From assembly GCA_963823665.1 (NCBI GenBank), contig CAWGMQ010000004.1, positions 2,208,001 through 2,272,000 of the forward strand: a stretch of 64,000 nt of DNA. Reading direction: 5' to 3'. The notes beneath the pieces were generated by a model, which searched no databases, was not told where the DNA came from, and was given only the letters and a program-made list of their open reading frames with translations. The stretch is from an uncultured Planctomycetota bacterium. Its GTDB lineage: Bacteria; Planctomycetota; Planctomycetia; Isosphaerales; Isosphaeraceae. Numbering within the stretch: the first letter of the stretch is position 1; every line of letters begins with the position of its first letter. Of the stretch, positions 1-64,000 are shown one piece after another. The position numbers and the translations under genes are program-made.

Positions 1-1
1 T

Positions 2-343
2 GTCTCCATTGGCGGTCAGGTGGACCGTCGTGATGGCACTCGCCTCGGCGCGACAGTAACGCACGGCCCCGACGGTATCGGTGTCTCCGTCGAGGCCGGA
101 CGGACGGGAACGAACGTCACTAGCTTGGTCCAGCAGACCCCCGCTGGCCCGGTGGTGTCTGTTGGCGGCCAGGTCAATCGGCGCGACGGCACTCGTGTCG
201 GTGCGACGGTCACGCACAGCCCTGACGGCGTTGGTGCTTCCGCCGAGTTGGGCCTCCGCAATGGCACCAGGGTCCGTGCCGGAGTCGATCCAGGCCCGCA
301 GGGTCCGAAGGTCGATGCCGAGTTGGTGATCCCGTTCCCCTGA
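2..343 (+). CDS. 5'-truncated hypothetical protein with an internal ~51-aa duplicated beta-strand-rich unit
   Basis: Frame is open from the window edge. VSIGGQVDRRDGTRLGATVTHGPDGIG recurs as VSVGGQVNRRDGTRVGATVTHSPDGVG. A strong hairpin follows the stop. Confidence 0.6.
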   Translation, partial: VSIGGQVDRRDGTRLGATVTHGPDGIGVSVEAGRTGTNVTSLVQQTPAGPVVSVGGQVNRRDGTRVGATVTHSPDGVGASAELGLRNGTRVRAGVDPGPQGPKVDAELVIPFP

Positions 344-353
344 GCCTGAGGTT

Positions 354-386
354 GCGGGGCGAGAGGCCCGAGCCTCCTCGCCCCGC
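354..386 (+). terminator. GC-rich hairpin after the first ORF (terminator-like, no U tract)
   Basis: gcggggcgag-aggc-ccga-gcct-c-ctcgccccgc, 10 nt after the stop codon. Confidence 0.4.
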
Positions 387-481
387 GGTATCGTGCCGAC
401 GGACCGGCCTCCGTGACGTCCCCGTGTACCCTTTTCGTGTTCCCTGGATCGCTTGATTCCATTCCCCAGGAGGTTGACCCC

Positions 482-772
482 ATGAATACGACGCTAAAGC
501 GCTCCCTGCTGACGGGCCTTGCCCTGTTGACACTCTGCTCAGCTCCGGCCTTAGCCGGTGGCAGCGAGGCTCCGGGTAAGCAAAAGACTCACGTGCAGAA
601 GTCGACCGATGCCAAGAAGTCGAAGAAGAAGGCGAGTCAGTCGACCGTCGCCAAGCACCGCAAGCACCGCAAGCAACACAAGCAACACAAGCACATAACC
701 CGGAAGCAGCGGCCGATGCGCATCAAGGCCCCGTCTGCGCTGAAGACGGTCCCCATGAAATCTTCTGGCTGA
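482..772 (+). CDS. Small secreted Lys/His-rich basic protein
   Basis: AGGAGG precedes ATG 482. Sec-type signal MNTTLKRSLLTGLALLTLCSAPALA. KHRKHRKQHKQHKH is encoded by 9-bp tandem units. Confidence 0.65.
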   Translation: MNTTLKRSLLTGLALLTLCSAPALAGGSEAPGKQKTHVQKSTDAKKSKKKASQSTVAKHRKHRKQHKQHKHITRKQRPMRIKAPSALKTVPMKSSG

Positions 773-950
773 CGGGATCTGTCGCCGGTCCTCACCGCGA
801 CTCCCCCCGGCCCCCGGCTAACTGCTGCTCAGTGGCCCGGGGCCGTTGTCCATGAGCTCAGTCCTGTCCACGACCCAGGCCGACCCCGTCCGAGATATCA
901 CCCGTTGTTTGAGGACAGTTTGGTGCAAGGCTCATTCAAGGAGAGAATCA

Positions 951-1196
951 ATGAAGAGATTCAGTCGCTTGATGGCTACCTCCTCGCTGTTGCTCGGAGT
1001 GGCCCAGTATCCTCCCGTCCGCGCGGACGACCGAGCAGTGCGGGAGTGTGTCAAGGAAACCGCTCGTGCGGTCAATACGTGCGTGAACCATGGGCGCGGT
1101 AGCCGTTGTGAGAAGGCCGTGGACCGCGCCATCCAGAAGTGTGAGCGGCTTGTCGGTCATTCCCGGCCTGCTCCGCTCGGTCAACGCCCTCGGTGA
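951..1196 (+). CDS. Small secreted 4-Cys helical protein
   Basis: AAGGAGAG precedes ATG 951. Signal-like N-terminus ends in VRA. Four Cys in the ~55-aa mature region. Confidence 0.55.
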   Translation: MKRFSRLMATSSLLLGVAQYPPVRADDRAVRECVKETARAVNTCVNHGRGSRCEKAVDRAIQKCERLVGHSRPAPLGQRPR

Positions 1197-1307
1197 CCCA
1201 ATGCCACAGCGGCCTGCTCTGAAGCTGCAGGGACCCACCTATCCCCAGAGCAGGCCGCCGACCGCTCAAACTGGCTGCTACCTCAATACAACCCGGAGAC
1301 CCCGACC

Positions 1308-1604
1308 ATGCTACTCGACTTGGTGATTTGGACTTCGGCCTTGGCCCTGATGCCCCTCCTTCTGGGAGTCCTGGAGTGCTGGCTCCTTGGCGGGTTCGCT
1401 CCCGCTCCTGAGAAACACGCCGGAGGCTCTATCATCACAGTCCCGATCGGTTGTCGACTGAGGTTTTCGACGTCACCGCCCTCCGTGAACAGCCAATCGA
1501 TGGTGTCTCTGGCCGAGGGCTCCCCCTGCCTATGCCTCTACTGCTCCCTCGCCGGCCTGACCGAGGTCGTTTACGGAGGTTACACAGAAGCGTCAGCTAA
1601 CTGA
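1308..1604 (+). CDS. Hypothetical protein with hydrophobic N-terminus
   Basis: GGAG upstream and an N-terminal TM-like segment; the remainder is unconvincing. Confidence 0.25.
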   Translation: MLLDLVIWTSALALMPLLLGVLECWLLGGFAPAPEKHAGGSIITVPIGCRLRFSTSPPSVNSQSMVSLAEGSPCLCLYCSLAGLTEVVYGGYTEASAN

Positions 1605-1813
1605 TCAGCTACCTGTAGTAATTCGCCAACAGTATCCGTTGCTACTCAAACCGCCTTGGAAGATCCCGACTCAAATAACCTCGTTGTAAGCCGTACCTGG
1701 CAATGCGATGATTTGGAGGAGGCTCGACGAAACGTGAAACGACGAGGATTCGCCAGTCTGTCCAGTCATCGATGCCCGGTGTGAGCTTCGAGTGTCCACT
1801 GCGAGGCACCGAC

Positions 1814-2026
1814 ATGAGCAGGTGGCTTCAATATCTCCGCCCAATCATGCTGAACTCGATGATCGGGATGCTCTGGCTCGCGTGCTTCTCCTGCGCGCTC
1901 ATGCCATTCTTTTTCGCGATCGTCTGGCCGATAGTGATGCTGTTCGGGGTGCTGATGCTCACCCTCACTTTACGGGAAGCCGCCGGGTCGCCCTGGGGGA
2001 TCGCTCCCTGTCAGGGTCGGCCGTGA
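1814..2026 (+). CDS. Small two-TM membrane protein, possibly 3'-truncated
   Basis: GAGG precedes ATG 1814. Two hydrophobic stretches. Its end runs into the transposase remnant. Confidence 0.4.
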   Translation: MSRWLQYLRPIMLNSMIGMLWLACFSCALMPFFFAIVWPIVMLFGVLMLTLTLREAAGSPWGIAPCQGRP

Positions 2027-2399
2027 CCATCGCCAGGTCAACGTCGTCGGGCTCTGCTGGCTCGCCGGTAACATCGTCACGTTGCAGAAAGAGCTTGCGC
2101 CAGCGCAGTGCAACTTCGGCGTCAGACCACTGTTCGACACTGTCCGGTCGATTGCGGAGCACGAGATGCAGGTGATTGCTCATAATCGCATAACCGCACA
2201 CTGGTGCGCCGAACAACCCGGCGAGAGCGCGCAGTCGATCGAGAATCCAGGCTTTACGGTGAGAGTAATCACGACCGGAGTAGGAGTCGGTGCCGCACAG
2301 GAAAGCTCTTCGGACGCAGCGAGCGATGCAGTGATAAACGCCCACGCACTCCTCGTCGACGATGTGGCGGCGGGCACAGGCAGGCACGTAAGGCTCCAT
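1965..2399 (-). pseudogene. Truncated REP-associated (RAYT / IS200-like Y1 HUH) transposase
   Basis: YHCIARCVRRAFLCG and YAIMSNHLHLVL (HUH) motifs are present. Similarity ends near 2015, and the C-terminal half with the catalytic Tyr is missing. Confidence 0.8.
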
Positions 2400-2754
2400 C
2401 ACCAGGCAGGTGCAGCACGTTAGCGAGACTCTCTGTGTCAGGTTCGGCACGCTCTCCGCGCGTGACACACCCAGGATCTCGATCAACACCACGTGGAGGT
2501 GGGGACGCCGGCACTTCAGTTCTACGCGGCAAGCGTACCCGAGCTCTCGTCGCTCGTGCTCTCACTGTTTCGGATGTGGCGGAACTTTGGCGCTCGCGAT
2601 GTTCCGACGAATTCGTCGACGTACGGTAAGTCGATAAGACTTCCATCGCCCGGAAGTGCTTCGGTCCGACGACACCGAAGCACCAGGCCCAAACGGCAGG
2701 CAGGCCACACCTGACTGGATCGCCTTGCAATCGGTGACAGCCGGAGGGGCCGCC

Positions 2755-4371
2755 TCAGTGCATCGCGAGCCCGCCCCGGGCCACGGCCTTCTTCATCAGC
2801 AAGATTAACGGGAGGGCCGCCAGGGCCATGATCGCGAACATCCAGAAGGGGTCGAGATAGGCCATCTCCCGGGCCTGGCTGTGGACCATCTGCGCGAGCA
2901 GGCCCATGCCCTGCTGCTGAGCAACGACCCGGGTGACTCCGCCGCGGATCATGCGGGTCTGGGCGAAGTAATCGATCCAGCCGCCCACCGTCGGGTTCAG
3001 CGGCGTGACATGCTCGGCCAGCCGGAGCTGGTGGAACTGTCCCCGGCGGTCGACCAGCACGTCAACGATGGCGACGCCCAGGCTGCCGCCCTCGTTGCGC
3101 AGCATGTTAAACAGCCCGGTTGCCTTGTTGATCTGACCCGCCGGCAGGTGCAAATACGCCGCGTTGTTCAGCGGGACGAAGAGCAAGCCCACGCCCGTCA
3201 TCTGCACGCATCGGGGCGCGATGAGCGCATAGGGCGAAGCGTAGAGGTCCAGATGTGCCTGCCAGTACGAGCCGCCGGCGAGGCACAGAAGGCCCAGCGG
3301 GATCATGTACCTGGCGTCGACCTTCTTACCCAGCAAGAACCCCGCGAGCGCCATCATCCCCATGGTAAAGAACACCGGCGGCGAGAGCACCAGCCCGGCG
3401 TGGAACGCGTCGTAGCCGAAAAGCTCCTGGAGCATCTGCGGCGTGGCGATGTTCGCCCCGTAGAGCACGGCGAACGCGACGAAGATCACGAGACCGCAGG
3501 CGAGGAAGTTGCGCTCGCCCAGCAGCCGGAGGTTGATCATCGGGTCGGGGTGGCGAAGCTCCCAGATGATGAACGCGCCCAGCCCGATCACCATCGTCAA
3601 AAAGAAGGTCTGAACCCGCCAGAACGGGTCGCCGAACCAGTCCCATTCCTGCCCCTTGGCGTAAAGGACCTCCAGTGACCCGAGCCCGAGCGAGATCAGG
3701 GCCAGCCCGACGTAGTCGATCTTCAGTCCGCGCCGCCAGTTCGCTCTGACCTCCTCGGCCATGCCCGGCGGATCCCGCACAATGACGCTGGTGAGCAGCA
3801 GGGATACGATGCCGATGGGGACGTTGATGTAGAAGATCCACCGCCAGGAATAGTTGTCACTGATGTAGCCGCCGAGCACCGGCCCGAGGATCGGTGCCAC
3901 GACGATCGCCACGCCGTAGAGGGCCATGGCCATGCCCAGTTGGCGGCGCGGGAACGTATCGATCAGGATGCCCTGCTCGGACGGCTGCAACCCGCCTCCG
4001 CCAAGCCCCTGGAGCACGCGGAAGAAGATCAAGAGCTCGATATTCGGCGCCGCGCCGCAGAGGGCCGAGCTGACGGTGAAAAGAACCACGCAGGTCATGT
4101 AGAACCGCTTTCGGCCGAAGAGACCCATCAGCCAGCCCGACAGCGGGAGGACGATCGCGTTGGCGACCAGATAGCTGGTGAGCACCCAGGTCGCCTGGCT
4201 GCGGCCGACCGCCAGGCCGCCGGAGATATACGGCAGCGCGACGTTGGCGATCGAGGTGTCGAGCACTTCCATGAAGGTCGCAAGTGTGACTGTCAAAGCG
4301 ACGATCCAGTGGTTGACCGGGGCCTGGACCCGCGGACCGTCTCCATGGCCATTTCCGGATATTGCGTCCAT
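2755..4371 (-). CDS. DHA2 (EmrB/QacA) family MFS efflux permease
   Basis: ATFMEVLDTSIANVALP, WVLTSYLVANAIVLP and WRWIFYINVPIG motifs. Start placed at MDAISG (4371). Confidence 0.95.
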   Translation of the reverse strand: MDAISGNGHGDGPRVQAPVNHWIVALTVTLATFMEVLDTSIANVALPYISGGLAVGRSQATWVLTSYLVANAIVLPLSGWLMGLFGRKRFYMTCVVLFTVSSALCGAAPNIELLIFFRVLQGLGGGGLQPSEQGILIDTFPRRQLGMAMALYGVAIVVAPILGPVLGGYISDNYSWRWIFYINVPIGIVSLLLTSVIVRDPPGMAEEVRANWRRGLKIDYVGLALISLGLGSLEVLYAKGQEWDWFGDPFWRVQTFFLTMVIGLGAFIIWELRHPDPMINLRLLGERNFLACGLVIFVAFAVLYGANIATPQMLQELFGYDAFHAGLVLSPPVFFTMGMMALAGFLLGKKVDARYMIPLGLLCLAGGSYWQAHLDLYASPYALIAPRCVQMTGVGLLFVPLNNAAYLHLPAGQINKATGLFNMLRNEGGSLGVAIVDVLVDRRGQFHQLRLAEHVTPLNPTVGGWIDYFAQTRMIRGGVTRVVAQQQGMGLLAQMVHSQAREMAYLDPFWMFAIMALAALPLILLMKKAVARGGLAMH

Positions 4372-4375
4372 GGCT

Positions 4376-5962
4376 TCACGACCTCCTCTGGCGGTCAGGG
4401 TTGGTTGGCTGCGAGCCCGCCGGGCCAGCACCCTTGTCGGGTGGCCTGAGCCGCCCGAAGGTGTGCAGTCGCTCGCCCGCACCGGGCCCCGTCGGCCGCT
4501 CCGTGATCCGCACGTGCGGCACGACCGAGAGGCCAACGAACAGCGGGGTGTCGTCCGGATTGGGCTCGGCCAGCTCGATCCGCACCGGCAGGCGCTGTGT
4601 AACCTTGACGTAATTGCCGGTGGCGTTCTCGGGCGGCAGCAGCGATTCCGACAGGCCCGTCCCAGGGCTGAAGCCGGCCACGCGCCCCGTAAAGACGCGG
4701 CCCGGGTAGGCGTCGACGTAGAGGTCAACCGGCATCCCTATCCGGATGTAGTGGAGTTGTGTCTCTTTATAATTAGCGTCGATCCAAACGTAGTTTGGGC
4801 GGATCGAGAGCAGCGTCTGACCAGGCTGGACTCGGTTGCCCGGGTGAACCTGCCGGTCCTGGACATAGCCGGCAACCTCGGAGCGAACTTCGGTCCAACT
4901 GAGCCGGAGCCGGGCTAGAGCGAGCTGCTCAAGGGCGCCGGCGACGGCGGCCCGCGCCACTCGAACGGCCGGGGCCCGCTCGACCACCGCCTCCAGCCCC
5001 TCGCCGGCCGACTTGTCCCCGTTGGGGCGGAGGAAATCCGCGAAGGCCTTCGCCTGCTCGGCGTCCTTCGGGTCGAACGGGATACCCACCTGGGCCAGGG
5101 ACGACGCAATGTCGGAAACGGCGGTCTGGACCGTCGACTGCTGGACCTCGAGGTCCGCGGGCAGCTTCAACGGGTCCTTGTAGTCCGGGGCCAGTCCGAG
5201 CGTGGCGCGAGTCTGCTCGATCGCTGCCCACGCCTCCTTCTCCTGCTCGACGGCGACTTTCAGGGTGTTGTTCCTCTGGTCGACATCTTCCTTGCTGATG
5301 CCTCCGCCCGGCAGGAGCTCCTCGCCCCGGCGGAAATTGTTCCGCGCCAGCTCCAGACTTGCCTGCCTGCTCTTGAGCGTGGCGAACTGGGCGTTCAGAA
5401 TGGCGACCTGGCGCCGCAGGGCCTCCTGGGCATTCTTCCTCTGGTAATAAGACCCACGCGCCCGGGCGATCTGCGAACCGACCTGCGCCTGCGCCTGCAC
5501 GACGTTGGCTCTGGCCTCCTCGAGCGACGCCTCAGCCTGCGCGACGGCCACCGCAAACGGCTCGCGGTCGAGCTTCACCAGCAAGTCCCCGGGCTCGATC
5601 CGATCATTCTGGTCGACCAGCACCTCGGTGACAACGTCCTCGATGCGGGGGCTCACATACGTGATGTGGCCGGCAACGAACGCATCGTCGGTCTCCACCG
5701 TCTCGAGCACCTCCCGCATGAAAGGTATGCCCTTGGAGAACGCCACCCAGAGGACCGCGGCCGCGACTGAGCCGATGGCGAACCGGCGCCCCCAGCGAGG
5801 CCGTGGCTTCTCTGGCTGCCGAGGTCGAGTGTCACCTTCGTCGAGATCTCGGGTGCCGCCCAGGTCGGCCACGATATGGGAGTCGAGGGCGTATACAACG
5901 TCCGCACGGGCGTTAACGCTCGGGGCCAATGGGTCGCGCGTCGTGAATTCAGTCGATTGCAT
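4376..5962 (-). CDS. HlyD/EmrA-family membrane fusion protein
   Basis: TDDAFV, ANYKETQL and LPPENATGNYVKVTQRLPVRI motifs. GGAGG RBS precedes MQST. Confidence 0.93.
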   Translation of the reverse strand: MQSTEFTTRDPLAPSVNARADVVYALDSHIVADLGGTRDLDEGDTRPRQPEKPRPRWGRRFAIGSVAAAVLWVAFSKGIPFMREVLETVETDDAFVAGHITYVSPRIEDVVTEVLVDQNDRIEPGDLLVKLDREPFAVAVAQAEASLEEARANVVQAQAQVGSQIARARGSYYQRKNAQEALRRQVAILNAQFATLKSRQASLELARNNFRRGEELLPGGGISKEDVDQRNNTLKVAVEQEKEAWAAIEQTRATLGLAPDYKDPLKLPADLEVQQSTVQTAVSDIASSLAQVGIPFDPKDAEQAKAFADFLRPNGDKSAGEGLEAVVERAPAVRVARAAVAGALEQLALARLRLSWTEVRSEVAGYVQDRQVHPGNRVQPGQTLLSIRPNYVWIDANYKETQLHYIRIGMPVDLYVDAYPGRVFTGRVAGFSPGTGLSESLLPPENATGNYVKVTQRLPVRIELAEPNPDDTPLFVGLSVVPHVRITERPTGPGAGERLHTFGRLRPPDKGAGPAGSQPTNPDRQRRS

Positions 5963-6025
5963 GGTGTCCTCCATCGCCTCGGTCGACCCCACGGCCGCCG
6001 GGTGAGATTTCGATGTCGCAGCCGA

Positions 6026-6112
6026 TCAGCCGCGGGCTATATCGAGGAGCCGCCCGAACAGCATTGCGATAAGGCAAACAAGTAACTCTAGAATGAGCAT
6101 ATTGGCGAGCAT
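6026..6112 (-). CDS. 28-aa single-TM small protein (MLANMLILELLVCLIAMLFGRLLDIARG), below the ORF-track cutoff
   Basis: GGGAGG lies 8 nt before the ATG. The ORF is a hydrophobic helix followed by basic residues, and sits between the STAS and HlyD genes on the same strand. Confidence 0.55.
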   Translation of the reverse strand: MLANMLILELLVCLIAMLFGRLLDIARG

Positions 6113-6126
6113 CGCTAGTACCTCCC

Positions 6127-6426
6127 TCAAAGGTGCCGATCGATCCGGAGAGCTGGCGCGCCGACGATATCCGCCACGATGGCCTTCATCAGGCAGTCCG
6201 CCGCCACGAGCTCGGCGCCTCGGGCGTGCATGGCCGCCAGCAATTTCTCACCGGCGCCGTCAAGGGACACAAGCGCCGCCAGATCCACGCGGTCGACAGG
6301 CCTGCCCTCTTCGGCCACGATCCGCTGCCAATAGGCCGCCAGTTCGCCGACCCAAGGCCCAGCCAGCTTCCCTTCGAGCTGGAGTGTCAAGCTCGTCGTG
6401 TCGGTGTGCATGGTAATCCGGAGCAT
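6127..6426 (-). CDS. Stand-alone STAS-like domain protein
   Basis: MLRIT...LQLEGKLAGPWVGEL...VDLAALVSLDGAGEKLL pattern. Confidence 0.8.
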   Translation of the reverse strand: MLRITMHTDTTSLTLQLEGKLAGPWVGELAAYWQRIVAEEGRPVDRVDLAALVSLDGAGEKLLAAMHARGAELVAADCLMKAIVADIVGAPALRIDRHL

Positions 6427-6456
6427 CGCTCTTTCCCCCCTTCGAACAGGTGCTAA

Positions 6457-6473
6457 AGCACGGCCTGTTCCAA
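6457..6473 (-). promoter_or_regulatory. Sigma54 (-24/-12) promoter of the STAS-efflux operon
   Basis: Minus strand TTGGAAC-AGGCC-GTGCT has exact GG-N10-GC spacing. It lies 30 bp before the STAS start, directly downstream of a bEBP gene. Confidence 0.7.
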
Positions 6474-6581
6474 AGGCGAAAGTTTCCCGCTGTCGGGCCA
6501 CAAGAGGAGCCATCCCAGGAACTTGCGATTTGGGCCGGGCGGGCTGTGTTCCGGGAGCAGTGGCGAAGTGCCAGAGGACGG

Positions 6582-6618
6582 GTGCCAACGGACGGGCACA
6601 GTGCCAAGGTGCTGGCAC
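6582..6618. promoter_or_regulatory. Tandem palindromic enhancer sites GTGCCA-N6-TGGCAC
   Basis: 6601-6618 GTGCCAaggtgcTGGCAC is perfect. 6582-6599 GTGCCAacggacGGGCAC has one mismatch. An extra half-site lies at 6568. Confidence 0.65.
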
Positions 6619-6620
6619 TA

Positions 6621-8165
6621 TTACGGTCGGGAGAGGCCGAGCTTCTTCATCTTCCACTGCAACGTGGAGCGCTTCATCCCCAACCGGGCTGCGGCCCCCT
6701 TGGGACCGCCCAGTACCCAGTCCGTCTCGCGTAAGGCCCCAAGAATGTGCTCCCGCTCGGCCGCGGCCAGTGTCGCTCCCGCGGTGGTCGGCGCCGGGGC
6801 CAGCGGCTCCGCCGGAGGTAAGTCACCGAGCGGGATCTGGAGAGTTGGGCCTGGCGAGAGGATCACCGCGCGCTCGATAACGTTTTGCAGCTCCCGCACG
6901 TTGCCCGGCCAGCGGTAGCGTGCCAGGGTTTCCATCACTGCGGTCGGGATGGTCTCGATCCGCCGGCCCATCCGCCGCGCGAACCGCTGCGTGAAATGCC
7001 GCACCAGCCGCGGGATGTCTTCCGGGCGCTCTCGCAGCGGCGGCAGCACGAGCGGGAAGACGTTCAGTCGGTAGTAGAGATCTTCGCGGTAGCGGCCGTC
7101 GGCGACCATTCGCGCGAGGTCGCGGTTCGTGGCCGCCACGAGGCGAACGTCTACCCGAATCGTCCGCGTACTGCCCAGCCGCTCGAATTCCTGCTCCTGC
7201 AAAACGCGGAGCAGCTTGGGCTGCAGTTCCGGTGGGATGTCGCCGACTTCGTCGAGGAACAATGTCCCCTGGTGCGCCAGCTCAAAGCGGCCCATCTTTT
7301 GGCTGATGGCGCCGGTGAACGCGCCCTTCTCGTGGCCGAACAACTCGCTCTCCAAGAGGCCGGTGGGGATCGCGGCGCAGTTAAGCTTGACAAACGTACG
7401 CTCGCGGCGCGGGCTGAGGTCGTGAAGGGCTCGGGCGATGAGCTCTTTACCCGTGCCGGTCTCGCCGCCGATCAGGACGGTAGACCCGGTGCAGGCGACC
7501 GTCTCAACTTGCTTGAGCACTCGGCGCAGCGTGAGGCTCTCCCCGATGATCTCCCCGAAGTTGTGCTCGGTGCGGGCTTCCTCTTCGAGGTAGGCCTTCT
7601 CCTGCGAGAGTTGGTCCTTGAGAGCTTCGATCTCCTGGAATGCCAGGGCGTTCTCAACCGCGAGAGCTACCTGATTAGCGACGTGCTGGAGGAAGCCGAC
7701 ATCGGCCGCGTCGTACGCGGTGAGCTGCTTTGAGACCAGAACCAGCGTACCCAGCCGCCGCCGCGATGTGGTTAGCGGAAGCTCGCAGACGCTCCGGCCT
7801 CCGGAGGGCCGCACTTGTTCCAGGAACCGCGGCCAGCGCGTCTCCTCGGCCACGTCTGCGAGGATCAGTGGTTGCTGGGTTTGCCACACCAGCCCCTCCG
7901 GCAATTCTTCGACCGGAAACTCCACCCAGGGGCGTGTGGTGGCTTCGTGTCCCTCCAGGATGTGCAGCCGCATGGTCTGGCTTGCCGCCTCGTGTATGAC
8001 GAGGCCGAGGTAGTCGAATCGCACCACCTCGTGAAGCCGGCCGGCCAGTTCGTGGAACAGCGCGGAGAGATCGCGGTGGGAGATGATCGCTTCCGAAACG
8101 GCCAGCAAGGCCCGGTACGGCCCGCCAGAGGCCGTGGCCGGGCCGTCTACGTGAGCGGCTGTCAT
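6621..8165 (-). CDS. FhlA-like sigma54-dependent activator (GAF-AAA+-HTH)
   Basis: GETGTGKE, ESELFGHEKGAFTGA and LFLDEVG motifs, a C-terminal AAARLGMKRSTL HTH and an N-terminal GAF-like region. Confidence 0.95.
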   Translation of the reverse strand: MTAAHVDGPATASGGPYRALLAVSEAIISHRDLSALFHELAGRLHEVVRFDYLGLVIHEAASQTMRLHILEGHEATTRPWVEFPVEELPEGLVWQTQQPLILADVAEETRWPRFLEQVRPSGGRSVCELPLTTSRRRLGTLVLVSKQLTAYDAADVGFLQHVANQVALAVENALAFQEIEALKDQLSQEKAYLEEEARTEHNFGEIIGESLTLRRVLKQVETVACTGSTVLIGGETGTGKELIARALHDLSPRRERTFVKLNCAAIPTGLLESELFGHEKGAFTGAISQKMGRFELAHQGTLFLDEVGDIPPELQPKLLRVLQEQEFERLGSTRTIRVDVRLVAATNRDLARMVADGRYREDLYYRLNVFPLVLPPLRERPEDIPRLVRHFTQRFARRMGRRIETIPTAVMETLARYRWPGNVRELQNVIERAVILSPGPTLQIPLGDLPPAEPLAPAPTTAGATLAAAEREHILGALRETDWVLGGPKGAAARLGMKRSTLQWKMKKLGLSRP

Positions 8166-8280
8166 GGCGAAGACCTTGGTCCGTCACTCATCCGGGACCA
8201 GCAACTGGTCCCCCGCGCTGGGTTCTTAGAAACTTGCAGCAAAAGGAGCGGAGATTTCCCGCCGCGAATGTAGCGCCAAC

Positions 8281-8315
8281 TTTCCCCCCCTTTAGAAGGG
8301 GGGGCCAGGGGGGGG
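8281..8315. repeat. C-tract/G-tract palindromic dispersed repeat, copy 1
   Basis: tttccccccctttagaagggggggccagggggggg; similar to 26290-26322. Confidence 0.6.
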
Positions 8316-8358
8316 CCGTCCCGGCGGCCGCCATCACAAGACCACCGCGCAACAGAAG

Positions 8359-8520
8359 CGCCGAATCTCTCACCGCGAAGTTCGTCAGTAAGGCCCACTT
8401 TTCAACAGCCCAGGGCCAGGGGGGCGCATTCTGGCAGCCGTCACTAGAATACCGTCGCGCATCAGAAAACGCCGAATCGTCGACCTCGAAATTCGCCCAA
8501 TCGGCTCACTTTTCATCAGC
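8359..8520. repeat. Degenerate ~51-bp direct repeat, two copies 111 bp apart
   Basis: cgccgaatc...ttcg...ggc.cacttttca.cagc at 8359 and 8470; 37/51 identical by manual alignment. Confidence 0.5.
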
Positions 8521-8673
8521 ACACTTCCGCGCCCCCCGGATGCTCGAAGTCGCCCGCATGCAGGGAATCTTACCATTTTTCAGATAAGCGAGCGCTCCGT
8601 AGTATCGGTCACAACATTTGGTACGCGCCGTCATCGCATACGTAAAACAAGTTCTCCACCAGCCATTCGCCTT

Positions 8674-9063
8674 TCAGGAAGGCCCTTGATCTTGCCTTGG
8701 CGTGCCAATCGCAAGTCTTCGAGCCAGCACTCCGCAACCCGTGCCAAACGTCGCCACCACGAGCGTGAACGCCGCAAGATACAAGATCGAAGTATACGTG
8801 TTCGGGTGCAGCGTGTCAGGCCAGCCGAGGACATGCTTGACCGCGTGCGCCGACGGTATGCACGCCCATGAAACGGTTGCCGCAATCCACCCGCTTCGAC
8901 CCCAGACGGCCCCAGCCATTACCGTCGCTGCCAGCAACAACCCAACGATGATGATCGGGCTAACCTCGCCCCCAAACGCCCAGTTGTCCACATAGACAAT
9001 AGCTGCTCCAGCTACGAGCCCTGTACCGAAAGGCGTCCACCACCCTGACAGAATGGGCTTCAT
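8674..9063 (-). CDS. Hypothetical 4-TM membrane protein
   Basis: 129-aa ORF with four hydrophobic segments and an AGGGGA RBS-like site. Confidence 0.65.
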   Translation of the reverse strand: MKPILSGWWTPFGTGLVAGAAIVYVDNWAFGGEVSPIIIVGLLLAATVMAGAVWGRSGWIAATVSWACIPSAHAVKHVLGWPDTLHPNTYTSILYLAAFTLVVATFGTGCGVLARRLAIGTPRQDQGPS

Positions 9064-9143
9064 ACGACTGACATCCCCTGCCCTGAGAAACAGGTCGGAA
9101 TTAACTTCCCGATTTCGTAATCCACCTCACCACGAACGAAAGC

Positions 9144-9195
9144 CCTCGTTCCGACGCTCCGCGTAGGAATGGTGTTTGTGCCGCTCCGCGGCGTG
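9144..9195. repeat. REP-like element with two imperfect palindromes
   Basis: ctcgttccgacgctccgcgtaggaatg...gccgctccgcggc resembles the TCGTTCCCACGCTCCGCGTGGGAATG REP type; single copy in this window. Confidence 0.5.
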
Positions 9196-9504
9196 TTTGA
9201 TGTACATCAGTGGAAGTTGCCTCCGACCCCTTCCTGACACGACGATGAGCCTAGAGTCAAAGGCTGGCGAACACGATTGGAACGGCGAACTGCAAATAAC
9301 TTTGTAATGCAAAGTTAAATTTCCTCTAATTCCCCGTCTGCGTCAAGCGAAGTTTCCGTTTGGCAGCGCAAAGCATTTGCGTGCTCAGGTTCGCGGCTGA
9401 GCACTGCCAAGGAAAGTTAGGCCGCCTGGTCCAGGAAACCCTGTTGATATGTCTCCAGGGCCAGGCGGAAGTAGTCATCCCCGGCACGCTACCTTCAGCC
9501 GAGT

Positions 9505-12500
9505 CTAGACCCCGAACTTGTTATCGTTGCTCGTGGAGGCGAAGTTGCCAACGACCACGGACAGCGTATCAAGGAAAAACGTGCCGAGGTTATAGATGCC
9601 TCCCCCGATGCCCTGGCCTACGCTTCCGCCGGAGCCGGCCAGCCCACCCTGGGCCAGGTTGGCGCTGATGACGCTCGTCGTGACGGTGGCCGTGGCTCCC
9701 TGGTCGTTGAAGATGCCACCGCCTAGACCGTCTCCGCCACTGCCACCCGTGCCACCGGCGCCGCCTTCGGCCGCGTTCGCAAGGATCGCGGAGTTGCCAA
9801 TCGAAAGCGTGGCGGGGGCACTGTAAACCGCGGGGGAGTTGAAGAGCCCACCACCCTCACCCGCCCCGCCTGTGCCGCCGCCTGCGCCGCCGGCACCACC
9901 GATCGCCTGGTTCAGAGTAATGGTACTGTTGGTCACGGAGAGCGAGGTGGCCTGGTAGCTTTGAGCCATGCACAGCCCGCCGCCCTGGCCGGCGCCGCCC
10001 ACGCCGCCTGAGGCCCCTGTTCCTCCAGCACCGCCGGCGCCCCCCTGTGCCACGTTAGAGATGAACAGGCTGTTGCTCACGCTGGTGGTGGAAGACGTGG
10101 TGTTGGACAGGCCCCCGCCTTGGCCAGCACCCCCTGCGCCACCACTAGCACCGGCTGCCCCTGCGCCGCCGGCACCGCCGGAGGCCACGTCATGCACGAA
10201 AGAGCAGCCGTTGACTGTGGCGCTGGAGCCGCCGTCGACATTCATCCCACCTCCCTGGGCATACGCCCCTGCCACACCCGGGCTGCCACTGGTGCCCGCA
10301 CCGCCAGCGCCGCCCTGGGCCTGGTCGTGCGTGAACGTGGTGTTCGACACGACGACGGTGCTCAAGTAATCGACGTCGAGGCCGCCGCCGACGGCGAAGC
10401 CGAAAAACGAGTTCGAACTGCTGGCTCCGCCCTGGGCCACGCATTGCGTGAAATTGCAATTGGCAAGCGCCATGGTACTCTCGCCACTGACGAACATGCC
10501 GCCACCTTCGCCGTCGCTACCGCCGCCGTAGCTACCGCTTTCACCGGCGCCGCCCACAGCCACGTCCTGCTGGAAGTTGCAGTTGGTGAATGTGGCCGTC
10601 GCGCCCGAGAACGGCGAAAGGACTACGGTCGCGCCGCCGCCGTAGCCCTCCCCTCCGGAGGTGCTCCCGCTACCGCCGATGGCGCTGTTTCCGATGAAAT
10701 TGGTGTTACTCACCTCGCTTGTCCCCTGGGAACCAACCGACAATCCGCCGGTCCCCGCGATACCTCCGAAAAGGCCTGCGCCCCCCAAAGCCTGGTTGCC
10801 TGTGAACGTGCAGTTGCTCATGTCGAGCGCTCCGGTGGATGCGCCACCGGAGCCGGCGCCGCCACCCGCGCCGGAGCTATCCGCCCCGCCCTTCGCGAGG
10901 TTATCCACGAAAACGGTGTTGGTGATCGTCGCCGAATCGCAACCGAGCCCGCCTCCGCCTGAACCGCCGCCCTCTGCAGTGCTGCCGGTTGCCGGGCCGC
11001 CCTTCGCCTGATTCCCGGCCAGCGTCACGTTGGACAGGACCAGCGGCGCACCGGAGCCGACTCCGCCACCGCCGGCTCCGCCGCCAAATGTGGTTTCGGC
11101 CGGGCCGCCCTGGGCGAGATTGTCGTCCACGGCGCTGGAGCTGACCGTCAGTGCGCCGGATGGGCAGTACAACCCACCGCCTGAAGCCGACCCGCCCCCG
11201 AGGGGGAACGAAAAAATCCCTGAAATCCCTGAAGTGGTTCCGGAGCGGCCGCCGGAGAAACTCCCCGTCGCGTGATTGCCTTCCACGATGCTGTCAGTCA
11301 CGCTCGCGTTGACCTGGGCGCTCGCGACCCCGCCGCCGTTGCCGGCACCAGACGGACCGCTGCCATGTGCTGCGTTCGAAGCGACAGTCGTTCCGTTGAT
11401 CGTCAGCGTGGTGGCCGCCTGAGGCGCCTGAAAGCCGAAATCGAACCCATCGTCGATGCCGCCCCCGAAACCGGTTGAGCCTTGCAGGATGACCGTGATC
11501 CCGTTCAGGACATCCGTGGCGAGGTTGCCGCCCTGTGCTGTGTTGCCGTTGAGCGCGCTCTGCGAAATGGAGACATTGCCGGCGACGGCCCCCAGCGCGC
11601 CGCCTCTGCCGGAGCCGGCATCGGTCGGGTACGGAGGGTATGCATTAGAGACCGAATACAAGAGGCTGGAGCCACCCAGGGATTGGTTTCCCGTGAACGT
11701 GCTGTTGCCCACGACCAGGCTTGGCGTCGCCACCGTGAAGAAGGCGCCCTGGCCAATGGCGCCGCCCATTGCGGTGCCGACCACAACAAACGCCGCTGTG
11801 CTGCCCTCCGCGTTACCGTTGCTGCCGCCCTGCGCCAGGTTGTTCGTCAGCGTGCTGTTCGTAACGGAGAGCGCTCCGCCATCGTTCCAGAGCCCGCCGC
11901 CGCCCGCTACGCCAAGCAGGCTGGCGCTCAAGCCACCTGGGAGCGTGACGGCCACGCTCACCGCACCACCACTTGCGGCCACGGCCCGGTCGCCGGTGAA
12001 CGTGCTGTCGTTTATGGTGACCGTGCCGGCTTCGTTGTCGATGGCACCGCCGAACGCATTGCCGCCGCCGGTACCCCCGAGAGCCAGATCACCCGTAAAG
12101 GTGCTCTGCGAGACAGTCAGTGTCGCCCCCGGCTCGGTCTCCACCCCGCCACCCCGGCCGGCCCCGTCGCCGAACAGGCCACCTCCCGGCACTCCCTGCG
12201 CCACGTCAGCAGAGAGCACATCTTGGGTCAGCGTCAGGTTCCCCGCATTGAGGATCGCGGCCCCGTCGGTGGCTAAACCGTCCGTGAGCGTTAGACCGGA
12301 AATCACCACTTTCGCGCCACTGCCGATCTCGAACAACCGCGTTGCAGCATTGCCACTGATGGTCACGCCCGCATTGGGGCCCGTGATGGTCTCTAACCCG
12401 GTCGTGTCGTTCAGTACGAGCTGGCCGAGAATCGGACTAAGATGAATTGTCTGCGCAGTGTGGAACACCGTTTTGTCGAACGTGATCGTCTCGGTTCGTC

Positions 12501-12702
12501 CATTCGTATTCGCCTCGACGATCGCCTGGCGCAGGTCAGTCAAGCCGGCGACGGGCGTATCAGTGGGGTTGTTGACGACGATCGTGGAGAGCAGCGTGCG
12601 TGCCTCCAGCTCCAGCAGCGCCGGCCGGATTCGCCACCGTCGACGTCCGTGGAACGTACCCCGCCCGCCCGTCCGCTCGTGCCCCGTCAAGTTGTGACTC
12701 AT
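9505..12702 (-). CDS. Large Gly-rich extracellular beta-helix-like protein with planctomycete LExRxLL export motif
   Basis: RRRWRIRPALLELEARTLLS N-terminus, CSLREA-like TDLRQAIVEAN, and many N-x-A-x-GG...GGG repeats. GGAG precedes ATG 12702. Confidence 0.85.
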   Translation of the reverse strand: MSHNLTGHERTGGRGTFHGRRRWRIRPALLELEARTLLSTIVVNNPTDTPVAGLTDLRQAIVEANTNGRTETITFDKTVFHTAQTIHLSPILGQLVLNDTTGLETITGPNAGVTISGNAATRLFEIGSGAKVVISGLTLTDGLATDGAAILNAGNLTLTQDVLSADVAQGVPGGGLFGDGAGRGGGVETEPGATLTVSQSTFTGDLALGGTGGGNAFGGAIDNEAGTVTINDSTFTGDRAVAASGGAVSVAVTLPGGLSASLLGVAGGGGLWNDGGALSVTNSTLTNNLAQGGSNGNAEGSTAAFVVVGTAMGGAIGQGAFFTVATPSLVVGNSTFTGNQSLGGSSLLYSVSNAYPPYPTDAGSGRGGALGAVAGNVSISQSALNGNTAQGGNLATDVLNGITVILQGSTGFGGGIDDGFDFGFQAPQAATTLTINGTTVASNAAHGSGPSGAGNGGGVASAQVNASVTDSIVEGNHATGSFSGGRSGTTSGISGIFSFPLGGGSASGGGLYCPSGALTVSSSAVDDNLAQGGPAETTFGGGAGGGGVGSGAPLVLSNVTLAGNQAKGGPATGSTAEGGGSGGGGLGCDSATITNTVFVDNLAKGGADSSGAGGGAGSGGASTGALDMSNCTFTGNQALGGAGLFGGIAGTGGLSVGSQGTSEVSNTNFIGNSAIGGSGSTSGGEGYGGGATVVLSPFSGATATFTNCNFQQDVAVGGAGESGSYGGGSDGEGGGMFVSGESTMALANCNFTQCVAQGGASSSNSFFGFAVGGGLDVDYLSTVVVSNTTFTHDQAQGGAGGAGTSGSPGVAGAYAQGGGMNVDGGSSATVNGCSFVHDVASGGAGGAGAAGASGGAGGAGQGGGLSNTTSSTTSVSNSLFISNVAQGGAGGAGGTGASGGVGGAGQGGGLCMAQSYQATSLSVTNSTITLNQAIGGAGGAGGGTGGAGEGGGLFNSPAVYSAPATLSIGNSAILANAAEGGAGGTGGSGGDGLGGGIFNDQGATATVTTSVISANLAQGGLAGSGGSVGQGIGGGIYNLGTFFLDTLSVVVGNFASTSNDNKFGV

Positions 12703-12752
12703 GGGTCTGTCGCTCCCGTTGTGCCGCAAAACCTGCCAATGGGATTCATGAG

Positions 12753-12796
12753 ATCCCCCTATCCCTAGAGCCCCATTCCCTGACCAGGTTGTTACG
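12753..12796 (-). promoter_or_regulatory. 44-bp conserved upstream element, copy 1; putative ECF promoter
   Basis: Minus strand CGTAACAACctggtcagggaatggggCTCTAgggataggggga; 41/44 identical to 16650-16693. Confidence 0.75.
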
Positions 12797-13039
12797 TGCC
12801 AAGATAGTGGTTGGCCTCTTGGAGCCGGCGGACCGCGCGGATTGGCCGAATTTACGGGTCAAGCCTCGGCTGGAAATCGATCAGCGCGCAGCCACAACTA
12901 TCTAGCGCGAGTTGTTTCCGATTTGACTTGATGTACTGCCCAGATAGGACCGGCCTTGTCGACGCGAGCCCGGCATTCGCGGATGATCGGCTCAGCCGGC
13001 GCGTCGAATTTCGCCAGCGGAACCCATGGGGGACCGACG

Positions 13040-13295
13040 TCACCTGATCCTGAGCGTGCGGCAAGTCGCTTCGTAGCTCGATTCCAGATCGAGCGAGATG
13101 GCCCAGTTTTCCTTGAGCCAGATAGGCAGCGTCGGCAGGGGTTGGCCGATGGCCAGCGGATGATACCAATTGTCCATCATGCGGCGGCGATCTTCGTAGC
13201 GCATGCGAAGCGTCGCGGCGTATATCGGCGGCGGTTCGCTTCCCAGGGCCGGATCGACGTCATGAAGAAAGTTCATCAATTCCGCATACGACAGC
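13040..13295 (-). pseudogene. C-terminal fragment of a DUF4058-like planctomycete protein
   Basis: YAELMNFL...PPPIYAATLR...LAIGQPLPTLPIWL...LDLESSYEATCRTLRI. The fragment has no N-terminal part and abuts the kinase stop codon. Confidence 0.65.
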
Positions 13296-13298
13296 GCG

Positions 13299-15938
13299 TT
13301 ATCGCGGCCGGCCGTTCCGCTTGACCTGCTCTCGGCATTCTTGCACCCACTGGGCCGACGGATAGGGCCAGTCCTTGCGTCGCGAGCCCAGCTCGTGGCC
13401 GCGTTCCAGGCTCGAGAGGGCCGCGGCGAGCTTCCCTTGTTTGAAGAGTGCCATGCCCAGGTCGCAGTGACTCTCGGCATGATCGGGTCTCAGCGCGATC
13501 GCCTTGCGGTAGGCAGCCTCCGCCTCGTCGGGACGACCGGCGTCATCTAAAAAATTGCCGAGTTTGTAGTGGGCGTCGGCGAAATCGGGCTTTAACTCGA
13601 TGGAACGCCGGCAAACGGCGATCGCCTCGTCAAGCTGGCGCTGCTCGCCGAGGACCCAGCCAAGCTTGAAGTGAGCCATGGCATAATCCGGCTTCAGCCC
13701 GATGGCCTGGCGATAGGTGACGGTCGCCTCGGCCAGCCGCCCGGCGCCGGTCAGCGCGTTGCCGAGGTTGTATCGCACTCCAGGGCTGTCGGGCCGCAGC
13801 GCCACGGCCACCGTCAAGAAACGAATCGCCTCCTCGTGCTTCGGCGGCTCGCATTCTTTCAGCGCGATGCCGAGGTCGTGGTTGATCCAGAAGTCTGCCG
13901 GGAAAGCCTGCTGGGCGCGCTGTAAGAGCGCCAGGGCAACGGCGCTCGCACCTCGCTGTTGCAGACCCAGTTCCAGGACGAACAATGCTTCCGACGGCTG
14001 TAGCGCATAATCGACCTCGCGCGCGAGCTTCTCCATCGCCTGGCGGTCATTCTTCTCGCGCGCCATGCGCACCCCCTGGCGCCAGGGGTCAGAGTCTACC
14101 AGGGCAAGAACCTGCTTGAGCCAGGCCGCTTCCGGCGCCTTTTCGTGATTCGCCAGGATCATCCAGTGGTCCAGGGCCGCCATGAGGGTGGCGCGAACCC
14201 GAGCAGGCCGGCGCGAAAGCGCGCGGGCCGTCTCCTCGGGTGCCTTCGCATTTCTGTGCAAACCATATGTTACGAAGGCCCGTTCATATTCCTTACGCGA
14301 AAGATGGATGACAAAATGGTTCTCCTCGACGTCCGACTGGCGAAGGCGGATGGCCTCGAGGCTCTTGAGCAAGGTAACGTCGGCCTGCTCTTCGGCCAGC
14401 TCGCGCACCAAGCCTTTGACGCGCTCGGTCACGGCCGGATCGGCGGCACAGTAAGGAAGAAGGGCGTCAGCGCGCGCGGCTGCTGCCTGCGCTTGCGACA
14501 ACTTACCTTCGTTCTGAAGGCGTTCCGAATCTTCCACGGCGGCGTCACGTTGGGCGGTTGACTTGGCACGCTGCGCGGCCCGGTCGCGCATGATCCAGCC
14601 GATGCTGGCGGCCAGCACGCTCAAGGCGGCGAGTGAGGCCGCTGCCGCCGAGAGCATCACCCCCCGGTGTCTGCGCGTCCACCTTCGCGTGCGATTGAGC
14701 AAAGTCACGGGCCTGGCGAGGATCGGCTCGTCGCTCAAGAACCGCTGCAAGTCGCTGGCCATTTCCTGGGCTGTTGCGTAGCGCTCTGCGGGATTCTTGG
14801 CCATCGCCTTGAGCACAATGGTTTCCAGATCCGCGGGCACTGCCTTGTTGAGCTTGCGCACGGGCCTGGGTTCTTCGATCGCGATCTGCCGCAGCAGCTC
14901 GTGACGGTCATGGCCGTTGAACGCGGGCTCGAGGGCCAAAAACTCATAGAGAGTTGCACCCAGTGAATAGAGGTCGGTGCGGTGGTCCACGCCGATGGGC
15001 TGGGCCAGGGCTTGTTCCGGGCTCATGTAGCGCAGCGTGCCCACGAGGTCTCCGGTGACAGTCAGTCCGACTTGTCCCTGGCGGCAGTGGGCCAGGCCGA
15101 AATCGGTAACCCACAAGTGGACACCGCTGGCGTCGGGTCCGTCTCCCCCTGGGGCGATCGCAGAACCCGCTTCGACGAGCAGGTTGGCCGGCTTGATATC
15201 GCGATGCACGACACCGAGCTGGTGAGCGTGTTCCAGCGCAAAGGCGGCCTGCATACCCAGGAGCGCCGCCGCGCGGACGTGCACGGAACTAGCAGCAAGA
15301 GTCTCCGTGGCTTGCGCAGGCGCAGTAGAATGTCCATTGCTCGGTAGGGTGCTGAAGTCCGACAAACCGCAATCTTTCCCGCGGCGCGAGTCTTTGACGA
15401 TCGCGGCGAGTGTTTGCCCCTCAATGTACTGCATCGCGTAGTAGTGGACGCCGCGTTCGCAGCCGACGCCGAAGACGGGCACGATGTTCGTATGGTGCAG
15501 GCTGGCGGCGGCCTGTGCTTCGTTCTTGAAGCGCTGTAACTGCCTGGCGTCGAGCGCGGCCGCAGACGGCAGCACCTTGAGCGCGACGCGGCGGCCGAGT
15601 GAGATCTGCTCGGCTTCGTAGACGACACCCATACCGCCGCGGCCAATTTCACGGACGAGCTGGAAGTCGCCGAGGCGGCCGAGGTCGGCTTGCCATTCGC
15701 TGGCCGGTGGCAGCTCTTGCGGGGCTGGATCTCGCAGATTGAGCGACGCGCCATGCAGGAATTCCAAGCTCGCCAGACAGGCTTTCAGAGGCTCTGCCAG
15801 GGCAGGGCAGCGGGCGGTTAGATCCTCGGGGTTCAGCCGGGCACCGGCTTCCAGCTTCGTCAGGAACTCTTCGAGAATGCTGATGACTTCGCTGGTTGGC
15901 TCGAGCGCCTCTTCGAGGGGAGGTACGATGGCCTTCAT
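13299..15938 (-). CDS. Hanks-type Ser/Thr kinase with one hydrophobic segment and C-terminal TPR repeats
   Basis: GRGGMGVVY, VALK, HRDIKPANLL, DFGLA and GTLRYMSPEQ motifs; TPRs such as YRQAIGLKPDYAMAHFKLG. Confidence 0.95.
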   Translation of the reverse strand: MKAIVPPLEEALEPTSEVISILEEFLTKLEAGARLNPEDLTARCPALAEPLKACLASLEFLHGASLNLRDPAPQELPPASEWQADLGRLGDFQLVREIGRGGMGVVYEAEQISLGRRVALKVLPSAAALDARQLQRFKNEAQAAASLHHTNIVPVFGVGCERGVHYYAMQYIEGQTLAAIVKDSRRGKDCGLSDFSTLPSNGHSTAPAQATETLAASSVHVRAAALLGMQAAFALEHAHQLGVVHRDIKPANLLVEAGSAIAPGGDGPDASGVHLWVTDFGLAHCRQGQVGLTVTGDLVGTLRYMSPEQALAQPIGVDHRTDLYSLGATLYEFLALEPAFNGHDRHELLRQIAIEEPRPVRKLNKAVPADLETIVLKAMAKNPAERYATAQEMASDLQRFLSDEPILARPVTLLNRTRRWTRRHRGVMLSAAAASLAALSVLAASIGWIMRDRAAQRAKSTAQRDAAVEDSERLQNEGKLSQAQAAAARADALLPYCAADPAVTERVKGLVRELAEEQADVTLLKSLEAIRLRQSDVEENHFVIHLSRKEYERAFVTYGLHRNAKAPEETARALSRRPARVRATLMAALDHWMILANHEKAPEAAWLKQVLALVDSDPWRQGVRMAREKNDRQAMEKLAREVDYALQPSEALFVLELGLQQRGASAVALALLQRAQQAFPADFWINHDLGIALKECEPPKHEEAIRFLTVAVALRPDSPGVRYNLGNALTGAGRLAEATVTYRQAIGLKPDYAMAHFKLGWVLGEQRQLDEAIAVCRRSIELKPDFADAHYKLGNFLDDAGRPDEAEAAYRKAIALRPDHAESHCDLGMALFKQGKLAAALSSLERGHELGSRRKDWPYPSAQWVQECREQVKRNGRPR

Positions 15939-16573
15939 AGCAGTTCCTCCGCTTGCAGCAGCCGGCGGAGCTGATCGACGGCGCGCACCCAGAGGATGCG
16001 AACGGCTCCGGCAGACCGGCCCATGCGGCGGGCCACCTCGGCGAACGGCAGGCCTTCCAGGTTCCGCAGGACGAGCACTTCACGGTAGTCTGCGGGCAGG
16101 CGAGCCAACTGATCGGCGAGGCGAGCGGAGTGTTCGCGGCGCCCGGCGCGGCTGCTGGGCGAGCTCGAGCGGCCGACGAGCGCGGTCTCAAGAGGAATTG
16201 TTCCCGAGGACCGCTCCATTGCGGAGACCTGCCCGTTCAGCGACACTTCCCGCCGGGTGCTCCGTTTCTTCGCCCCGACTTGACGCTGGACGACGCGGGC
16301 CAGGTTGTAGAACAAGATCTTGCGCAGCCAGGCGATCCATTCTCGATGGCTTGTGCCGCGGAAGTGTTGGAAGTCGCGGCAGGCATCAAGGAATGTCTCT
16401 TGGACCACGTCCGAGGCATCGACGCGGCCTTGGAGTCGGAGATCAATTTGCGCACGGGCCAGGAGGGCAAGGTCGGTGCGATAGAACTCCAGCACTCTGC
16501 CCAGCGACTCGGTGCGCCCGCCGCGGGCGTCAGCCAGAAGCTGCTCCGGATCGGATCTGCCCTTGGCGTTCAT
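15935..16573 (-). CDS. ECF sigma-70 factor, Planctomycetaceae-type (TIGR02984-like)
   Basis: VDASDVVQETFLDACRDF...WLRKIL and LPADYREVLVLRNLEGLPFAEVA. ATGA overlap with the kinase gene. Confidence 0.93.
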   Translation of the reverse strand: MNAKGRSDPEQLLADARGGRTESLGRVLEFYRTDLALLARAQIDLRLQGRVDASDVVQETFLDACRDFQHFRGTSHREWIAWLRKILFYNLARVVQRQVGAKKRSTRREVSLNGQVSAMERSSGTIPLETALVGRSSSPSSRAGRREHSARLADQLARLPADYREVLVLRNLEGLPFAEVARRMGRSAGAVRILWVRAVDQLRRLLQAEELL

Positions 16574-16649
16574 CAGGCCCCCCTGTATCTTTAGCCTGGA
16601 TCGTCAGTTTCCGCGAGCAGTTCCTCGGTTGCAATGCTGCGGTCCCACA

Positions 16650-16693
16650 ATCCCCCTATTCCTAGAGCCCCATTTCCTGACCAAGTTGTTACG
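16650..16693 (-). promoter_or_regulatory. 44-bp conserved upstream element, copy 2; putative autoregulated ECF promoter
   Basis: Minus strand CGTAACAACttggtcaggaaatggggCTCTAggaataggggga, 76 bp upstream of the sigma start. Confidence 0.75.
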
Positions 16694-16699
16694 CGCGAC

Positions 16700-18654
16700 T
16701 CACAAATCAATCTGCGTCCCGATCTCAACGATCTGCTCGGCGGGCATGCCATACCGCCTTTCTTCATGGACGGCGTTACGGTTGAGGTACGAAAAGATCG
16801 CCTCAGGGATGCGGCTGATGCTCCCCTCATTGCTCGCCACGATCGTCTCGTGACCGATGTAATAAGTGGCATGATCGGGATCGAACGTGATTGCTTCGTC
16901 CTGTGCCACCGCCCGCAGCACCGGAACCAGCAGTGGCTCTTCCATGTAACCGAATGAGACAATCAGCTTGTAGAAGCCGTCGCCCAGCGCGGCCAGCGTG
17001 TAGCGCGACTCGTCTTCCACCTCCGCCCTTGGCATCTCCCGAACGGTCAGCAAGATAACCGTATCATGCAGCGAGCGGCTGCGCTCGACGTGATGCATGA
17101 GGACCGGGGGCACATGGTCGGCGCTGGGCGCAAGGAAGACCGCACTGCCGCGCACCCGCGAGCAAAGCCAGCGCTCGATCGAGGGCCGTGCCTTCTCGAG
17201 GCTAGAGAACTTCGACTTGTATCGCTCCATCAAGGCCGTCCGGCCCCGGCTCCAGATCAGCATGCCGGCGATGAGTGCAGCACCGATCAGCATCGGCACG
17301 TAACCGCCCTCGAAGAACTTGAAGAGATTGGCCACCAGGAACGGGATATCGAAGCACAGAAACAGGGCAAGCAGAGCCCCGGCTTTCCATTTGCTCCAGC
17401 CCCATGAGTAGCGTACGACGATGTAGTAGAGGATCGAGGTAATCGCCATCGTTCCCGTAACAGCGATTCCATACGCCGCGGCCAATCTCACGGACTCGCG
17501 AAACGTCAAGACCAGTGCAAGACAACCAATCGCGAGCAAAGTGTTGACTTCCGGAATGTAGATCTGCCCCTCGGTGTGATACGCCGTGTGCTTGATGGTC
17601 ACCCTGGGAAGATACCCGAGCAGCATCGCCTGGCGAGTCAGCGAGAATGCCCCGGAAATCAATGCTTGAGAAGCGATCACCGTCGCAGCGCTTGAGAGTA
17701 ACACGAGCAAGTAAGTGGGCAGACCTGCCGGCACCATGCCGTAGAACGGGTGCTCTACGGTCTCCGGATAGCGCAGGATCAGCGCCCCTGCCCCAGGTAG
17801 CCCAGAACGAGCGCGGGCAAGACGAAGAATGTCCACGTGAGGCGAATGGGCCGAATCCCAAAATGGCCCATGTCCGCGTACAACGCTTCACCGCCCGTCA
17901 CGGCGAGGACGACTGAACCAAGAATGAGCAGGCCGTGGATCCCATGGCGAAGGAAGAACGCAGCCCCGTGATGTGGGGAGAGTGCCACGAGGATCTGCGG
18001 CGCCTGGACGAGATGATACACGCCCAGCACTGCCATCGTCGCGAACCAGACCACCATCACAGGACCAAAGAGCTTGCCGACCTTCCCGGTTCCGAGCCGC
18101 TGGATCGAAAAGAGCGCCACCAGGATAGTGCATGTGACCGGCAGCACCAGCGGCGAGAGACGAGGACTGGCCACGGCCAGCCCTTCAACGGCGCTCAACA
18201 CGGAAATAGCCGGAGTGATCACGCCATCGCCATACAGCAGTGACGCACCGATTACAGCCAGCAATGCCATCCCGGTCACCTTGCCGCTTTGGACCGCATG
18301 CGTCCGGAACCGCTCCGGCACAATCGCCAGCAGCGCGAAAATTCCCCCTTCGCCACCGTGGTCGGCACGCATGACGAACGTCAAATATTTGACGGTCACC
18401 ACCATCACGAGTGCCCAGAACATTAGCGACAGGATCCCGAACAGATCGTCGACGCCGGCCTTTGTGCCCCCAGCCGCATGCATACATTCCCGCAGCGTAT
18501 AGAGAGGGCTGGTGCCGATGTCACCGAACACCACGCCCAGCGCACCGAGAGCCAGAGCCGCCAAGCTTGTTCGATGAAGAGTATGGTGCGCCGCAGCTTC
18601 CGCCGGTGCAGGCGTCAATTCCTTCACATCTTGTGTCGCGATCAATGGACCCAT
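16700..18654 (-). pseudogene. kup: KUP/HAK/KT potassium transporter split by a 1-bp frameshift (real or sequencing error)
   Basis: GVVFGDIGTSPLY, EALYADMGHFG and GQIYIPEVN motifs fall in two ORFs. One extra G in the run at 17785-17788 restores YLGQGALIL. Confidence 0.9.
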
Positions 18655-19120
18655 CCTCGGGGAACAAAAAGTCGGAAAAGCAGACTGTAACGGTAACTCT
18701 TGACATTAGATAGAGCCCCTACAAACCACTCCGCGAACCGCCTTAAAGCAACGGTCATGCCACGCGTGTTTTCGCTGGTGCAACCCGCGACTCCTACGTC
18801 GGTTGCAACAATGATCATTCAGGAGAGGTCCGGCCGATACGGCCGCTATCGTGCAAATTGCACAGTGCCGATTCTCAATTTGCACGACAGCAAACAGTGA
18901 TAATTTGTCCGCAAACGATCGACTGCGGCATTGTGATTCGCATTTGACATCTTGCAATGCGCGGCCTGTTTTGCCCAAATCAGCAATACAAAGCTGTTTG
19001 TAAATCTGAACGCACGAGCGAATCGTCCGACTCGCTAACCCATAACGGCATCGGCAGAGCTCAGCAAGGCAGAACCCGCTATGTTGAAAGCGGACAACTG
19101 ACAACTCACGAAACTCAACC

Positions 19121-19897
19121 ATGCCTACCGGTATACGCATCGCTGGCGAATTCTGCTGGTTCAACATCTTGACGCCGCAGCCGGTTTTGGCACGCGAGTT
19201 CTTCTCCACAGTCCTCGGTTGGACGTACACCGAGATACCCGGAATGGGCCATCGCGCTCAGGTCCTCGGCTGCGATGTTGGCGGTATCTTCGACTTGGCC
19301 GGTCCAAGTGCTTCTCCCGGCACGCTACCGCACATGGGCGGCCTGGTGAAGGTTGCGAGTGCCGATTCAACCGTCGAGAAGGTCTTGGCACTCGGTGGCC
19401 AGGCATCTCCAGCATTCGACATCGCAGACCAAGGCCGCATCGCCGCATGCACTGATCCGAGTGGTGTCAGGTTTACGATATGGGAGCCCAACACATTTCT
19501 GGGCACCGACGTCGACAGCACGCTACACGGCGCTCCGAGCTGGTTCGAGGCGTTGACGACTGACGTCGACCGCGCAATGAATTTCTACGCCGGTGTGTTT
19601 GGCTGGATCCCCGAGCCAATGACACCGGTACCGCCGGCTTCGATCAACTACACCCTATTCAAGCTGAGCGGCGCACCCGTAGCGGGAATGCTGCAGATCA
19701 CACCCAGGATGGAAGGCATCTCACCGCACTGGGTAACCTATTTCACGGTGGATGACGCTGACGAGGCTGTGCAACTGGCAGTGCAGCTCGGCGCCAGCAT
19801 CTACATGACCATGAAGGAAGCCCCAGGCGTCGGCCGTTTCTGCGGCATCACGTCACCGCAGGGCGTCACGTTTTACGTGATCCAATACCCTCGCTGA
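19121..19897 (+). CDS. Two-domain VOC (glyoxalase/bleomycin-resistance) family protein
   Basis: GEFCWFNI...FFSTVLGW and APSWFEALTTD...FYAGVFGW paired domains; HWVTYFTVDDAD. Confidence 0.88.
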   Translation: MPTGIRIAGEFCWFNILTPQPVLAREFFSTVLGWTYTEIPGMGHRAQVLGCDVGGIFDLAGPSASPGTLPHMGGLVKVASADSTVEKVLALGGQASPAFDIADQGRIAACTDPSGVRFTIWEPNTFLGTDVDSTLHGAPSWFEALTTDVDRAMNFYAGVFGWIPEPMTPVPPASINYTLFKLSGAPVAGMLQITPRMEGISPHWVTYFTVDDADEAVQLAVQLGASIYMTMKEAPGVGRFCGITSPQGVTFYVIQYPR

Positions 19898-19900
19898 CAT

Positions 19901-20740
19901 TTATTGAGGTGCCGCGGAAAATCCCTCAGCGGTGACGAGAATAGGCTTTCGAAACAGCGGGGCGCCTGCCGCATTTCTTGCAAGCTTGGTCAGACTGTTC
20001 CAGTCGCCATCCTTTGGCGCCTGCACGAGAACGAGTGTGTCTCGATCGGGAATCATCGCGGCAAGCGTCTCACCGCACTTCAAAGACTCTGGGACGAGGA
20101 GCAATCTGGCAGCATCGTAGCTATCAAGCGACTTGACGACGTTCAGATTCGGCTTTTCCACGGCACTACGAACGAGCTCGCTATCGAATGATCGACCGAG
20201 GTTCTCTTTCGCGAGCGTGAGCGCAGCAGCAGGCGATTCAAGGCCCAGCTCAGAAAGCTGCGAGCTGGTGAGGTAGGCCACGCTGTTCTTGCTGTCCAGC
20301 ACAAAAACAACGGACAGGTCTTCCACACCGAGTGGAACACCCGGCACCTCGGCTGTTAATTGTCGATTCAAGCCGGCAAGAACATTCGCAGTGACGATCC
20401 GTGGCATGACTTTTCGCTGGTCGTCCGGCCCGAGGTGAGCAAGTGATTCTCCCTCTGATAAGGTGGCAATAACGATGTCAAAGAGCGCTTCGCGTCCTTG
20501 CGCGTCTTGCGGTGCATCACGGTAAATTCGATTCAGGAACAGGGTTCCAAGGTCTTCGCCGGAATCACGCTGCAGCATGAGAGCTGTGCTTGTTTCACGA
20601 ATGATGGTCAGATCTGGCCGTTTCTCCGCCAGATAGGCGCGAAACTCACGTCGCAACCCTGTTCGACGAGTAAACATGGCAGTCAGACCCAAGGCCACGA
20701 ACCCGCCGAGACCAATCATTAACCAAAAGAGGATCGTCAT
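19901..20740 (-). CDS. Membrane-anchored DUF1444-like protein
   Basis: N-terminal TM; DSYDAARLLL and IPDRDTL motifs. Confidence 0.55.
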   Translation of the reverse strand: MTILFWLMIGLGGFVALGLTAMFTRRTGLRREFRAYLAEKRPDLTIIRETSTALMLQRDSGEDLGTLFLNRIYRDAPQDAQGREALFDIVIATLSEGESLAHLGPDDQRKVMPRIVTANVLAGLNRQLTAEVPGVPLGVEDLSVVFVLDSKNSVAYLTSSQLSELGLESPAAALTLAKENLGRSFDSELVRSAVEKPNLNVVKSLDSYDAARLLLVPESLKCGETLAAMIPDRDTLVLVQAPKDGDWNSLTKLARNAAGAPLFRKPILVTAEGFSAAPQ

Positions 20741-21013
20741 TTAGCGTTCTTCATGGCTCGAAAGGCGGCAACTCAGGCGAGAGCTGAGTTGGGCATGGGA
20801 GTGCTCGATCCCGTCTACGAGGCATCTTCAACAAGATCCTAAACAATTGGTAGGGTAATCCACCATCTGGTAAACTGAATCCGGAAGAATCTGCGCAAAA
20901 AACCGAACAAAACGCCACTCTCATGGCGTAATGTTTGGCGGAGCCGTGCGCACATTTTCAAACAAGTAGCTCATGCCGCTTTGATCTCAGTCCGCGATTT
21001 CCCGCCCTAGCGA

Positions 21014-23002
21014 TTGATCGCCGACGTTGGAGGCCTGTCCTTGTTTGCCGGACCGATCATCGCCCGCGAGGTTTTGACGGCCCCTCGGCCGCTGCGCTAT
21101 TACCTTTGGCGAGCGTCTTTCTCCTGTTTTCTGTTCATCCTGTTGTGGACCGCCTGGCAGTCGATCATGGGCTGGCAGGATGTACGCGAGCTGGGCGTCA
21201 TGGCCCGGTTCGGCGGTATCCTCTATGTCATGTTTGCAATGCTCCAGTTGACGCTCATGCTCTTCTTCGCGCCTCTGTTCACGGCGGCGGCAATCTCCTA
21301 CGAGAAAGACCGGCGAACGTTTACACTCCTCTTGATGACGGATCTCTCGGATCTGGAGATCGTGCTCGGAAAACTCGTTGCGGGGCTTTTGAACATCCTG
21401 ATGATCCTGGCCGCCAGTATCGGTCTGGTATCTCTCTGTGCGTTATTTGGCGGGATCTCGTTCGGCCAGGTCGTGAATCTCTTCGCCGTGACTGCCGCAT
21501 CCGGCGTGGCGGGAGGTGCCCTCGGGCTCTTGATCGCGCTCTGGCGTGACCGAACCTTTCAGTCGATCTCGCTGACGATTCTGATGGTGGTGTTCTCCGT
21601 CGCCGGAGTCGAGTTGTTCGCTTACTTTTGGCCCAAACTCACGGTGATGAACGTCCCGCTCGCTCAAGTCCTCAATCCTTATCGTGCGATGCTTGCGGTC
21701 CTCTATCCCGACAGTTCACAGCTTCACGCAGTTGTCCGAGCAACCAGCGTGGTCTACATAGGGGCAAGATTGACATTTGCGGCTGTGCTCGTTGCGTTCG
21801 GAACCTTTATGCTTCGAGTGTGGAACCCGGGCAAGAACGAACCGCGCGAACTTCGCGAGGGAGCTGAAGCCGAGGGAATCGAGACTCTCGTCGAGGTTGC
21901 AGAGGAAGACGCCGAGATTAGAGCGACAGTTGGCCGAGCAAAGGTCGAAGCAAGTGCGGCCGCAGGCCAAAACGGTGCAGGATTTGATAGAGGGGGTGGC
22001 GTGGCCGTCGCTTCGAAAGAGCTGCCCCCGGCTCCGCACGAGATCGGCCTACCTGGCAAGGAATCTCCTACGACCGGCCTCCACGTGCCCAGGCGAACGC
22101 ACCGTCGGATCGCCGCTGCCCCAAAACGGTATCGCCAGCCGTGGTCTAACCCGATCCTGTGGCGCGAGTTGATGACCCGTGCTTACGGAGCCAAGCCTCT
22201 GATCATCAAGGGGTGCTACATCCTGCTCTTTGCGCTCGGAATGGGCTTTTTCACCGTCCTGGGAGCGGAGATGGAAAACCCGCTCACATCCGGCCTGGCG
22301 CTGATTCCGATCGGCCTGACCATTCTGAGCCTGATTCTCGTGAATGCGCAGGGCGTCACGGCACTGACCAGCGAGCGCGACACCGGCGCGCTTGATTTAC
22401 TTCTGGTGTCCGAGCTCACTCCCAAGGAGTTCATCTACGGCAAGCTCTACGGAATTCTGTACAACAGCAAGGAGATGATCGCCCTCCCCGTCATCACGGC
22501 AATCGTCATGGCGTTCATGGGAATGCTCAGCGGCGAAAACCTGATGTTTTTCCTGATTGACTTCCTTCTCTTGTGCCATTTCTCCGCGATGCTCGGTCTT
22601 CACGCAGCCATCACATACACCAGCAGCCGGACCGCCGTGGCCCACAGCTTGGGTACCATCTTCTTCCTGATGGTCGGCATTTTGCTGTGTGCGTTCCTGA
22701 TCATGCTCAACCGCCAGGAGGTCGCTCGACAGCTTCTCTCCTTCATGATCTTCATCGGTGCCGGCAGCGTGGCCCTCTTCGGCTCGATGGGTGCCAAGAA
22801 TCCGTCTCGCGCCATCGCCTTGGTTGCAATCCTCACCCCGTTCTGGACGTTCTACTGCATCACCAGCCTTTTAAACGGAGACCTCCTGGCGGCCTTCCTG
22901 GTCAGCGCTGGAATCTACGGCTTCGCCTTGCTGGCGATGCTCGTTCCCGCCGTCGGCGATTTCGACATCGCCCTGGGCCGAACCAACGCAATCCAGGGAT
23001 AA
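21014..23002 (+). CDS. ABC-2 type permease with two tandem membrane domains
   Basis: AISYEKDRRTFTLLLMTDLS..EIVLGK and ALTSERDTGALDLLLVSELT..EFIYGK. Confidence 0.85.
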   Translation: MIADVGGLSLFAGPIIAREVLTAPRPLRYYLWRASFSCFLFILLWTAWQSIMGWQDVRELGVMARFGGILYVMFAMLQLTLMLFFAPLFTAAAISYEKDRRTFTLLLMTDLSDLEIVLGKLVAGLLNILMILAASIGLVSLCALFGGISFGQVVNLFAVTAASGVAGGALGLLIALWRDRTFQSISLTILMVVFSVAGVELFAYFWPKLTVMNVPLAQVLNPYRAMLAVLYPDSSQLHAVVRATSVVYIGARLTFAAVLVAFGTFMLRVWNPGKNEPRELREGAEAEGIETLVEVAEEDAEIRATVGRAKVEASAAAGQNGAGFDRGGGVAVASKELPPAPHEIGLPGKESPTTGLHVPRRTHRRIAAAPKRYRQPWSNPILWRELMTRAYGAKPLIIKGCYILLFALGMGFFTVLGAEMENPLTSGLALIPIGLTILSLILVNAQGVTALTSERDTGALDLLLVSELTPKEFIYGKLYGILYNSKEMIALPVITAIVMAFMGMLSGENLMFFLIDFLLLCHFSAMLGLHAAITYTSSRTAVAHSLGTIFFLMVGILLCAFLIMLNRQEVARQLLSFMIFIGAGSVALFGSMGAKNPSRAIALVAILTPFWTFYCITSLLNGDLLAAFLVSAGIYGFALLAMLVPAVGDFDIALGRTNAIQG

Positions 23003-23013
23003 TTCTCTGTTGA

Positions 23014-23129
23014 ATTGTAGCAGGCACACTCCGTGTGCCGCCCGCCAAGAGCTTTAGAAGGCTAGCAATGACCCACCCCGTGCTCTTATTGTAGCAGGCA
23101 CACTCCGTGTGCCGCCCGCCAAAAGCTTT
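23014..23129. repeat. Two direct copies of a GTAG-type REP-like palindrome (42 bp, period 74 bp)
   Basis: attGTAGcaGGCACACtccGTGTGCCgcccgccaaRagcttt at 23014 and 23088; one mismatch. Confidence 0.85.
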
Positions 23130-23176
23130 GCAATGGCAGCACCGGCCCGACCAATGCCTTCTCAAGGATCAGCGAG

Positions 23177-26100
23177 ATGACTTCTAGGATGATCGCCGCG
23201 AAGCGAGAGCCGCAACAATCACGGCGTTTGATCAAACTTTTGCTAGGGCTAGTTTTGACCAGCCTCGCGGTCGGCGCTAGGGCTCAAGATGATGAGCTCG
23301 CCAAGGAACTCCCCCGTATCTCACCGCGATCGCCGGCCGAGGCCATGAAATCGTTCCGGCTTCATGACGGCTTCCACCTGGAAGCCGTGGCCGTTGAGCC
23401 AATGGTCATGAATCCCGTCAGCGTTTGCTACGACGCCCACGGCCGTCTGTACGTCGTCGAGATGCGAGGCTATCCCTTTCCGGAGAAGAACCCCAGCGGC
23501 CGGGTGACGCGCCTCGAGGATCGTGATGGCGACGGACGGTTCGAGACGCGAACAGTTTTTCTGGATGGTCTCTCATGGCCGACGGGAATTGTTCCTTATT
23601 CAGGAGGTATCTTCGTCGCCGTCGCGCCGGAGATCATCTACGCCAAAGACACGAACGATGACGGAATCGCCGACGTCCGGAACATGATGTTCACCGGTTT
23701 CGGAACCGACAACGTTCAGGGGCTCTTGAACGGGCTGCTATGGGGTCCAGACGGTTGGATTTACGGTGTCGCGAGCGTGAATGGCGGCATCATTCAAAAT
23801 CGATCCCGGCCTCAGGATGCGCCCGTGTCTGTCCGAGGGCGTGACTTCCGCTTCAAGCCGGATGGCTCGGCGTTTGAAGCGATCTCCGGCGGTGGACAAT
23901 TCGGGCACTCGTTCGATGACTGGGGCCATCGATTCACATGCAGCAACAGTAACCACATCCGCCAGATCGTACTCCCTTCTCATTATCTCGAGCGCAATCC
24001 AGACCTGATCCCACCACCCGTTGTTCTCGACATTGCCGCCGAAGGGCCCGCCTCGCCTGTCTACCGCATCAGTCCCCCGGAGCCGTGGCGAGTAGTGCGA
24101 ACTCGCCAGCGAGTCGCTGATCCTGCCATGTTGCGGCGACTGCCCAGAACCGAGTTATTTGCAACCGGCTTTTTTACATCCGCAACCGGGCTCACTATCT
24201 ACCGCGGCTCGGCTTACCCACCGGAATACCGTGGTAACGCCTTCGTCGGCGACGTCGGGGGCAATTTGATTCATCGCAAGGTCCTTGAACTGGATGGACC
24301 TACCTACCGCGCCCATCGAGCCGATCAGAAGATCGAGTTTCTCGCCTCGACCGACAACTGGTTTCGTCCCGTGAATTTCGCCAATACGCCCGAGGGAACA
24401 CTGCTTATCCTCGACATGTATCGCGAAACGATCGAGCACCCGGTATCGATACCAGAGCCGATCAAGAAGCACCTCGATTTGACCAGTGGACGCGATCGCG
24501 GCCGCCTTTATGCACTGGTTTATTCCCCTGAGCAAGCACCAGAGCGCAGGCGCAACCGTACGAAGCCAGGCAGCTCGAGCGTGGCCGAGCTTGTCACACT
24601 TCTGGCCGACCCTGATGCATGGTGGCGTGAGACAGCCCAGCGGCTGCTGTTCGAGCGTCAGGATCGCTCGGCTCTCTCGTTGCTGCATGCGATGGTCCGT
24701 GAACGGCCGAATGCTCTAGGTCGCCTGCACGCGATCTGGACACTCGAGTTACTCAGAGCGTTGGATGCCGGCTCAATCAAGATCGGCCTGGCCGACCCGG
24801 AGCCACGGGTACGTGAAGCCACGATCCGCCTGGCGGAGGCCCGGCTGGCACGTGATCCAGATCTGCTTGATAAGACCCTTGCACTGGCTTTTGACCCGGA
24901 TCCCATGGTGCGTTTTCAACTCGCCTTCTCCCTCGGCGGGCTCAAGAACGACGCTCGTGTGCTATACGCGCTCCAGTCGATTGCGAGGAAAGACAGTGCC
25001 ACCCAGTGGACGCGCACGGCTGTGCTTTGCGCCATCGCCGGCGCCCCACTCCCTTTCCTCGACCTCCTCGCAAAGAACGATGCCTTCCTCGCGAGCAGTT
25101 CGGGCCAGATCTGGATCGACGAGTTGGCGTTCCTCGTTGGGTGTGGGCGAAAGTCGGATGATGCAAGTAGATTGCTTGACCGGCTGCGTGTCGCGGGTGT
25201 GAGTTCCGGCGGCCTGATGCGTGCGTTACTGGCACTTGGACGTGGCCAGACACGCAAGGGTGGCTCATTCGAGTCGTTGGTTGCCTCGGATTCATTGCCG
25301 CCAGCCAGGAAGCTCTTGGCCGAGGCTGCCGACGTCACTGTTACCGGACGTTTGGTCGAGGACCGCCTCGCTGCGATCCGACTGCTTGGCCTCGGTGATC
25401 CGAAGACGGCTCGCCGGCTGCTTCCTCAGTTGCTTGCCGCACGCGAGCCGACAGCGATTCAACTTGCAGTGCTACAGACGATGAACGGCTTTCTGGACCG
25501 ATCCGTCGCTGCTGAGATCCTCAACCGGTGGAAAACCATGAGCCCATCGGTCCGTCGTGAGGCCGTTGAGGTACTCGTTGGCCGGCCGGAAGGGATCGAG
25601 GCTATGTTGGATGCCATGGAGTCGCGCTCGATTGCCCCATCTGAGGTTGACCTCGCCCGACTGCGCCAGTTGGAGACACACTCGAATTCCAGATTCCAGA
25701 GTCGTGTCCGGAAGATTCTGGCATCAGGTGCCGTACCATCACGAGATCGCGCTCAGGTGGTAAGCACATACCGCCCGGCGCTGAGCATCACGGGCAACCG
25801 CGATCGGGGCCGCGAGATCTTTGCTAAGGTCTGTGCGACGTGTCATCAAGCTGAGGGCCACGGAATCGACATTGGTCCGAACCTCGCAACGGTTACCGGC
25901 CGCTCGCCTGAAGACTTGCTGGTGCACATTCTGGACCCGAATCGCGAGGTGGCTCCAAACTTCGTGAATTACAACATAGCCACCGTGCAGGGCCGTCTGA
26001 TCTCGGGAATCATTGTCGAAGAAACGGCCAGCGCAATTGTTCTCAAGCGGTCGGAGGGCGCAACCGACACGATCCCCAGGGAGCAGATTGATCAGGTGCA

Positions 26101-26218
26101 ATCAACCGGGCTTTCGCTGATGCCAGAAGGCCTGGAGAAGGTCCTGACGGTCCCCGAGTTTGCCGATCTGATCGCCTTTGTCAGAACGATCCGCCCAACG
26201 GCCGCGCCGGCGAAATAG
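23177..26218 (+). CDS. PVC-type membrane-bound dehydrogenase domain / HEAT / CxxCH heme-binding protein
   Basis: Signal peptide, NGLLWGPDGWIYG, DNWFRPVN, HEAT-like repeats, CATCH and SLMPEGL. Confidence 0.9.
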   Translation: MTSRMIAAKREPQQSRRLIKLLLGLVLTSLAVGARAQDDELAKELPRISPRSPAEAMKSFRLHDGFHLEAVAVEPMVMNPVSVCYDAHGRLYVVEMRGYPFPEKNPSGRVTRLEDRDGDGRFETRTVFLDGLSWPTGIVPYSGGIFVAVAPEIIYAKDTNDDGIADVRNMMFTGFGTDNVQGLLNGLLWGPDGWIYGVASVNGGIIQNRSRPQDAPVSVRGRDFRFKPDGSAFEAISGGGQFGHSFDDWGHRFTCSNSNHIRQIVLPSHYLERNPDLIPPPVVLDIAAEGPASPVYRISPPEPWRVVRTRQRVADPAMLRRLPRTELFATGFFTSATGLTIYRGSAYPPEYRGNAFVGDVGGNLIHRKVLELDGPTYRAHRADQKIEFLASTDNWFRPVNFANTPEGTLLILDMYRETIEHPVSIPEPIKKHLDLTSGRDRGRLYALVYSPEQAPERRRNRTKPGSSSVAELVTLLADPDAWWRETAQRLLFERQDRSALSLLHAMVRERPNALGRLHAIWTLELLRALDAGSIKIGLADPEPRVREATIRLAEARLARDPDLLDKTLALAFDPDPMVRFQLAFSLGGLKNDARVLYALQSIARKDSATQWTRTAVLCAIAGAPLPFLDLLAKNDAFLASSSGQIWIDELAFLVGCGRKSDDASRLLDRLRVAGVSSGGLMRALLALGRGQTRKGGSFESLVASDSLPPARKLLAEAADVTVTGRLVEDRLAAIRLLGLGDPKTARRLLPQLLAAREPTAIQLAVLQTMNGFLDRSVAAEILNRWKTMSPSVRREAVEVLVGRPEGIEAMLDAMESRSIAPSEVDLARLRQLETHSNSRFQSRVRKILASGAVPSRDRAQVVSTYRPALSITGNRDRGREIFAKVCATCHQAEGHGIDIGPNLATVTGRSPEDLLVHILDPNREVAPNFVNYNIATVQGRLISGIIVEETASAIVLKRSEGATDTIPREQIDQVQSTGLSLMPEGLEKVLTVPEFADLIAFVRTIRPTAAPAK

Positions 26219-26289
26219 GCTGAGCTGGTTGAAAACGTGCGATCTAAAGGAAGGAGCGTTGATTCCCCGCCGCCGACCTTGCGCAATGC

Positions 26290-26322
26290 TTTCCCCCCCC
26301 CTAAAAAGGGGGTTGGGGGGGT
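26290..26322. repeat. C-tract/G-tract palindromic dispersed repeat, copy 2
   Basis: tttccccccccctaaaaagggggttgggggggt between convergent genes. Confidence 0.55.
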
Positions 26323-26352
26323 GCATTCCGGATTCCGGCCGCCCATCGCCAA

Positions 26353-28431
26353 TCACTGCCCCGCGATGCGGGCACGCTCGGGGGCAGCCGCAGAGAGAAC
26401 CTTCGAGCCAAGGGTCAAGTAGTCGCACACGATGTGAATAACCTCGTCGTTGTAGAAATCGGAGGTCCACACCTCGCGCTCGGTGAACTTCTTCTTCTTG
26501 AGGGCCTTCTTGGCCTTTTCCTCGGCGGCTTTTTCTTCGGGATCCTCAGGCACGTATTCCGATCGGAACTTCGCCTCATTGAGCGAGATCGAATGCCGGG
26601 CCTTGCGCTCGATGAACTTCTGGATCTGCTCGTCGAGCTTCTTGAATTTGGGGTCGGCTTTCCGGCGTTCGACTGACCGCTTTTCAAGGGTTGCGACTAA
26701 GTCAGCGGGAACCCGGTGATAATCATCGTGCGGCAAGTCGCCCACTTTGTCGAACTTGAAGGCGTTGTCCATCTTCCCCTCGCCAAAGTCCCGGTGGTCG
26801 TTCATCGAAGGAATGTGGATGTGGGGAGGGACACCATTGATCTGCGTGCTCTCGCCGTTGGCGCGGTAGAACTGCTGAATGGTCAGCTTGAGAACGCCTC
26901 GGTTATTCGATGAACCAGTCCGGCCACGTCGCGTGTGCTCGCCGATCATCACGATCTGCTGGACCGTGCCTTTGCCGAAAGTGCTCGAATCGCCGATAAT
27001 CAAACCTCGGTTGTAATCGCGGATCACGCCCGCGAAGATCTCCGAAGCGCTCGCACTGAACTTGTCGATCAGCACGATGAGCGGGCCATCCCAGGCGGTT
27101 CCTTCCTCGTCATCGTCGTGATGCCGTATGCCCACCGACTCCTTCACCTGAACAACCGGGCCGGTGTCGATGAAGAGCCCCGACATGGTCTTGGCTTCAT
27201 CGAGCAGGCCTCCGCCGTTCTGGCGAAGATCGACCACAGCCGCGTCGACGCCGTCGGCGCGATACTGCGTCAAGATCCTGCGGCAGTCGGTGGTCGCACT
27301 CACGGCGTCTTGGTCGCCACGGAGGATGGCGGTTGTGTCGCCGTAGAAGGCAGGCAGACTGATGATCCCGATCTTCAGGGCCTTGCCGTTATCAGCCTTG
27401 GCCTCGATCACCTTGCTCTTGGCATGCTGTTCCTTCAGCTCGATTTTCTGGCGAGTCAGCTCGTAGATGCGTTTTTCCTTGGTTCCGTCCGGCTGGACAA
27501 TGAGGCGCACTTTGGTGTTTTTCGGCCCGCGAATGTAGCGGACGACATCGTTGAGCTTCTTCTCGACCAGGTCGATCGTTTCGCCGTCCTTCTCGACGCC
27601 GATGATCTTGTCTTCTGGCTGAAGCCGGCCGTCCTTGTCAGCAGCCATCCCGGGCACGATCTCCGTCACAATCGCATAGCCGTCCTCGGACCGAAGCTGG
27701 GCGCCGATTCCCTCGAGCGAAAGGTGGAGCTGCTGGTTGTACATGTCCTCCCAATCCTTGGGCCCCAGATACGCAGAGTGGGGATCAAAGGTCTTGGCGA
27801 GGTTCGTCAAGTAGGCTTGGAGCAGCTCGCTCGAATCAATCTGGTGTGCTTGCCTGTTACGATCGCGATAACGAATCGTCCACTTCTTCACAGCCTCTTC
27901 GTCGCTGACATCCTCGACGACTTTCGAGTAAAGCAAGTCAAATTTGACTTTCTTGCGCAGCCGGGCATCGGCTTCGGCATTATCAACCGGGAAATTAATT
28001 TTCTCGGAGTCGTCTGAAAGATACTCGTCAACCGTGAAGTCGTGCTTTTCCTTCAGCAGGTTCATCTGTGTCTTGAATCGCTCGTCCTGACGCGTCAAAT
28101 AGCGAGCAAGCACCTTCTTGGCAAAATCGACGTTCCCGTCTTTGATCTGGTCGTCCAGCGTGCTCGCTTCCTTCTTGAACTCTTCAACATCAGCTTTGAG
28201 GAAGTAATATTTGGCCGGATCCAGTTCCTTGATGAAGTTGTCGCACCACTTGACCGCAATTGCGTCGTCGATCTGAGGACGAGCGATGTGCAGCCGCTCG
28301 AGAAGCTGGACGACAACGCGCGCAGTTTCCTGATCTTCCGACTGCGGGCCAGGAGCCTGAGCCCCGACCACCACCGCCATCAAAGCCAGGATCGCGACTA
28401 GAACCAATGGTCGAAATGCGACTCGGGGCAT
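26353..28431 (-). CDS. prc: Carboxy-terminal processing (tail-specific) protease, S41A
   Basis: Signal peptide, DPHSAY, PDZ (LEGIGAQL), DLRQNGGGLL, SASASEIFAG and FGKGTVQ. Confidence 0.92.
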   Translation of the reverse strand: MPRVAFRPLVLVAILALMAVVVGAQAPGPQSEDQETARVVVQLLERLHIARPQIDDAIAVKWCDNFIKELDPAKYYFLKADVEEFKKEASTLDDQIKDGNVDFAKKVLARYLTRQDERFKTQMNLLKEKHDFTVDEYLSDDSEKINFPVDNAEADARLRKKVKFDLLYSKVVEDVSDEEAVKKWTIRYRDRNRQAHQIDSSELLQAYLTNLAKTFDPHSAYLGPKDWEDMYNQQLHLSLEGIGAQLRSEDGYAIVTEIVPGMAADKDGRLQPEDKIIGVEKDGETIDLVEKKLNDVVRYIRGPKNTKVRLIVQPDGTKEKRIYELTRQKIELKEQHAKSKVIEAKADNGKALKIGIISLPAFYGDTTAILRGDQDAVSATTDCRRILTQYRADGVDAAVVDLRQNGGGLLDEAKTMSGLFIDTGPVVQVKESVGIRHHDDDEEGTAWDGPLIVLIDKFSASASEIFAGVIRDYNRGLIIGDSSTFGKGTVQQIVMIGEHTRRGRTGSSNNRGVLKLTIQQFYRANGESTQINGVPPHIHIPSMNDHRDFGEGKMDNAFKFDKVGDLPHDDYHRVPADLVATLEKRSVERRKADPKFKKLDEQIQKFIERKARHSISLNEAKFRSEYVPEDPEEKAAEEKAKKALKKKKFTEREVWTSDFYNDEVIHIVCDYLTLGSKVLSAAAPERARIAGQ

Positions 28432-28864
28432 GGAGTTCTGTTCCTGATTTGAGATCCACTCGATCTGATCAGAGTCCAAACTCAGTCCGTTTTATCTTAG
28501 CCGTGAAATCATTAGGGGACAAGGGCATCAATGGCCTTCAAGCAGCCGGCTCGGCATGACCGAACCACGGGCCGTAACAGCTTTTGGTAGCTAAGAGTCC
28601 ACAATCCGAGTCAAATAGCCAACCTGATCTTCGGATTTTTCGATACGGTTTGACCAATCTTCTCGATGTGAAACCCCACTTCCCAGGCCGCACAATTTAT
28701 TCCCTGTTCATCATCTTTACGTTTCCCAGCTACAAGAGTTCGCCAGCTTACAAAGGGAAAGCGATCGTGAAGCCGAATTATATCAAGTCGACGCGATTTT
28801 TCGTCGATCTTTACGATTACGACTTCCTGTTCTGCATCGAAGCGAATTCTGACAGTCGAACGCC

Positions 28865-29329
28865 ATGAGCCGTCAAGCAGGACCTAGCATTCTCTTGAGC
28901 GTACTGATCGTGTGCTTCTTCGCCGTCGCCCTGTTTCAGCGCGACCTGCCGCGCACACAGATGAACCGGCCCCGCTCATCTCTTCGGAAGCCGGGAGCTG
29001 GCCCTGCTGTACCCTCAGCCCTACCAGCTACGCGCAGGGCGTCAAGCGATGGTCCGGCGCGTTAAAATGCGGAGACCCGAGCAAATAAGTCCAGCAGGCC
29101 GAAGCCAGTTTCTCCGCACGCACCTCGATCGGCGTTCACGGTCACTCTGCCCAGGGAAACCATCGAGGATGTCGCGTCTCGGGTCTACGGCACGATCGAT
29201 TTGGCCGACTCGCTCTGGCGAGCGAATCGCGATGCCTTACCGAAGCGGAATATGGTCCTGTCGGCCGGAATGCTGCTGCGCACTCCCAATATTCCGCCGG
29301 TTCAAGCTCAAACGGCGCTGCGGAAGTAG
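28865..29329 (+). pseudogene. Membrane-anchored LysM-like protein interrupted by one in-frame TAA (29063-29065)
   Basis: N-terminal TM. The same frame continues past the TAA into FTVTLPRETIEDVASRVYGTIDLADSLWRANRD...LSAGMLLRTP, ending at TAG 29327-29329. Confidence 0.7.
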
Positions 29330-30330
29330 ACGACGTCACCGTCCTTGATCACGTACTCCTTCCCTTCGAGCCGTTGCAGATGTTTGGCCTTGGCTTCCTT
29401 GACCGAGCCGGCCGCGTAAAGGTCGTCGTAGGCGGTGACTTCGGCACGGATAAACCCCTTCGCTAAATCGGTGTGGATCTTGCCGGCAGCCGCAACTGCG
29501 GTGGCACCCCGCTCGAGGTTCCAACCGCGTACTTCAGGATCACCCGCTGTGAAGAAGGTGATGATGCCAACGGCATCGTATGCTTGTCGGATGATCCGAT
29601 CCTTGCCCAGATCGCCGACACCCATGTCGGCCATGAATGCGGCGCGCTCCTCGGGATCGAGTTGTGACAGCTCGAGCTCGAGCTTGGCGTCAATGGCCAG
29701 TGCTTGCGGGGCAACGGCGCGCAGGGCGTCTGGAACCGGCTCCCCCTGGAGGGTGTTCAGCACGATCACATCCGGCTTGTCGGTCAAGAGCCCGAACGAT
29801 CGCAGAGGTTTCTTGTCCTCCGCAGAGAGGTCAAGCGAGGCGACCGTCTTGCCTTCCTCAAGGACCCCACGCACTGCCATGACGATCTCCAGCTCTTTGC
29901 CGACCAGTTCTCGGTCCGGCCTGGGCTTCTTGAGACTGGCTTCGAGCCTTTCAACGCGAGTGGTTACGACCTGGAGATCAGCAAAAAGCATTTCGTCACG
30001 GAATTGAGCAAGCTGAGCCGCCGGGGCACTACCGGCGAAACCGTTGAGCACAATCAGCAGGGCATCGCCTTCACGGATCAACGCCAGTCGCTGTGGGTTG
30101 TCAGCGTGGGAGCCGGGCAGAAGGCCGGGAGTGTCGAGAAATTCGACCGATGCAGACGTGACCTTCTTGGGATTATGCAGCGAGGCCAGGAAATCCAGCC
30201 GTGGGTCGCGGAGCGTGGCAACTCCCGCTTGTCCAGAATGAACTCTGCCTGGGTCCGGAGTCGTTTCCGTCAGCAGCTCAAATAGCGTGCTCTTCCCGCT
30301 TCCCGCAAACCCGACAATTCCCACACGCAT
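29308..30330 (-). CDS. ychF: YchF/Obg-like ATPase
   Basis: GFAGSGKST, DTPGL, AAGKIHTDLAKGFIRAEV and RLEGKEYVIKDGDVV. Confidence 0.9.
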   Translation of the reverse strand: MRVGIVGFAGSGKSTLFELLTETTPDPGRVHSGQAGVATLRDPRLDFLASLHNPKKVTSASVEFLDTPGLLPGSHADNPQRLALIREGDALLIVLNGFAGSAPAAQLAQFRDEMLFADLQVVTTRVERLEASLKKPRPDRELVGKELEIVMAVRGVLEEGKTVASLDLSAEDKKPLRSFGLLTDKPDVIVLNTLQGEPVPDALRAVAPQALAIDAKLELELSQLDPEERAAFMADMGVGDLGKDRIIRQAYDAVGIITFFTAGDPEVRGWNLERGATAVAAAGKIHTDLAKGFIRAEVTAYDDLYAAGSVKEAKAKHLQRLEGKEYVIKDGDVVYFRSAV

Positions 30331-30454
30331 CCGTCAATCCTCTGGTTGATCCAGCACTCTGTCCTCAATGCCGCTTCTGTAGAGGCGCAGAGGGTTTATG
30401 TCGTAGTAGGGCGGCAATCGTCGCAAGCAAAAGACGCTCACGAGCTTTTCAAAC

Positions 30455-32707
30455 TCAGTTCGAGGGCGTCGATCTGGTTATCAATCGTTTCGAGAGACTC
30501 GGGTTCAGAGCAAGGTGACCGAAGCGAATCCGATAGAACGCGTTCACCACGTCACCAGGAATCTCCGAGACCGAGTCACTCCCTGATCTGCGGGCGGAGA
30601 GGATCTTCTGGGCCCGGCGGGCAAACTCGCTCTGAGTTTCATTCGGTAGCCGCTCGAGGTCGATCTGAGCAAGCACCTGCGTCAACCGCCGGTAGAAGAG
30701 CGTGCCGGGGCAGAAGGAAGCGGAGTCTGGGATAGGCCCGCGCAGCGAGAGCAGTAGACGCAAGCCCAGGCGGTAGAAGCCTTTCGCCGCACCGGCTAGA
30801 ACAAGCAAGACAAAGAATGAGACGAAGAAACCCCTCGGACTGATGAACGAGTCGATGTTCTCGAAATGAAAGATCTGCGCGAACCATCTCCGGAACCGCG
30901 ACCGCATATTCGCGAATTGAGTCTTGATCTCATTGGCGATGGTGCGCATCGGGCCGTAAATCAACCTGTCCTGGCGATCGCCGTCGTAGCCGACAACGTA
31001 GAAGATCCAGATGTGGCGAAGCGAATCAGTCAGCGGCCGGAAGTTTCCGGCCAGGCCGCCAACTTGGGCAATCGATTCTTGGCGCGCCGCGATGGGTGTG
31101 GGATCAAGGGTAACCCAGTGTGGCAGAGCATCCGGGCTGTTCGATCGTCCGACGTAGGCTTCCACCCAGCTATGGGCGTGCTTCTGCCGCACGTTGAGCG
31201 CTTCGGTCAGCTCGTTCCAGTCGCCTCCCTTGAAGCCGTTCACGACCCGAGATCGAATACCCACTGAACGCAATAAGAGGGCCAGTGCACTGGCGAAATA
31301 CTCGCAATGGCCTGCCTTGCGGTTAACCAGGAAATCTTCGACCGGATCGAGCGTCGGGTCGTGGATGTCCATCTGCAAGGTGTAATTGAACTGACCCGAT
31401 TCGCGCAGATATGCTTCCAGAGCGCGGGCGCGCTCGGTTACGGCGTCTGGCCCGTCTGGGTTAATACGCGCAATGACAGGCTCGGCGATCGCCTTGAGTT
31501 TGGCTCGCAAGCCCGCGGGCATCGACAGGAAAACACTGTCCCTGTCGGAGGGCGGTGATTCGTGGATCTGGAAGCCTGCGGTGTCGCGATCCGAGATGAC
31601 CTCATAATCGTATTCACCGCTCAGAAGATCGGAGCGAAAGAGAGTGCCGTCGTTGTTTGACAAGCAAGGTTGAGATCGCTCAAACGTGGAGACCGCATTC
31701 AAGATGGGGCGGATGCCGAATAACGTCGGCGAGTCGATCGGCTCGAGCTTGATCCGCTGGCGGATGAGTCTCCCCTTGAGCCGGGCGTCACGTTTGAAGC
31801 TGACCACGGCCTGCGTCCCTTTGGCCTGGCGGACCCATCGACCCCCCTCATAGTGCAGCATGGTGACACCCCGCCAGAGCGGCTCGTCTTCGGGCCGGAT
31901 CGGGTCGCCGTTCTCGTCCGCGAGCTGCACGATCATGACAACCGAGTCATTCTCGAGGATTTCACCAAGCTGGCCGAGTTGCACTTCCTCGTCGAATCCC
32001 GAAAGATGCCGGGCCAGCGGAGTGCCCGACTGGCTCCGACTCGCACCAGCCTGGCGGGGTAGCACGAGAAAGATCAACCCTCCCAGGGCGAGCGTGGTGA
32101 CCATGACCCTGACGGTTGCAGCCACATAGGGTATATCAAACAGGCCCCGATAAGGATCAACGACGGGAACATGGAACTCTCGGCGCACGGGTTGCCATAG
32201 CGTACCGCCTGAGATGGTTTTACCCGAGAACCGAAGGGCTTCACGCTGCAAAAAGAACTGGCCGAGCACCCAGATGGCAAGCATGGCCCACAGGAAGAGC
32301 CAAGTGCCGACCTGGTCGCTCTGGTTCACGACCGATCCGATCAATACCTGCATGAGTCCGAGCAAAAAAAGGAACCAGTCGTCTTCGGCCGTTTTGGGAA
32401 GGAAATACTTGATGAGTTGGAGATACACCAGCCAGTGGGCAAGTGCGGGGATCCGCTGTGCCTCATCGAGCCTGTACTCAAAGTAGAGAACGCCCAGTGT
32501 TCCCAGGGCAAGGATGTTGGCTAATTGGCGCGGCAACACCAGCATTTGTTTTCTATCGACGGCATAAAAGGCGACGGCCCCGGCAACCGCAACAACCACG
32601 GCCAGGAGCTTGGCGAACTGCCCGTCCGGGGAATCTCCGCCGAGCGCCATTGTGGCGACGAAGAGCATCAGGTAGAAGCTTCCTCGGTAAACCAGGTAGC
32701 TGTTCAC
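30455..32707 (-). CDS. TgpA-like membrane transglutaminase-domain protein
   Basis: GHCEYFASA, HAHSWVEAY and WVTLDPT triad motifs. A likely 1-bp deletion near 30507 would move the true stop to 30438. Confidence 0.88.
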   Translation of the reverse strand: MNSYLVYRGSFYLMLFVATMALGGDSPDGQFAKLLAVVVAVAGAVAFYAVDRKQMLVLPRQLANILALGTLGVLYFEYRLDEAQRIPALAHWLVYLQLIKYFLPKTAEDDWFLFLLGLMQVLIGSVVNQSDQVGTWLFLWAMLAIWVLGQFFLQREALRFSGKTISGGTLWQPVRREFHVPVVDPYRGLFDIPYVAATVRVMVTTLALGGLIFLVLPRQAGASRSQSGTPLARHLSGFDEEVQLGQLGEILENDSVVMIVQLADENGDPIRPEDEPLWRGVTMLHYEGGRWVRQAKGTQAVVSFKRDARLKGRLIRQRIKLEPIDSPTLFGIRPILNAVSTFERSQPCLSNNDGTLFRSDLLSGEYDYEVISDRDTAGFQIHESPPSDRDSVFLSMPAGLRAKLKAIAEPVIARINPDGPDAVTERARALEAYLRESGQFNYTLQMDIHDPTLDPVEDFLVNRKAGHCEYFASALALLLRSVGIRSRVVNGFKGGDWNELTEALNVRQKHAHSWVEAYVGRSNSPDALPHWVTLDPTPIAARQESIAQVGGLAGNFRPLTDSLRHIWIFYVVGYDGDRQDRLIYGPMRTIANEIKTQFANMRSRFRRWFAQIFHFENIDSFISPRGFFVSFFVLLVLAGAAKGFYRLGLRLLLSLRGPIPDSASFCPGTLFYRRLTQVLAQIDLERLPNETQSEFARRAQKILSARRSGSDSVSEIPGDVVNAFYRIRFGHLALNPSLSKRLITRSTPSN

Positions 32708-34122
32708 GGCTGGTTATCTCCGTCGTCGAAGGTCGCCAGCGATGTCTCCGGCCCGCCATCGCCGCCGCTTAAACCGCGGCGGCGCTCAACCTCACTCGAG
32801 CGTCGATCCTTGATCGCACTGCTCTGGCGCTGCTGGAGAAGGTCACGGGCGGTGTCATCGTCAAACTGAAAGAGCGAGGAGAGATCACCCTGCGTCGCAT
32901 TCAGCATCATCACCCGGCTGAGCAGGCCCCGGGCCGATGTGCCCGAAAACCGTGACGATCGCTCTGCCTCTTCGATCAGATTGATCGGACGAGTGGAAAC
33001 AATCACCAGAAGTGCTTCACGTAGCGCTGCCGGCGGCATGATGTCGAATAACGCAGCCAAGCCTCCTTCGTTTACTGGCGCCATCATCGCAAGCTGTTCA
33101 AGAAGCTCGTGCAATAGCTTGACCGACGCGGGTCCTTGCCGCATACCCGGGGGAGCCCCGGTCCACCCAAGAATGATCCGTCGTCCCTGATGTCGGGCGG
33201 TCTCGATGCACAGCGTGGCTGCAAATGAGATTGCCTGCTCGATAGTTTCCCTCTGCTCCCCGGTCGCACGGCCGCGAGGCAGCCATGGATCGATCAGGAT
33301 GGCCAGGTCCTGCTCATTCTGATGCTCAAACTCCTTGACCATGAGCTCACCCCGGCGTGCTGACGTTCGCCAGTGGATCCACCGTGGGCTGTCTCCCGCA
33401 TGGTAACTGCGCAGACCGTGATACTCCACCTGCTGTGCCGAACGATCGTGGCGTTGACCCTGTCGGTTCTCCGTCGCGGGGCGCTGGATTTGATACCAGC
33501 GACGAGTCAGGTGCCCGATCCTGGGGTAGACGATCATCTGTTCTTCAATCCCGATCGTCACACGATGCTCGACCAGTCCAAACGGTGCGCGGGTTCCCAG
33601 ATCAAGGTCCCGAAGCCGATACTTCCCCCGGACCGGACTCTTGTACTGCCAGCGCAGGTGAAGGCGATCGTGACTGGCGATCCGCGCGAAGAACACGCTC
33701 GGTGTGAGACTGGTCGCCTCCGTAGACGAGGAATCAACCGGCACCAGACAGTCCTCCAGGAAAACTGCCAGGCTGGCAAACCACCGCCGGCCGTTTTCCA
33801 CCGTGTAATCAATAACCAGGCGCTCTCCGGAAAAGACGTACGTAGGCAGCCGGCGGTGCACGCTGAGCCGGTTCAGCATGGCGCGCCCACCGAAGATCGA
33901 CGCCAGAAACGGACCGGCAGAGAGAGTAAATACGAGCAAGATGAGATTCACCTGGTGCAGCAGTCCAGCGGCCAGCAGCCCGACTGCCACCCAGAAATAG
34001 ATGAAACCCTCCCGGGTCAGGATCTGTCGCTGGCTCGGCCAGAGCGCACCGATGAGCCCGCGTCCAATCCGGCTCATCCGGCCCTCTGCTCGACGCGACC
34101 GAGGCTTCTCGTCGCCGCTCAT
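32704..34122 (-). CDS. DUF58 domain protein
   Basis: EYHGLRSYHAGDSPRWIHWRTSARRGELMVKEFE. Confidence 0.9.
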   Translation of the reverse strand: MSGDEKPRSRRAEGRMSRIGRGLIGALWPSQRQILTREGFIYFWVAVGLLAAGLLHQVNLILLVFTLSAGPFLASIFGGRAMLNRLSVHRRLPTYVFSGERLVIDYTVENGRRWFASLAVFLEDCLVPVDSSSTEATSLTPSVFFARIASHDRLHLRWQYKSPVRGKYRLRDLDLGTRAPFGLVEHRVTIGIEEQMIVYPRIGHLTRRWYQIQRPATENRQGQRHDRSAQQVEYHGLRSYHAGDSPRWIHWRTSARRGELMVKEFEHQNEQDLAILIDPWLPRGRATGEQRETIEQAISFAATLCIETARHQGRRIILGWTGAPPGMRQGPASVKLLHELLEQLAMMAPVNEGGLAALFDIMPPAALREALLVIVSTRPINLIEEAERSSRFSGTSARGLLSRVMMLNATQGDLSSLFQFDDDTARDLLQQRQSSAIKDRRSSEVERRRGLSGGDGGPETSLATFDDGDNQP

Positions 34123-34180
34123 CTCAGGCCTCTTCTATTCCGGGCAAAGTGTCCCCACCGCTCTCGGCCGTTACGACCAA

Positions 34181-35158
34181 TCAAGACGGCACTCGGATGC
34201 GGTCGACAATGTCCCGGATGATTGCCTCGGAAGCTCCAAACTCCCCTGCTTGCAGAAATGACTTCCCTACCACTCGGTGCGACAGCACGTTGACCGCAAG
34301 CATCTTGATATCGTCCGGAATCACGTATCCACGGCCGGAAACGAGCGCAAGGCTCTGTGCCGCTCGGTATAGCGTCAAGGCCCCGCGCGTGCTGACGCCT
34401 ACATGGAGATCCTCACTACGACGGGTTGCATGCACGATATCAAGCAAATAGTCGGTAATGGAATCCTCAACCTGAATCGCGCGCACACCCCGCTGAAGCA
34501 GAAGCACGTCGTTTGTGCTCAAGACCGCACCCAAGCTATCAACTGGTTCTCCTTCACGGTGGCTAGCGACAACCCGGCGCTCTTCCGCGCGCACCGGATA
34601 GCCCATCCGCAGCCGGAGCATGAATCGGTCGAGCTGGCTCTCAGGCAAAACATAGGTCCCCTCAAACTCATATGGATTCTGCGTCGCCAGTACGATGAAA
34701 GGTGGTATGAGCGGATACGTATGCCCTTCGATCGACGCCTGTCGGTCGCTCATGGCCTCAAGAAGTGCGCTCTGGGTTCGAGGAGTTGTGCGGTTGATCT
34801 CGTCAGCCAGGATCACGTTCGCAAAAAGCGGACCGGGCTTGAAGACGAATTCACCCGACGGAGCATGGTAGATACTCGATCCCAGCACGTCCGAAGGGAG
34901 CAAGTCGGGCGTGAACTGAATTCGCCGGAAGGAACAATCAAGACTGGCAGCAATTGCCCGCGCGAGCAGGGTCTTCCCCACTCCGGGGACGTCTTCGATC
35001 AGGATGTGCCCTTCCGCGAGCAATGCAACCACGGCGAGCCGGATCGCCTCGGATTTACCAAGTACAACAAGTGCGATATTTTCGATCAGCCGATTCGAGA
35101 GAGATACAAGTTCATCGAGATCAGAGGCCGTCGGTTCAGTAATCTGAGTAGAATTCAT
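34181..35158 (-). CDS. MoxR-family AAA+ ATPase
   Basis: EDVPGVGKT, RIQFTPDLLPSD, DEINR and ATQNP. Confidence 0.95.
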   Translation of the reverse strand: MNSTQITEPTASDLDELVSLSNRLIENIALVVLGKSEAIRLAVVALLAEGHILIEDVPGVGKTLLARAIAASLDCSFRRIQFTPDLLPSDVLGSSIYHAPSGEFVFKPGPLFANVILADEINRTTPRTQSALLEAMSDRQASIEGHTYPLIPPFIVLATQNPYEFEGTYVLPESQLDRFMLRLRMGYPVRAEERRVVASHREGEPVDSLGAVLSTNDVLLLQRGVRAIQVEDSITDYLLDIVHATRRSEDLHVGVSTRGALTLYRAAQSLALVSGRGYVIPDDIKMLAVNVLSHRVVGKSFLQAGEFGASEAIIRDIVDRIRVPS

Positions 35159-35351
35159 GCGGTCGGCTCAGCGTCCTATTCCTTGCATCCGGCTGGACTG
35201 TGCTTCGTTGCGTTCATGACAGTATAAACCATCGACTGACCGATTCCAACGGCTGGATCGATGGGCCATCACGTTCAGGAACGGGTAAAGCAGGATGGGC
35301 CCGAACCTGACGAGCAAGTGATTTCCGACCTGACGGCGATGGATACAACCC

Positions 35352-36419
35352 ATGTCGGAGGACACGCGGCTGCTGATTCTCGATGGCCGTCCGCCCGGCG
35401 ATGACAGTGCAGGGCCGTTACCCCCCCTGCTCGATCGACTCGAGCACCGTGGTTTTCAGATCCAGGTGCTGTGTGCGTCAAAAGCGGAAGACATCTCGCG
35501 CGACCCGCGAGCTCTGGAAGCACAGTTTCTCAAGAAACGCATTCTGCGATTCTTCGCAGGACGGCTGATCTGGTCAGACTCCCGGCTCGACCGCCCAGAC
35601 CTACTACACGCGCTTGACGACCGGATGGTCGACTTGGTCCTCTCCTTATCCGAGAAAGGGCAGATTCCCTACGTTCAAACAGTAGCTGGCTTTACAACCG
35701 TTGAACGTGGTCTCAAGCTAAGCCGTACGTGGTGTCGTCGCCTGATTGCCACCGGATCAGATTTGGCCGACGAGCTTGAACATGGGCTTGGCATCCCGCG
35801 CGATTGGATCGCCCTCATTCCCCATGGAGTCGTGGCCAGTCCGCGTTCTTCTTCCCAAATGCCTGCAGGCGCTACGATTCCGGTGATCGGCACCGGAGGA
35901 CCTCAAGAGGAGGGTCCGGGGCTACTGGTCTTCACCGAGGCGGCCAGGCTAGTCATCGGTGCCGGATATGATGTCGAATTCGTGATCGCCTGTGCTGCTC
36001 GCGAACAAACTACAATACGCTATCTGGCCAAGCAGCTCGGGATCGCAGAACGAGTAACAGTAACTGATTATCCAATCGCCGGCCCTGATTTCTGGTCTGT
36101 GCTGGATATTTACTGCCAGCCTGCAGTAAGTCCAAACGCGGGCCGCATGCTTACCCTGGCACTGGCCCGTGCACTTCCATGCATCGCTACGGACGTGAAG
36201 GGCCTTCGCACCTTGATCGAACACACCAAAGACGGTCTTCTTGTTCCTGCCGCAGACCCGGTTGCGCTCAAGGCTGCGATCACGACAGTCCTTGATGATC
36301 CCTCTTTCGCCCGCCGCCTTGGCGAGACGGCGTCTGAGCGCATACGCCAGCAATTCGACCTGGATTTCGAGGCCGACAGGCTGGCAGCACTCTATCGCGA
36401 GGTCATCAGCAGGCAATAA
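35352..36419 (+). CDS. GT4-family glycosyltransferase (divergent)
   Basis: C-terminal ALARALPCIATDVKG...GLLVPAADPVAL. Confidence 0.75.
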   Translation: MSEDTRLLILDGRPPGDDSAGPLPPLLDRLEHRGFQIQVLCASKAEDISRDPRALEAQFLKKRILRFFAGRLIWSDSRLDRPDLLHALDDRMVDLVLSLSEKGQIPYVQTVAGFTTVERGLKLSRTWCRRLIATGSDLADELEHGLGIPRDWIALIPHGVVASPRSSSQMPAGATIPVIGTGGPQEEGPGLLVFTEAARLVIGAGYDVEFVIACAAREQTTIRYLAKQLGIAERVTVTDYPIAGPDFWSVLDIYCQPAVSPNAGRMLTLALARALPCIATDVKGLRTLIEHTKDGLLVPAADPVALKAAITTVLDDPSFARRLGETASERIRQQFDLDFEADRLAALYREVISRQ

Positions 36420-36491
36420 GGTGTCCAGCAATCGCGATCGCCGCAACCTCTTTGATAGGTGTGAAGGTCAGCTCGCATCGAGGAAAACGCC

Positions 36492-37913
36492 ATGAATCTA
36501 TCGAGCATGATCAACGGCGAGCGCTTCACTTTCGCTGATCTTCGCGAAGTTTTTGCCAAGGCCAACGAGGAAAAAGCCGGTGATCAGCTTGCAATGATCG
36601 CCGCGCGGACGGAGCGCGAGCGCATCGCAGCCAAGTCTGTTTTGGCCGATTTGACCCTCCAGGAGATTGTGGAGCACCCGCTCATCGATCCCACGGTGGA
36701 TGAAGTCAGCCAGCTCATCCTTGAATCACACGATCAAGCCACGTTCGAGACGCTGCGCCGCTTTACTGTCGGTGAGTTCCGAGAATGGATTCTCGATGAC
36801 GCGACGACCGGCCCCATACTCGAAACAGCAGCCAGTGGGCTCACACCGGAAATCGTTGCGGCTGTGACCAAACTCATGAGCAACAAAGACCTCGTGCTCG
36901 GCGCGAATAAGATCCGCATTGTGAGCCGTTGTCGCAATACGCTGGGAGAGCGCGGTGTGCTGGGCATACGTATTCAACCCAATCATCCCAGCGATGACAT
37001 CACCGGAATTCTGCTTTCCACCGTCGATGGCTTGTTGTTCGGATGCGGCGACGCGGTGATCGGCGTGAATCCCGCGGCGGAATCCATAGAAGTCACGAGC
37101 GCAATCCTCCTTGCGATCCACGACCTGATCGAGGCACTTTCCATCCCGACCCAGTCCTGTTGTCTCTCGCACATCACAACACAGCTTGCTTGCCTCAAGC
37201 GCGGAGTGCCGATTGATCTGCTGTTCCAATCAGTCGCTGGCACCGAGGCGGCCAATTCAAGTTTTGGCGTTTCTCTCGCACTCTTGCGCGAGGGTCAGGA
37301 ACGTGTGCTCGAGCAGCACGGTCATCGTGATGTCTCGTGGGCCGGTAAGAATGTAATGTACTTCGAGACTGGTCAGGGAAGTGCACTCTCCGCCGTTGCC
37401 CATCACGACGTTGACCAGCTTACGCTCGAGGCTCGGGCTTATGGTGTCGCTCGGGCCTTTGCACCGTTTCTGGTCAACAGCGTGGTCGGTTTCATCGGTC
37501 CGGAATATCTGTTCGATGAACGGCAGATTATCCGTGCGGGACTGGAGGACCACTTCATGGGGAAGATGCTCGGTTTACCCATGGGCGTTGACGTCTGCTA
37601 CACCAACCACGCCCAGGCCGACCAGAACTCAGCAGACAATTTGCTCATGCTCTTGGCGGCGGCAGGGTGCAACTATGTGATGGGCGTGCCCTGTTCCGAC
37701 GATGTGATGCTCAACTACCAGTCGACCAGCTTTCATGATGCTCTGGCAATTCGCCGTTTGTTCGGCTTGAAGCCGGCACCGGAGTTCGCATCCTGGCTGG
37801 AATCGCGGCAATTACCCGCCGGTCAGAATTCACTCGAGTTCCACCATGCAGCGACAGGCCAGGTCCTCGAGCTGGTAGGCACAGTGATTGCGCAGTCCGA
37901 GAGAGGTGCTTGA
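36492..37913 (+). CDS. eutB: Ethanolamine ammonia-lyase large subunit
   Basis: QPNHPSDD, GDAVIGVNP, MYFETGQGSALS, VVGFIGPEYL, CYTNH and DDVMLNYQSTSFHD. Confidence 0.95.
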   Translation: MNLSSMINGERFTFADLREVFAKANEEKAGDQLAMIAARTERERIAAKSVLADLTLQEIVEHPLIDPTVDEVSQLILESHDQATFETLRRFTVGEFREWILDDATTGPILETAASGLTPEIVAAVTKLMSNKDLVLGANKIRIVSRCRNTLGERGVLGIRIQPNHPSDDITGILLSTVDGLLFGCGDAVIGVNPAAESIEVTSAILLAIHDLIEALSIPTQSCCLSHITTQLACLKRGVPIDLLFQSVAGTEAANSSFGVSLALLREGQERVLEQHGHRDVSWAGKNVMYFETGQGSALSAVAHHDVDQLTLEARAYGVARAFAPFLVNSVVGFIGPEYLFDERQIIRAGLEDHFMGKMLGLPMGVDVCYTNHAQADQNSADNLLMLLAAAGCNYVMGVPCSDDVMLNYQSTSFHDALAIRRLFGLKPAPEFASWLESRQLPAGQNSLEFHHAATGQVLELVGTVIAQSERGA

Positions 37914-39414
37914 TGCCCGATGATCGCAGTACGCACCCACCAGAGCCTGATTCGAACGATGACGTTCGAAGGCTGCGTGAGATGGGTTATTCCCAGGAGC
38001 TGGCGCGGCGATTGGGAACGTTCTCGAATTTCGCGTTATCGTTCTCGATCATCTGCATACTGGCAGGAGGGGTCACGTCGTTTCACCTGGGATTTTGCAG
38101 CGTCGGCGGAGCATCGATCGGAATCGGCTGGCCCCTGGTAGTCTTGTTTGCGCTGGCGGTCGCCGCCACTATGGGGCAGCTTGCCTCGGCATTTCCCACC
38201 GCCGGCGGTCTTTATCACTGGGCTGCCCTTCTCGGTGGCCGCGGGTGGGGGTGGGTCACGGCGTGGCTTAACCTTGCTGGGCTCGTCACGGTGCTTGCCG
38301 CGATCAACGTCGGAACCTACCGCTTTGCAATCGGATCATTATTTTCCCAGGGGCTCTCCAGCCAGCTTGATCTGCCGGCACAGGCGCTTGGAGTGGTCTT
38401 GATCACGGCCACACAAGCGATGATCAACCACCTTGGAATCGCCGTGACGGCTCGCCTGACCGATTTCAGTGGATACTGGATTCTGCTGGTCAGTGCGGTA
38501 CTCACCACGAGTCTGCTGGCGTTTGCGCCTGGGCTGGATTTTTCACGACTGGTAACGTTTGAGAACTTTAGCGGCGCAGCCGGCGGCAATGTCTGGCCGG
38601 CTGCCCTCGGCATGGAGCTGCTCTTTGCTCAGGGACTTCTCTTGCCTGCGTACACGATCACCGGTTTCGATGCCTCAGCCCACGCCGCTGAAGAAACCAT
38701 CCGCGCTGCTCACAACGTCCCACGGGGGATTCTGCGATCGGTTCTGGTCTCTGGAGTGGCCGGCTGGGTCTTGCTGGGAGTAGTCGTGCTGGCCGCACCG
38801 GCCATGCCGGAAGCGGCCGCTCGAGGCGAGCAAGCTTTCCTCGGGATCTTGACCGGTGTATTGCCCTGGCCATTGTGGAGGCTTCTGGTCGCGGCGATTG
38901 TCATCGCCCAGTACCTGTGCGGTCTGGCCACGTTGACTTCAGCGTCAAGAATGGCGTACGCATTCGCACGTGACGGTGGCCTTCCCTGGTCACGGGCCCT
39001 CCGATGGATCTGTCCGAAGCGGCGTACGCCCCCGGTTGCGATTTGGAGTATTGCGCGGCTTCCGCTGCTTTCACCCTCTATACACCGGTGTATGCGACTA
39101 TCACGGTGGTTTGCACAATCTTCCTCTATCTCTCGTATGTCGTACCGTGTGCCCTCGGAGCACGTGCCCATGGAAGAAGCTGGACCATCATGGGCCCGTG
39201 GGATCTCGGCGTCTGGTACCGGCCCTTGGCAATCGTGAGTACCGTGGGTTGCGCCGGTTTGATCGTGATTGGAATGCAGCCGCCGAATCAGAAATCAATC
39301 TGGGTCGTTGGCGGCTGTGGGCTTGTGCTGGCGATCCTTTGGTTCACACTCGAGCGACATCGTTTCCAGACCCCGCTGCTTGCGAGACTTGATTCAACAG
39401 CCCGTGATGATTGA
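37910..39414 (+). pseudogene. APC-family amino acid/amine permease split by a 1-bp frameshift near 39056 (real or sequencing error)
   Basis: FSNFALSFSIICIL, PTAGGLYHWA, GFDASAHAAEET and SRMAYAFARDG. The TM tail (AFTLYTPVYATITV...) lies in the other frame. Confidence 0.82.
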
Positions 39415-39425
39415 TCCAGATCGAA

Positions 39426-39680
39426 TCAAGCCATTGCCACCGCTTCAATCTCGGTTGCTCTCGGCCCTGGCGGGAGCATGATGGACACCATCGGAGCATC
39501 CTCGAGCGTTGTGTACGCATGAATTCCATAGCGCAGGGCCAGAATTGGCCCGGGGCTGCTCACGATAATGCCACGCCGGTGGTATGCCAGCCGGTAAACC
39601 AGCCCGCCCCAGATTCCAATCACGAAGGTGCCAAGCCGGAAAATCAGGCCGCGGGGACCGAGAGGGACATAGAACGCCAC
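39426..39680 (-). CDS. Small hypothetical protein
   Basis: 84-aa ORF overlapping the hydrolase 3' end, with one hydrophobic segment. Confidence 0.4.
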   Translation of the reverse strand: MAFYVPLGPRGLIFRLGTFVIGIWGGLVYRLAYHRRGIIVSSPGPILALRYGIHAYTTLEDAPMVSIMLPPGPRATEIEAVAMA

Positions 39681-40480
39681 GATTTCAATCCTCGCTGGTG
39701 ATGGAGGGTAATGGGAGCAATGAGGAGCGCCGGCTCACGATCGGCTCGTACCGGCACACCGTGCCGGCCGTCACAAATACTGCTCTGACCGGAGAATCGG
39801 TCCTTGATCTTGGTTCCCAGAACCGGGATGTTCGTGTGTGTCACACCACATTGATTGGCAAAAACCACCGGCACATCGAGATCCATCGCAACCTTGGCCG
39901 GTATAGCGCCGGAAAGCGGACCGACATGTCCCAGCAGCCAGTGTCTCCGCCCTGATTCGCGATCCGCAAAATCGGGCCATGCTGCGGACACCACAGCCAG
40001 ATCAATACGACCGCGATAATCGCTCCAAACTCTGCGGTAGATCATGTCGGCGCAGATGGCGAAACCGACCCGACCCCAGGGAGTTTCAACAACCAGTGGT
40101 GACCGCCCCGGGCAGAATCGAAACCGCTCCCAGAACACCAGGTTCCGCTTTCGGTAAATCTGCAAGTTTCCGTCAGGGCTACAAAAAACCAGTGAATCGT
40201 AGAGATGCCGCCCTTCACGCTCGACAAATCCCGCTGCGATCGCCATTTGCCACTGACGGCTGCGCTGCCGCAAATGAGCAAGAGTGGGCCCTTCCGCCGT
40301 TTCACTGTAGGGACCGAAGTCCGGGCACAGGCTATAGCCGGTGTTGAATAGCTCCGGCAACACCGCGAGCTCTACGGACGCATCTCGAGCTTGTCGTAAC
40401 AGATCGTCGGCTCGGTCCAGGTTGGCCGAGACGTCGAGTACGTCGGAAAGCATCTGGACTGCGGCCACGATAATCTTCAC
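39644..40480 (-). CDS. Carbon-nitrogen hydrolase (nitrilase superfamily)
   Basis: E-K-C triad: LPELFNTGY, YRKRNL and ICAD. Confidence 0.88.
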   Translation of the reverse strand: MKIIVAAVQMLSDVLDVSANLDRADDLLRQARDASVELAVLPELFNTGYSLCPDFGPYSETAEGPTLAHLRQRSRQWQMAIAAGFVEREGRHLYDSLVFCSPDGNLQIYRKRNLVFWERFRFCPGRSPLVVETPWGRVGFAICADMIYRRVWSDYRGRIDLAVVSAAWPDFADRESGRRHWLLGHVGPLSGAIPAKVAMDLDVPVVFANQCGVTHTNIPVLGTKIKDRFSGQSSICDGRHGVPVRADREPALLIAPITLHHQRGLKSWRSMSLSVPAA

Positions 40481-40581
40481 GGCCGTTCACCCCGTTCGGA
40501 CGTCCGTATCCCAACTAGCTTCCTTCCCAATCGGCTCAGCAGACGTCTTTTGTCCATCCAACTTTCAGTCAGTAGCGCCGC

Positions 40582-41058
40582 TCAGTCAGTAAAACCGAAG
40601 AATCCCAGAATTCCACCACGCCGCGGCTTCGGTAGGATGCGAGCCTCGCTTCTCAAGCTCTCTGCACGGTCGCGAAGTTCCCCTTGCGGCGTCATTTTGA
40701 ACGGCTCTAGCTTGTACGTGAATTCCCGCTCATCACGCAACGACACCGGTACCACGTTCTCCGTGAAGAATTCGGTGATGTAGTTATCCCACCAGGGTGC
40801 TTTGATTGGTTGGATGAGGGTTTTCGTCTGGTAGCCGTCCTTGATCAACGAGATTTTTCGGTCTCCGTAAAACACGAAGCTCTTTGACGCGGGCGAGGGA
40901 CCGATCTCTTCCCCGTTCACGACAACCGTCGCCCCAGGCGGGTCAGTCCGGATCGTGTATCGTCTCTCAACGCACCCTGAAAGCGCACCGATGCCCACAA
41001 ACAACAGAAGCAAAGCCTGTATACGCCCACTTGCGTAGAACTTGCCCATCCCAGGCAC
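40582..41058 (-). CDS. PEGA-domain lipoprotein
   Basis: Lipobox LSGC; IRTDPPGATVVVNGEEIGPSP. Confidence 0.82.
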   Translation of the reverse strand: MPGMGKFYASGRIQALLLLFVGIGALSGCVERRYTIRTDPPGATVVVNGEEIGPSPASKSFVFYGDRKISLIKDGYQTKTLIQPIKAPWWDNYITEFFTENVVPVSLRDEREFTYKLEPFKMTPQGELRDRAESLRSEARILPKPRRGGILGFFGFTD

Positions 41059-41070
41059 TCCGGGATACCC

Positions 41071-42216
41071 TCAGTTGCCCATTCCGCTTGCAGTGGCATG
41101 AGATCCACCGCTTGTGGAATCAGTGCGAACCAGGTTCCGTGCCGAGTTCGGCAATCTTGCAGAACGCTCGAAGAAGTGAACGGACCCGGACCGCTCCGTT
41201 TGGGCGACCGTGTCTTTCAGTATGGAAGGGGCGGATTCTATCAATGGTCCCGCAGACGGGCAAGCCGGGTTAACTCGATCGAAAGACCAGGGACTGCACA
41301 AGCGATGCTGGCAAGGCCACGCTGAAACCCGCACAGTAGCATCCTGCATAAGCCAGTCGCCCCATTGTTCCCGCCCATCCAGTTGCAAGGTTGCGCCGTG
41401 AACCGGCGCCGGCGCGATCGAGCGGACCTTACCGGTATCCTTGAGCCAGCGTTCCTGAAACACCCGCCGTGCCGTGTTTTCAACCCGGCGCATGAACGAC
41501 AGGTTCAAGATCGCCCCGGAAATGGCTCCGATGCCTGGAATCCCATCGAAGACCTCCAGTAGGAACAGAATCGACATGATCTCCTCGGCCAAGATCTCTT
41601 GCTGGGTCTCTTCGATGAGCAGCTCTTCAAGTTCATGAAGGTCGTCAAGCCGCTGTTTTCTCAACTCGGATGTTTCCGAAATCGCCGTGATTAGCAATCC
41701 CAGAATAAAATGCCGATCTCGCCGCTGATCGAGCGGATAACCGTAGCAATGTCCAATTTTAAGAATCGTCCAGAGCGATAAAACGAAAAGAAGCGGAATA
41801 TCGATCAGCGTGGTCAAGGCACCGCCTGTTCCGGTCACGGCTCCCTGAACCGTCGAAAAAACCTGAGAGAATATCCCCGTCTGTAGGGCCAAACGGTCGC
41901 AATCCTCGAGCTGCTTCTTCTGGAGATCGCTCAGGTCATTAACACCCCCTCGACGTTTGATCTCCTCTTGCCCCGCAAGCAGAACGGCCAGTTCAAATGA
42001 CCGCTCGATTGCAAACCGGACGGCCACATCTGGGATGATCTTCTCGACAAGCTTGGCCGTCGGTAGCGTCACGCGATCAAGGATCTCGCTCAGCGGGTTG
42101 GGCGGCCGGGACTTCCAGGCCGCGATCTGAGCAATTTGATCAGACTGATAGGCTGTCAATTGGACACGTGCCGGTGCTCTCGATTTCGCCCGAGCAGCTT
42201 TGATCTGGGCGGCCAT
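41071..42216 (-). CDS. EcsC-family protein
   Basis: QGAVTGTGG...IDIPLL...IGHCYGY and IPGIGAISGA. A possible 1-bp deletion near 41397 would move the stop to 41270. Confidence 0.75.
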   Translation of the reverse strand: MAAQIKAARAKSRAPARVQLTAYQSDQIAQIAAWKSRPPNPLSEILDRVTLPTAKLVEKIIPDVAVRFAIERSFELAVLLAGQEEIKRRGGVNDLSDLQKKQLEDCDRLALQTGIFSQVFSTVQGAVTGTGGALTTLIDIPLLFVLSLWTILKIGHCYGYPLDQRRDRHFILGLLITAISETSELRKQRLDDLHELEELLIEETQQEILAEEIMSILFLLEVFDGIPGIGAISGAILNLSFMRRVENTARRVFQERWLKDTGKVRSIAPAPVHGATLQLDGREQWGDWLMQDATVRVSAWPCQHRLCSPWSFDRVNPACPSAGPLIESAPSILKDTVAQTERSGSVHFFERSARLPNSARNLVRTDSTSGGSHATASGMGN

Positions 42217-42456
42217 GATCAATCCTTGAGCGACGGAATAAAACAAGTCTCAAAGTTATCTTACATGCAACCACCTCAAAACAGCCACGCACCGCGCTCT
42301 TTCCCCAGTTTCCTAGAAACCCCCGGATTGGCTGGCCTGTTCTGACCAGCTCTACGGACGGCTCGACACGTATCGGAAAGCGAGAAGGTAACGGCTTGAA
42401 TCGGGTACAATCGGCAGGGTTGATTGACTCGGGCGGCCACTCGGCCGGAGAGCGCG

Positions 42457-43740
42457 ATGAAACAGGTTGATGTGCTTGACGGGAAATTCAACGTCACTCT
42501 GAGCCTGCCGGGGAGCAAGTCAATCACTCTTCGCGATGCGGTTCTGGCAAGCCTGGCCCATGGGCAAAGCGTTCTTGAATTCCCGGCCGACTGCGACGAC
42601 TTTTCGCGGATCTCCGAGGCGTTGATTCAGCTCGGGATTGCCATGAGCCCCGGAGCCGACGGCTCGGTGTCGATTCTGGGTACCGGAGGTCGCTTCCGTT
42701 CCGGGCCGGTGCTTCTCGATGCAGGATTGAGCGGTACAGCGGCTCGATTCCTGATTGCGCTGGCTCTGCTCAGAAGCGATGAAACCACAATCGACGGCCT
42801 GCCACCCTTGCGAGCCCGGCCCAATAAACATCTGATTGACGCAATCGCTTTTCTTGGCGCTAGAGTTCTGTCGACGAATGACGGCTACTTACCGGTCTCG
42901 ATTCGAGGTCCAGATGTCAGCAAGCGCACGATCAGGGTAAGGGGTGACCGATCGAGCCAGTATCTGTCGGCCCTCTTGCTGGTTGGTCCTCTGATGCCGG
43001 AAGGGCTCGAGCTTGACGTTGATGGGGAGCTCGTGAGCCGGCCTTATATCGACGTGACTCTACGCGAAATGCTCCGCTTCGGTGTAAGAGTCGAGCAAGA
43101 TGGCTATCGCTGGTTCCGAGTGCAAAGGCAGGCGTATCAGCCAGCCGTCGTTCGAGTAGAAGGCGATGCATCCGCTGCTTCGTATCACGCAGCGCTTGCG
43201 ACGATTCACGGAGGCTCGGTCACTTTTACCAATCTGGGAAAGACTAGCGCCCAGGGCGATTTTCGATTCCTCGAGATTTGTGAGATGCTCGGGGCCGTAG
43301 TAGATCGACGTGATGAGACAACCACAATCACCGGCCCACCGGGTGGACAAATGCGTCCTCTTCGGGCTGAGGTGAACATGGAAAGCATGCCTGACACCGC
43401 GCTGACATTGATCGCCATCGCGCCGCTCATACCCGGTGGTGCACGAATCACCGGTCTGGGAACGTTGCGAATCAAGGAATGCGACCGTATCAGCATTCCC
43501 GCGCAACAGCTCAACAAGATCGGTGTGAAAACCAACGAAGGCCCCGATTATCTCGATGTCAACGAGCTCCATCCTCGTCAAAACCTGCCCATCGTCTCGA
43601 TTGAGACACATGATGATCACCGAGTGGCAATGAGCTTCGCCATCCTGGGAACAAAACTAGGAAACCTGCAAATTCACGATCCGGCCTGTGTGGCGAAATC
43701 CTATCCGAAGTTCTGGGCCGATCTCGAACGTTTCAACTAG
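42457..43740 (+). CDS. aroA: 3-phosphoshikimate 1-carboxyvinyltransferase (EPSP synthase)
   Basis: LPGSKSI, SSQYLSALL, EGDASAASY, RIKECDR, DDHRVAM and KSYPKFW. Confidence 0.93.
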   Translation: MKQVDVLDGKFNVTLSLPGSKSITLRDAVLASLAHGQSVLEFPADCDDFSRISEALIQLGIAMSPGADGSVSILGTGGRFRSGPVLLDAGLSGTAARFLIALALLRSDETTIDGLPPLRARPNKHLIDAIAFLGARVLSTNDGYLPVSIRGPDVSKRTIRVRGDRSSQYLSALLLVGPLMPEGLELDVDGELVSRPYIDVTLREMLRFGVRVEQDGYRWFRVQRQAYQPAVVRVEGDASAASYHAALATIHGGSVTFTNLGKTSAQGDFRFLEICEMLGAVVDRRDETTTITGPPGGQMRPLRAEVNMESMPDTALTLIAIAPLIPGGARITGLGTLRIKECDRISIPAQQLNKIGVKTNEGPDYLDVNELHPRQNLPIVSIETHDDHRVAMSFAILGTKLGNLQIHDPACVAKSYPKFWADLERFN

Positions 43741-43878
43741 ATGGTCATAACGACAACGCCTGCTCGTGTTCCCAACCTGGCAACCGCGATTGCCAAATCT
43801 CCAAGTTGCGGTATTTTGATTCGCCAAGGCCGTTTCACGCCGGCGCTACGGAAGCTGTTTCATCATGGAGGAGGTCAC

Positions 43879-44643
43879 GTGCTGCGCCGCATGATTGAGG
43901 ATGTCACGCGCGATTGGGTCATTCGCAGAAGGCTGCCCGCTGACTTTCTGCGAGCATCGATCCACGTCAGTCCATCAGCAGGGCTACGCTACCTTTACCG
44001 ATCGATGGAAGACATCGATTCGGTACTCTTGAGTCTGGTCAAGGAATTTGTGAAGCCTGGCGCCGTCGTCTGGGACGTGGGAGCCAATGTCGGTTTATTC
44101 TCGTTTGCCGCCGCTAGTTTGGCGGGTCCGGAAGGTCAAATCATTGCGCTGGAACCGGACGCCTGGCTAGTACAGCTTCTGCGTCGTAGTGCTCGTCATC
44201 AGCCGGCCCGCTCAGCACCCGTGCAGGTCATTCCCGCGGCAGTTGCATCTCAAGTCTCCATTCGCACCTTGTGTCTTGCGACCAGGTCCAGAGCCGCCAA
44301 CTACCTTGCTGAGTTTGGAACGATTCAAACTGGCGGCGCACGTGAAGAACAATCTGTTGTCGCGCTGACGCTCGACTGGTTGCTCCAGCAGCTTCTGCAC
44401 CCGTCGGTTGTGAAGATCGATGTTGAGGGTGCCGAGATGGAAGTCCTCAAGGGCGCTGAGCGTCTGTTTGAGTCCGTCCGCCCTGTTGTCCTCTGCGAGG
44501 TAATTCCAGCAAGTGCATGCACCGTCACGGCATTTCTGCGGGCTCACAACTATCAGATTCTTGACGGCGAGACGCAGGGGCCAAACCGGAAGCCATTAGA
44601 AACGGCTCCCTGGTGTACGCTTGCCATCCCGAATCCGCCTTGA
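43879..44643 (+). CDS. FkbM-family methyltransferase
   Basis: WDVGANVG and VKIDVEGAE. GGAGG precedes GTG 43879; the frame is open from 43741. Confidence 0.9.
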   Translation: MLRRMIEDVTRDWVIRRRLPADFLRASIHVSPSAGLRYLYRSMEDIDSVLLSLVKEFVKPGAVVWDVGANVGLFSFAAASLAGPEGQIIALEPDAWLVQLLRRSARHQPARSAPVQVIPAAVASQVSIRTLCLATRSRAANYLAEFGTIQTGGAREEQSVVALTLDWLLQQLLHPSVVKIDVEGAEMEVLKGAERLFESVRPVVLCEVIPASACTVTAFLRAHNYQILDGETQGPNRKPLETAPWCTLAIPNPP

Positions 44644-44756
44644 CCGGATTTCCATCCCGCGACATACTGCGACACCCCCGAATGCTCTTGCCTGAGATGG
44701 ATTCTTGGGATCGGGCTGCACCCGCACGAGTCACGGACGAGTAAAGCCTCGGGATC

Positions 44757-46340
44757 ATGATCTCCAACCTTTACTTGACGATCTTCGCGGTCGCGATGGC
44801 TGGCTGTGTGCTCACGACACCGCTCGTGACCTGGCTCGCCTCTTGGGTCGGCGCCATCGACCGGCCCGATCAATTCCGGCGCATTCATCAGGGTGCGATA
44901 CCCCGGTTAGGTGGGCTTGCACTAGCCCTCGGTGTCGTGCTGGGCATCGTCGTAACATTTCTGCACGAGCCATTTCGCGCTCGAGCAATGGACGAGCTTG
45001 CAGCGCAGCATCATTGGTCCGTGCTTGCGGCTGGGCTGATCATCCTGGTTGTGGGGTTTCTCGATGACACCCGGTCACTCGGACCAAGAACCAAGCTTCT
45101 CGGTCAAGCTCTGGCGGTCCTTGCACTCTATCTGGGTGGAATCCGCATTCAGTCGATCGAAGTGCTGAGCCTGAATCTTGATCTGGGCTTCCCGTCAGCC
45201 CATTTCAACGTTCTGGGACATTCGATTGAGCTCGCGCTGCCCAGTTTGCTCATCACGCTTTTCTGGTTTCTGGGTTGCATGAACATCTGGAATTTGATCG
45301 ACGGCATGGATGGTCTCGCTTCCGGCGTGGGCCTTCTGGTAAGCGGAACGTTGACGCTCGTCGCAATTCACAACGAGAACTACCAGATCGCCGTCATGGC
45401 CGTTGCTCTGGCCGGAAGTCTTGCCGGCTTCTTGCTCTACAACTGGCACCCTGCTTGCATTTTCCTGGGTGATAGCGGCGCTCTCTTGATCGGTCTGTTG
45501 ATCGGGGTGATCGGGGTCGAGGGTTCGATGGAAGGTCCCTCGGCCATCTCGATCCTGTTTCCCATTCTGGCAATGGGCCTGCCGATTTCAGACACGGCCA
45601 TGGCAATCTTTAGACGTTGGGTGCGCAACCTGCCGCTCAGTGCCGCCGACCGCCGCCATGTTCACCATCTCCTCATTGGGCTGGGACTTAATCCACGCCA
45701 GGCAGCGCTTTTGCTCTACTCCTTCTCGGCGGGCCTTTGCGGGGCCGTCATGCTCGGCGTTGCTCTTCGGAACGAATATCTAGCACTGGTACTCGGAATC
45801 TCCGGCTGTCTGGTCTTCCTGCTGATCGTCACGAGTCGCCGCGATGAACTCACCAGTCTCTGCGGCGATTTGCAGGATAGGATGAAACGCAAGCGACAGG
45901 AGCGGCAAGCCGCCAAGTTGGCCTGGGAGGCCATCCAGCGTGTCGAGCTTTGCGCGACGGAGGAGGACGCCTACAAGATTGTCAACGAAACCGCTCACAA
46001 GTTGGGCTGTGAGATGGTTCAGTTTACTTGCGAAAGTGATCGTTCGTACCCCCAGTATCGGCTTCAGAATTCGGGTGAGTCCAGAGGCGGCATAGCCGCG
46101 TTGTCGGGACCTTCGGCGATCTTTCGACTCTCCTCTGGCCAGGGACGGTGGCTCACCGTGAGCCTCTTCCTATCGCCCGATTCGTCCCCGGCGGCGGACA
46201 TCGTCTTTCGCTACCTGCAGCGCCTGTCTATTGCACTTGCTGACCGGCTGGACTGGCTCCGGCCGAGTGCGCTTGAGAACGTCACAAAAAGCGCTGCCGG
46301 TGAACCTCTGCCGTTTCCGGCTCCAGGAGCCGGGGCATAA
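44757..46340 (+). CDS. WecA/MraY-family undecaprenyl-phosphate sugar-1-phosphate transferase with C-terminal extension
   Basis: IPRLGG, GFLDD, NLIDGMDGL, IFLGDSG and DRRHVHH. Confidence 0.9.
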   Translation: MISNLYLTIFAVAMAGCVLTTPLVTWLASWVGAIDRPDQFRRIHQGAIPRLGGLALALGVVLGIVVTFLHEPFRARAMDELAAQHHWSVLAAGLIILVVGFLDDTRSLGPRTKLLGQALAVLALYLGGIRIQSIEVLSLNLDLGFPSAHFNVLGHSIELALPSLLITLFWFLGCMNIWNLIDGMDGLASGVGLLVSGTLTLVAIHNENYQIAVMAVALAGSLAGFLLYNWHPACIFLGDSGALLIGLLIGVIGVEGSMEGPSAISILFPILAMGLPISDTAMAIFRRWVRNLPLSAADRRHVHHLLIGLGLNPRQAALLLYSFSAGLCGAVMLGVALRNEYLALVLGISGCLVFLLIVTSRRDELTSLCGDLQDRMKRKRQERQAAKLAWEAIQRVELCATEEDAYKIVNETAHKLGCEMVQFTCESDRSYPQYRLQNSGESRGGIAALSGPSAIFRLSSGQGRWLTVSLFLSPDSSPAADIVFRYLQRLSIALADRLDWLRPSALENVTKSAAGEPLPFPAPGAGA

Positions 46341-46367
46341 CGGCACGACTCTCCTAACGAGGCAACA

Positions 46368-48584
46368 ATGGACGGAATTCAGGTCCACAAAAGCTACGCG
46401 GCTCCGGCGGAATTCAGTAAAACAACACCGGCTTCACTTGCCATCAATCCGGCGGCGGCAAAAACGACGTCTCACTACCTGCGGGCCCTGCGCCGTCGCT
46501 TCTGGATGGTGCTCTCCATTGCCGTGCCCCTGGCGATCACCGGCTCGATTCTGGTGCTGAGGCTTCCGCCGGTTTATCTCGCCAAGGGTGAGATCGAGAT
46601 CAACCCTCCGGCCATCGACCCTGAGCTCTCGGCACTCATGACCCACGAGCCCGGCCGGCATGATCCGTCGGTTACCGCCAGCTATGTCCCCAACCAGGAA
46701 GCAAGGCTACGCAGCAAGGGGCTCGCCCAGGAGGTTGTGAATGAATTCTCTATCTCCATCGATCTGACGCAATTCGCCGACCCGGCATTCGAGCTCTTCA
46801 AATCGCTCAATGTGCTGCGGCTCAAGAACACCAATCTCTTCATCGTGTCGCTCGAAGGCAGTGACCCCGCACGCACGAAGAAACTACTCGACATGCTGCT
46901 GCTTCAGCTCCAGAAAACTGCAAAGCAGGAAAACACCGACAAGCTGGAAAAAGTAAAAGAATACGCTGAAAGCAGGCTAGCGACTCTTGTGAAAGAATCC
47001 AAGGCGCTCGATGAAACAGTCATGGCTGCCCTTGCAAAATCCAACACGATCGGGCCCGGCGGCCGCAGCATTCTTGAAGAGCGATTTGTGAATCTAGGAT
47101 CGATGATGTCGCAGAAACGGTTCAAGCTGGGCGACCTGCAGCAGCAGTTGGCGATGGCCCAACTGATGCCGAAGTACGACTTCGACCCCGAAGCAGGCAG
47201 CCGGGCTTCAAGGATCGCCGAGCTGAACCGCGTGAAAAAAACCTATACCCGCATGCTCGAAGAGATGCGCAGGCACATCCGCGGTTTTAACACAGATCCC
47301 TACGTTAAACGGCTGGCCGGGCGTCTCGATGACGTGCTGGACGAGCTCGAAGAGCTGCAATCGATCAAGAGGGAGAAGCTGTCAACGCCCAGCGAGGTGA
47401 TCATGGAGCAATGCAATCGCGAACTCGAAGCTGATCGCGAAGAACATGACAGACTTCTAGCCGACATGCAGAAGTCAATTCCCGAGCATCAGAGAATTCT
47501 CGCGATGCTCAAGGACCGTGAAGATCGTAGCCAGCAGATTGCCCACATGAAAGACAGGCTCATGCAGTTCGATATCTTGAGCCTGCAGGTCGTGAACAGT
47601 CCCTGCGTGAGAATTCCCTCAAGCGTCGTCGAGCCGACCGTGCCAATCAAGCCAAACCGGCCTCTTTTAATCGGTCTGGGCATCTTCGTCAGCTTCGCGC
47701 TCGGTATCTGCCTGGTTTGCCTGCTCGAGCATGTTGACTATTCCGTCAAGATTCCCGAGCACGCCTCCCATGGCCTGACCTTGCCTCTGCTAGGAGTGGT
47801 ACCGCGAATTCGCCGCTCATCACTCACCCATCGCGCAGGTCATCTCTGGACACACGCAACGCCCGACTCGATTGAAGCTGATGCCTACCGGAATATCCGT
47901 GCCAGTCTACTTGGAGTTGCTGACCGGAATGGCCCGATCGTCACGCTCTTGATCACAAGCGCCAAGGCCGGTGAGGGCAAGAGCACTACAGCACTTAACC
48001 TGGCCGCCACATGCGCCCGGGCTGGCGAGCGAACCCTCCTGCTCGATGTCGACCTGCGCCGACCTAGCCTGGCGGGAGTCTTCATCAATCAAAACTCCGA
48101 TGAAGAAACCCCTGGCCTGGTTGATGTCCTGCGGGGTGAGCTTCCCTGGCAACGCACTGTTCGCCATACCGAGCTTCCCAACCTCGACTTCATCCCGACC
48201 GGTGACACTCGATCCATTCCAATCGAAATCCTGGGCACACTCGAATTACGCCAATTGCTGGTCGCACTTTCGCATCATTACGACCGTGTCATTCTTGATG
48301 GTCCGGCCGTGCTCGGCCTCGCTGACTGCCGCGTGCTCGGCCGTATTGTTGACTCCTCGCTCCTGGTCGTTCGTTCCGGCGCGATGCAGTTAATTACGCT
48401 GCACCGCGCCAAGGCAATGCTTGAACAGTCGCGCGTCGCGATTGCCGGCATGGTCTTTAACGGGCTCTCGGAAGATCTCACCAACTGGTCCAGCTATGGC
48501 TACGAGCCGCTTTCATTCTCCGGGGGCAGTCCCGAATCCCCAGCCGATGAGCCTGAAGCTCTAGCAGTTGCCCGCGGCAGGTGA
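46368..48584 (+). CDS. Wzc-like polysaccharide co-polymerase / tyrosine autokinase
   Basis: Two TMs, a coiled coil, GEGKST, DVDLRRP and ILDGPAVL. Confidence 0.9.
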   Translation: MDGIQVHKSYAAPAEFSKTTPASLAINPAAAKTTSHYLRALRRRFWMVLSIAVPLAITGSILVLRLPPVYLAKGEIEINPPAIDPELSALMTHEPGRHDPSVTASYVPNQEARLRSKGLAQEVVNEFSISIDLTQFADPAFELFKSLNVLRLKNTNLFIVSLEGSDPARTKKLLDMLLLQLQKTAKQENTDKLEKVKEYAESRLATLVKESKALDETVMAALAKSNTIGPGGRSILEERFVNLGSMMSQKRFKLGDLQQQLAMAQLMPKYDFDPEAGSRASRIAELNRVKKTYTRMLEEMRRHIRGFNTDPYVKRLAGRLDDVLDELEELQSIKREKLSTPSEVIMEQCNRELEADREEHDRLLADMQKSIPEHQRILAMLKDREDRSQQIAHMKDRLMQFDILSLQVVNSPCVRIPSSVVEPTVPIKPNRPLLIGLGIFVSFALGICLVCLLEHVDYSVKIPEHASHGLTLPLLGVVPRIRRSSLTHRAGHLWTHATPDSIEADAYRNIRASLLGVADRNGPIVTLLITSAKAGEGKSTTALNLAATCARAGERTLLLDVDLRRPSLAGVFINQNSDEETPGLVDVLRGELPWQRTVRHTELPNLDFIPTGDTRSIPIEILGTLELRQLLVALSHHYDRVILDGPAVLGLADCRVLGRIVDSSLLVVRSGAMQLITLHRAKAMLEQSRVAIAGMVFNGLSEDLTNWSSYGYEPLSFSGGSPESPADEPEALAVARGR

Positions 48585-48630
48585 GATCACTCACTCGGCC
48601 AGGCATCGCTGCACCAAGGAATCGCAAATC

Positions 48631-50199
48631 GTGAACCGGTACTCCAGAATCTTGACCGCAATCGATGCCCTTCTGACCACTCTCGTGGTGGCACTCGTCC
48701 TGGGCAGCGCACTCTGCTTCGGCGGTGCGGTCTGGTGGTTCCGTCCGGTGTTTGCGTCGCTTGCGCTTCTGCTGTCCCTGGCAATGCTCATCCGGCTGTT
48801 GCTCGAGCGACGTCTGCCCATCCTCAAGAGCCCGCTGACCTTGCTGGCGTTTCTCACACTCGGGCTGGGGCTCTTGCAGCTAACCCCACTGCCTGCCTCG
48901 CTTGCTTACCGGCTTTCGCCGAGAGCCCACGAGATCTATTCGCTGGGCGTGATTCCCGAGCTGGCACGTGCTGATTTTCCCTCGGTTGAACTGGGTGAGC
49001 CGGCTCAGATTCGCTCACCAGCAACACTCGACCGGGCTGCCACCCTGCGCTGGCTCTTTGGGGCCCTCGCATGCCTGGGAATCTTCTGGGCTGTCTCCCA
49101 TTTTGCAGATCGCCTCAAACGGCTTTATTTGGTGTGGGGCTGTGTGCTCGCGGCCTTTCTGATGAACGGGGCCCTTGACCTGGTACAAATCACAGGTGGA
49201 GTTGAAGGACTCTTCGGCTGCTACCGGCCAGGGGCAGCACCCTTCTGGGCACCATCGAGCAGTGACCTTCTGGATTCCCCTTCTTCAAGCAGCTTGCGCC
49301 GGTTGAGTGATGCGTCTCCCTCGTCCAGTAGAGCGGCTGTTCAACCTGTGGTGGTTGTTCCTGATGAGCCGGTTTTGATGGGAACGATGATGCCGAGCAC
49401 CGGCGCGTTTCTGGCCTTCGGCTCACTCGCCCTACCGCTGGGCCTGGCAATCATTCTACACATGCTTTCGGCCCGCGGCAGCCGTGAGACGCTCTCGACC
49501 CGCTTGAGCCATAAAGGACAGGGTAGCCTGATTGTGCTGCTCTTGATCCTGCTAGTTTCGAGTGCTTTTCTCGTGGGCATGGCTTCCGGGCCGAAATTCT
49601 GTCTACCTTTTCTGGTTGGCGTGGCGGCTGTCGGGCTCACGTCCGCTGCAGGTTCACGGGGCTGGGCCATTGGCTTGATGGTATTGCTCCTCGCCTCGCT
49701 GAGCTCAGGCGCAGCTTCGACCACCCTGTGGCGGATAATCGTGGGAGGGTCACCGCCGGTTGCTTCACTATCCTGGGAGCGAGCTCTGCTCCTCTGGACG
49801 GACAGCCTGGCAATCTTTCGAGAGTTCCCGATCGTCGGAACAGGTTTTGGAAGCTTTGGCGCGATTTATCCCTACGTGAAGACCCACGATCCGTCCTCAA
49901 ACACGGCCATGAGTAGCCTTCTCCAATGGACAGCGGAGTCCGGCGTGCTCGGCCTGATCCTTCTAATCACAGCCGCGCTGTGGGTTCTTCACCGCTTACC
50001 ACGTGTTACCAGGCACGTTGGATCCGCTGACCGCTCGCTTGCTTACGGCTTGATCGGAGCGGCCATTGGCTTTAGTCTATGGTCGGTCGTGCACTGGACT
50101 GTGGAGCTGCCTGCTGTTGCAATCTCAGCCAGCGCTCTGGGTGGAACCTGGAACCGCTGGCTGGCTGGTGGAACGGACTTGTTTGTCGACCGTGGGTAA
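48631..50199 (+). CDS. O-antigen ligase-like membrane protein
   Basis: Multi-TM; LWTDSLAIFREFPIVGTGFGSF...LLQWTAESGVLG. Confidence 0.78.
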   Translation: MNRYSRILTAIDALLTTLVVALVLGSALCFGGAVWWFRPVFASLALLLSLAMLIRLLLERRLPILKSPLTLLAFLTLGLGLLQLTPLPASLAYRLSPRAHEIYSLGVIPELARADFPSVELGEPAQIRSPATLDRAATLRWLFGALACLGIFWAVSHFADRLKRLYLVWGCVLAAFLMNGALDLVQITGGVEGLFGCYRPGAAPFWAPSSSDLLDSPSSSSLRRLSDASPSSSRAAVQPVVVVPDEPVLMGTMMPSTGAFLAFGSLALPLGLAIILHMLSARGSRETLSTRLSHKGQGSLIVLLLILLVSSAFLVGMASGPKFCLPFLVGVAAVGLTSAAGSRGWAIGLMVLLLASLSSGAASTTLWRIIVGGSPPVASLSWERALLLWTDSLAIFREFPIVGTGFGSFGAIYPYVKTHDPSSNTAMSSLLQWTAESGVLGLILLITAALWVLHRLPRVTRHVGSADRSLAYGLIGAAIGFSLWSVVHWTVELPAVAISASALGGTWNRWLAGGTDLFVDRG

Positions 50200-50244
50200 A
50201 CCCACGCAGTATGGGTGTGGCTCAGGGAGGAGTCGATCCCCACG

Positions 50245-52842
50245 ATGACGAAATCCACTTGCCTCCATATCCAGGATCGAGAATCAGGCCCGATCCGCGT
50301 TGTAGAGCTGCCGTGGATCTCGGTACGCATCGGCCGCGCAGCCTACTGCGAGGTACGGCTCGCGGGGCTTGATCTACCAGATGAGGTCTGCCGCTTGCAG
50401 CGCCGGGGACTCACGTGGCGCCTTTTACCGACTGGCAGCGACTGTCCCGTCTTCATGAGCGGTCGGCGCCTGGGTGGCGTCTGCACCTTGCCGTTTAACG
50501 TTCCCTTTCGCGCGGGGCCATATTGCTTCACTCTCCGCCAGGACCGCTCTGTCCAACCAGACTGGCACATGTATGCAGGCCCGGCACCACTTCAAGAAGG
50601 TATCATAGAAAAACCGCCACTCGCCGAACTGGAGCCTGATCCGGTACCAGTGTCAGAGAGCTTGATTCTGCCTGCAGTAACCCGTTGCCGGATTGCAGCG
50701 CCTCCGCCCGTTGCTGACACAGCGCGCCTCCACAGGAACACGGTAAAACCACCGGTCACTGAAAAACGACCGGAACCCAAGCACTATGGTTCGCCACTAC
50801 TTGATTGCTACGAGCAATGGGATGCCCGCTGGAAGGCATTGAATGCTAAGGTGAATGCGCGTGCCGAGAGCAGGCTAAAGGCCCCCGAGTTCAGCCGGCC
50901 AGTCTACCGTTCCGACCTGGAGCCAGTGCCTCTTAGAGAGGCTCACACCCCTCTGATTGAGGTACCAACGAGCGCTGATCCCATCCGGGAGCTACAGTCG
51001 GAAACGATCGTATCCCAGCCACCTGTTCCGGCTCCAACCAGCTTGACCGAAACAGTTGAACTCGGACAACAGTTTACAGAGTTTCCTACGGAACTTCTCG
51101 CCGAGCAGCCGCTCATTGCAGCACACCAGACTGCCAACCTAACGGTCGTGGACAGCGTTTCTGATGCGCTCGATCTCATTCCAGCACCGCGGACTGCCAA
51201 TTCGACTGCTGTGGTCGATGTTTCTGATGAACAGCAGCATATCGTAGCACCCCAGACTGCCGACCTACTTACCGTGGGCTACGTTTCTGATGCGCTCGAT
51301 CTCATTCCAGCACCGTGGACTGCCAATTCAACCGCTGTGGATGACGATCCTGATGCGCAGCACGTCGTAGCACCCCAGACTGCCGACCTACTCGCCGTGG
51401 ACCATGTTCCTGATGCGCAGCAGTCGACCGCACCACCCCAGATTGGTGATCCAACCAAGGAGTCTGCTTCTGTCAATCCGGTTGACGTGCTCCCGGATTG
51501 CGAGATCGAGGACATGCAGTCCGAGCTTGAGCCCTCGACAATCAATCAGTCTTTCTACCAGGACGATTCCGAATACGAGACTCAGCCGAGGCATGCGGCA
51601 CCATCACTGACCAAGGATGTGGAATGGCCCTCGGCCAAGGATATACTCGCGGTCTACCAGGCCGCTCGACCCTGCCAGTCTCCAGTGAACACCGGTAAAA
51701 CCACGACAAAGAAGATCAGTCGACCCAGTCTTATGCCAACCCCGGAGCGCGAACCCTCCCACTGGGCTCCACCGATCGTTCTGACTGGTCCTGTTGCAGT
51801 CATCTTTATACTCGCGGCCGGACTCCTTGGCTGTTCACTCTCATGGTCGTGGGCTCAAGATTCCTATGCGGCGGCGATTGTGACCGATCGTCTCTTGACC
51901 AGCGATTTGACCCTCCAGCGCAGCCGTCTGCCTGACTCGGTCCAACCCCCGTCCGGAAGCTGGCTGACCTCAACTCCAGCGCACTTGACTAGCTGGGCTG
52001 TATTCCTCGGATACTTCCGCGGAGCGGAAAACCAATCTCCTGACGAAAGTGTAGCGCTCCTGGAACGTGCTCTGGCCGCTTCACCCGTTAATGCACAGGC
52101 CCGGCTTACACAGACGCTGCTTGAACCAGTTGATAGCACGAAAGCCGTATCTTCGCGCAGCATGGGTCTCAGCCGCGATGTAGCTAGTCTATCTTGCAGC
52201 GCTCGCCGACTTGTAGCAGCAGGGAAGAAAGACGAAGCACTTGCTCTCTTCGGACGCGCACTTTCGCTCGCTGTCCCTGAGAAGTCGTCTCGTTACCACT
52301 TGCCACGATTCAGCGAAGATCCAGGTGCTCCCCGCTATCTGCTACCCGGCGAAGAGCCGGTACGCGAGATCATTGTAGAATTTATCTCCCAGAACACATG
52401 GACATTCGAAGAATGGTCGCGCGTGCTCCCGGAGAATCCGGTTGTCTTGATCGCGGCCGCTCGGCTTCTGCGCGAGCGAGGTCGCGGCGAAGTAGAAATC
52501 ATGCTGGACCGCATTCTCAAGCAAACGGTGATTCCGCCCTCTTCCTCCGAGGCTGGGCCAGTCAAGCTTGCTGCATGCGCAGAGGCTCTCGCGTTTCGCT
52601 CGCGTTTCAAAGAATCCCATCAGCTTTATCATCAGGCGATTGATTTGATCGATGACCCGACTATCCGGCGGTCCTGGTGGTTCAACCTGGCGGATATCGC
52701 CTATCGGTCAGATGACGATATAGAGCGTCAGGCTGCACTCCGATCGGCGTTGGCTGTTGCATTTAGCGATGACATCACGCGCCGCGCAACTGATATTCAG
52801 CGTACAACCCTCGTGCGGTCAACAGGTGTAAAGGCAAACTAG
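50245..52842 (+). CDS. Protein with FHA-like N-terminus, acidic repeat linker, one TM and TPR-like C-terminus
   Basis: VRIGRAAYCEVRL, TM GPVAVIFILAAGLLGCSLSW and a helical C-terminal region. Confidence 0.6.
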   Translation: MTKSTCLHIQDRESGPIRVVELPWISVRIGRAAYCEVRLAGLDLPDEVCRLQRRGLTWRLLPTGSDCPVFMSGRRLGGVCTLPFNVPFRAGPYCFTLRQDRSVQPDWHMYAGPAPLQEGIIEKPPLAELEPDPVPVSESLILPAVTRCRIAAPPPVADTARLHRNTVKPPVTEKRPEPKHYGSPLLDCYEQWDARWKALNAKVNARAESRLKAPEFSRPVYRSDLEPVPLREAHTPLIEVPTSADPIRELQSETIVSQPPVPAPTSLTETVELGQQFTEFPTELLAEQPLIAAHQTANLTVVDSVSDALDLIPAPRTANSTAVVDVSDEQQHIVAPQTADLLTVGYVSDALDLIPAPWTANSTAVDDDPDAQHVVAPQTADLLAVDHVPDAQQSTAPPQIGDPTKESASVNPVDVLPDCEIEDMQSELEPSTINQSFYQDDSEYETQPRHAAPSLTKDVEWPSAKDILAVYQAARPCQSPVNTGKTTTKKISRPSLMPTPEREPSHWAPPIVLTGPVAVIFILAAGLLGCSLSWSWAQDSYAAAIVTDRLLTSDLTLQRSRLPDSVQPPSGSWLTSTPAHLTSWAVFLGYFRGAENQSPDESVALLERALAASPVNAQARLTQTLLEPVDSTKAVSSRSMGLSRDVASLSCSARRLVAAGKKDEALALFGRALSLAVPEKSSRYHLPRFSEDPGAPRYLLPGEEPVREIIVEFISQNTWTFEEWSRVLPENPVVLIAAARLLRERGRGEVEIMLDRILKQTVIPPSSSEAGPVKLAACAEALAFRSRFKESHQLYHQAIDLIDDPTIRRSWWFNLADIAYRSDDDIERQAALRSALAVAFSDDITRRATDIQRTTLVRSTGVKAN
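51112..51450 (+). repeat. Intragenic ~60-bp (20-21 aa) tandem repeats, about five units in A-B-A-B-A order
   Basis: cgtttctgatgcgctcgatctcattccagcaccg occurs twice; tcgtagcaccccagactgccgacctact occurs twice. Confidence 0.85.
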
Positions 52843-52877
52843 TCCAGAACGATTGATAACACGAAGGACGATAGAAC

Positions 52878-53870
52878 ATGGCGGCGAAATCGAAGCGGCT
52901 TTCGGTGAAATCCGACCAATCAGAACAGCACGACAGCCTGCTCTTGATGGTTCATGCCGCTGGGGTTGATCCCGCACGACGTGTAGGCCTTCTTTGCGGA
53001 CTCATATGTCTGGGCATGTTCGTGCGCATCTTCTGGGTGAACCTGGGACATTTCTACTATGCCTGGACGACTGACGAAAACTACAGCCACGGCTTCCTGG
53101 TCCCCATGATCAGCCTCTACTTTGCCAACCGTGTTGCCTCGAACGGACCGATCCCGGTTCGTGGAGGCACCTGGCTGGGAGGCTCGCTCTTGGTCTCCTC
53201 GCTCGTGCTGCGTCTCATCACGATTCCGTTGCCCATTCCGTTTTTGAGCGATGTCGCATTGCTCATCGGGCTGACCGGGCTATTCACGATGATGATGGGA
53301 GCGACGGCCCTCAAGCATTACTGGTTCGCGTTCTTCTTCCTGGTGTTCATGGTCCCCCTTCCGATCGCGCTTTATTCGAAAATTGCTTCGCCATTGCAAC
53401 TACTTGCCAGCCGCGTTGCCTCGATCTTGATGACCGCCAGTGGTGTGCCTGTGCTTCGTGAAGGGAACAAAATGACCTTGCCCGGTGGGTTGCAGATGTT
53501 CGTCGCCGAAGCGTGTAGCGGAATGCGGCAGTTGACCGGCTTCCTGGCGCTCACGGCTGCCGTGGCCTACTGGACGAAGCGCCCGCCTTGGTATCGCGTG
53601 GTGATCGTGATCTCCGCCTTGCCAATCGCGCTCTCGGCAAACATCGCTCGGGTGATGCTCACCGGATATATCATGCACTTTGTCAACCCGCAGTTTGCAC
53701 TCGGAACTTATCACACCGTCGAGGGGTTGCTCATGATGGCGTTCGGCCTTCTGCTCCTTCAAGCCGAGTGCTGGGGCCTTGATCAGATCTGCCGGATGAA
53801 GCTCTTCGAGCGAGGACAGTATCCAGAGAATGACATGCCGCAAACAAGGTCGCTCGCCGTGGGATCGTGA
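52878..53870 (+). CDS. Exosortase (EpsH/Xrt family)
   Basis: YSHGFLVP, VAEACSGMR (Cys), ANIARV (Arg) and YHTVEG (His). Confidence 0.92.
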   Translation: MAAKSKRLSVKSDQSEQHDSLLLMVHAAGVDPARRVGLLCGLICLGMFVRIFWVNLGHFYYAWTTDENYSHGFLVPMISLYFANRVASNGPIPVRGGTWLGGSLLVSSLVLRLITIPLPIPFLSDVALLIGLTGLFTMMMGATALKHYWFAFFFLVFMVPLPIALYSKIASPLQLLASRVASILMTASGVPVLREGNKMTLPGGLQMFVAEACSGMRQLTGFLALTAAVAYWTKRPPWYRVVIVISALPIALSANIARVMLTGYIMHFVNPQFALGTYHTVEGLLMMAFGLLLLQAECWGLDQICRMKLFERGQYPENDMPQTRSLAVGS

Positions 53871-53920
53871 CGGTATTTCTTGAGGGGTGCCGCATTCGAT
53901 CAAGCATTGCAAGGAAGGAT

Positions 53921-54601
53921 ATGGTGATGTCTCAAATAAAGCGAGCTGTTCTCTGCGGCGTAATTCTCGCCATCGGCATCGCTGCGCAGGCTGCCCTTGA
54001 GACGATGAACCGAACCGAGCGGCCTGAATTACGACTGCCGCTTGCCACAGTTCCGCTCATCCTTGGCGATTGGATGGGACATGATCTGCCAGTTGAAGCC
54101 GACATAGTCGAGCGGGCTCAGACGACCGAGTACCTGAGCCGCGCCTATGAAAGCGCCCGGCACCCCGGTTTCAATTTGCAGCTCTGGATCAACTATTCCC
54201 GTCAAGGAAACAACCTCAGGCATACACCCGAGATCTGTCTTCCCTCCAGCGGGTGGAACAAGATCGAGTCTCAAACTCGCATACTCTCGGTGCCTGCCGG
54301 GCACGACCGGCCGCTCACCATCACCCGGCTCGGCTATGGACGGGATGAAGTGGTGGAATATGTCGGGTTCTGGTACTACATCTTCGGAGAAGGAAAGCTT
54401 GAAAACTATGTGCGAAGCCTTCCCATCACGAGCCGGAGCAGTCACGGTCGTACAACACGCGGCTCGTCAATGACAGTTGAAATCTTCTACCCAGCCGAGC
54501 TTGATCCCGATGGTGAAGTTTTGCGAGATTTCGCTCGCGAATTGCTGAAGGAGCTGGAAAACATCCTGCCCCTCGAGCGCGCCGACTATCACATCCCCTG
54601 A
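53921..54601 (+). CDS. EpsI-family exosortase-associated protein
   Basis: PLILGDWMG and HTPEICLPSSGW; directly follows the exosortase. Confidence 0.85.
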   Translation: MVMSQIKRAVLCGVILAIGIAAQAALETMNRTERPELRLPLATVPLILGDWMGHDLPVEADIVERAQTTEYLSRAYESARHPGFNLQLWINYSRQGNNLRHTPEICLPSSGWNKIESQTRILSVPAGHDRPLTITRLGYGRDEVVEYVGFWYYIFGEGKLENYVRSLPITSRSSHGRTTRGSSMTVEIFYPAELDPDGEVLRDFARELLKELENILPLERADYHIP

Positions 54602-54650
54602 ATGCCACGGTGGGCAAGCATTAGTAGAGTCAAGGAAGATCGAGGCCGAA

Positions 54651-56033
54651 ATGAAGTCGCAACGATCTGGCACGAGGGTGATGGTCGCTTGTCCGGATGC
54701 GCGTTCACCTGCTTATCAGGCTGTGATCGGCCTTCACCGCGCCGCAAAACTGCATTCGTTCGTGACGGCCAGTTACTATAACCCCGCGGGCTGTCTTGCC
54801 TCGATTTGTCGCAGGCTTGCACCGGCTCGATTCAGTCGATTAGAGCACACCCTGCGGCGACGACATGACCCGGAAATCCCCCCTGCCCTTGTACATGATG
54901 CCCCGTCGTTCGACCTCCTGCTCCGGCTTGAGGCTCGGCTTGACAAAAAATTTCCTCATCTCAGCCGCGCCGTGGCCCAGTACCGGACAATGCGATTTGA
55001 CGCTCAACTGGCCCGCGCAATCGCTCGTGATCGTCCCGAGCTCGTACTTGCATTCAGCGACGTGGGCTCGCTGGCTGCTCTTCCGCTCTGCCGGCGTCTG
55101 GGAATCAAGACCATCGTCAGCATGGTCCATGGAGACGTGCGGCAAGAGCAAGAAGTGCTCGAACGAGAAGCAGGCTCATCACCCGAGTTCATGCCGATCT
55201 ACCTTGGATCGAGCGACCTCGATCGTGTTCTCCTGACCTGGTTGCATGATCGTCGCCTTCGCGATCTCGCGTTGGCTGATCGCGTGCTTGTCCCCTCTCA
55301 GCACATCGCCGAAACTCTGGTTCGGTACGGAACACCCGCCGGCAAAGTTCGTGTGATTCCCTACGCGGCTGACTGCCAGCGATTCTGCCCACCCATCTCA
55401 AAGCACCGTGGGTCAGATTGCACCTTCCTTTTCGCCGGGGGAATCAGCCAGCGTAAAGGGATCAAGTATCTGCTCGAAGCCTGGCGACGAATTCACCGGC
55501 CTGGGTGGCGGCTTCAGCTTCTCGGTCCATTGCCGGCAAATCTAGACCCGCTTAAACCCTATTTGGATCTGGTCGAGCCTCTGGGACGGGTTTCACAATC
55601 CGAGATGCCCGCGCGCATGGCATCAGCCGACGTTTTCGTATTTCCGTCACTGTTCGAGGGATCTGCTGTCGTCACCTACGAGGCACTCGCCACTGGTTTG
55701 CCTTGTGTAGTTACACCAAGTGCGGGGTCGGTCGTTCGTGATGGTGTTGAAGGATTTGTTGTCCCCCAGGGCCAGGTCGATGACCTGGCTCGTCGCATGG
55801 AGCAGCTCGGTAATGACCCCGGCTTGCGTGCTTCCATGGCCAGGGCAGCACGCACTCGAGCACTATCATTTGACTGGCCGCAATATCACGAGCGTCTGAT
55901 CGCGGCCGTTGAGGAGTTGCTGTACGCGGAGGTCGCATCCCCGCTGCAATCGCATTTAAACGAGCATGACGGTTCCCGCACAACATCCTTTGCTACCAGT
56001 CAAGCAGATTCCTCTTGTGCCTCGTTGAGCTGA
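54651..56033 (+). CDS. GT4-family glycosyltransferase
   Basis: RKGIKYLLEAW and FPSLFEGSAVVTYEALATGLP. Confidence 0.92.
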   Translation: MKSQRSGTRVMVACPDARSPAYQAVIGLHRAAKLHSFVTASYYNPAGCLASICRRLAPARFSRLEHTLRRRHDPEIPPALVHDAPSFDLLLRLEARLDKKFPHLSRAVAQYRTMRFDAQLARAIARDRPELVLAFSDVGSLAALPLCRRLGIKTIVSMVHGDVRQEQEVLEREAGSSPEFMPIYLGSSDLDRVLLTWLHDRRLRDLALADRVLVPSQHIAETLVRYGTPAGKVRVIPYAADCQRFCPPISKHRGSDCTFLFAGGISQRKGIKYLLEAWRRIHRPGWRLQLLGPLPANLDPLKPYLDLVEPLGRVSQSEMPARMASADVFVFPSLFEGSAVVTYEALATGLPCVVTPSAGSVVRDGVEGFVVPQGQVDDLARRMEQLGNDPGLRASMARAARTRALSFDWPQYHERLIAAVEELLYAEVASPLQSHLNEHDGSRTTSFATSQADSSCASLS

Positions 56034-56040
56034 TTGGCCG

Positions 56041-57423
56041 GTGATGGAAGAGATCAATTACATCTATGCGACGGCCGGGCTGATGGTGCTTTATTTTCTG
56101 CACCAGGTCGTCTTCCGGAAATTCGATCCATTTGCACCGGTCTGGCTGTTCCTGGTCGGGTATCTGCAAATCTACGTCATTCAGGCGTTTAACTTTCACG
56201 ACTGGGCTGTTGAAGTACGCGGCAAGGATCTCGTGACGGCAGCTAACTTTCGGTCTTTCTGGGCACTCCTCTGGTTCCTGCTGGTCTACCAGCTCGGCCC
56301 CACGCGGATCGTGGCCCGGATTCTACCACGGCCTCCGGTGAACTGGTCGACGCTCTTGCCGACTGTAATCTGCCCTCCGCTCATTATTTGGGGGCTCTTC
56401 TGCGCGAATATGTTTGTCGAGGGCGACGCTCCAACCGTTGAGAGTTTTTCGAGCGAGGAGGCGCTTTTCCGATCATTTCCATTCGTGATGCTGGTGGCTG
56501 CGGTGATGCTTGTCATCACTGGTCGCACGACGCAGACAACACGTCCCGTTTATCTGACGCTCGGGCTGCTGGTCGGGGCCGCGTATGTCGCGATCTGGAT
56601 GTTCAACGGTAAGCGTTCTCACTCGCTCATGGGCCTGCTCGCCACGGTCTGTGCCCTCTACCTCACTCGTCTCAAACGCCCCTCCTGGCCCGTCTTGATC
56701 ACGACTGTTGTCTTGGGGGCGCTGGTCGTGACGATCGCACTCGGTTGGCGAGAAGCCTCTAATTATCAGCGGACCGTGGCTGGGTTCATGCAGTTTGTCG
56801 GCGATTTTCAGCCGCAGAAAATCCTCGTCAACTTGAACGTCAAGGATGAAGACGAAGCAGTCGAGTTTAAGTCGTACGAGTCATACGAATACGGCGGGTT
56901 CCTCTTGATGCTGGACACCGTTCCGGAGAAATCACCCTACGACTTTGGCGAGAACTACATACGAGTCGTTTCGACCTACATTCCACGAATTATCTGGCCC
57001 AGCAAGCCGTTATTCGGCCGTAGTAAATGGATCGGCGCATGGATGGCCGGGTCAGAGATGGAACGCGCTGAGGATTTCACAGGCCCGGCTATTGGTATTC
57101 TGGGAGCCACTCAGCTTAACGGCGGTGCCCTCGGCACTCTGATCGTGCTGGGTTGCCTCGCGATGATCCTACGCTCAGCCTACGAATACCTTCGTCTCTA
57201 CCCCCATGTTCCATGGGTCCAGTTCTGCTGGTCCATCACGTACTACAACGCCTGGTTCATGGTCGTCAACGACGATCCCATCGTGTGGTTTTACTACAAC
57301 TGGGGGTTCACGGCGCTTCCTATCGTGGTGCTTTCATGGCTGTGGAATCGCGGTTGCGCAAGGCACACCCCAATCGCACAACCTGGTCCAAGCCTGATCG
57401 AGCTAGCAAGAAGGCGGTTTTAA
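56041..57423 (+). CDS. Wzy-like polysaccharide polymerase
   Basis: About 10 TMs, GKRS and YIPRIIWPSKP; EPS-locus context. Confidence 0.7.
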   Translation: MMEEINYIYATAGLMVLYFLHQVVFRKFDPFAPVWLFLVGYLQIYVIQAFNFHDWAVEVRGKDLVTAANFRSFWALLWFLLVYQLGPTRIVARILPRPPVNWSTLLPTVICPPLIIWGLFCANMFVEGDAPTVESFSSEEALFRSFPFVMLVAAVMLVITGRTTQTTRPVYLTLGLLVGAAYVAIWMFNGKRSHSLMGLLATVCALYLTRLKRPSWPVLITTVVLGALVVTIALGWREASNYQRTVAGFMQFVGDFQPQKILVNLNVKDEDEAVEFKSYESYEYGGFLLMLDTVPEKSPYDFGENYIRVVSTYIPRIIWPSKPLFGRSKWIGAWMAGSEMERAEDFTGPAIGILGATQLNGGALGTLIVLGCLAMILRSAYEYLRLYPHVPWVQFCWSITYYNAWFMVVNDDPIVWFYYNWGFTALPIVVLSWLWNRGCARHTPIAQPGPSLIELARRRF

Positions 57424-58622
57424 TGAAGTTCGCCTTGTGTTTCACCAACTTTGGACCGTATCACCTGGCCCGGCTTCGCGCGCTGGCAAGCCAGTTGCGC
57501 TCAAGAGACGCTGAGTTGATCGCGTATGAGGTAGCAGGTAGTGAGCAAACATATCCATGGCGACGAAGCCATTCCGATGAGCCGTTTAAGTGGATCACGT
57601 TCTTCCCCGATCGTGCACTCGAAACAATTTCCGCGGTCGAGTGCCGCACAGCCATGACAACCGCACTTGACCGTGATCGCCCTGATGTCATCGGCTCCGT
57701 TGGATATGTACGGCCGGAATCCATGGCTGCTGCACGCTGGGCGCGCTTGCACGGCCTGCCAGCAATATTAATGTCTGAGAGCCAGGCGATTGACCGGCCT
57801 CATCGTTGGTGGAAAGAGCTCATCAAGCAGCGGCGTCTGCATTGGTTTGACGCAGCTCTGGTTGGCGGGCCCACGCATCGCAACTACCTGATCCAGCTCG
57901 GAATGCCAGCCAGCCGGATCGCGCTGGGCTACAACGCAGTTGACAATAATTTTTTCGCCGAGAACGCTCGCATGTGGTTACAGCAGGCGAATAGCCGCTC
58001 CGGCTTGCCATCCGTTCCCTATTTCCTCACAGTCTGTCGCTTCGTTCCCGAGAAAAATCTGGTTCGCTTAATCAAGGCATTTGCACGCTATCGTTCCCAT
58101 TGTGATCGTGGTGTTGCCTGGGACCTGGTCTTGTGCGGCGACGGCCCTCTCGCCTTCCAGATCGAGCAAGCTATTGCAGAGAGCCGCTGCTCGCAGGCAA
58201 TTCACCGTCCCGGATTCCTTCAGTCTGATGCATTGCCGCGGTGGTACGCTCATGCCGGTGCTTTTGTGCTCCCGAGTGTATCCGAGCCCTGGGGGCTCGT
58301 TGTCAATGAAGCCGCTGCAAGCGGCCTGCCGCTTCTGGTCTCCTCACTCGCTGGTTGTGCACCTGTGCTCGTGCCACAGTCTGACGGTATGACGGGGAGT
58401 CAATGTAATCCATTCGACGTCGACGCAATTGCGCAGAAGCTCGCCTGGATGGCTGCGCTACCTGATCAAGATCGCTGTGCAATGGGCAAGAAAGCGGCCG
58501 AGCTAGTTTCCCACTGGGGTCCCGATCGCTTCGCTCAAGGCGTGCTTGAAGCGATTGACATTGCCCGCGTTCCACGTCGCCTTAGTAGCTACTCTGGCTC
58601 TCTAACTGCGAAAGCGAGATAA
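57423..58622 (+). CDS. GT4-family glycosyltransferase
   Basis: PEKNLVRLI and LPSVSEPWGLVVNEAAASGLP; TAATG coupling to the upstream gene. Confidence 0.92.
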   Translation: MKFALCFTNFGPYHLARLRALASQLRSRDAELIAYEVAGSEQTYPWRRSHSDEPFKWITFFPDRALETISAVECRTAMTTALDRDRPDVIGSVGYVRPESMAAARWARLHGLPAILMSESQAIDRPHRWWKELIKQRRLHWFDAALVGGPTHRNYLIQLGMPASRIALGYNAVDNNFFAENARMWLQQANSRSGLPSVPYFLTVCRFVPEKNLVRLIKAFARYRSHCDRGVAWDLVLCGDGPLAFQIEQAIAESRCSQAIHRPGFLQSDALPRWYAHAGAFVLPSVSEPWGLVVNEAAASGLPLLVSSLAGCAPVLVPQSDGMTGSQCNPFDVDAIAQKLAWMAALPDQDRCAMGKKAAELVSHWGPDRFAQGVLEAIDIARVPRRLSSYSGSLTAKAR

Positions 58623-58626
58623 CGAC

Positions 58627-59844
58627 ATGACGAAACCACAACTTCTAAAGCAGTCTCTCATGCCAGCTCGCCGCGCGATCAACTCAATCGCTCTTCCTCC
58701 GATACCTGGGCGCAAAGGCTGGTTGCATCTCTGCAACGGGCTTGATCCTGTGCGCGATGGCGGGATGGTTCCCAGCATCCTTGGAATGACCGAAGCCCTT
58801 GCCCGTCTGCGTGGTGAAATCACCATCGTCACTCCTACACCGTCGCGATTGAATGACTTGAGTATTCCCGCCGCACTGTCACTTAAAGGTCCGGAGACAG
58901 ACCTTGAGGCATCAATTCGTACGGCGGAAATAGTCCACCTTCATGGTCTGTGGCAGTCTCATACCCGCCGCGGTGCTCGCACCGCCCGCGCCGCCCGAAT
59001 CCCTTACCTGATCACAGCCCACGGTATGGCTGAGCCATGGGCCTTACGCAATAAGCGCTGGAAAAAGCGCGTCTATCTGGCACTGATCGAATCGCGCAAC
59101 CTCCGCCGCGCATCGTGCCTGCACGCTCTCTCACGTCCAGAGATTGACCACCTGCGCCAGCTCGCCCCCTGGACACCGATCTGTTTTATTCCCAACGGAG
59201 TCGATCTGGATCCTCTCGACAATCTACCCTCACGAAAGGTGCTAGAGGCTGAGATTCCCGAGCTTGCTGGTAAGTTTGTTCTGCTTTTCTTCGGGCGAGT
59301 GCATGTCAAGAAGGGGCTTGACCTGCTCGCCGAGGCGCTTGGCCGTGTTGCGCCCGCACATCCTGACGTCCACCTGATTATCGCTGGTACGGATGACGGT
59401 GCTTTATCTCCGTTCCGCGATAGATTGGCCGAGCTTGGCTTGACCCGCAAGATGACATACCTTGGGCATGTTTCCGGTGAACGGGCACGCCAGGTATGGG
59501 CTGCGGCTGATGCCTTTGTGTTGCCCAGCTATAGCGAAGGTTTCAGTATGGCGGTTCTTGAAGCAATGGCTTGCCGGCTGCCGTGCCTGATCACCACGAC
59601 ATGTCATTTCGCTGAAGCCGCTGCTGCTGGTGCTGCGATTGTCACTCCCGCAAACGCTGCAGCGATCACCGAAGGCCTGCGTGAATTGCTCGAAATGACA
59701 GTCGACCAACGATTTCGGCTTGGTGCAAACGCCCGGAGATTGGTAGAGGCACACTACACATGGGACCGCCAGGCAGCACGGCTGGCTGCTGTCTACAACT
59801 GGCTTGAGGGCGGTGGGCCAGCTCCGGAGTCCGTGATACAATGA
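58627..59844 (+). CDS. GT4-family glycosyltransferase
   Basis: HLHGLW, KKGLDLL and LPSYSEGFSMAVLEAMAC. Confidence 0.92.
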   Translation: MTKPQLLKQSLMPARRAINSIALPPIPGRKGWLHLCNGLDPVRDGGMVPSILGMTEALARLRGEITIVTPTPSRLNDLSIPAALSLKGPETDLEASIRTAEIVHLHGLWQSHTRRGARTARAARIPYLITAHGMAEPWALRNKRWKKRVYLALIESRNLRRASCLHALSRPEIDHLRQLAPWTPICFIPNGVDLDPLDNLPSRKVLEAEIPELAGKFVLLFFGRVHVKKGLDLLAEALGRVAPAHPDVHLIIAGTDDGALSPFRDRLAELGLTRKMTYLGHVSGERARQVWAAADAFVLPSYSEGFSMAVLEAMACRLPCLITTTCHFAEAAAAGAAIVTPANAAAITEGLRELLEMTVDQRFRLGANARRLVEAHYTWDRQAARLAAVYNWLEGGGPAPESVIQ

Positions 59845-60722
59845 AGCGGAAAGCCCCCCTTAGCGTGATCATTCCCGTCAAGAACGAGGCTGAAAACCTG
59901 AAGCGCTGCCTCTCCGCCCTCGACTGGGCCGACGAGGTCTTCGTCGTGGACAGTCAGAGTACTGACGATACGGAAAAGGTCGCGGTTGCTTTGGGCGTGC
60001 GAGCTGTTCAATTCCGATTCAACGGAACCTATCCCAAGAAGAAAAACTGGGCACTCGACCATCTTCCGTTCCGTAACGAGTGGGTCTTGATCGTCGACGC
60101 CGACGAGGTCGTCGGTCCTGAGCTTGCTGCCGAAATCTCTCATCGAATCGGCACCAATGAAGCCGACGGTTATTACCTGAACTCGCACTATTACTTTCTC
60201 GGTCGCCCAATTCGTCACTGCGGGTACGACGCATGCTGGAACTTGCGCCTGTTCAAACACAGGCTCGGTCGCTACGAGAAGATGCCCGACTCCACCGGCG
60301 GGCGCACCGGAGATAATGAGGCTCATGAGCACGTGGAGCTGAACGGACAAGCTATACGGCTCAAGAATGTTCTCGAACACCACGCTTACCCCACGATTGC
60401 TACCTGGGTTGAAAAGCACAACCGGTATGCAATCTGGGAGGCCGCGGAATCCGAGCGGTTCCTTCGCAACCCCATTCCTCAGTCAATCGGCAGCGTTCAG
60501 CGTTTCAAACGACGGCTCAAAAAAATCGCCTGGCATCTGCCGATGCGCCCGCTCGTCCGTTTCATCTACGCCTATGTATTGCGCTTTGGCTTCCTCGATG
60601 GAAAACCAGGCTTCGTCTTCTGTGGGCTTCTGGCCTTTTATGACTTCCTGGCATCCGCCAATCGTTACGAACAACAGATCGCCGGGAATCATTCTGCCGC
60701 TGGCTTGCCCGTGAGAGCATGA
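59841..60722 (+). CDS. GT2-family glycosyltransferase
   Basis: SVIIPVKNE, VVDSQSTDDT, VDADE and GFLDGKPG. Confidence 0.92.
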   Translation: MKRKAPLSVIIPVKNEAENLKRCLSALDWADEVFVVDSQSTDDTEKVAVALGVRAVQFRFNGTYPKKKNWALDHLPFRNEWVLIVDADEVVGPELAAEISHRIGTNEADGYYLNSHYYFLGRPIRHCGYDACWNLRLFKHRLGRYEKMPDSTGGRTGDNEAHEHVELNGQAIRLKNVLEHHAYPTIATWVEKHNRYAIWEAAESERFLRNPIPQSIGSVQRFKRRLKKIAWHLPMRPLVRFIYAYVLRFGFLDGKPGFVFCGLLAFYDFLASANRYEQQIAGNHSAAGLPVRA

Positions 60723-60775
60723 ACCCGGCGTCACAATACGCCGGGTTTCCGCTCCGCCATACGCTTCGCACTCGA

Positions 60776-62200
60776 TCAGGTCGACGACGCGTTCGAACTC
60801 TGAGCCGAGGCTGACCCTGAAGAGCCAGCGCTTGCGGTCCCACCTGTTGCGGACGCATTGCTTGAGTTCGAGGCTGAAGCTGAACTTGCGCCCGACGACG
60901 CACTTGCACTACCACCACTTGTCGACGATGCAGTCGAGCCCTGAGCCGACCCTGAGTTCGACGAGCCAGCACTTGCGATTCCACCTGTTGCAGAAGAATT
61001 ATCGGAGTTCGAGGTCGAAGCTGAGCCTGATGAATCAGCGCTCGCGCTTCCGCTCGTTCCGGAAGATGCCGTTGAACCCTGCGCTGACCCGGAGTCCGAT
61101 GAAGCAGCGTTTGAGCCGCTCCCCGTTGCTGACGAATTACTCGAGCCTGAAGTCGACGCCGAGCCGGTGCCTGTGGAGCTCGTGCTACCAGTTCCGCTAG
61201 TTCCCGAAGAGGCGGCTGATCCCTGTGTGGTGGTCGTTCCCGAGCCTGTGGAGCCCGTGCTACCGGTCCCGCTGGTTCCCGATGACGCAGTCGATCCTTG
61301 CGTGGTGGTCGTTCCCGAGCCTGTGGAGCTAGTGCTACCGGTCCCGCTGGTTCCCGATGACGCAGTCGACCCTTGCGTGGTGGTCGTTCCCGAGCCCGTC
61401 GAGCCCGTGCTACCGGTACCACTGGTTCCCGAAGAGGAAGCCGATCCCTGCGTGGTGGTTGTTCCCGTGCCCGTTGAGCTAGCGTTCGATCCGTTACCCA
61501 TTGCGGATGAATTGCTCGACCCCGAGGTTGATGTTGATCCCGAGTTTGCCGAACTGGCATTTGCGGTGGCGCTGCTTCCAGACGAGGAAGTTGATCCCTG
61601 GGTCGAGGTTGACCCCGAGCTCGACGACCCAGTATTCGATCCATTACCCGCCGTCGACGTGGAATTTGAGTTGCTTCCGCTCGACTGCGATCCCGAGCCG
61701 TTCATTGCCAGGACGGCCTGCCACCAGTTCTGCATCGAGGAATTGATCGAGCTTCCCGAGCTGTTCGACGGCGTGGTTGTGCCAGCCGGTGTAACCGAAT
61801 TCGGGCTTGTGTTCGCAGCAGTGTTCGATGCGCTCTGTGTGCTCGCAGTTCCGCCACTGACGTTGGGTTGAACGTTAATCGCGGGTTGGATGTCGATCGC
61901 CGGCTGTACATTAATGATTGCCGTGACAATAGCTTTGGTGGAGTTTCGTCCGTGGCCGTGCCTGCCCGACGTCATTTGGGTCGGGGTAGCTGCTCGTGTG
62001 TGGCTAGCCGTTCTCTCATGGCTGGCCGGTTTTGCCTGATGGACCGGCTGCGTGCGCACATGAGCTGCATGGTGCACCACAGCATGGTGCACCGAGGATA
62101 GCAGGACACGGCCTTCTAGATCCTCGAACGTGGCTCCAAATTTGGCACGGCGTACGGCTGTGTTGCGACGGCCCGTTCTGACGACATCCTGGGTCGACAT
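60776..62200 (-). CDS. Ser/Gly/Thr-rich low-complexity extracellular protein with LEGRxLL export motif
   Basis: AGGAGG RBS, FEDLEGRVLLS, a His-rich segment, then ~350 aa almost free of charged residues. Confidence 0.8.
   Translation of the reverse strand: MSTQDVVRTGRRNTAVRRAKFGATFEDLEGRVLLSSVHHAVVHHAAHVRTQPVHQAKPASHERTASHTRAATPTQMTSGRHGHGRNSTKAIVTAIINVQPAIDIQPAINVQPNVSGGTASTQSASNTAANTSPNSVTPAGTTTPSNSSGSSINSSMQNWWQAVLAMNGSGSQSSGSNSNSTSTAGNGSNTGSSSSGSTSTQGSTSSSGSSATANASSANSGSTSTSGSSNSSAMGNGSNASSTGTGTTTTQGSASSSGTSGTGSTGSTGSGTTTTQGSTASSGTSGTGSTSSTGSGTTTTQGSTASSGTSGTGSTGSTGSGTTTTQGSAASSGTSGTGSTSSTGTGSASTSGSSNSSATGSGSNAASSDSGSAQGSTASSGTSGSASADSSGSASTSNSDNSSATGGIASAGSSNSGSAQGSTASSTSGGSASASSGASSASASNSSNASATGGTASAGSSGSASAQSSNASST
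61168..61467 (-). repeat. Four tandem 75-bp (25-aa) repeats, GTTTTQGSxxSSGTSGTGSTxSTGS
   Basis: The gtggtggtYgttccc core recurs with a 75-bp period. Confidence 0.9.
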
Positions 62201-62783
62201 GGCCCCTCCTGGGCAAAACGTCCTGAGTTACCCGTGATCTCGAACGCTCTTCCTGAGCCTGCCACGAGCACCGCGGAGAGGACGGACGCTTGATTCAGCG
62301 CAGTCGGCAGGGAACTACGAAATCTTGAGAGATTCTCCATTTCGTATCTGTCGATCGTGCAGAATATCCAACCTGGATAAAAAGCACAGATTGCGGTGAA
62401 CATTCTGGGTTGTGACGTCCACTTCGCACCTCTCTTCCCGTGACCGAAGGTCGAGCCACATCCATGTCGCTCGGATCCTTGCGGTTCAGGTTGCTCGTGC
62501 AGGTTGATGATGATGAAGCGTGTCGCGAGTGTGCCACAAATTCCGATTTCTCGTGTTCACGCCTGGTACCGAGTACCATAATCGTAAAAGACAACCTATC
62601 TTCGTTTATCTCTCCATTTCCCCCTCTCGGCGACCATTTCGATAGCAACGTACGATCGTTTTCATGCCATTCTGGTATGAATTTCAGGTCGGCGCTCAAT
62701 TGACCAGTTATCGCCCTTGACCATCTACGGGTGCTGCTGATACCAATTCCAGCAGGCATTCGTTTTGCTCAAGGATGTGAATC

Positions 62784-64000
62784 ATGTGCGGCATCGCTGG
62801 CGCTATCGATCTGACGGGCACTCGCGGTTTTTCGCCTCAGCGTCTACTGGCGATGACCACTGCAATCGCACACCGCGGACCGGACGACGAGCAATTTCAT
62901 ATCGAGCTGGGGGTTGCACTCGGAGCTCGCCGGCTGGCGATCATCGACCTGGCAGGCGGCCAGCAACCGGTTAGCAACGAAGATAGGTCGATCTGGGTTG
63001 CCTTCAACGGCGAGTTGTTCGAATACCCTGAGCTCCGCCGCGAGCTGTTGGCAGCGGGTCATCATCTTGCCACGCGCTGTGATACCGAGGCGTGGGTCCA
63101 TCTCTACGAAGAGCATGGCCGGGCGATGTTTGAAAAAACACGTGGGCAGTTCGCCGTCTCACTCTGGGATCGGAACACGCGCACACTTATCCTGGGTCGA
63201 GACCGCGTCGGTATTTGTCCACTCTATTACGCGCAGGCCGATGGATGGCTTCTTTGGGGGTCGGAAATCCGAGCACTCCTGGCCTCGGGACTCATCACCG
63301 CGCGAGCTGACGTTCGTGGAATTGACCACTTCCTCACTTTCTTCAGCGCGGGGACAACCCGAACTTTCTTTGAGGGTGTCAAATCGCTGCCACCAGGTCA
63401 TTTTCTCACCGTCCGCGACGGGCGGATTGCACTGAGTCAGTACTGGGACCTTGACTTCCCCGATAAGGGCTCGGAACGTCGGCAGAGCGATCCGCGGCCG
63501 CTGATCGAGGAATTTGAGACGACACTGCGCCGAGCCGTTGAGCTTCGCTTGCGCAGTGACGTACCCGTCGTGAGCTACATCAGCGGCGGACTTGATTCCA
63601 CAGTTGTCCTCGGGATGTGCAGCCAGCAGCGAGGTGCGGCAATTCCCTCGTTTACCGTCGGGCTTGATCGCGCTGGGCCCGATGAACGAACCCAGGCAGC
63701 CGAGGCTGCGGCGATGCTGCATTCGCCTCTCCTCACAACGACTATCGATCGCGCCGCAATCGCTGCGGCTTATCCTGAGCTAGTGCAAGCCACGGAATGC
63801 CCTGTCCTTGATACGTCTTGTGCAGCCCTCTTACGGCTTGCCGAGTCAGTTCATGATCGCGGTTACAAGGTGGTGTTGACCGGTGAAGGCGCAGACGAAG
63901 CACTGGCCGGATATGTCTGGTACAAGGCACAGGCCTGGGCCAATGCAATTGCTCGGCGCACTGGCCATGGTTTTCTACAACTGCTCGGCAATCTGGTCAA
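62784..64000 (+). CDS. asnB: Asparagine synthase-like glutamine amidotransferase (3'-truncated by the window; absent from the ORF track)
   Basis: MCGIAG, HRGPD, RRLAIID, FNGE, SGGLDS and LTGEGADE. Confidence 0.92.
   Translation, partial: MCGIAGAIDLTGTRGFSPQRLLAMTTAIAHRGPDDEQFHIELGVALGARRLAIIDLAGGQQPVSNEDRSIWVAFNGELFEYPELRRELLAAGHHLATRCDTEAWVHLYEEHGRAMFEKTRGQFAVSLWDRNTRTLILGRDRVGICPLYYAQADGWLLWGSEIRALLASGLITARADVRGIDHFLTFFSAGTTRTFFEGVKSLPPGHFLTVRDGRIALSQYWDLDFPDKGSERRQSDPRPLIEEFETTLRRAVELRLRSDVPVVSYISGGLDSTVVLGMCSQQRGAAIPSFTVGLDRAGPDERTQAAEAAAMLHSPLLTTTIDRAAIAAAYPELVQATECPVLDTSCAALLRLAESVHDRGYKVVLTGEGADEALAGYVWYKAQAWANAIARRTGHGFLQLLGNLV

What the first reader, a model, noticed from the sequence alone, without database searches (positions are those of the whole stretch)
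9505..16693. Candidate self-contained ECF sigma / Ser-Thr kinase / secreted Gly-rich protein system, linked by a duplicated 44-bp promoter-like element
Seen: the same 44-bp non-coding element (41/44 identical) lies in the same orientation upstream of the sigma-kinase operon (16650-16693) and of the large LExRxLL protein gene (12753-12796). I noticed no other full copy in the window. On the coding strand it reads GTAACAAC-N17-CTCTA, the AAC-spacer-(-10) layout of ECF promoters. No anti-sigma gene is present. Established: ECF sigmas often autoregulate, and kinase-paired ECFs are common in planctomycetes. Inference: this is the promoter and direct target of this sigma/kinase pair, forming a switch for producing a surface protein. 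The spacer and downstream bases are also conserved, so the promoter may have been copied as a block.
Basis: partly seen in the sequence, partly recalled or inferred. Interest (0 to 1): 0.85.

Follow-up and report, generated by a model that had tools for sequence, protein, structure and literature searches.

The report
Captured sigma promoter, kinase-tethered sigma
The repeated 44-base stretch is likely the promoter and ribosome site of a planctomycete sigma-factor gene, and a neighbouring surface-protein gene likely captured it (the sigma's first codons still follow it there), while the partner kinase is predicted to grip the sigma with a small built-in domain, which gives a testable switch for a sigma family whose targets are untested.

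Summary
The repeat is real: 41/44 identical, and only two copies in the 16.5-Mb genome. It occurs 19 times in 11 of 121 family genomes, the same 11 that carry this sigma clade, always co-oriented with the sigma or LExRxLL gene where one follows. In three relatives it sits directly on the sigma ATG. Before LExRxLL genes it is followed by a relic of the sigma's first seven codons. So it is likely the sigma's own promoter plus ribosome site, captured by the LExRxLL gene. The window's two copies reflect cassette shuffling: a LExRxLL gene was likely deleted behind copy 1. Distant sigmas with the same recognition helix keep CGT(G/A)ACA-N16/17-G(C/G)C with free spacers, so the boxes are CGTAACA and GGCT; CTCTA is in only 11 of 19 copies. 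This covariation is one clade, not independent evidence. 'No anti-sigma' needs correction: the kinase's N-terminal helical domain is predicted to bind sigma region 4 (0.81, best control 0.07; mark reached by 116/157 solved and 2/215 mismatched pairs). No transcript data. The scan noted similar sigma-private promoters on other DNA of this genome. New variant of a known kind.

The parts
16650..16693 (-). Element copy 1: likely -35 CGTAACA (16687-16693), 17-nt spacer, likely -10 GGCT(CTA) (16663-16669), then a G-rich ribosome-site-like tract whose own ATG is lost. It begins 7 nt after the kup stop.
16574..16649 (-). Deletion-scar spacer. 50 of 54 nt match the DNA that follows a LExRxLL gene and precedes the sigma in relative G084. 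It holds the sigma's present ribosome site; the second promoter seen there in G084 is missing here.
15935..16573 (-). ECF sigma factor, TIGR02984 subfamily, 212 aa; DASD (Ser54) at the DAED position; region-4 helix GAVRILW
13299..15938 (-). Hanks-type Ser/Thr kinase, 879 aa. Catalytic motifs intact, one hydrophobic segment (aa 426-444), C-terminal TPR repeats.
15723..15911 (-). Kinase residues 10-72: helical domain of no Pfam family, without the HxxxCxxC zinc motif, predicted to bind sigma region 4 (anti-sigma-like or docking domain)
13040..13290 (-). 3' fragment of a DUF4058 gene (intact 243-aa version at the same place in G001)
12753..12796 (-). Element copy 2: likely -35 at 12790-12796, likely -10 at 12766-12772, ribosome site
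12699..12749 (-). 16-codon leader ORF. It begins with a relic of the sigma's first 7 codons, and its stop overlaps the LExRxLL start (ATGA); likely translational coupling.
9505..12702 (-). LExRxLL-motif, Gly-rich 1065-aa protein; likely a right-handed beta-helix (low-confidence model); export inferred, not shown

Best explanation
The 44-bp element is likely the promoter (-35 CGTAACA, 17 nt, -10 GGCT) plus ribosome site that this sigma clade reads on its own gene, and a LExRxLL beta-helix gene likely captured it together with the sigma's first seven codons, so in this window one sigma would drive both its own sigma-kinase operon (copy 1) and the LExRxLL gene (copy 2). Shown: the sequence relationships, the relic codons and the gene orders. 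Inferred history: an ancestor P-LExR1-sigma-kinase-DUF4058-P-LExR2 lost LExR1. Inferred switch: the kinase's N-terminal helical domain would hold the sigma by region 4 at the membrane. A signal at the TPR end would trigger phosphorylation of the sigma (candidate Ser54 of DASD and Ser/Thr in the linker, by analogy with EcfP and EcfK) and release it, giving positive feedback and output of the LExRxLL protein. The captured ribosome site would still serve LExRxLL translation by coupling.
For: Element and sigma clade occur in the same 11 of 121 family genomes, and all 14 sigma copies have an element copy upstream in the cassette. In 3 of 19 copies it ends on the sigma ATG. Relic codons 2-7 match sigma starts at 11.3 of 18 nt, against a shuffled mean of 6.2 and maximum of 8.3 (13 copies). 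The relic ORF overlaps the LExRxLL start by ATGA in 6 of 13 copies and is in frame in 2 of 13; the ribosome-site tract, which lay outside the search pattern, is 99% identical against 83% for third codon positions. Among 119 distant sigmas (<70% identity), the motif [CT]GT[AG]ACA-N14-18-G[GC]C lies upstream of 14 of 31 with a GAxR[MILV]LW helix and 2 of 88 without; 0.65 expected in shuffles. De novo search on 29 such upstream regions, close clade excluded, returns CGTGACA-N16-GCC, score 94 against 42-51 shuffled. Helix Ile/Val193 goes with -35 A in 8 of 8 rows, and Met with G in 13 of 13. None of the other 29 fetched TIGR02984-like paralogues of this genome has GAVRILW. Three promoter-LExRxLL units lie without their own sigma, each in a genome that has the sigma elsewhere. 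Complex model of sigma with kinase residues 10-72: 0.81 against best control 0.07 (mark reached by 116 of 157 solved and 2 of 215 mismatched pairs; runs agree in at least 89% of contacts; partner pLDDT at least 84), with the interface on sigma residues 167-174 and 192-207. Ser54 in 52 of 70 aligned sigmas.
Against: The helix-motif link is phylogenetically about one event: 2 independent pairs, sign test p = 1. The regular expression was set after viewing the sequences. A PWM trained on distant sigmas scores the window copies only 2.5 (rank 822 of 128,000 positions). An 8-row GAVRMLW subclade shows no motif, and one sigma with another helix (L193) has it. A broken paralogue of another clade in this genome (C5:1025845) is preceded by CGTAACA-N16-GGCTG. 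Co-occurrence of element and sigma is confounded by physical linkage. The invariance of the boxes in the 19 copies is partly built into the search pattern. The complex pass may reflect memory of solved anti-sigma/sigma-4 complexes and cannot tell inhibition from docking. Four paralogues with GAVRMLW or GAVRLLW helices (L006, L009, L016, L025) could cross-read the promoter. The G001 copy of this arrangement is decayed.
Confidence: 0.62

Rival explanations
1. The element is an ECF promoter read mainly by another sigma, such as a GAVRMLW paralogue or a general planctomycete ECF. The cassette would then be a downstream step of a cascade, not a self-contained switch.
For: At least 58 TIGR02984-like sigmas in the genome. 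Related CGTGACA-N17-GCC sites precede paralogue L025 and another LExRxLL gene at C7:661187, and CGTAACA-N16-GGCTG precedes a sigma of another clade.
Against: The A/G state of the -35 follows Ile/Val versus Met of the adjacent sigma in 21 of 21 rows with an R-[IVM] helix. The full element is absent from the 110 family genomes that lack this sigma clade.
Confidence: 0.2
2. The two copies are by-products of recent duplication and deletion in a shuffling, partly decaying cassette. One or both are no longer functional in this genome, and sigma expression may come from kup read-through.
For: Clear deletion scars at 16574-16649 and in DUF4058. Both LExRxLL genes are decayed in G001:C4, and many relatives show frameshifts. 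Copy 1 starts 7 nt after the kup stop.
Against: All three genes are intact here. The deletion stopped just downstream of the element and spared it. The element is better conserved than the adjoining relic (77%), leader (74%) and third codon positions (83%).
Confidence: 0.12
3. The element is a recombination or attachment site, or the end of a small mobile unit, that moves the cassette.
For: Homology ends sharply about 8 nt upstream (41% identity beyond). The cassette lies in different contexts, and kup is elsewhere in 5 of 5 relatives tested. The spacer is 91% conserved.
Against: Only 1-3 copies per genome, never inverted relative to the following gene. It ends in a ribosome site and ATG, and distant relatives keep the two boxes with unrelated spacers.
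Confidence: 0.06

Closest known systems
Planctomycete kinase-associated ECF groups ECF59 (subgroup s2), ECF62 and ECF217 (Casas-Pastor et al. 2021, PMC7826278; supplement part 15 read whole, ECF217 passages read)
   Same: Kinase at +1 with one membrane helix; TPR-fused kinases (20% of ECF59s2); a Planc_extracel protein in the context of ECF217s1; no separate anti-sigma gene; longer linker (ECF59).
   Different: The supplement text reports target promoters as not conserved (ECF62, ECF217) or only 'TC in -35' (ECF59). Here a two-box motif follows the sigma's helix. No WD40 repeats or zinc finger. Group assignment was not testable (no ECF Hub models).
ECF43 pairs EcfP/PknT (Vibrio parahaemolyticus) and EcfK/PknS (Xanthomonas citri) (PMC8999054 section 3.4 read; PMC13147305 passages read; Iyer 2020 not read)
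   Same: Adjacent Hanks kinase with membrane helix; Ser/Thr at the DAED position (DASD here, STTA in EcfP). PknS also has an N-terminal helical region of 81 residues that was invisible in the crystal.
   Different: Phosphorylation is shown there and only inferred here. This sigma keeps two Asp of the motif. In the passages read no function is given for the PknS N-terminal helices, whereas the counterpart here is predicted to bind sigma region 4.
Class I anti-sigma domains, RseA/RskA/ChrR type (PMC7406223, passages read)
   Same: Short helical bundle whose first helix contacts the last helix of sigma region 4 and the -35-binding face.
   Different: Fused to a kinase; no Pfam or PDB sequence match; no HxxxCxxC in 70 of 70 rows. 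The helix-4/sigma-2 contact is at most weakly seen (sigma residues 30-38 and 77-84).

Membership tests
TIGR02984 Sig-70_plancto1 | score over curated cut-off 183.75 | tested here: met
   213.4 bits
Kinase-associated ECF (ECF59/62/217 type) | protein kinase gene at +1 | tested here: met
   ATGA overlap; a kinase start follows in 79 listed relatives; 75 of 107 loci with enough downstream DNA
Kinase-associated ECF (ECF59/62/217 type) | membrane-bound kinase with intact catalytic motifs | tested here: met
   GxGxxG, VAxK, HRDxKPxN, DFG and SPE present; one hydrophobic segment, mean 1.95 (hydropathy only)
ECF62 | WD40 repeats and N-terminal zinc finger on the kinase (subgroups s1-s3) | tested here: not met
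   TPR only; HxxxCxxC in 0 of 70
ECF59 / ECF217 / ECF62 | placement in the group by the group's HMM or tree | not testable with these tools
   ECF Hub models not held; reference proteins not fetched
ECF43-like phospho-activated sigma | Ser/Thr in place of an acidic DAED residue | tested here: met
   DASD; Ser54 in 52 of 70, Asp55 in 70 of 70
ECF43-like phospho-activated sigma | direct phosphorylation by the cognate kinase activates the sigma | not testable with these tools
   needs a biochemical assay
Autoregulated ECF promoter | two boxes conserved upstream of related sigmas with free spacer | tested here: met
   CGT(G/A)ACA-N16/17-G(C/G)C in 14 of 31 against 2 of 88; de novo recovery
Autoregulated ECF promoter | boxes change with the sigma's DNA-reading residues independently of descent | tested here: inconclusive
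   21 of 21 rows agree but only 2 independent pairs, p = 1
Autoregulated ECF promoter | sigma-dependent transcription start downstream of the -10 | not testable with these tools
   needs TSS mapping
Class I anti-sigma domain | helical bundle binding sigma region 4 | tested here: met
   predicted only: 0.81 against best control 0.07; mark reached by 116/157 solved and 2/215 mismatched pairs
Class I anti-sigma domain | sequence similarity to known ASD families | tested here: not met
   no ASD family among the 25 of 36 Pfam families shown for 70 members; none among 11 PDB hits at E up to 10; no atlas hit
Class I anti-sigma domain | inhibits the sigma | not testable with these tools
   needs a reporter or in vitro assay
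Planc_extracel / LEPR-XLL exported proteins | match to the family HMM | tested here: not met
   no Pfam or NCBIfam hit even at E 1; the LE-AR-TLL motif is seen directly; its link to export is recalled, not tested
Mobile repeat (REP/MITE) | many copies at unrelated positions and orientations | tested here: not met
   2 copies in the genome; 1-3 per genome in relatives

The most novel reading that the evidence does not exclude
Planctomycete ECF-linked kinases are one-chain receptor + kinase + zinc-free anti-sigma: the N-terminal helical bundle masks the -35-reading helix of the cognate sigma until phosphorylation releases it. Each sigma reads a private promoter set by one or two helix residues (Ile/Val to CGTAACA, Met to CGTGACA). 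Surface-protein genes join a regulon by capturing the sigma's promoter, ribosome site and first codons as a block, which stays on as a coupling leader.
Probability: 0.4. Interest if true: 0.75.

Novelty: new variant of a known kind. Interest (0 to 1): 0.52.

Why it matters
Kinase-linked ECFs are hugely expanded in planctomycetes (at least 58 TIGR02984-like copies in this genome). The current classification gives them no conserved target promoter, says they typically lack anti-sigma factors, and leaves open whether paralogues are redundant or specialised (PMC7826278). This locus supplies a concrete promoter, a candidate recognition residue, a candidate phospho-site and a predicted sigma-binding domain in a small portable cassette, so those questions become directly testable in a heterologous reporter. 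It also shows a snapshot of how a target gene can be wired into a regulon by promoter capture.

Tried and rejected
Relaxed patterns show no wider regulon: GTAAC-N17-23-CTCTA 14 matches against 168 for the control; CGTAACA-N14-18-GGCT 11 against 51; GCGTRACA-N16-17-GSCY 36 against 40; most inspected sites lie in ORFs. The other 29 fetched TIGR02984-like paralogues and the 29 other fetched LExRxLL-like loci (internal repeats among them) lack the full element. Sequencing runs: no RNA holder was listed, so no TSS or expression test. De novo motif search on the other two helix classes gave no clean two-box motif (the score for one class was within shuffles). Tree-based independence test: not significant. 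Pfam, PDB and atlas searches for the kinase N-terminal domain found no family. The LExRxLL model is low-confidence (mean pLDDT 52, 9 rows), and its fold hits (parallel beta-helix lyases and adhesins, TM-score under 0.2) are only a lead. The CTCTA '-10' was rejected as the invariant box (11 of 19). A mobile-repeat reading was rejected. The transposase-like label for the insertion after the G033:C5 copy is recalled from its motifs and was not tested.
Full report
OBSERVATION. The element is present as described: 12753-12796 and 16650-16693, minus strand, 41 of 44 identical. A 31-nt pattern with up to 3 mismatches finds only these two sites in the 16.46-Mb assembly, control 0. Copy 1 lies 76 nt upstream of a TIGR02984 ECF sigma. 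The sigma overlaps by ATGA an 879-aa Hanks kinase with intact catalytic motifs, one hydrophobic segment and C-terminal TPRs. Copy 2 lies 50 nt upstream of a 1065-aa, 24%-glycine LExRxLL protein with no family hit. Atlas neighbours include Chlam_PMP and beta-helix clusters, and a low-confidence model looks like a parallel beta-helix. Export of this protein is inferred from the motif (recalled), not shown.

DISTRIBUTION. In 121 genomes of the family a degenerate 27-nt pattern gave 19 matches in 11 genomes, control 0. The sigma gene (79-100% DNA identity) gave 14 matches in the same 11 genomes. A scan of all GTDB genomes with an exact degenerate pattern gave 16 stretches, all from records titled uncultured Isosphaeraceae, Planctomycetaceae or Planctomycetota. 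Of the 19 copies, 3 end directly on the sigma ATG and 13 precede a closely related LExRxLL gene. Of those 13, 9 are followed by the sigma (with its kinase, except one locus where only part of the sigma is seen), 3 have no cognate sigma in the 20 kb fetched, and 1 is window copy 2. Two copies precede the sigma across a deletion scar (window copy 1 and G001:C4), and 1 is cut by an insertion right after the -10. The kup gene upstream of copy 1 lies elsewhere in 5 of 5 relatives tested, so the cassette changes context.

HISTORY. In the three copies on the sigma ATG the element reads promoter, G-rich ribosome site, then the sigma's first codons. Before LExRxLL genes the same ribosome site is followed by a relic of those codons: codons 2-7 match at 11.3 of 18 nt, shuffled mean 6.2, maximum 8.3 in 2000 shuffles. 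The element therefore started as the sigma's own 5' end and was captured by a LExRxLL gene (inference from these alignments). The relic ORF stops on the LExRxLL start by ATGA in 6 of 13 copies including the window's, is in frame in 2, stops 13 nt inside the gene in 3, and runs further in 2. The ribosome-site tract is 99% identical across the 13 copies, against 77% for the relic, 74% for the leader and 83% for third codon positions. This fits continued use through translational coupling.

The 76 nt between window copy 1 and the sigma match (50 of 54) the DNA that follows a LExRxLL gene in G084. G001:C4 still holds the first and last codons of a deleted LExRxLL gene at this place, plus the intact DUF4058 gene and remnants of the second LExRxLL gene. 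The most economical ancestor is P-LExR1-sigma-kinase-DUF4058-P-LExR2, with LExR1 deleted here. In 5 of the 9 P-LExR-sigma cassettes a second, diverged copy of the promoter stands before the sigma; the window has lost it.

WHICH BASES MATTER. Across 19 copies GGGCT is invariant while the next three bases are CTA (11), GAA (6), GAT (1) or AGA (1); the invariant part lay inside the search pattern, the variable part outside. From 80 metagenomic sigma loci (best 80 of 186) and genome loci I kept 142 distinct sigmas. Dropping the close clade, rows lacking the helix and rows with under 120 nt upstream left 119. The motif [CT]GT[AG]ACA-N14-18-G[GC]C, defined after viewing these sequences, lies upstream of 14 of 31 with a GAxR[MILV]LW recognition helix and 2 of 88 with other helices; shuffles give 0.65. 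De novo search on 29 such regions returned CGTGACA-N16-GCC with unrelated spacers, score 94 against 42-51. The fourth -35 base is A in 8 of 8 rows with Ile/Val193 and G in 13 of 13 with Met, plus one A row with an unrelated helix.

Against this reading: the tree makes it essentially one clade (2 independent pairs, p = 1). An 8-row Met subclade has no motif. The distant-trained matrix ranks the window copies only 822nd of 128,000 positions. A broken sigma of another clade in this genome has CGTAACA-N16-GGCTG upstream. Relaxed genome searches show no excess over controls, so the regulon is likely small. Genome-wide, 14 of 58 strong TIGR02984-like sigmas but 1 of 81 weaker-scoring sigmas lie within 10 kb of a LExRxLL-like match (6.6% of the genome). 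Both lists are partial (150 of 456 and 150 of 259 candidates scored) and include this locus.

THE MISSING ANTI-SIGMA. The kinases behind these sigmas share an N-terminal helical domain with no Pfam, PDB or atlas match and no HxxxCxxC in 70 of 70 rows. A complex model of the sigma with residues 10-72 scored 0.81, best of 3 controls 0.07. That mark was reached by 116 of 157 solved and 2 of 215 mismatched pairs, counts that hold only roughly for my own alignments; the runs agree in at least 89% of contacts and partner pLDDT is at least 84. The interface covers sigma residues 167-174 and 192-207, including Arg192, Ile193, Trp195 and Val199. This is the region-4 face that helix 1 of class I anti-sigma domains binds (PMC7406223, passages), so the pass may partly reflect memory of such complexes, and it cannot separate inhibition from docking. 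The sigma has DASD at the DAED position (Ser in 52 of 70); in EcfP the residue phosphorylated lies in this motif (PMC8999054 section 3.4). X. citri PknS has 81 N-terminal residues predicted to be helical and unseen in the crystal (PMC13147305, passages).

MECHANISM. Shown: repeat, relic codons, gene orders, motif distribution. Predicted: sigma-kinase contact, beta-helix fold. Inferred: recognition of the promoter by this sigma, phosphorylation and release, coupling, export. Most likely the membrane kinase holds the sigma, a signal at the TPR end triggers phosphorylation and release, and the sigma then raises its own operon and the LExRxLL gene from the two copies (confidence 0.62). Rivals: read by another sigma (0.2), non-functional relic (0.12), recombination site (0.06).

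KNOWN AND NEW. It works like ECF43 pairs and sits among the ECF59/62/217-type groups; the group could not be assigned. PMC7826278 (main-text passages; supplement part 15 whole; ECF217 passages) reports no conserved promoter for ECF62 and ECF217, only 'TC in -35' for ECF59, and that kinase-linked groups typically lack anti-sigma factors. That supplement was cut, and its promoter logos were not seen. Eight searches listed no paper describing this promoter, its capture or a kinase-fused anti-sigma domain in planctomycetes. Jogler 2012, Iyer 2020 and Wiegand 2020 were not read and may bear on this; of PMC11032199 I saw passages only. Earlier notes of this scan describe sigma-private promoters and a kinase-borne sigma-holding finger at other loci of this genome; they are unchecked and not independent support. 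Verdict: real, a new variant of a known kind, interest 0.52.

Noticed in passing
window 16700-18654 (-): The kup potassium transporter gene is split into two overlapping ORFs (17779-18654 and 16700-17836) by an apparent frameshift (real or assembly error). Its stop lies 7 nt from element copy 1.
   Followed up: partly
G000:C7:661187-661215 (L261): CGTGACA-N17-GCCTCT precedes another LExRxLL gene (apparently frameshifted); a candidate target of a GAVRMLW paralogue such as L025.
   Followed up: partly
G000:C11:477466 (L241) and C5:1025845 (L236): CGTAACA-N17-GGCTGA precedes a stand-alone Ser/Thr kinase ORF, and CGTAACA-N16-GGCTGT precedes a broken TIGR02984-like sigma; possible extra targets or chance.
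   Followed up: partly
L005-L034, L151-L230 upstream regions: Other sigma clades seem to carry other two-box motifs: TGTCC-N16/17-G(G/C)(A/C)G before several AxKRY-helix sigmas, and GCGGC/GTCGG..(C/T)TA before xSVxKLW-helix sigmas (12 of 34 by a loose regex); not recovered cleanly de novo.
   Followed up: partly
L137 (G000:C10:1113593), L125, L128: A close LExRxLL paralogue in this genome has a different leader, shared with the LExRxLL genes that lie behind the kinase in G083 and G085. Leaders and N-terminal or C-terminal halves appear to be swapped among LExRxLL genes.
   Followed up: partly
L123/L130 (G033:C5:2865261): One element copy is cut right after the -10 by an insertion carrying a transposase-like ORF (label recalled, untested).
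   Followed up: no
window 61125-61499, 60780-61167, 51103-51418, 23014-23157: Other direct-repeat families (75-nt, about 140-nt, 63-nt and 74-nt periods) listed by the repeat scan.
   Followed up: no
window 4376-8165 (-): A sigma-54-type (NtrC/FhlA-like) activator, a small STAS-like ORF and an HlyD-like secretion protein ORF lie just downstream of the cassette (labels from reading the translations, no search).
   Followed up: no
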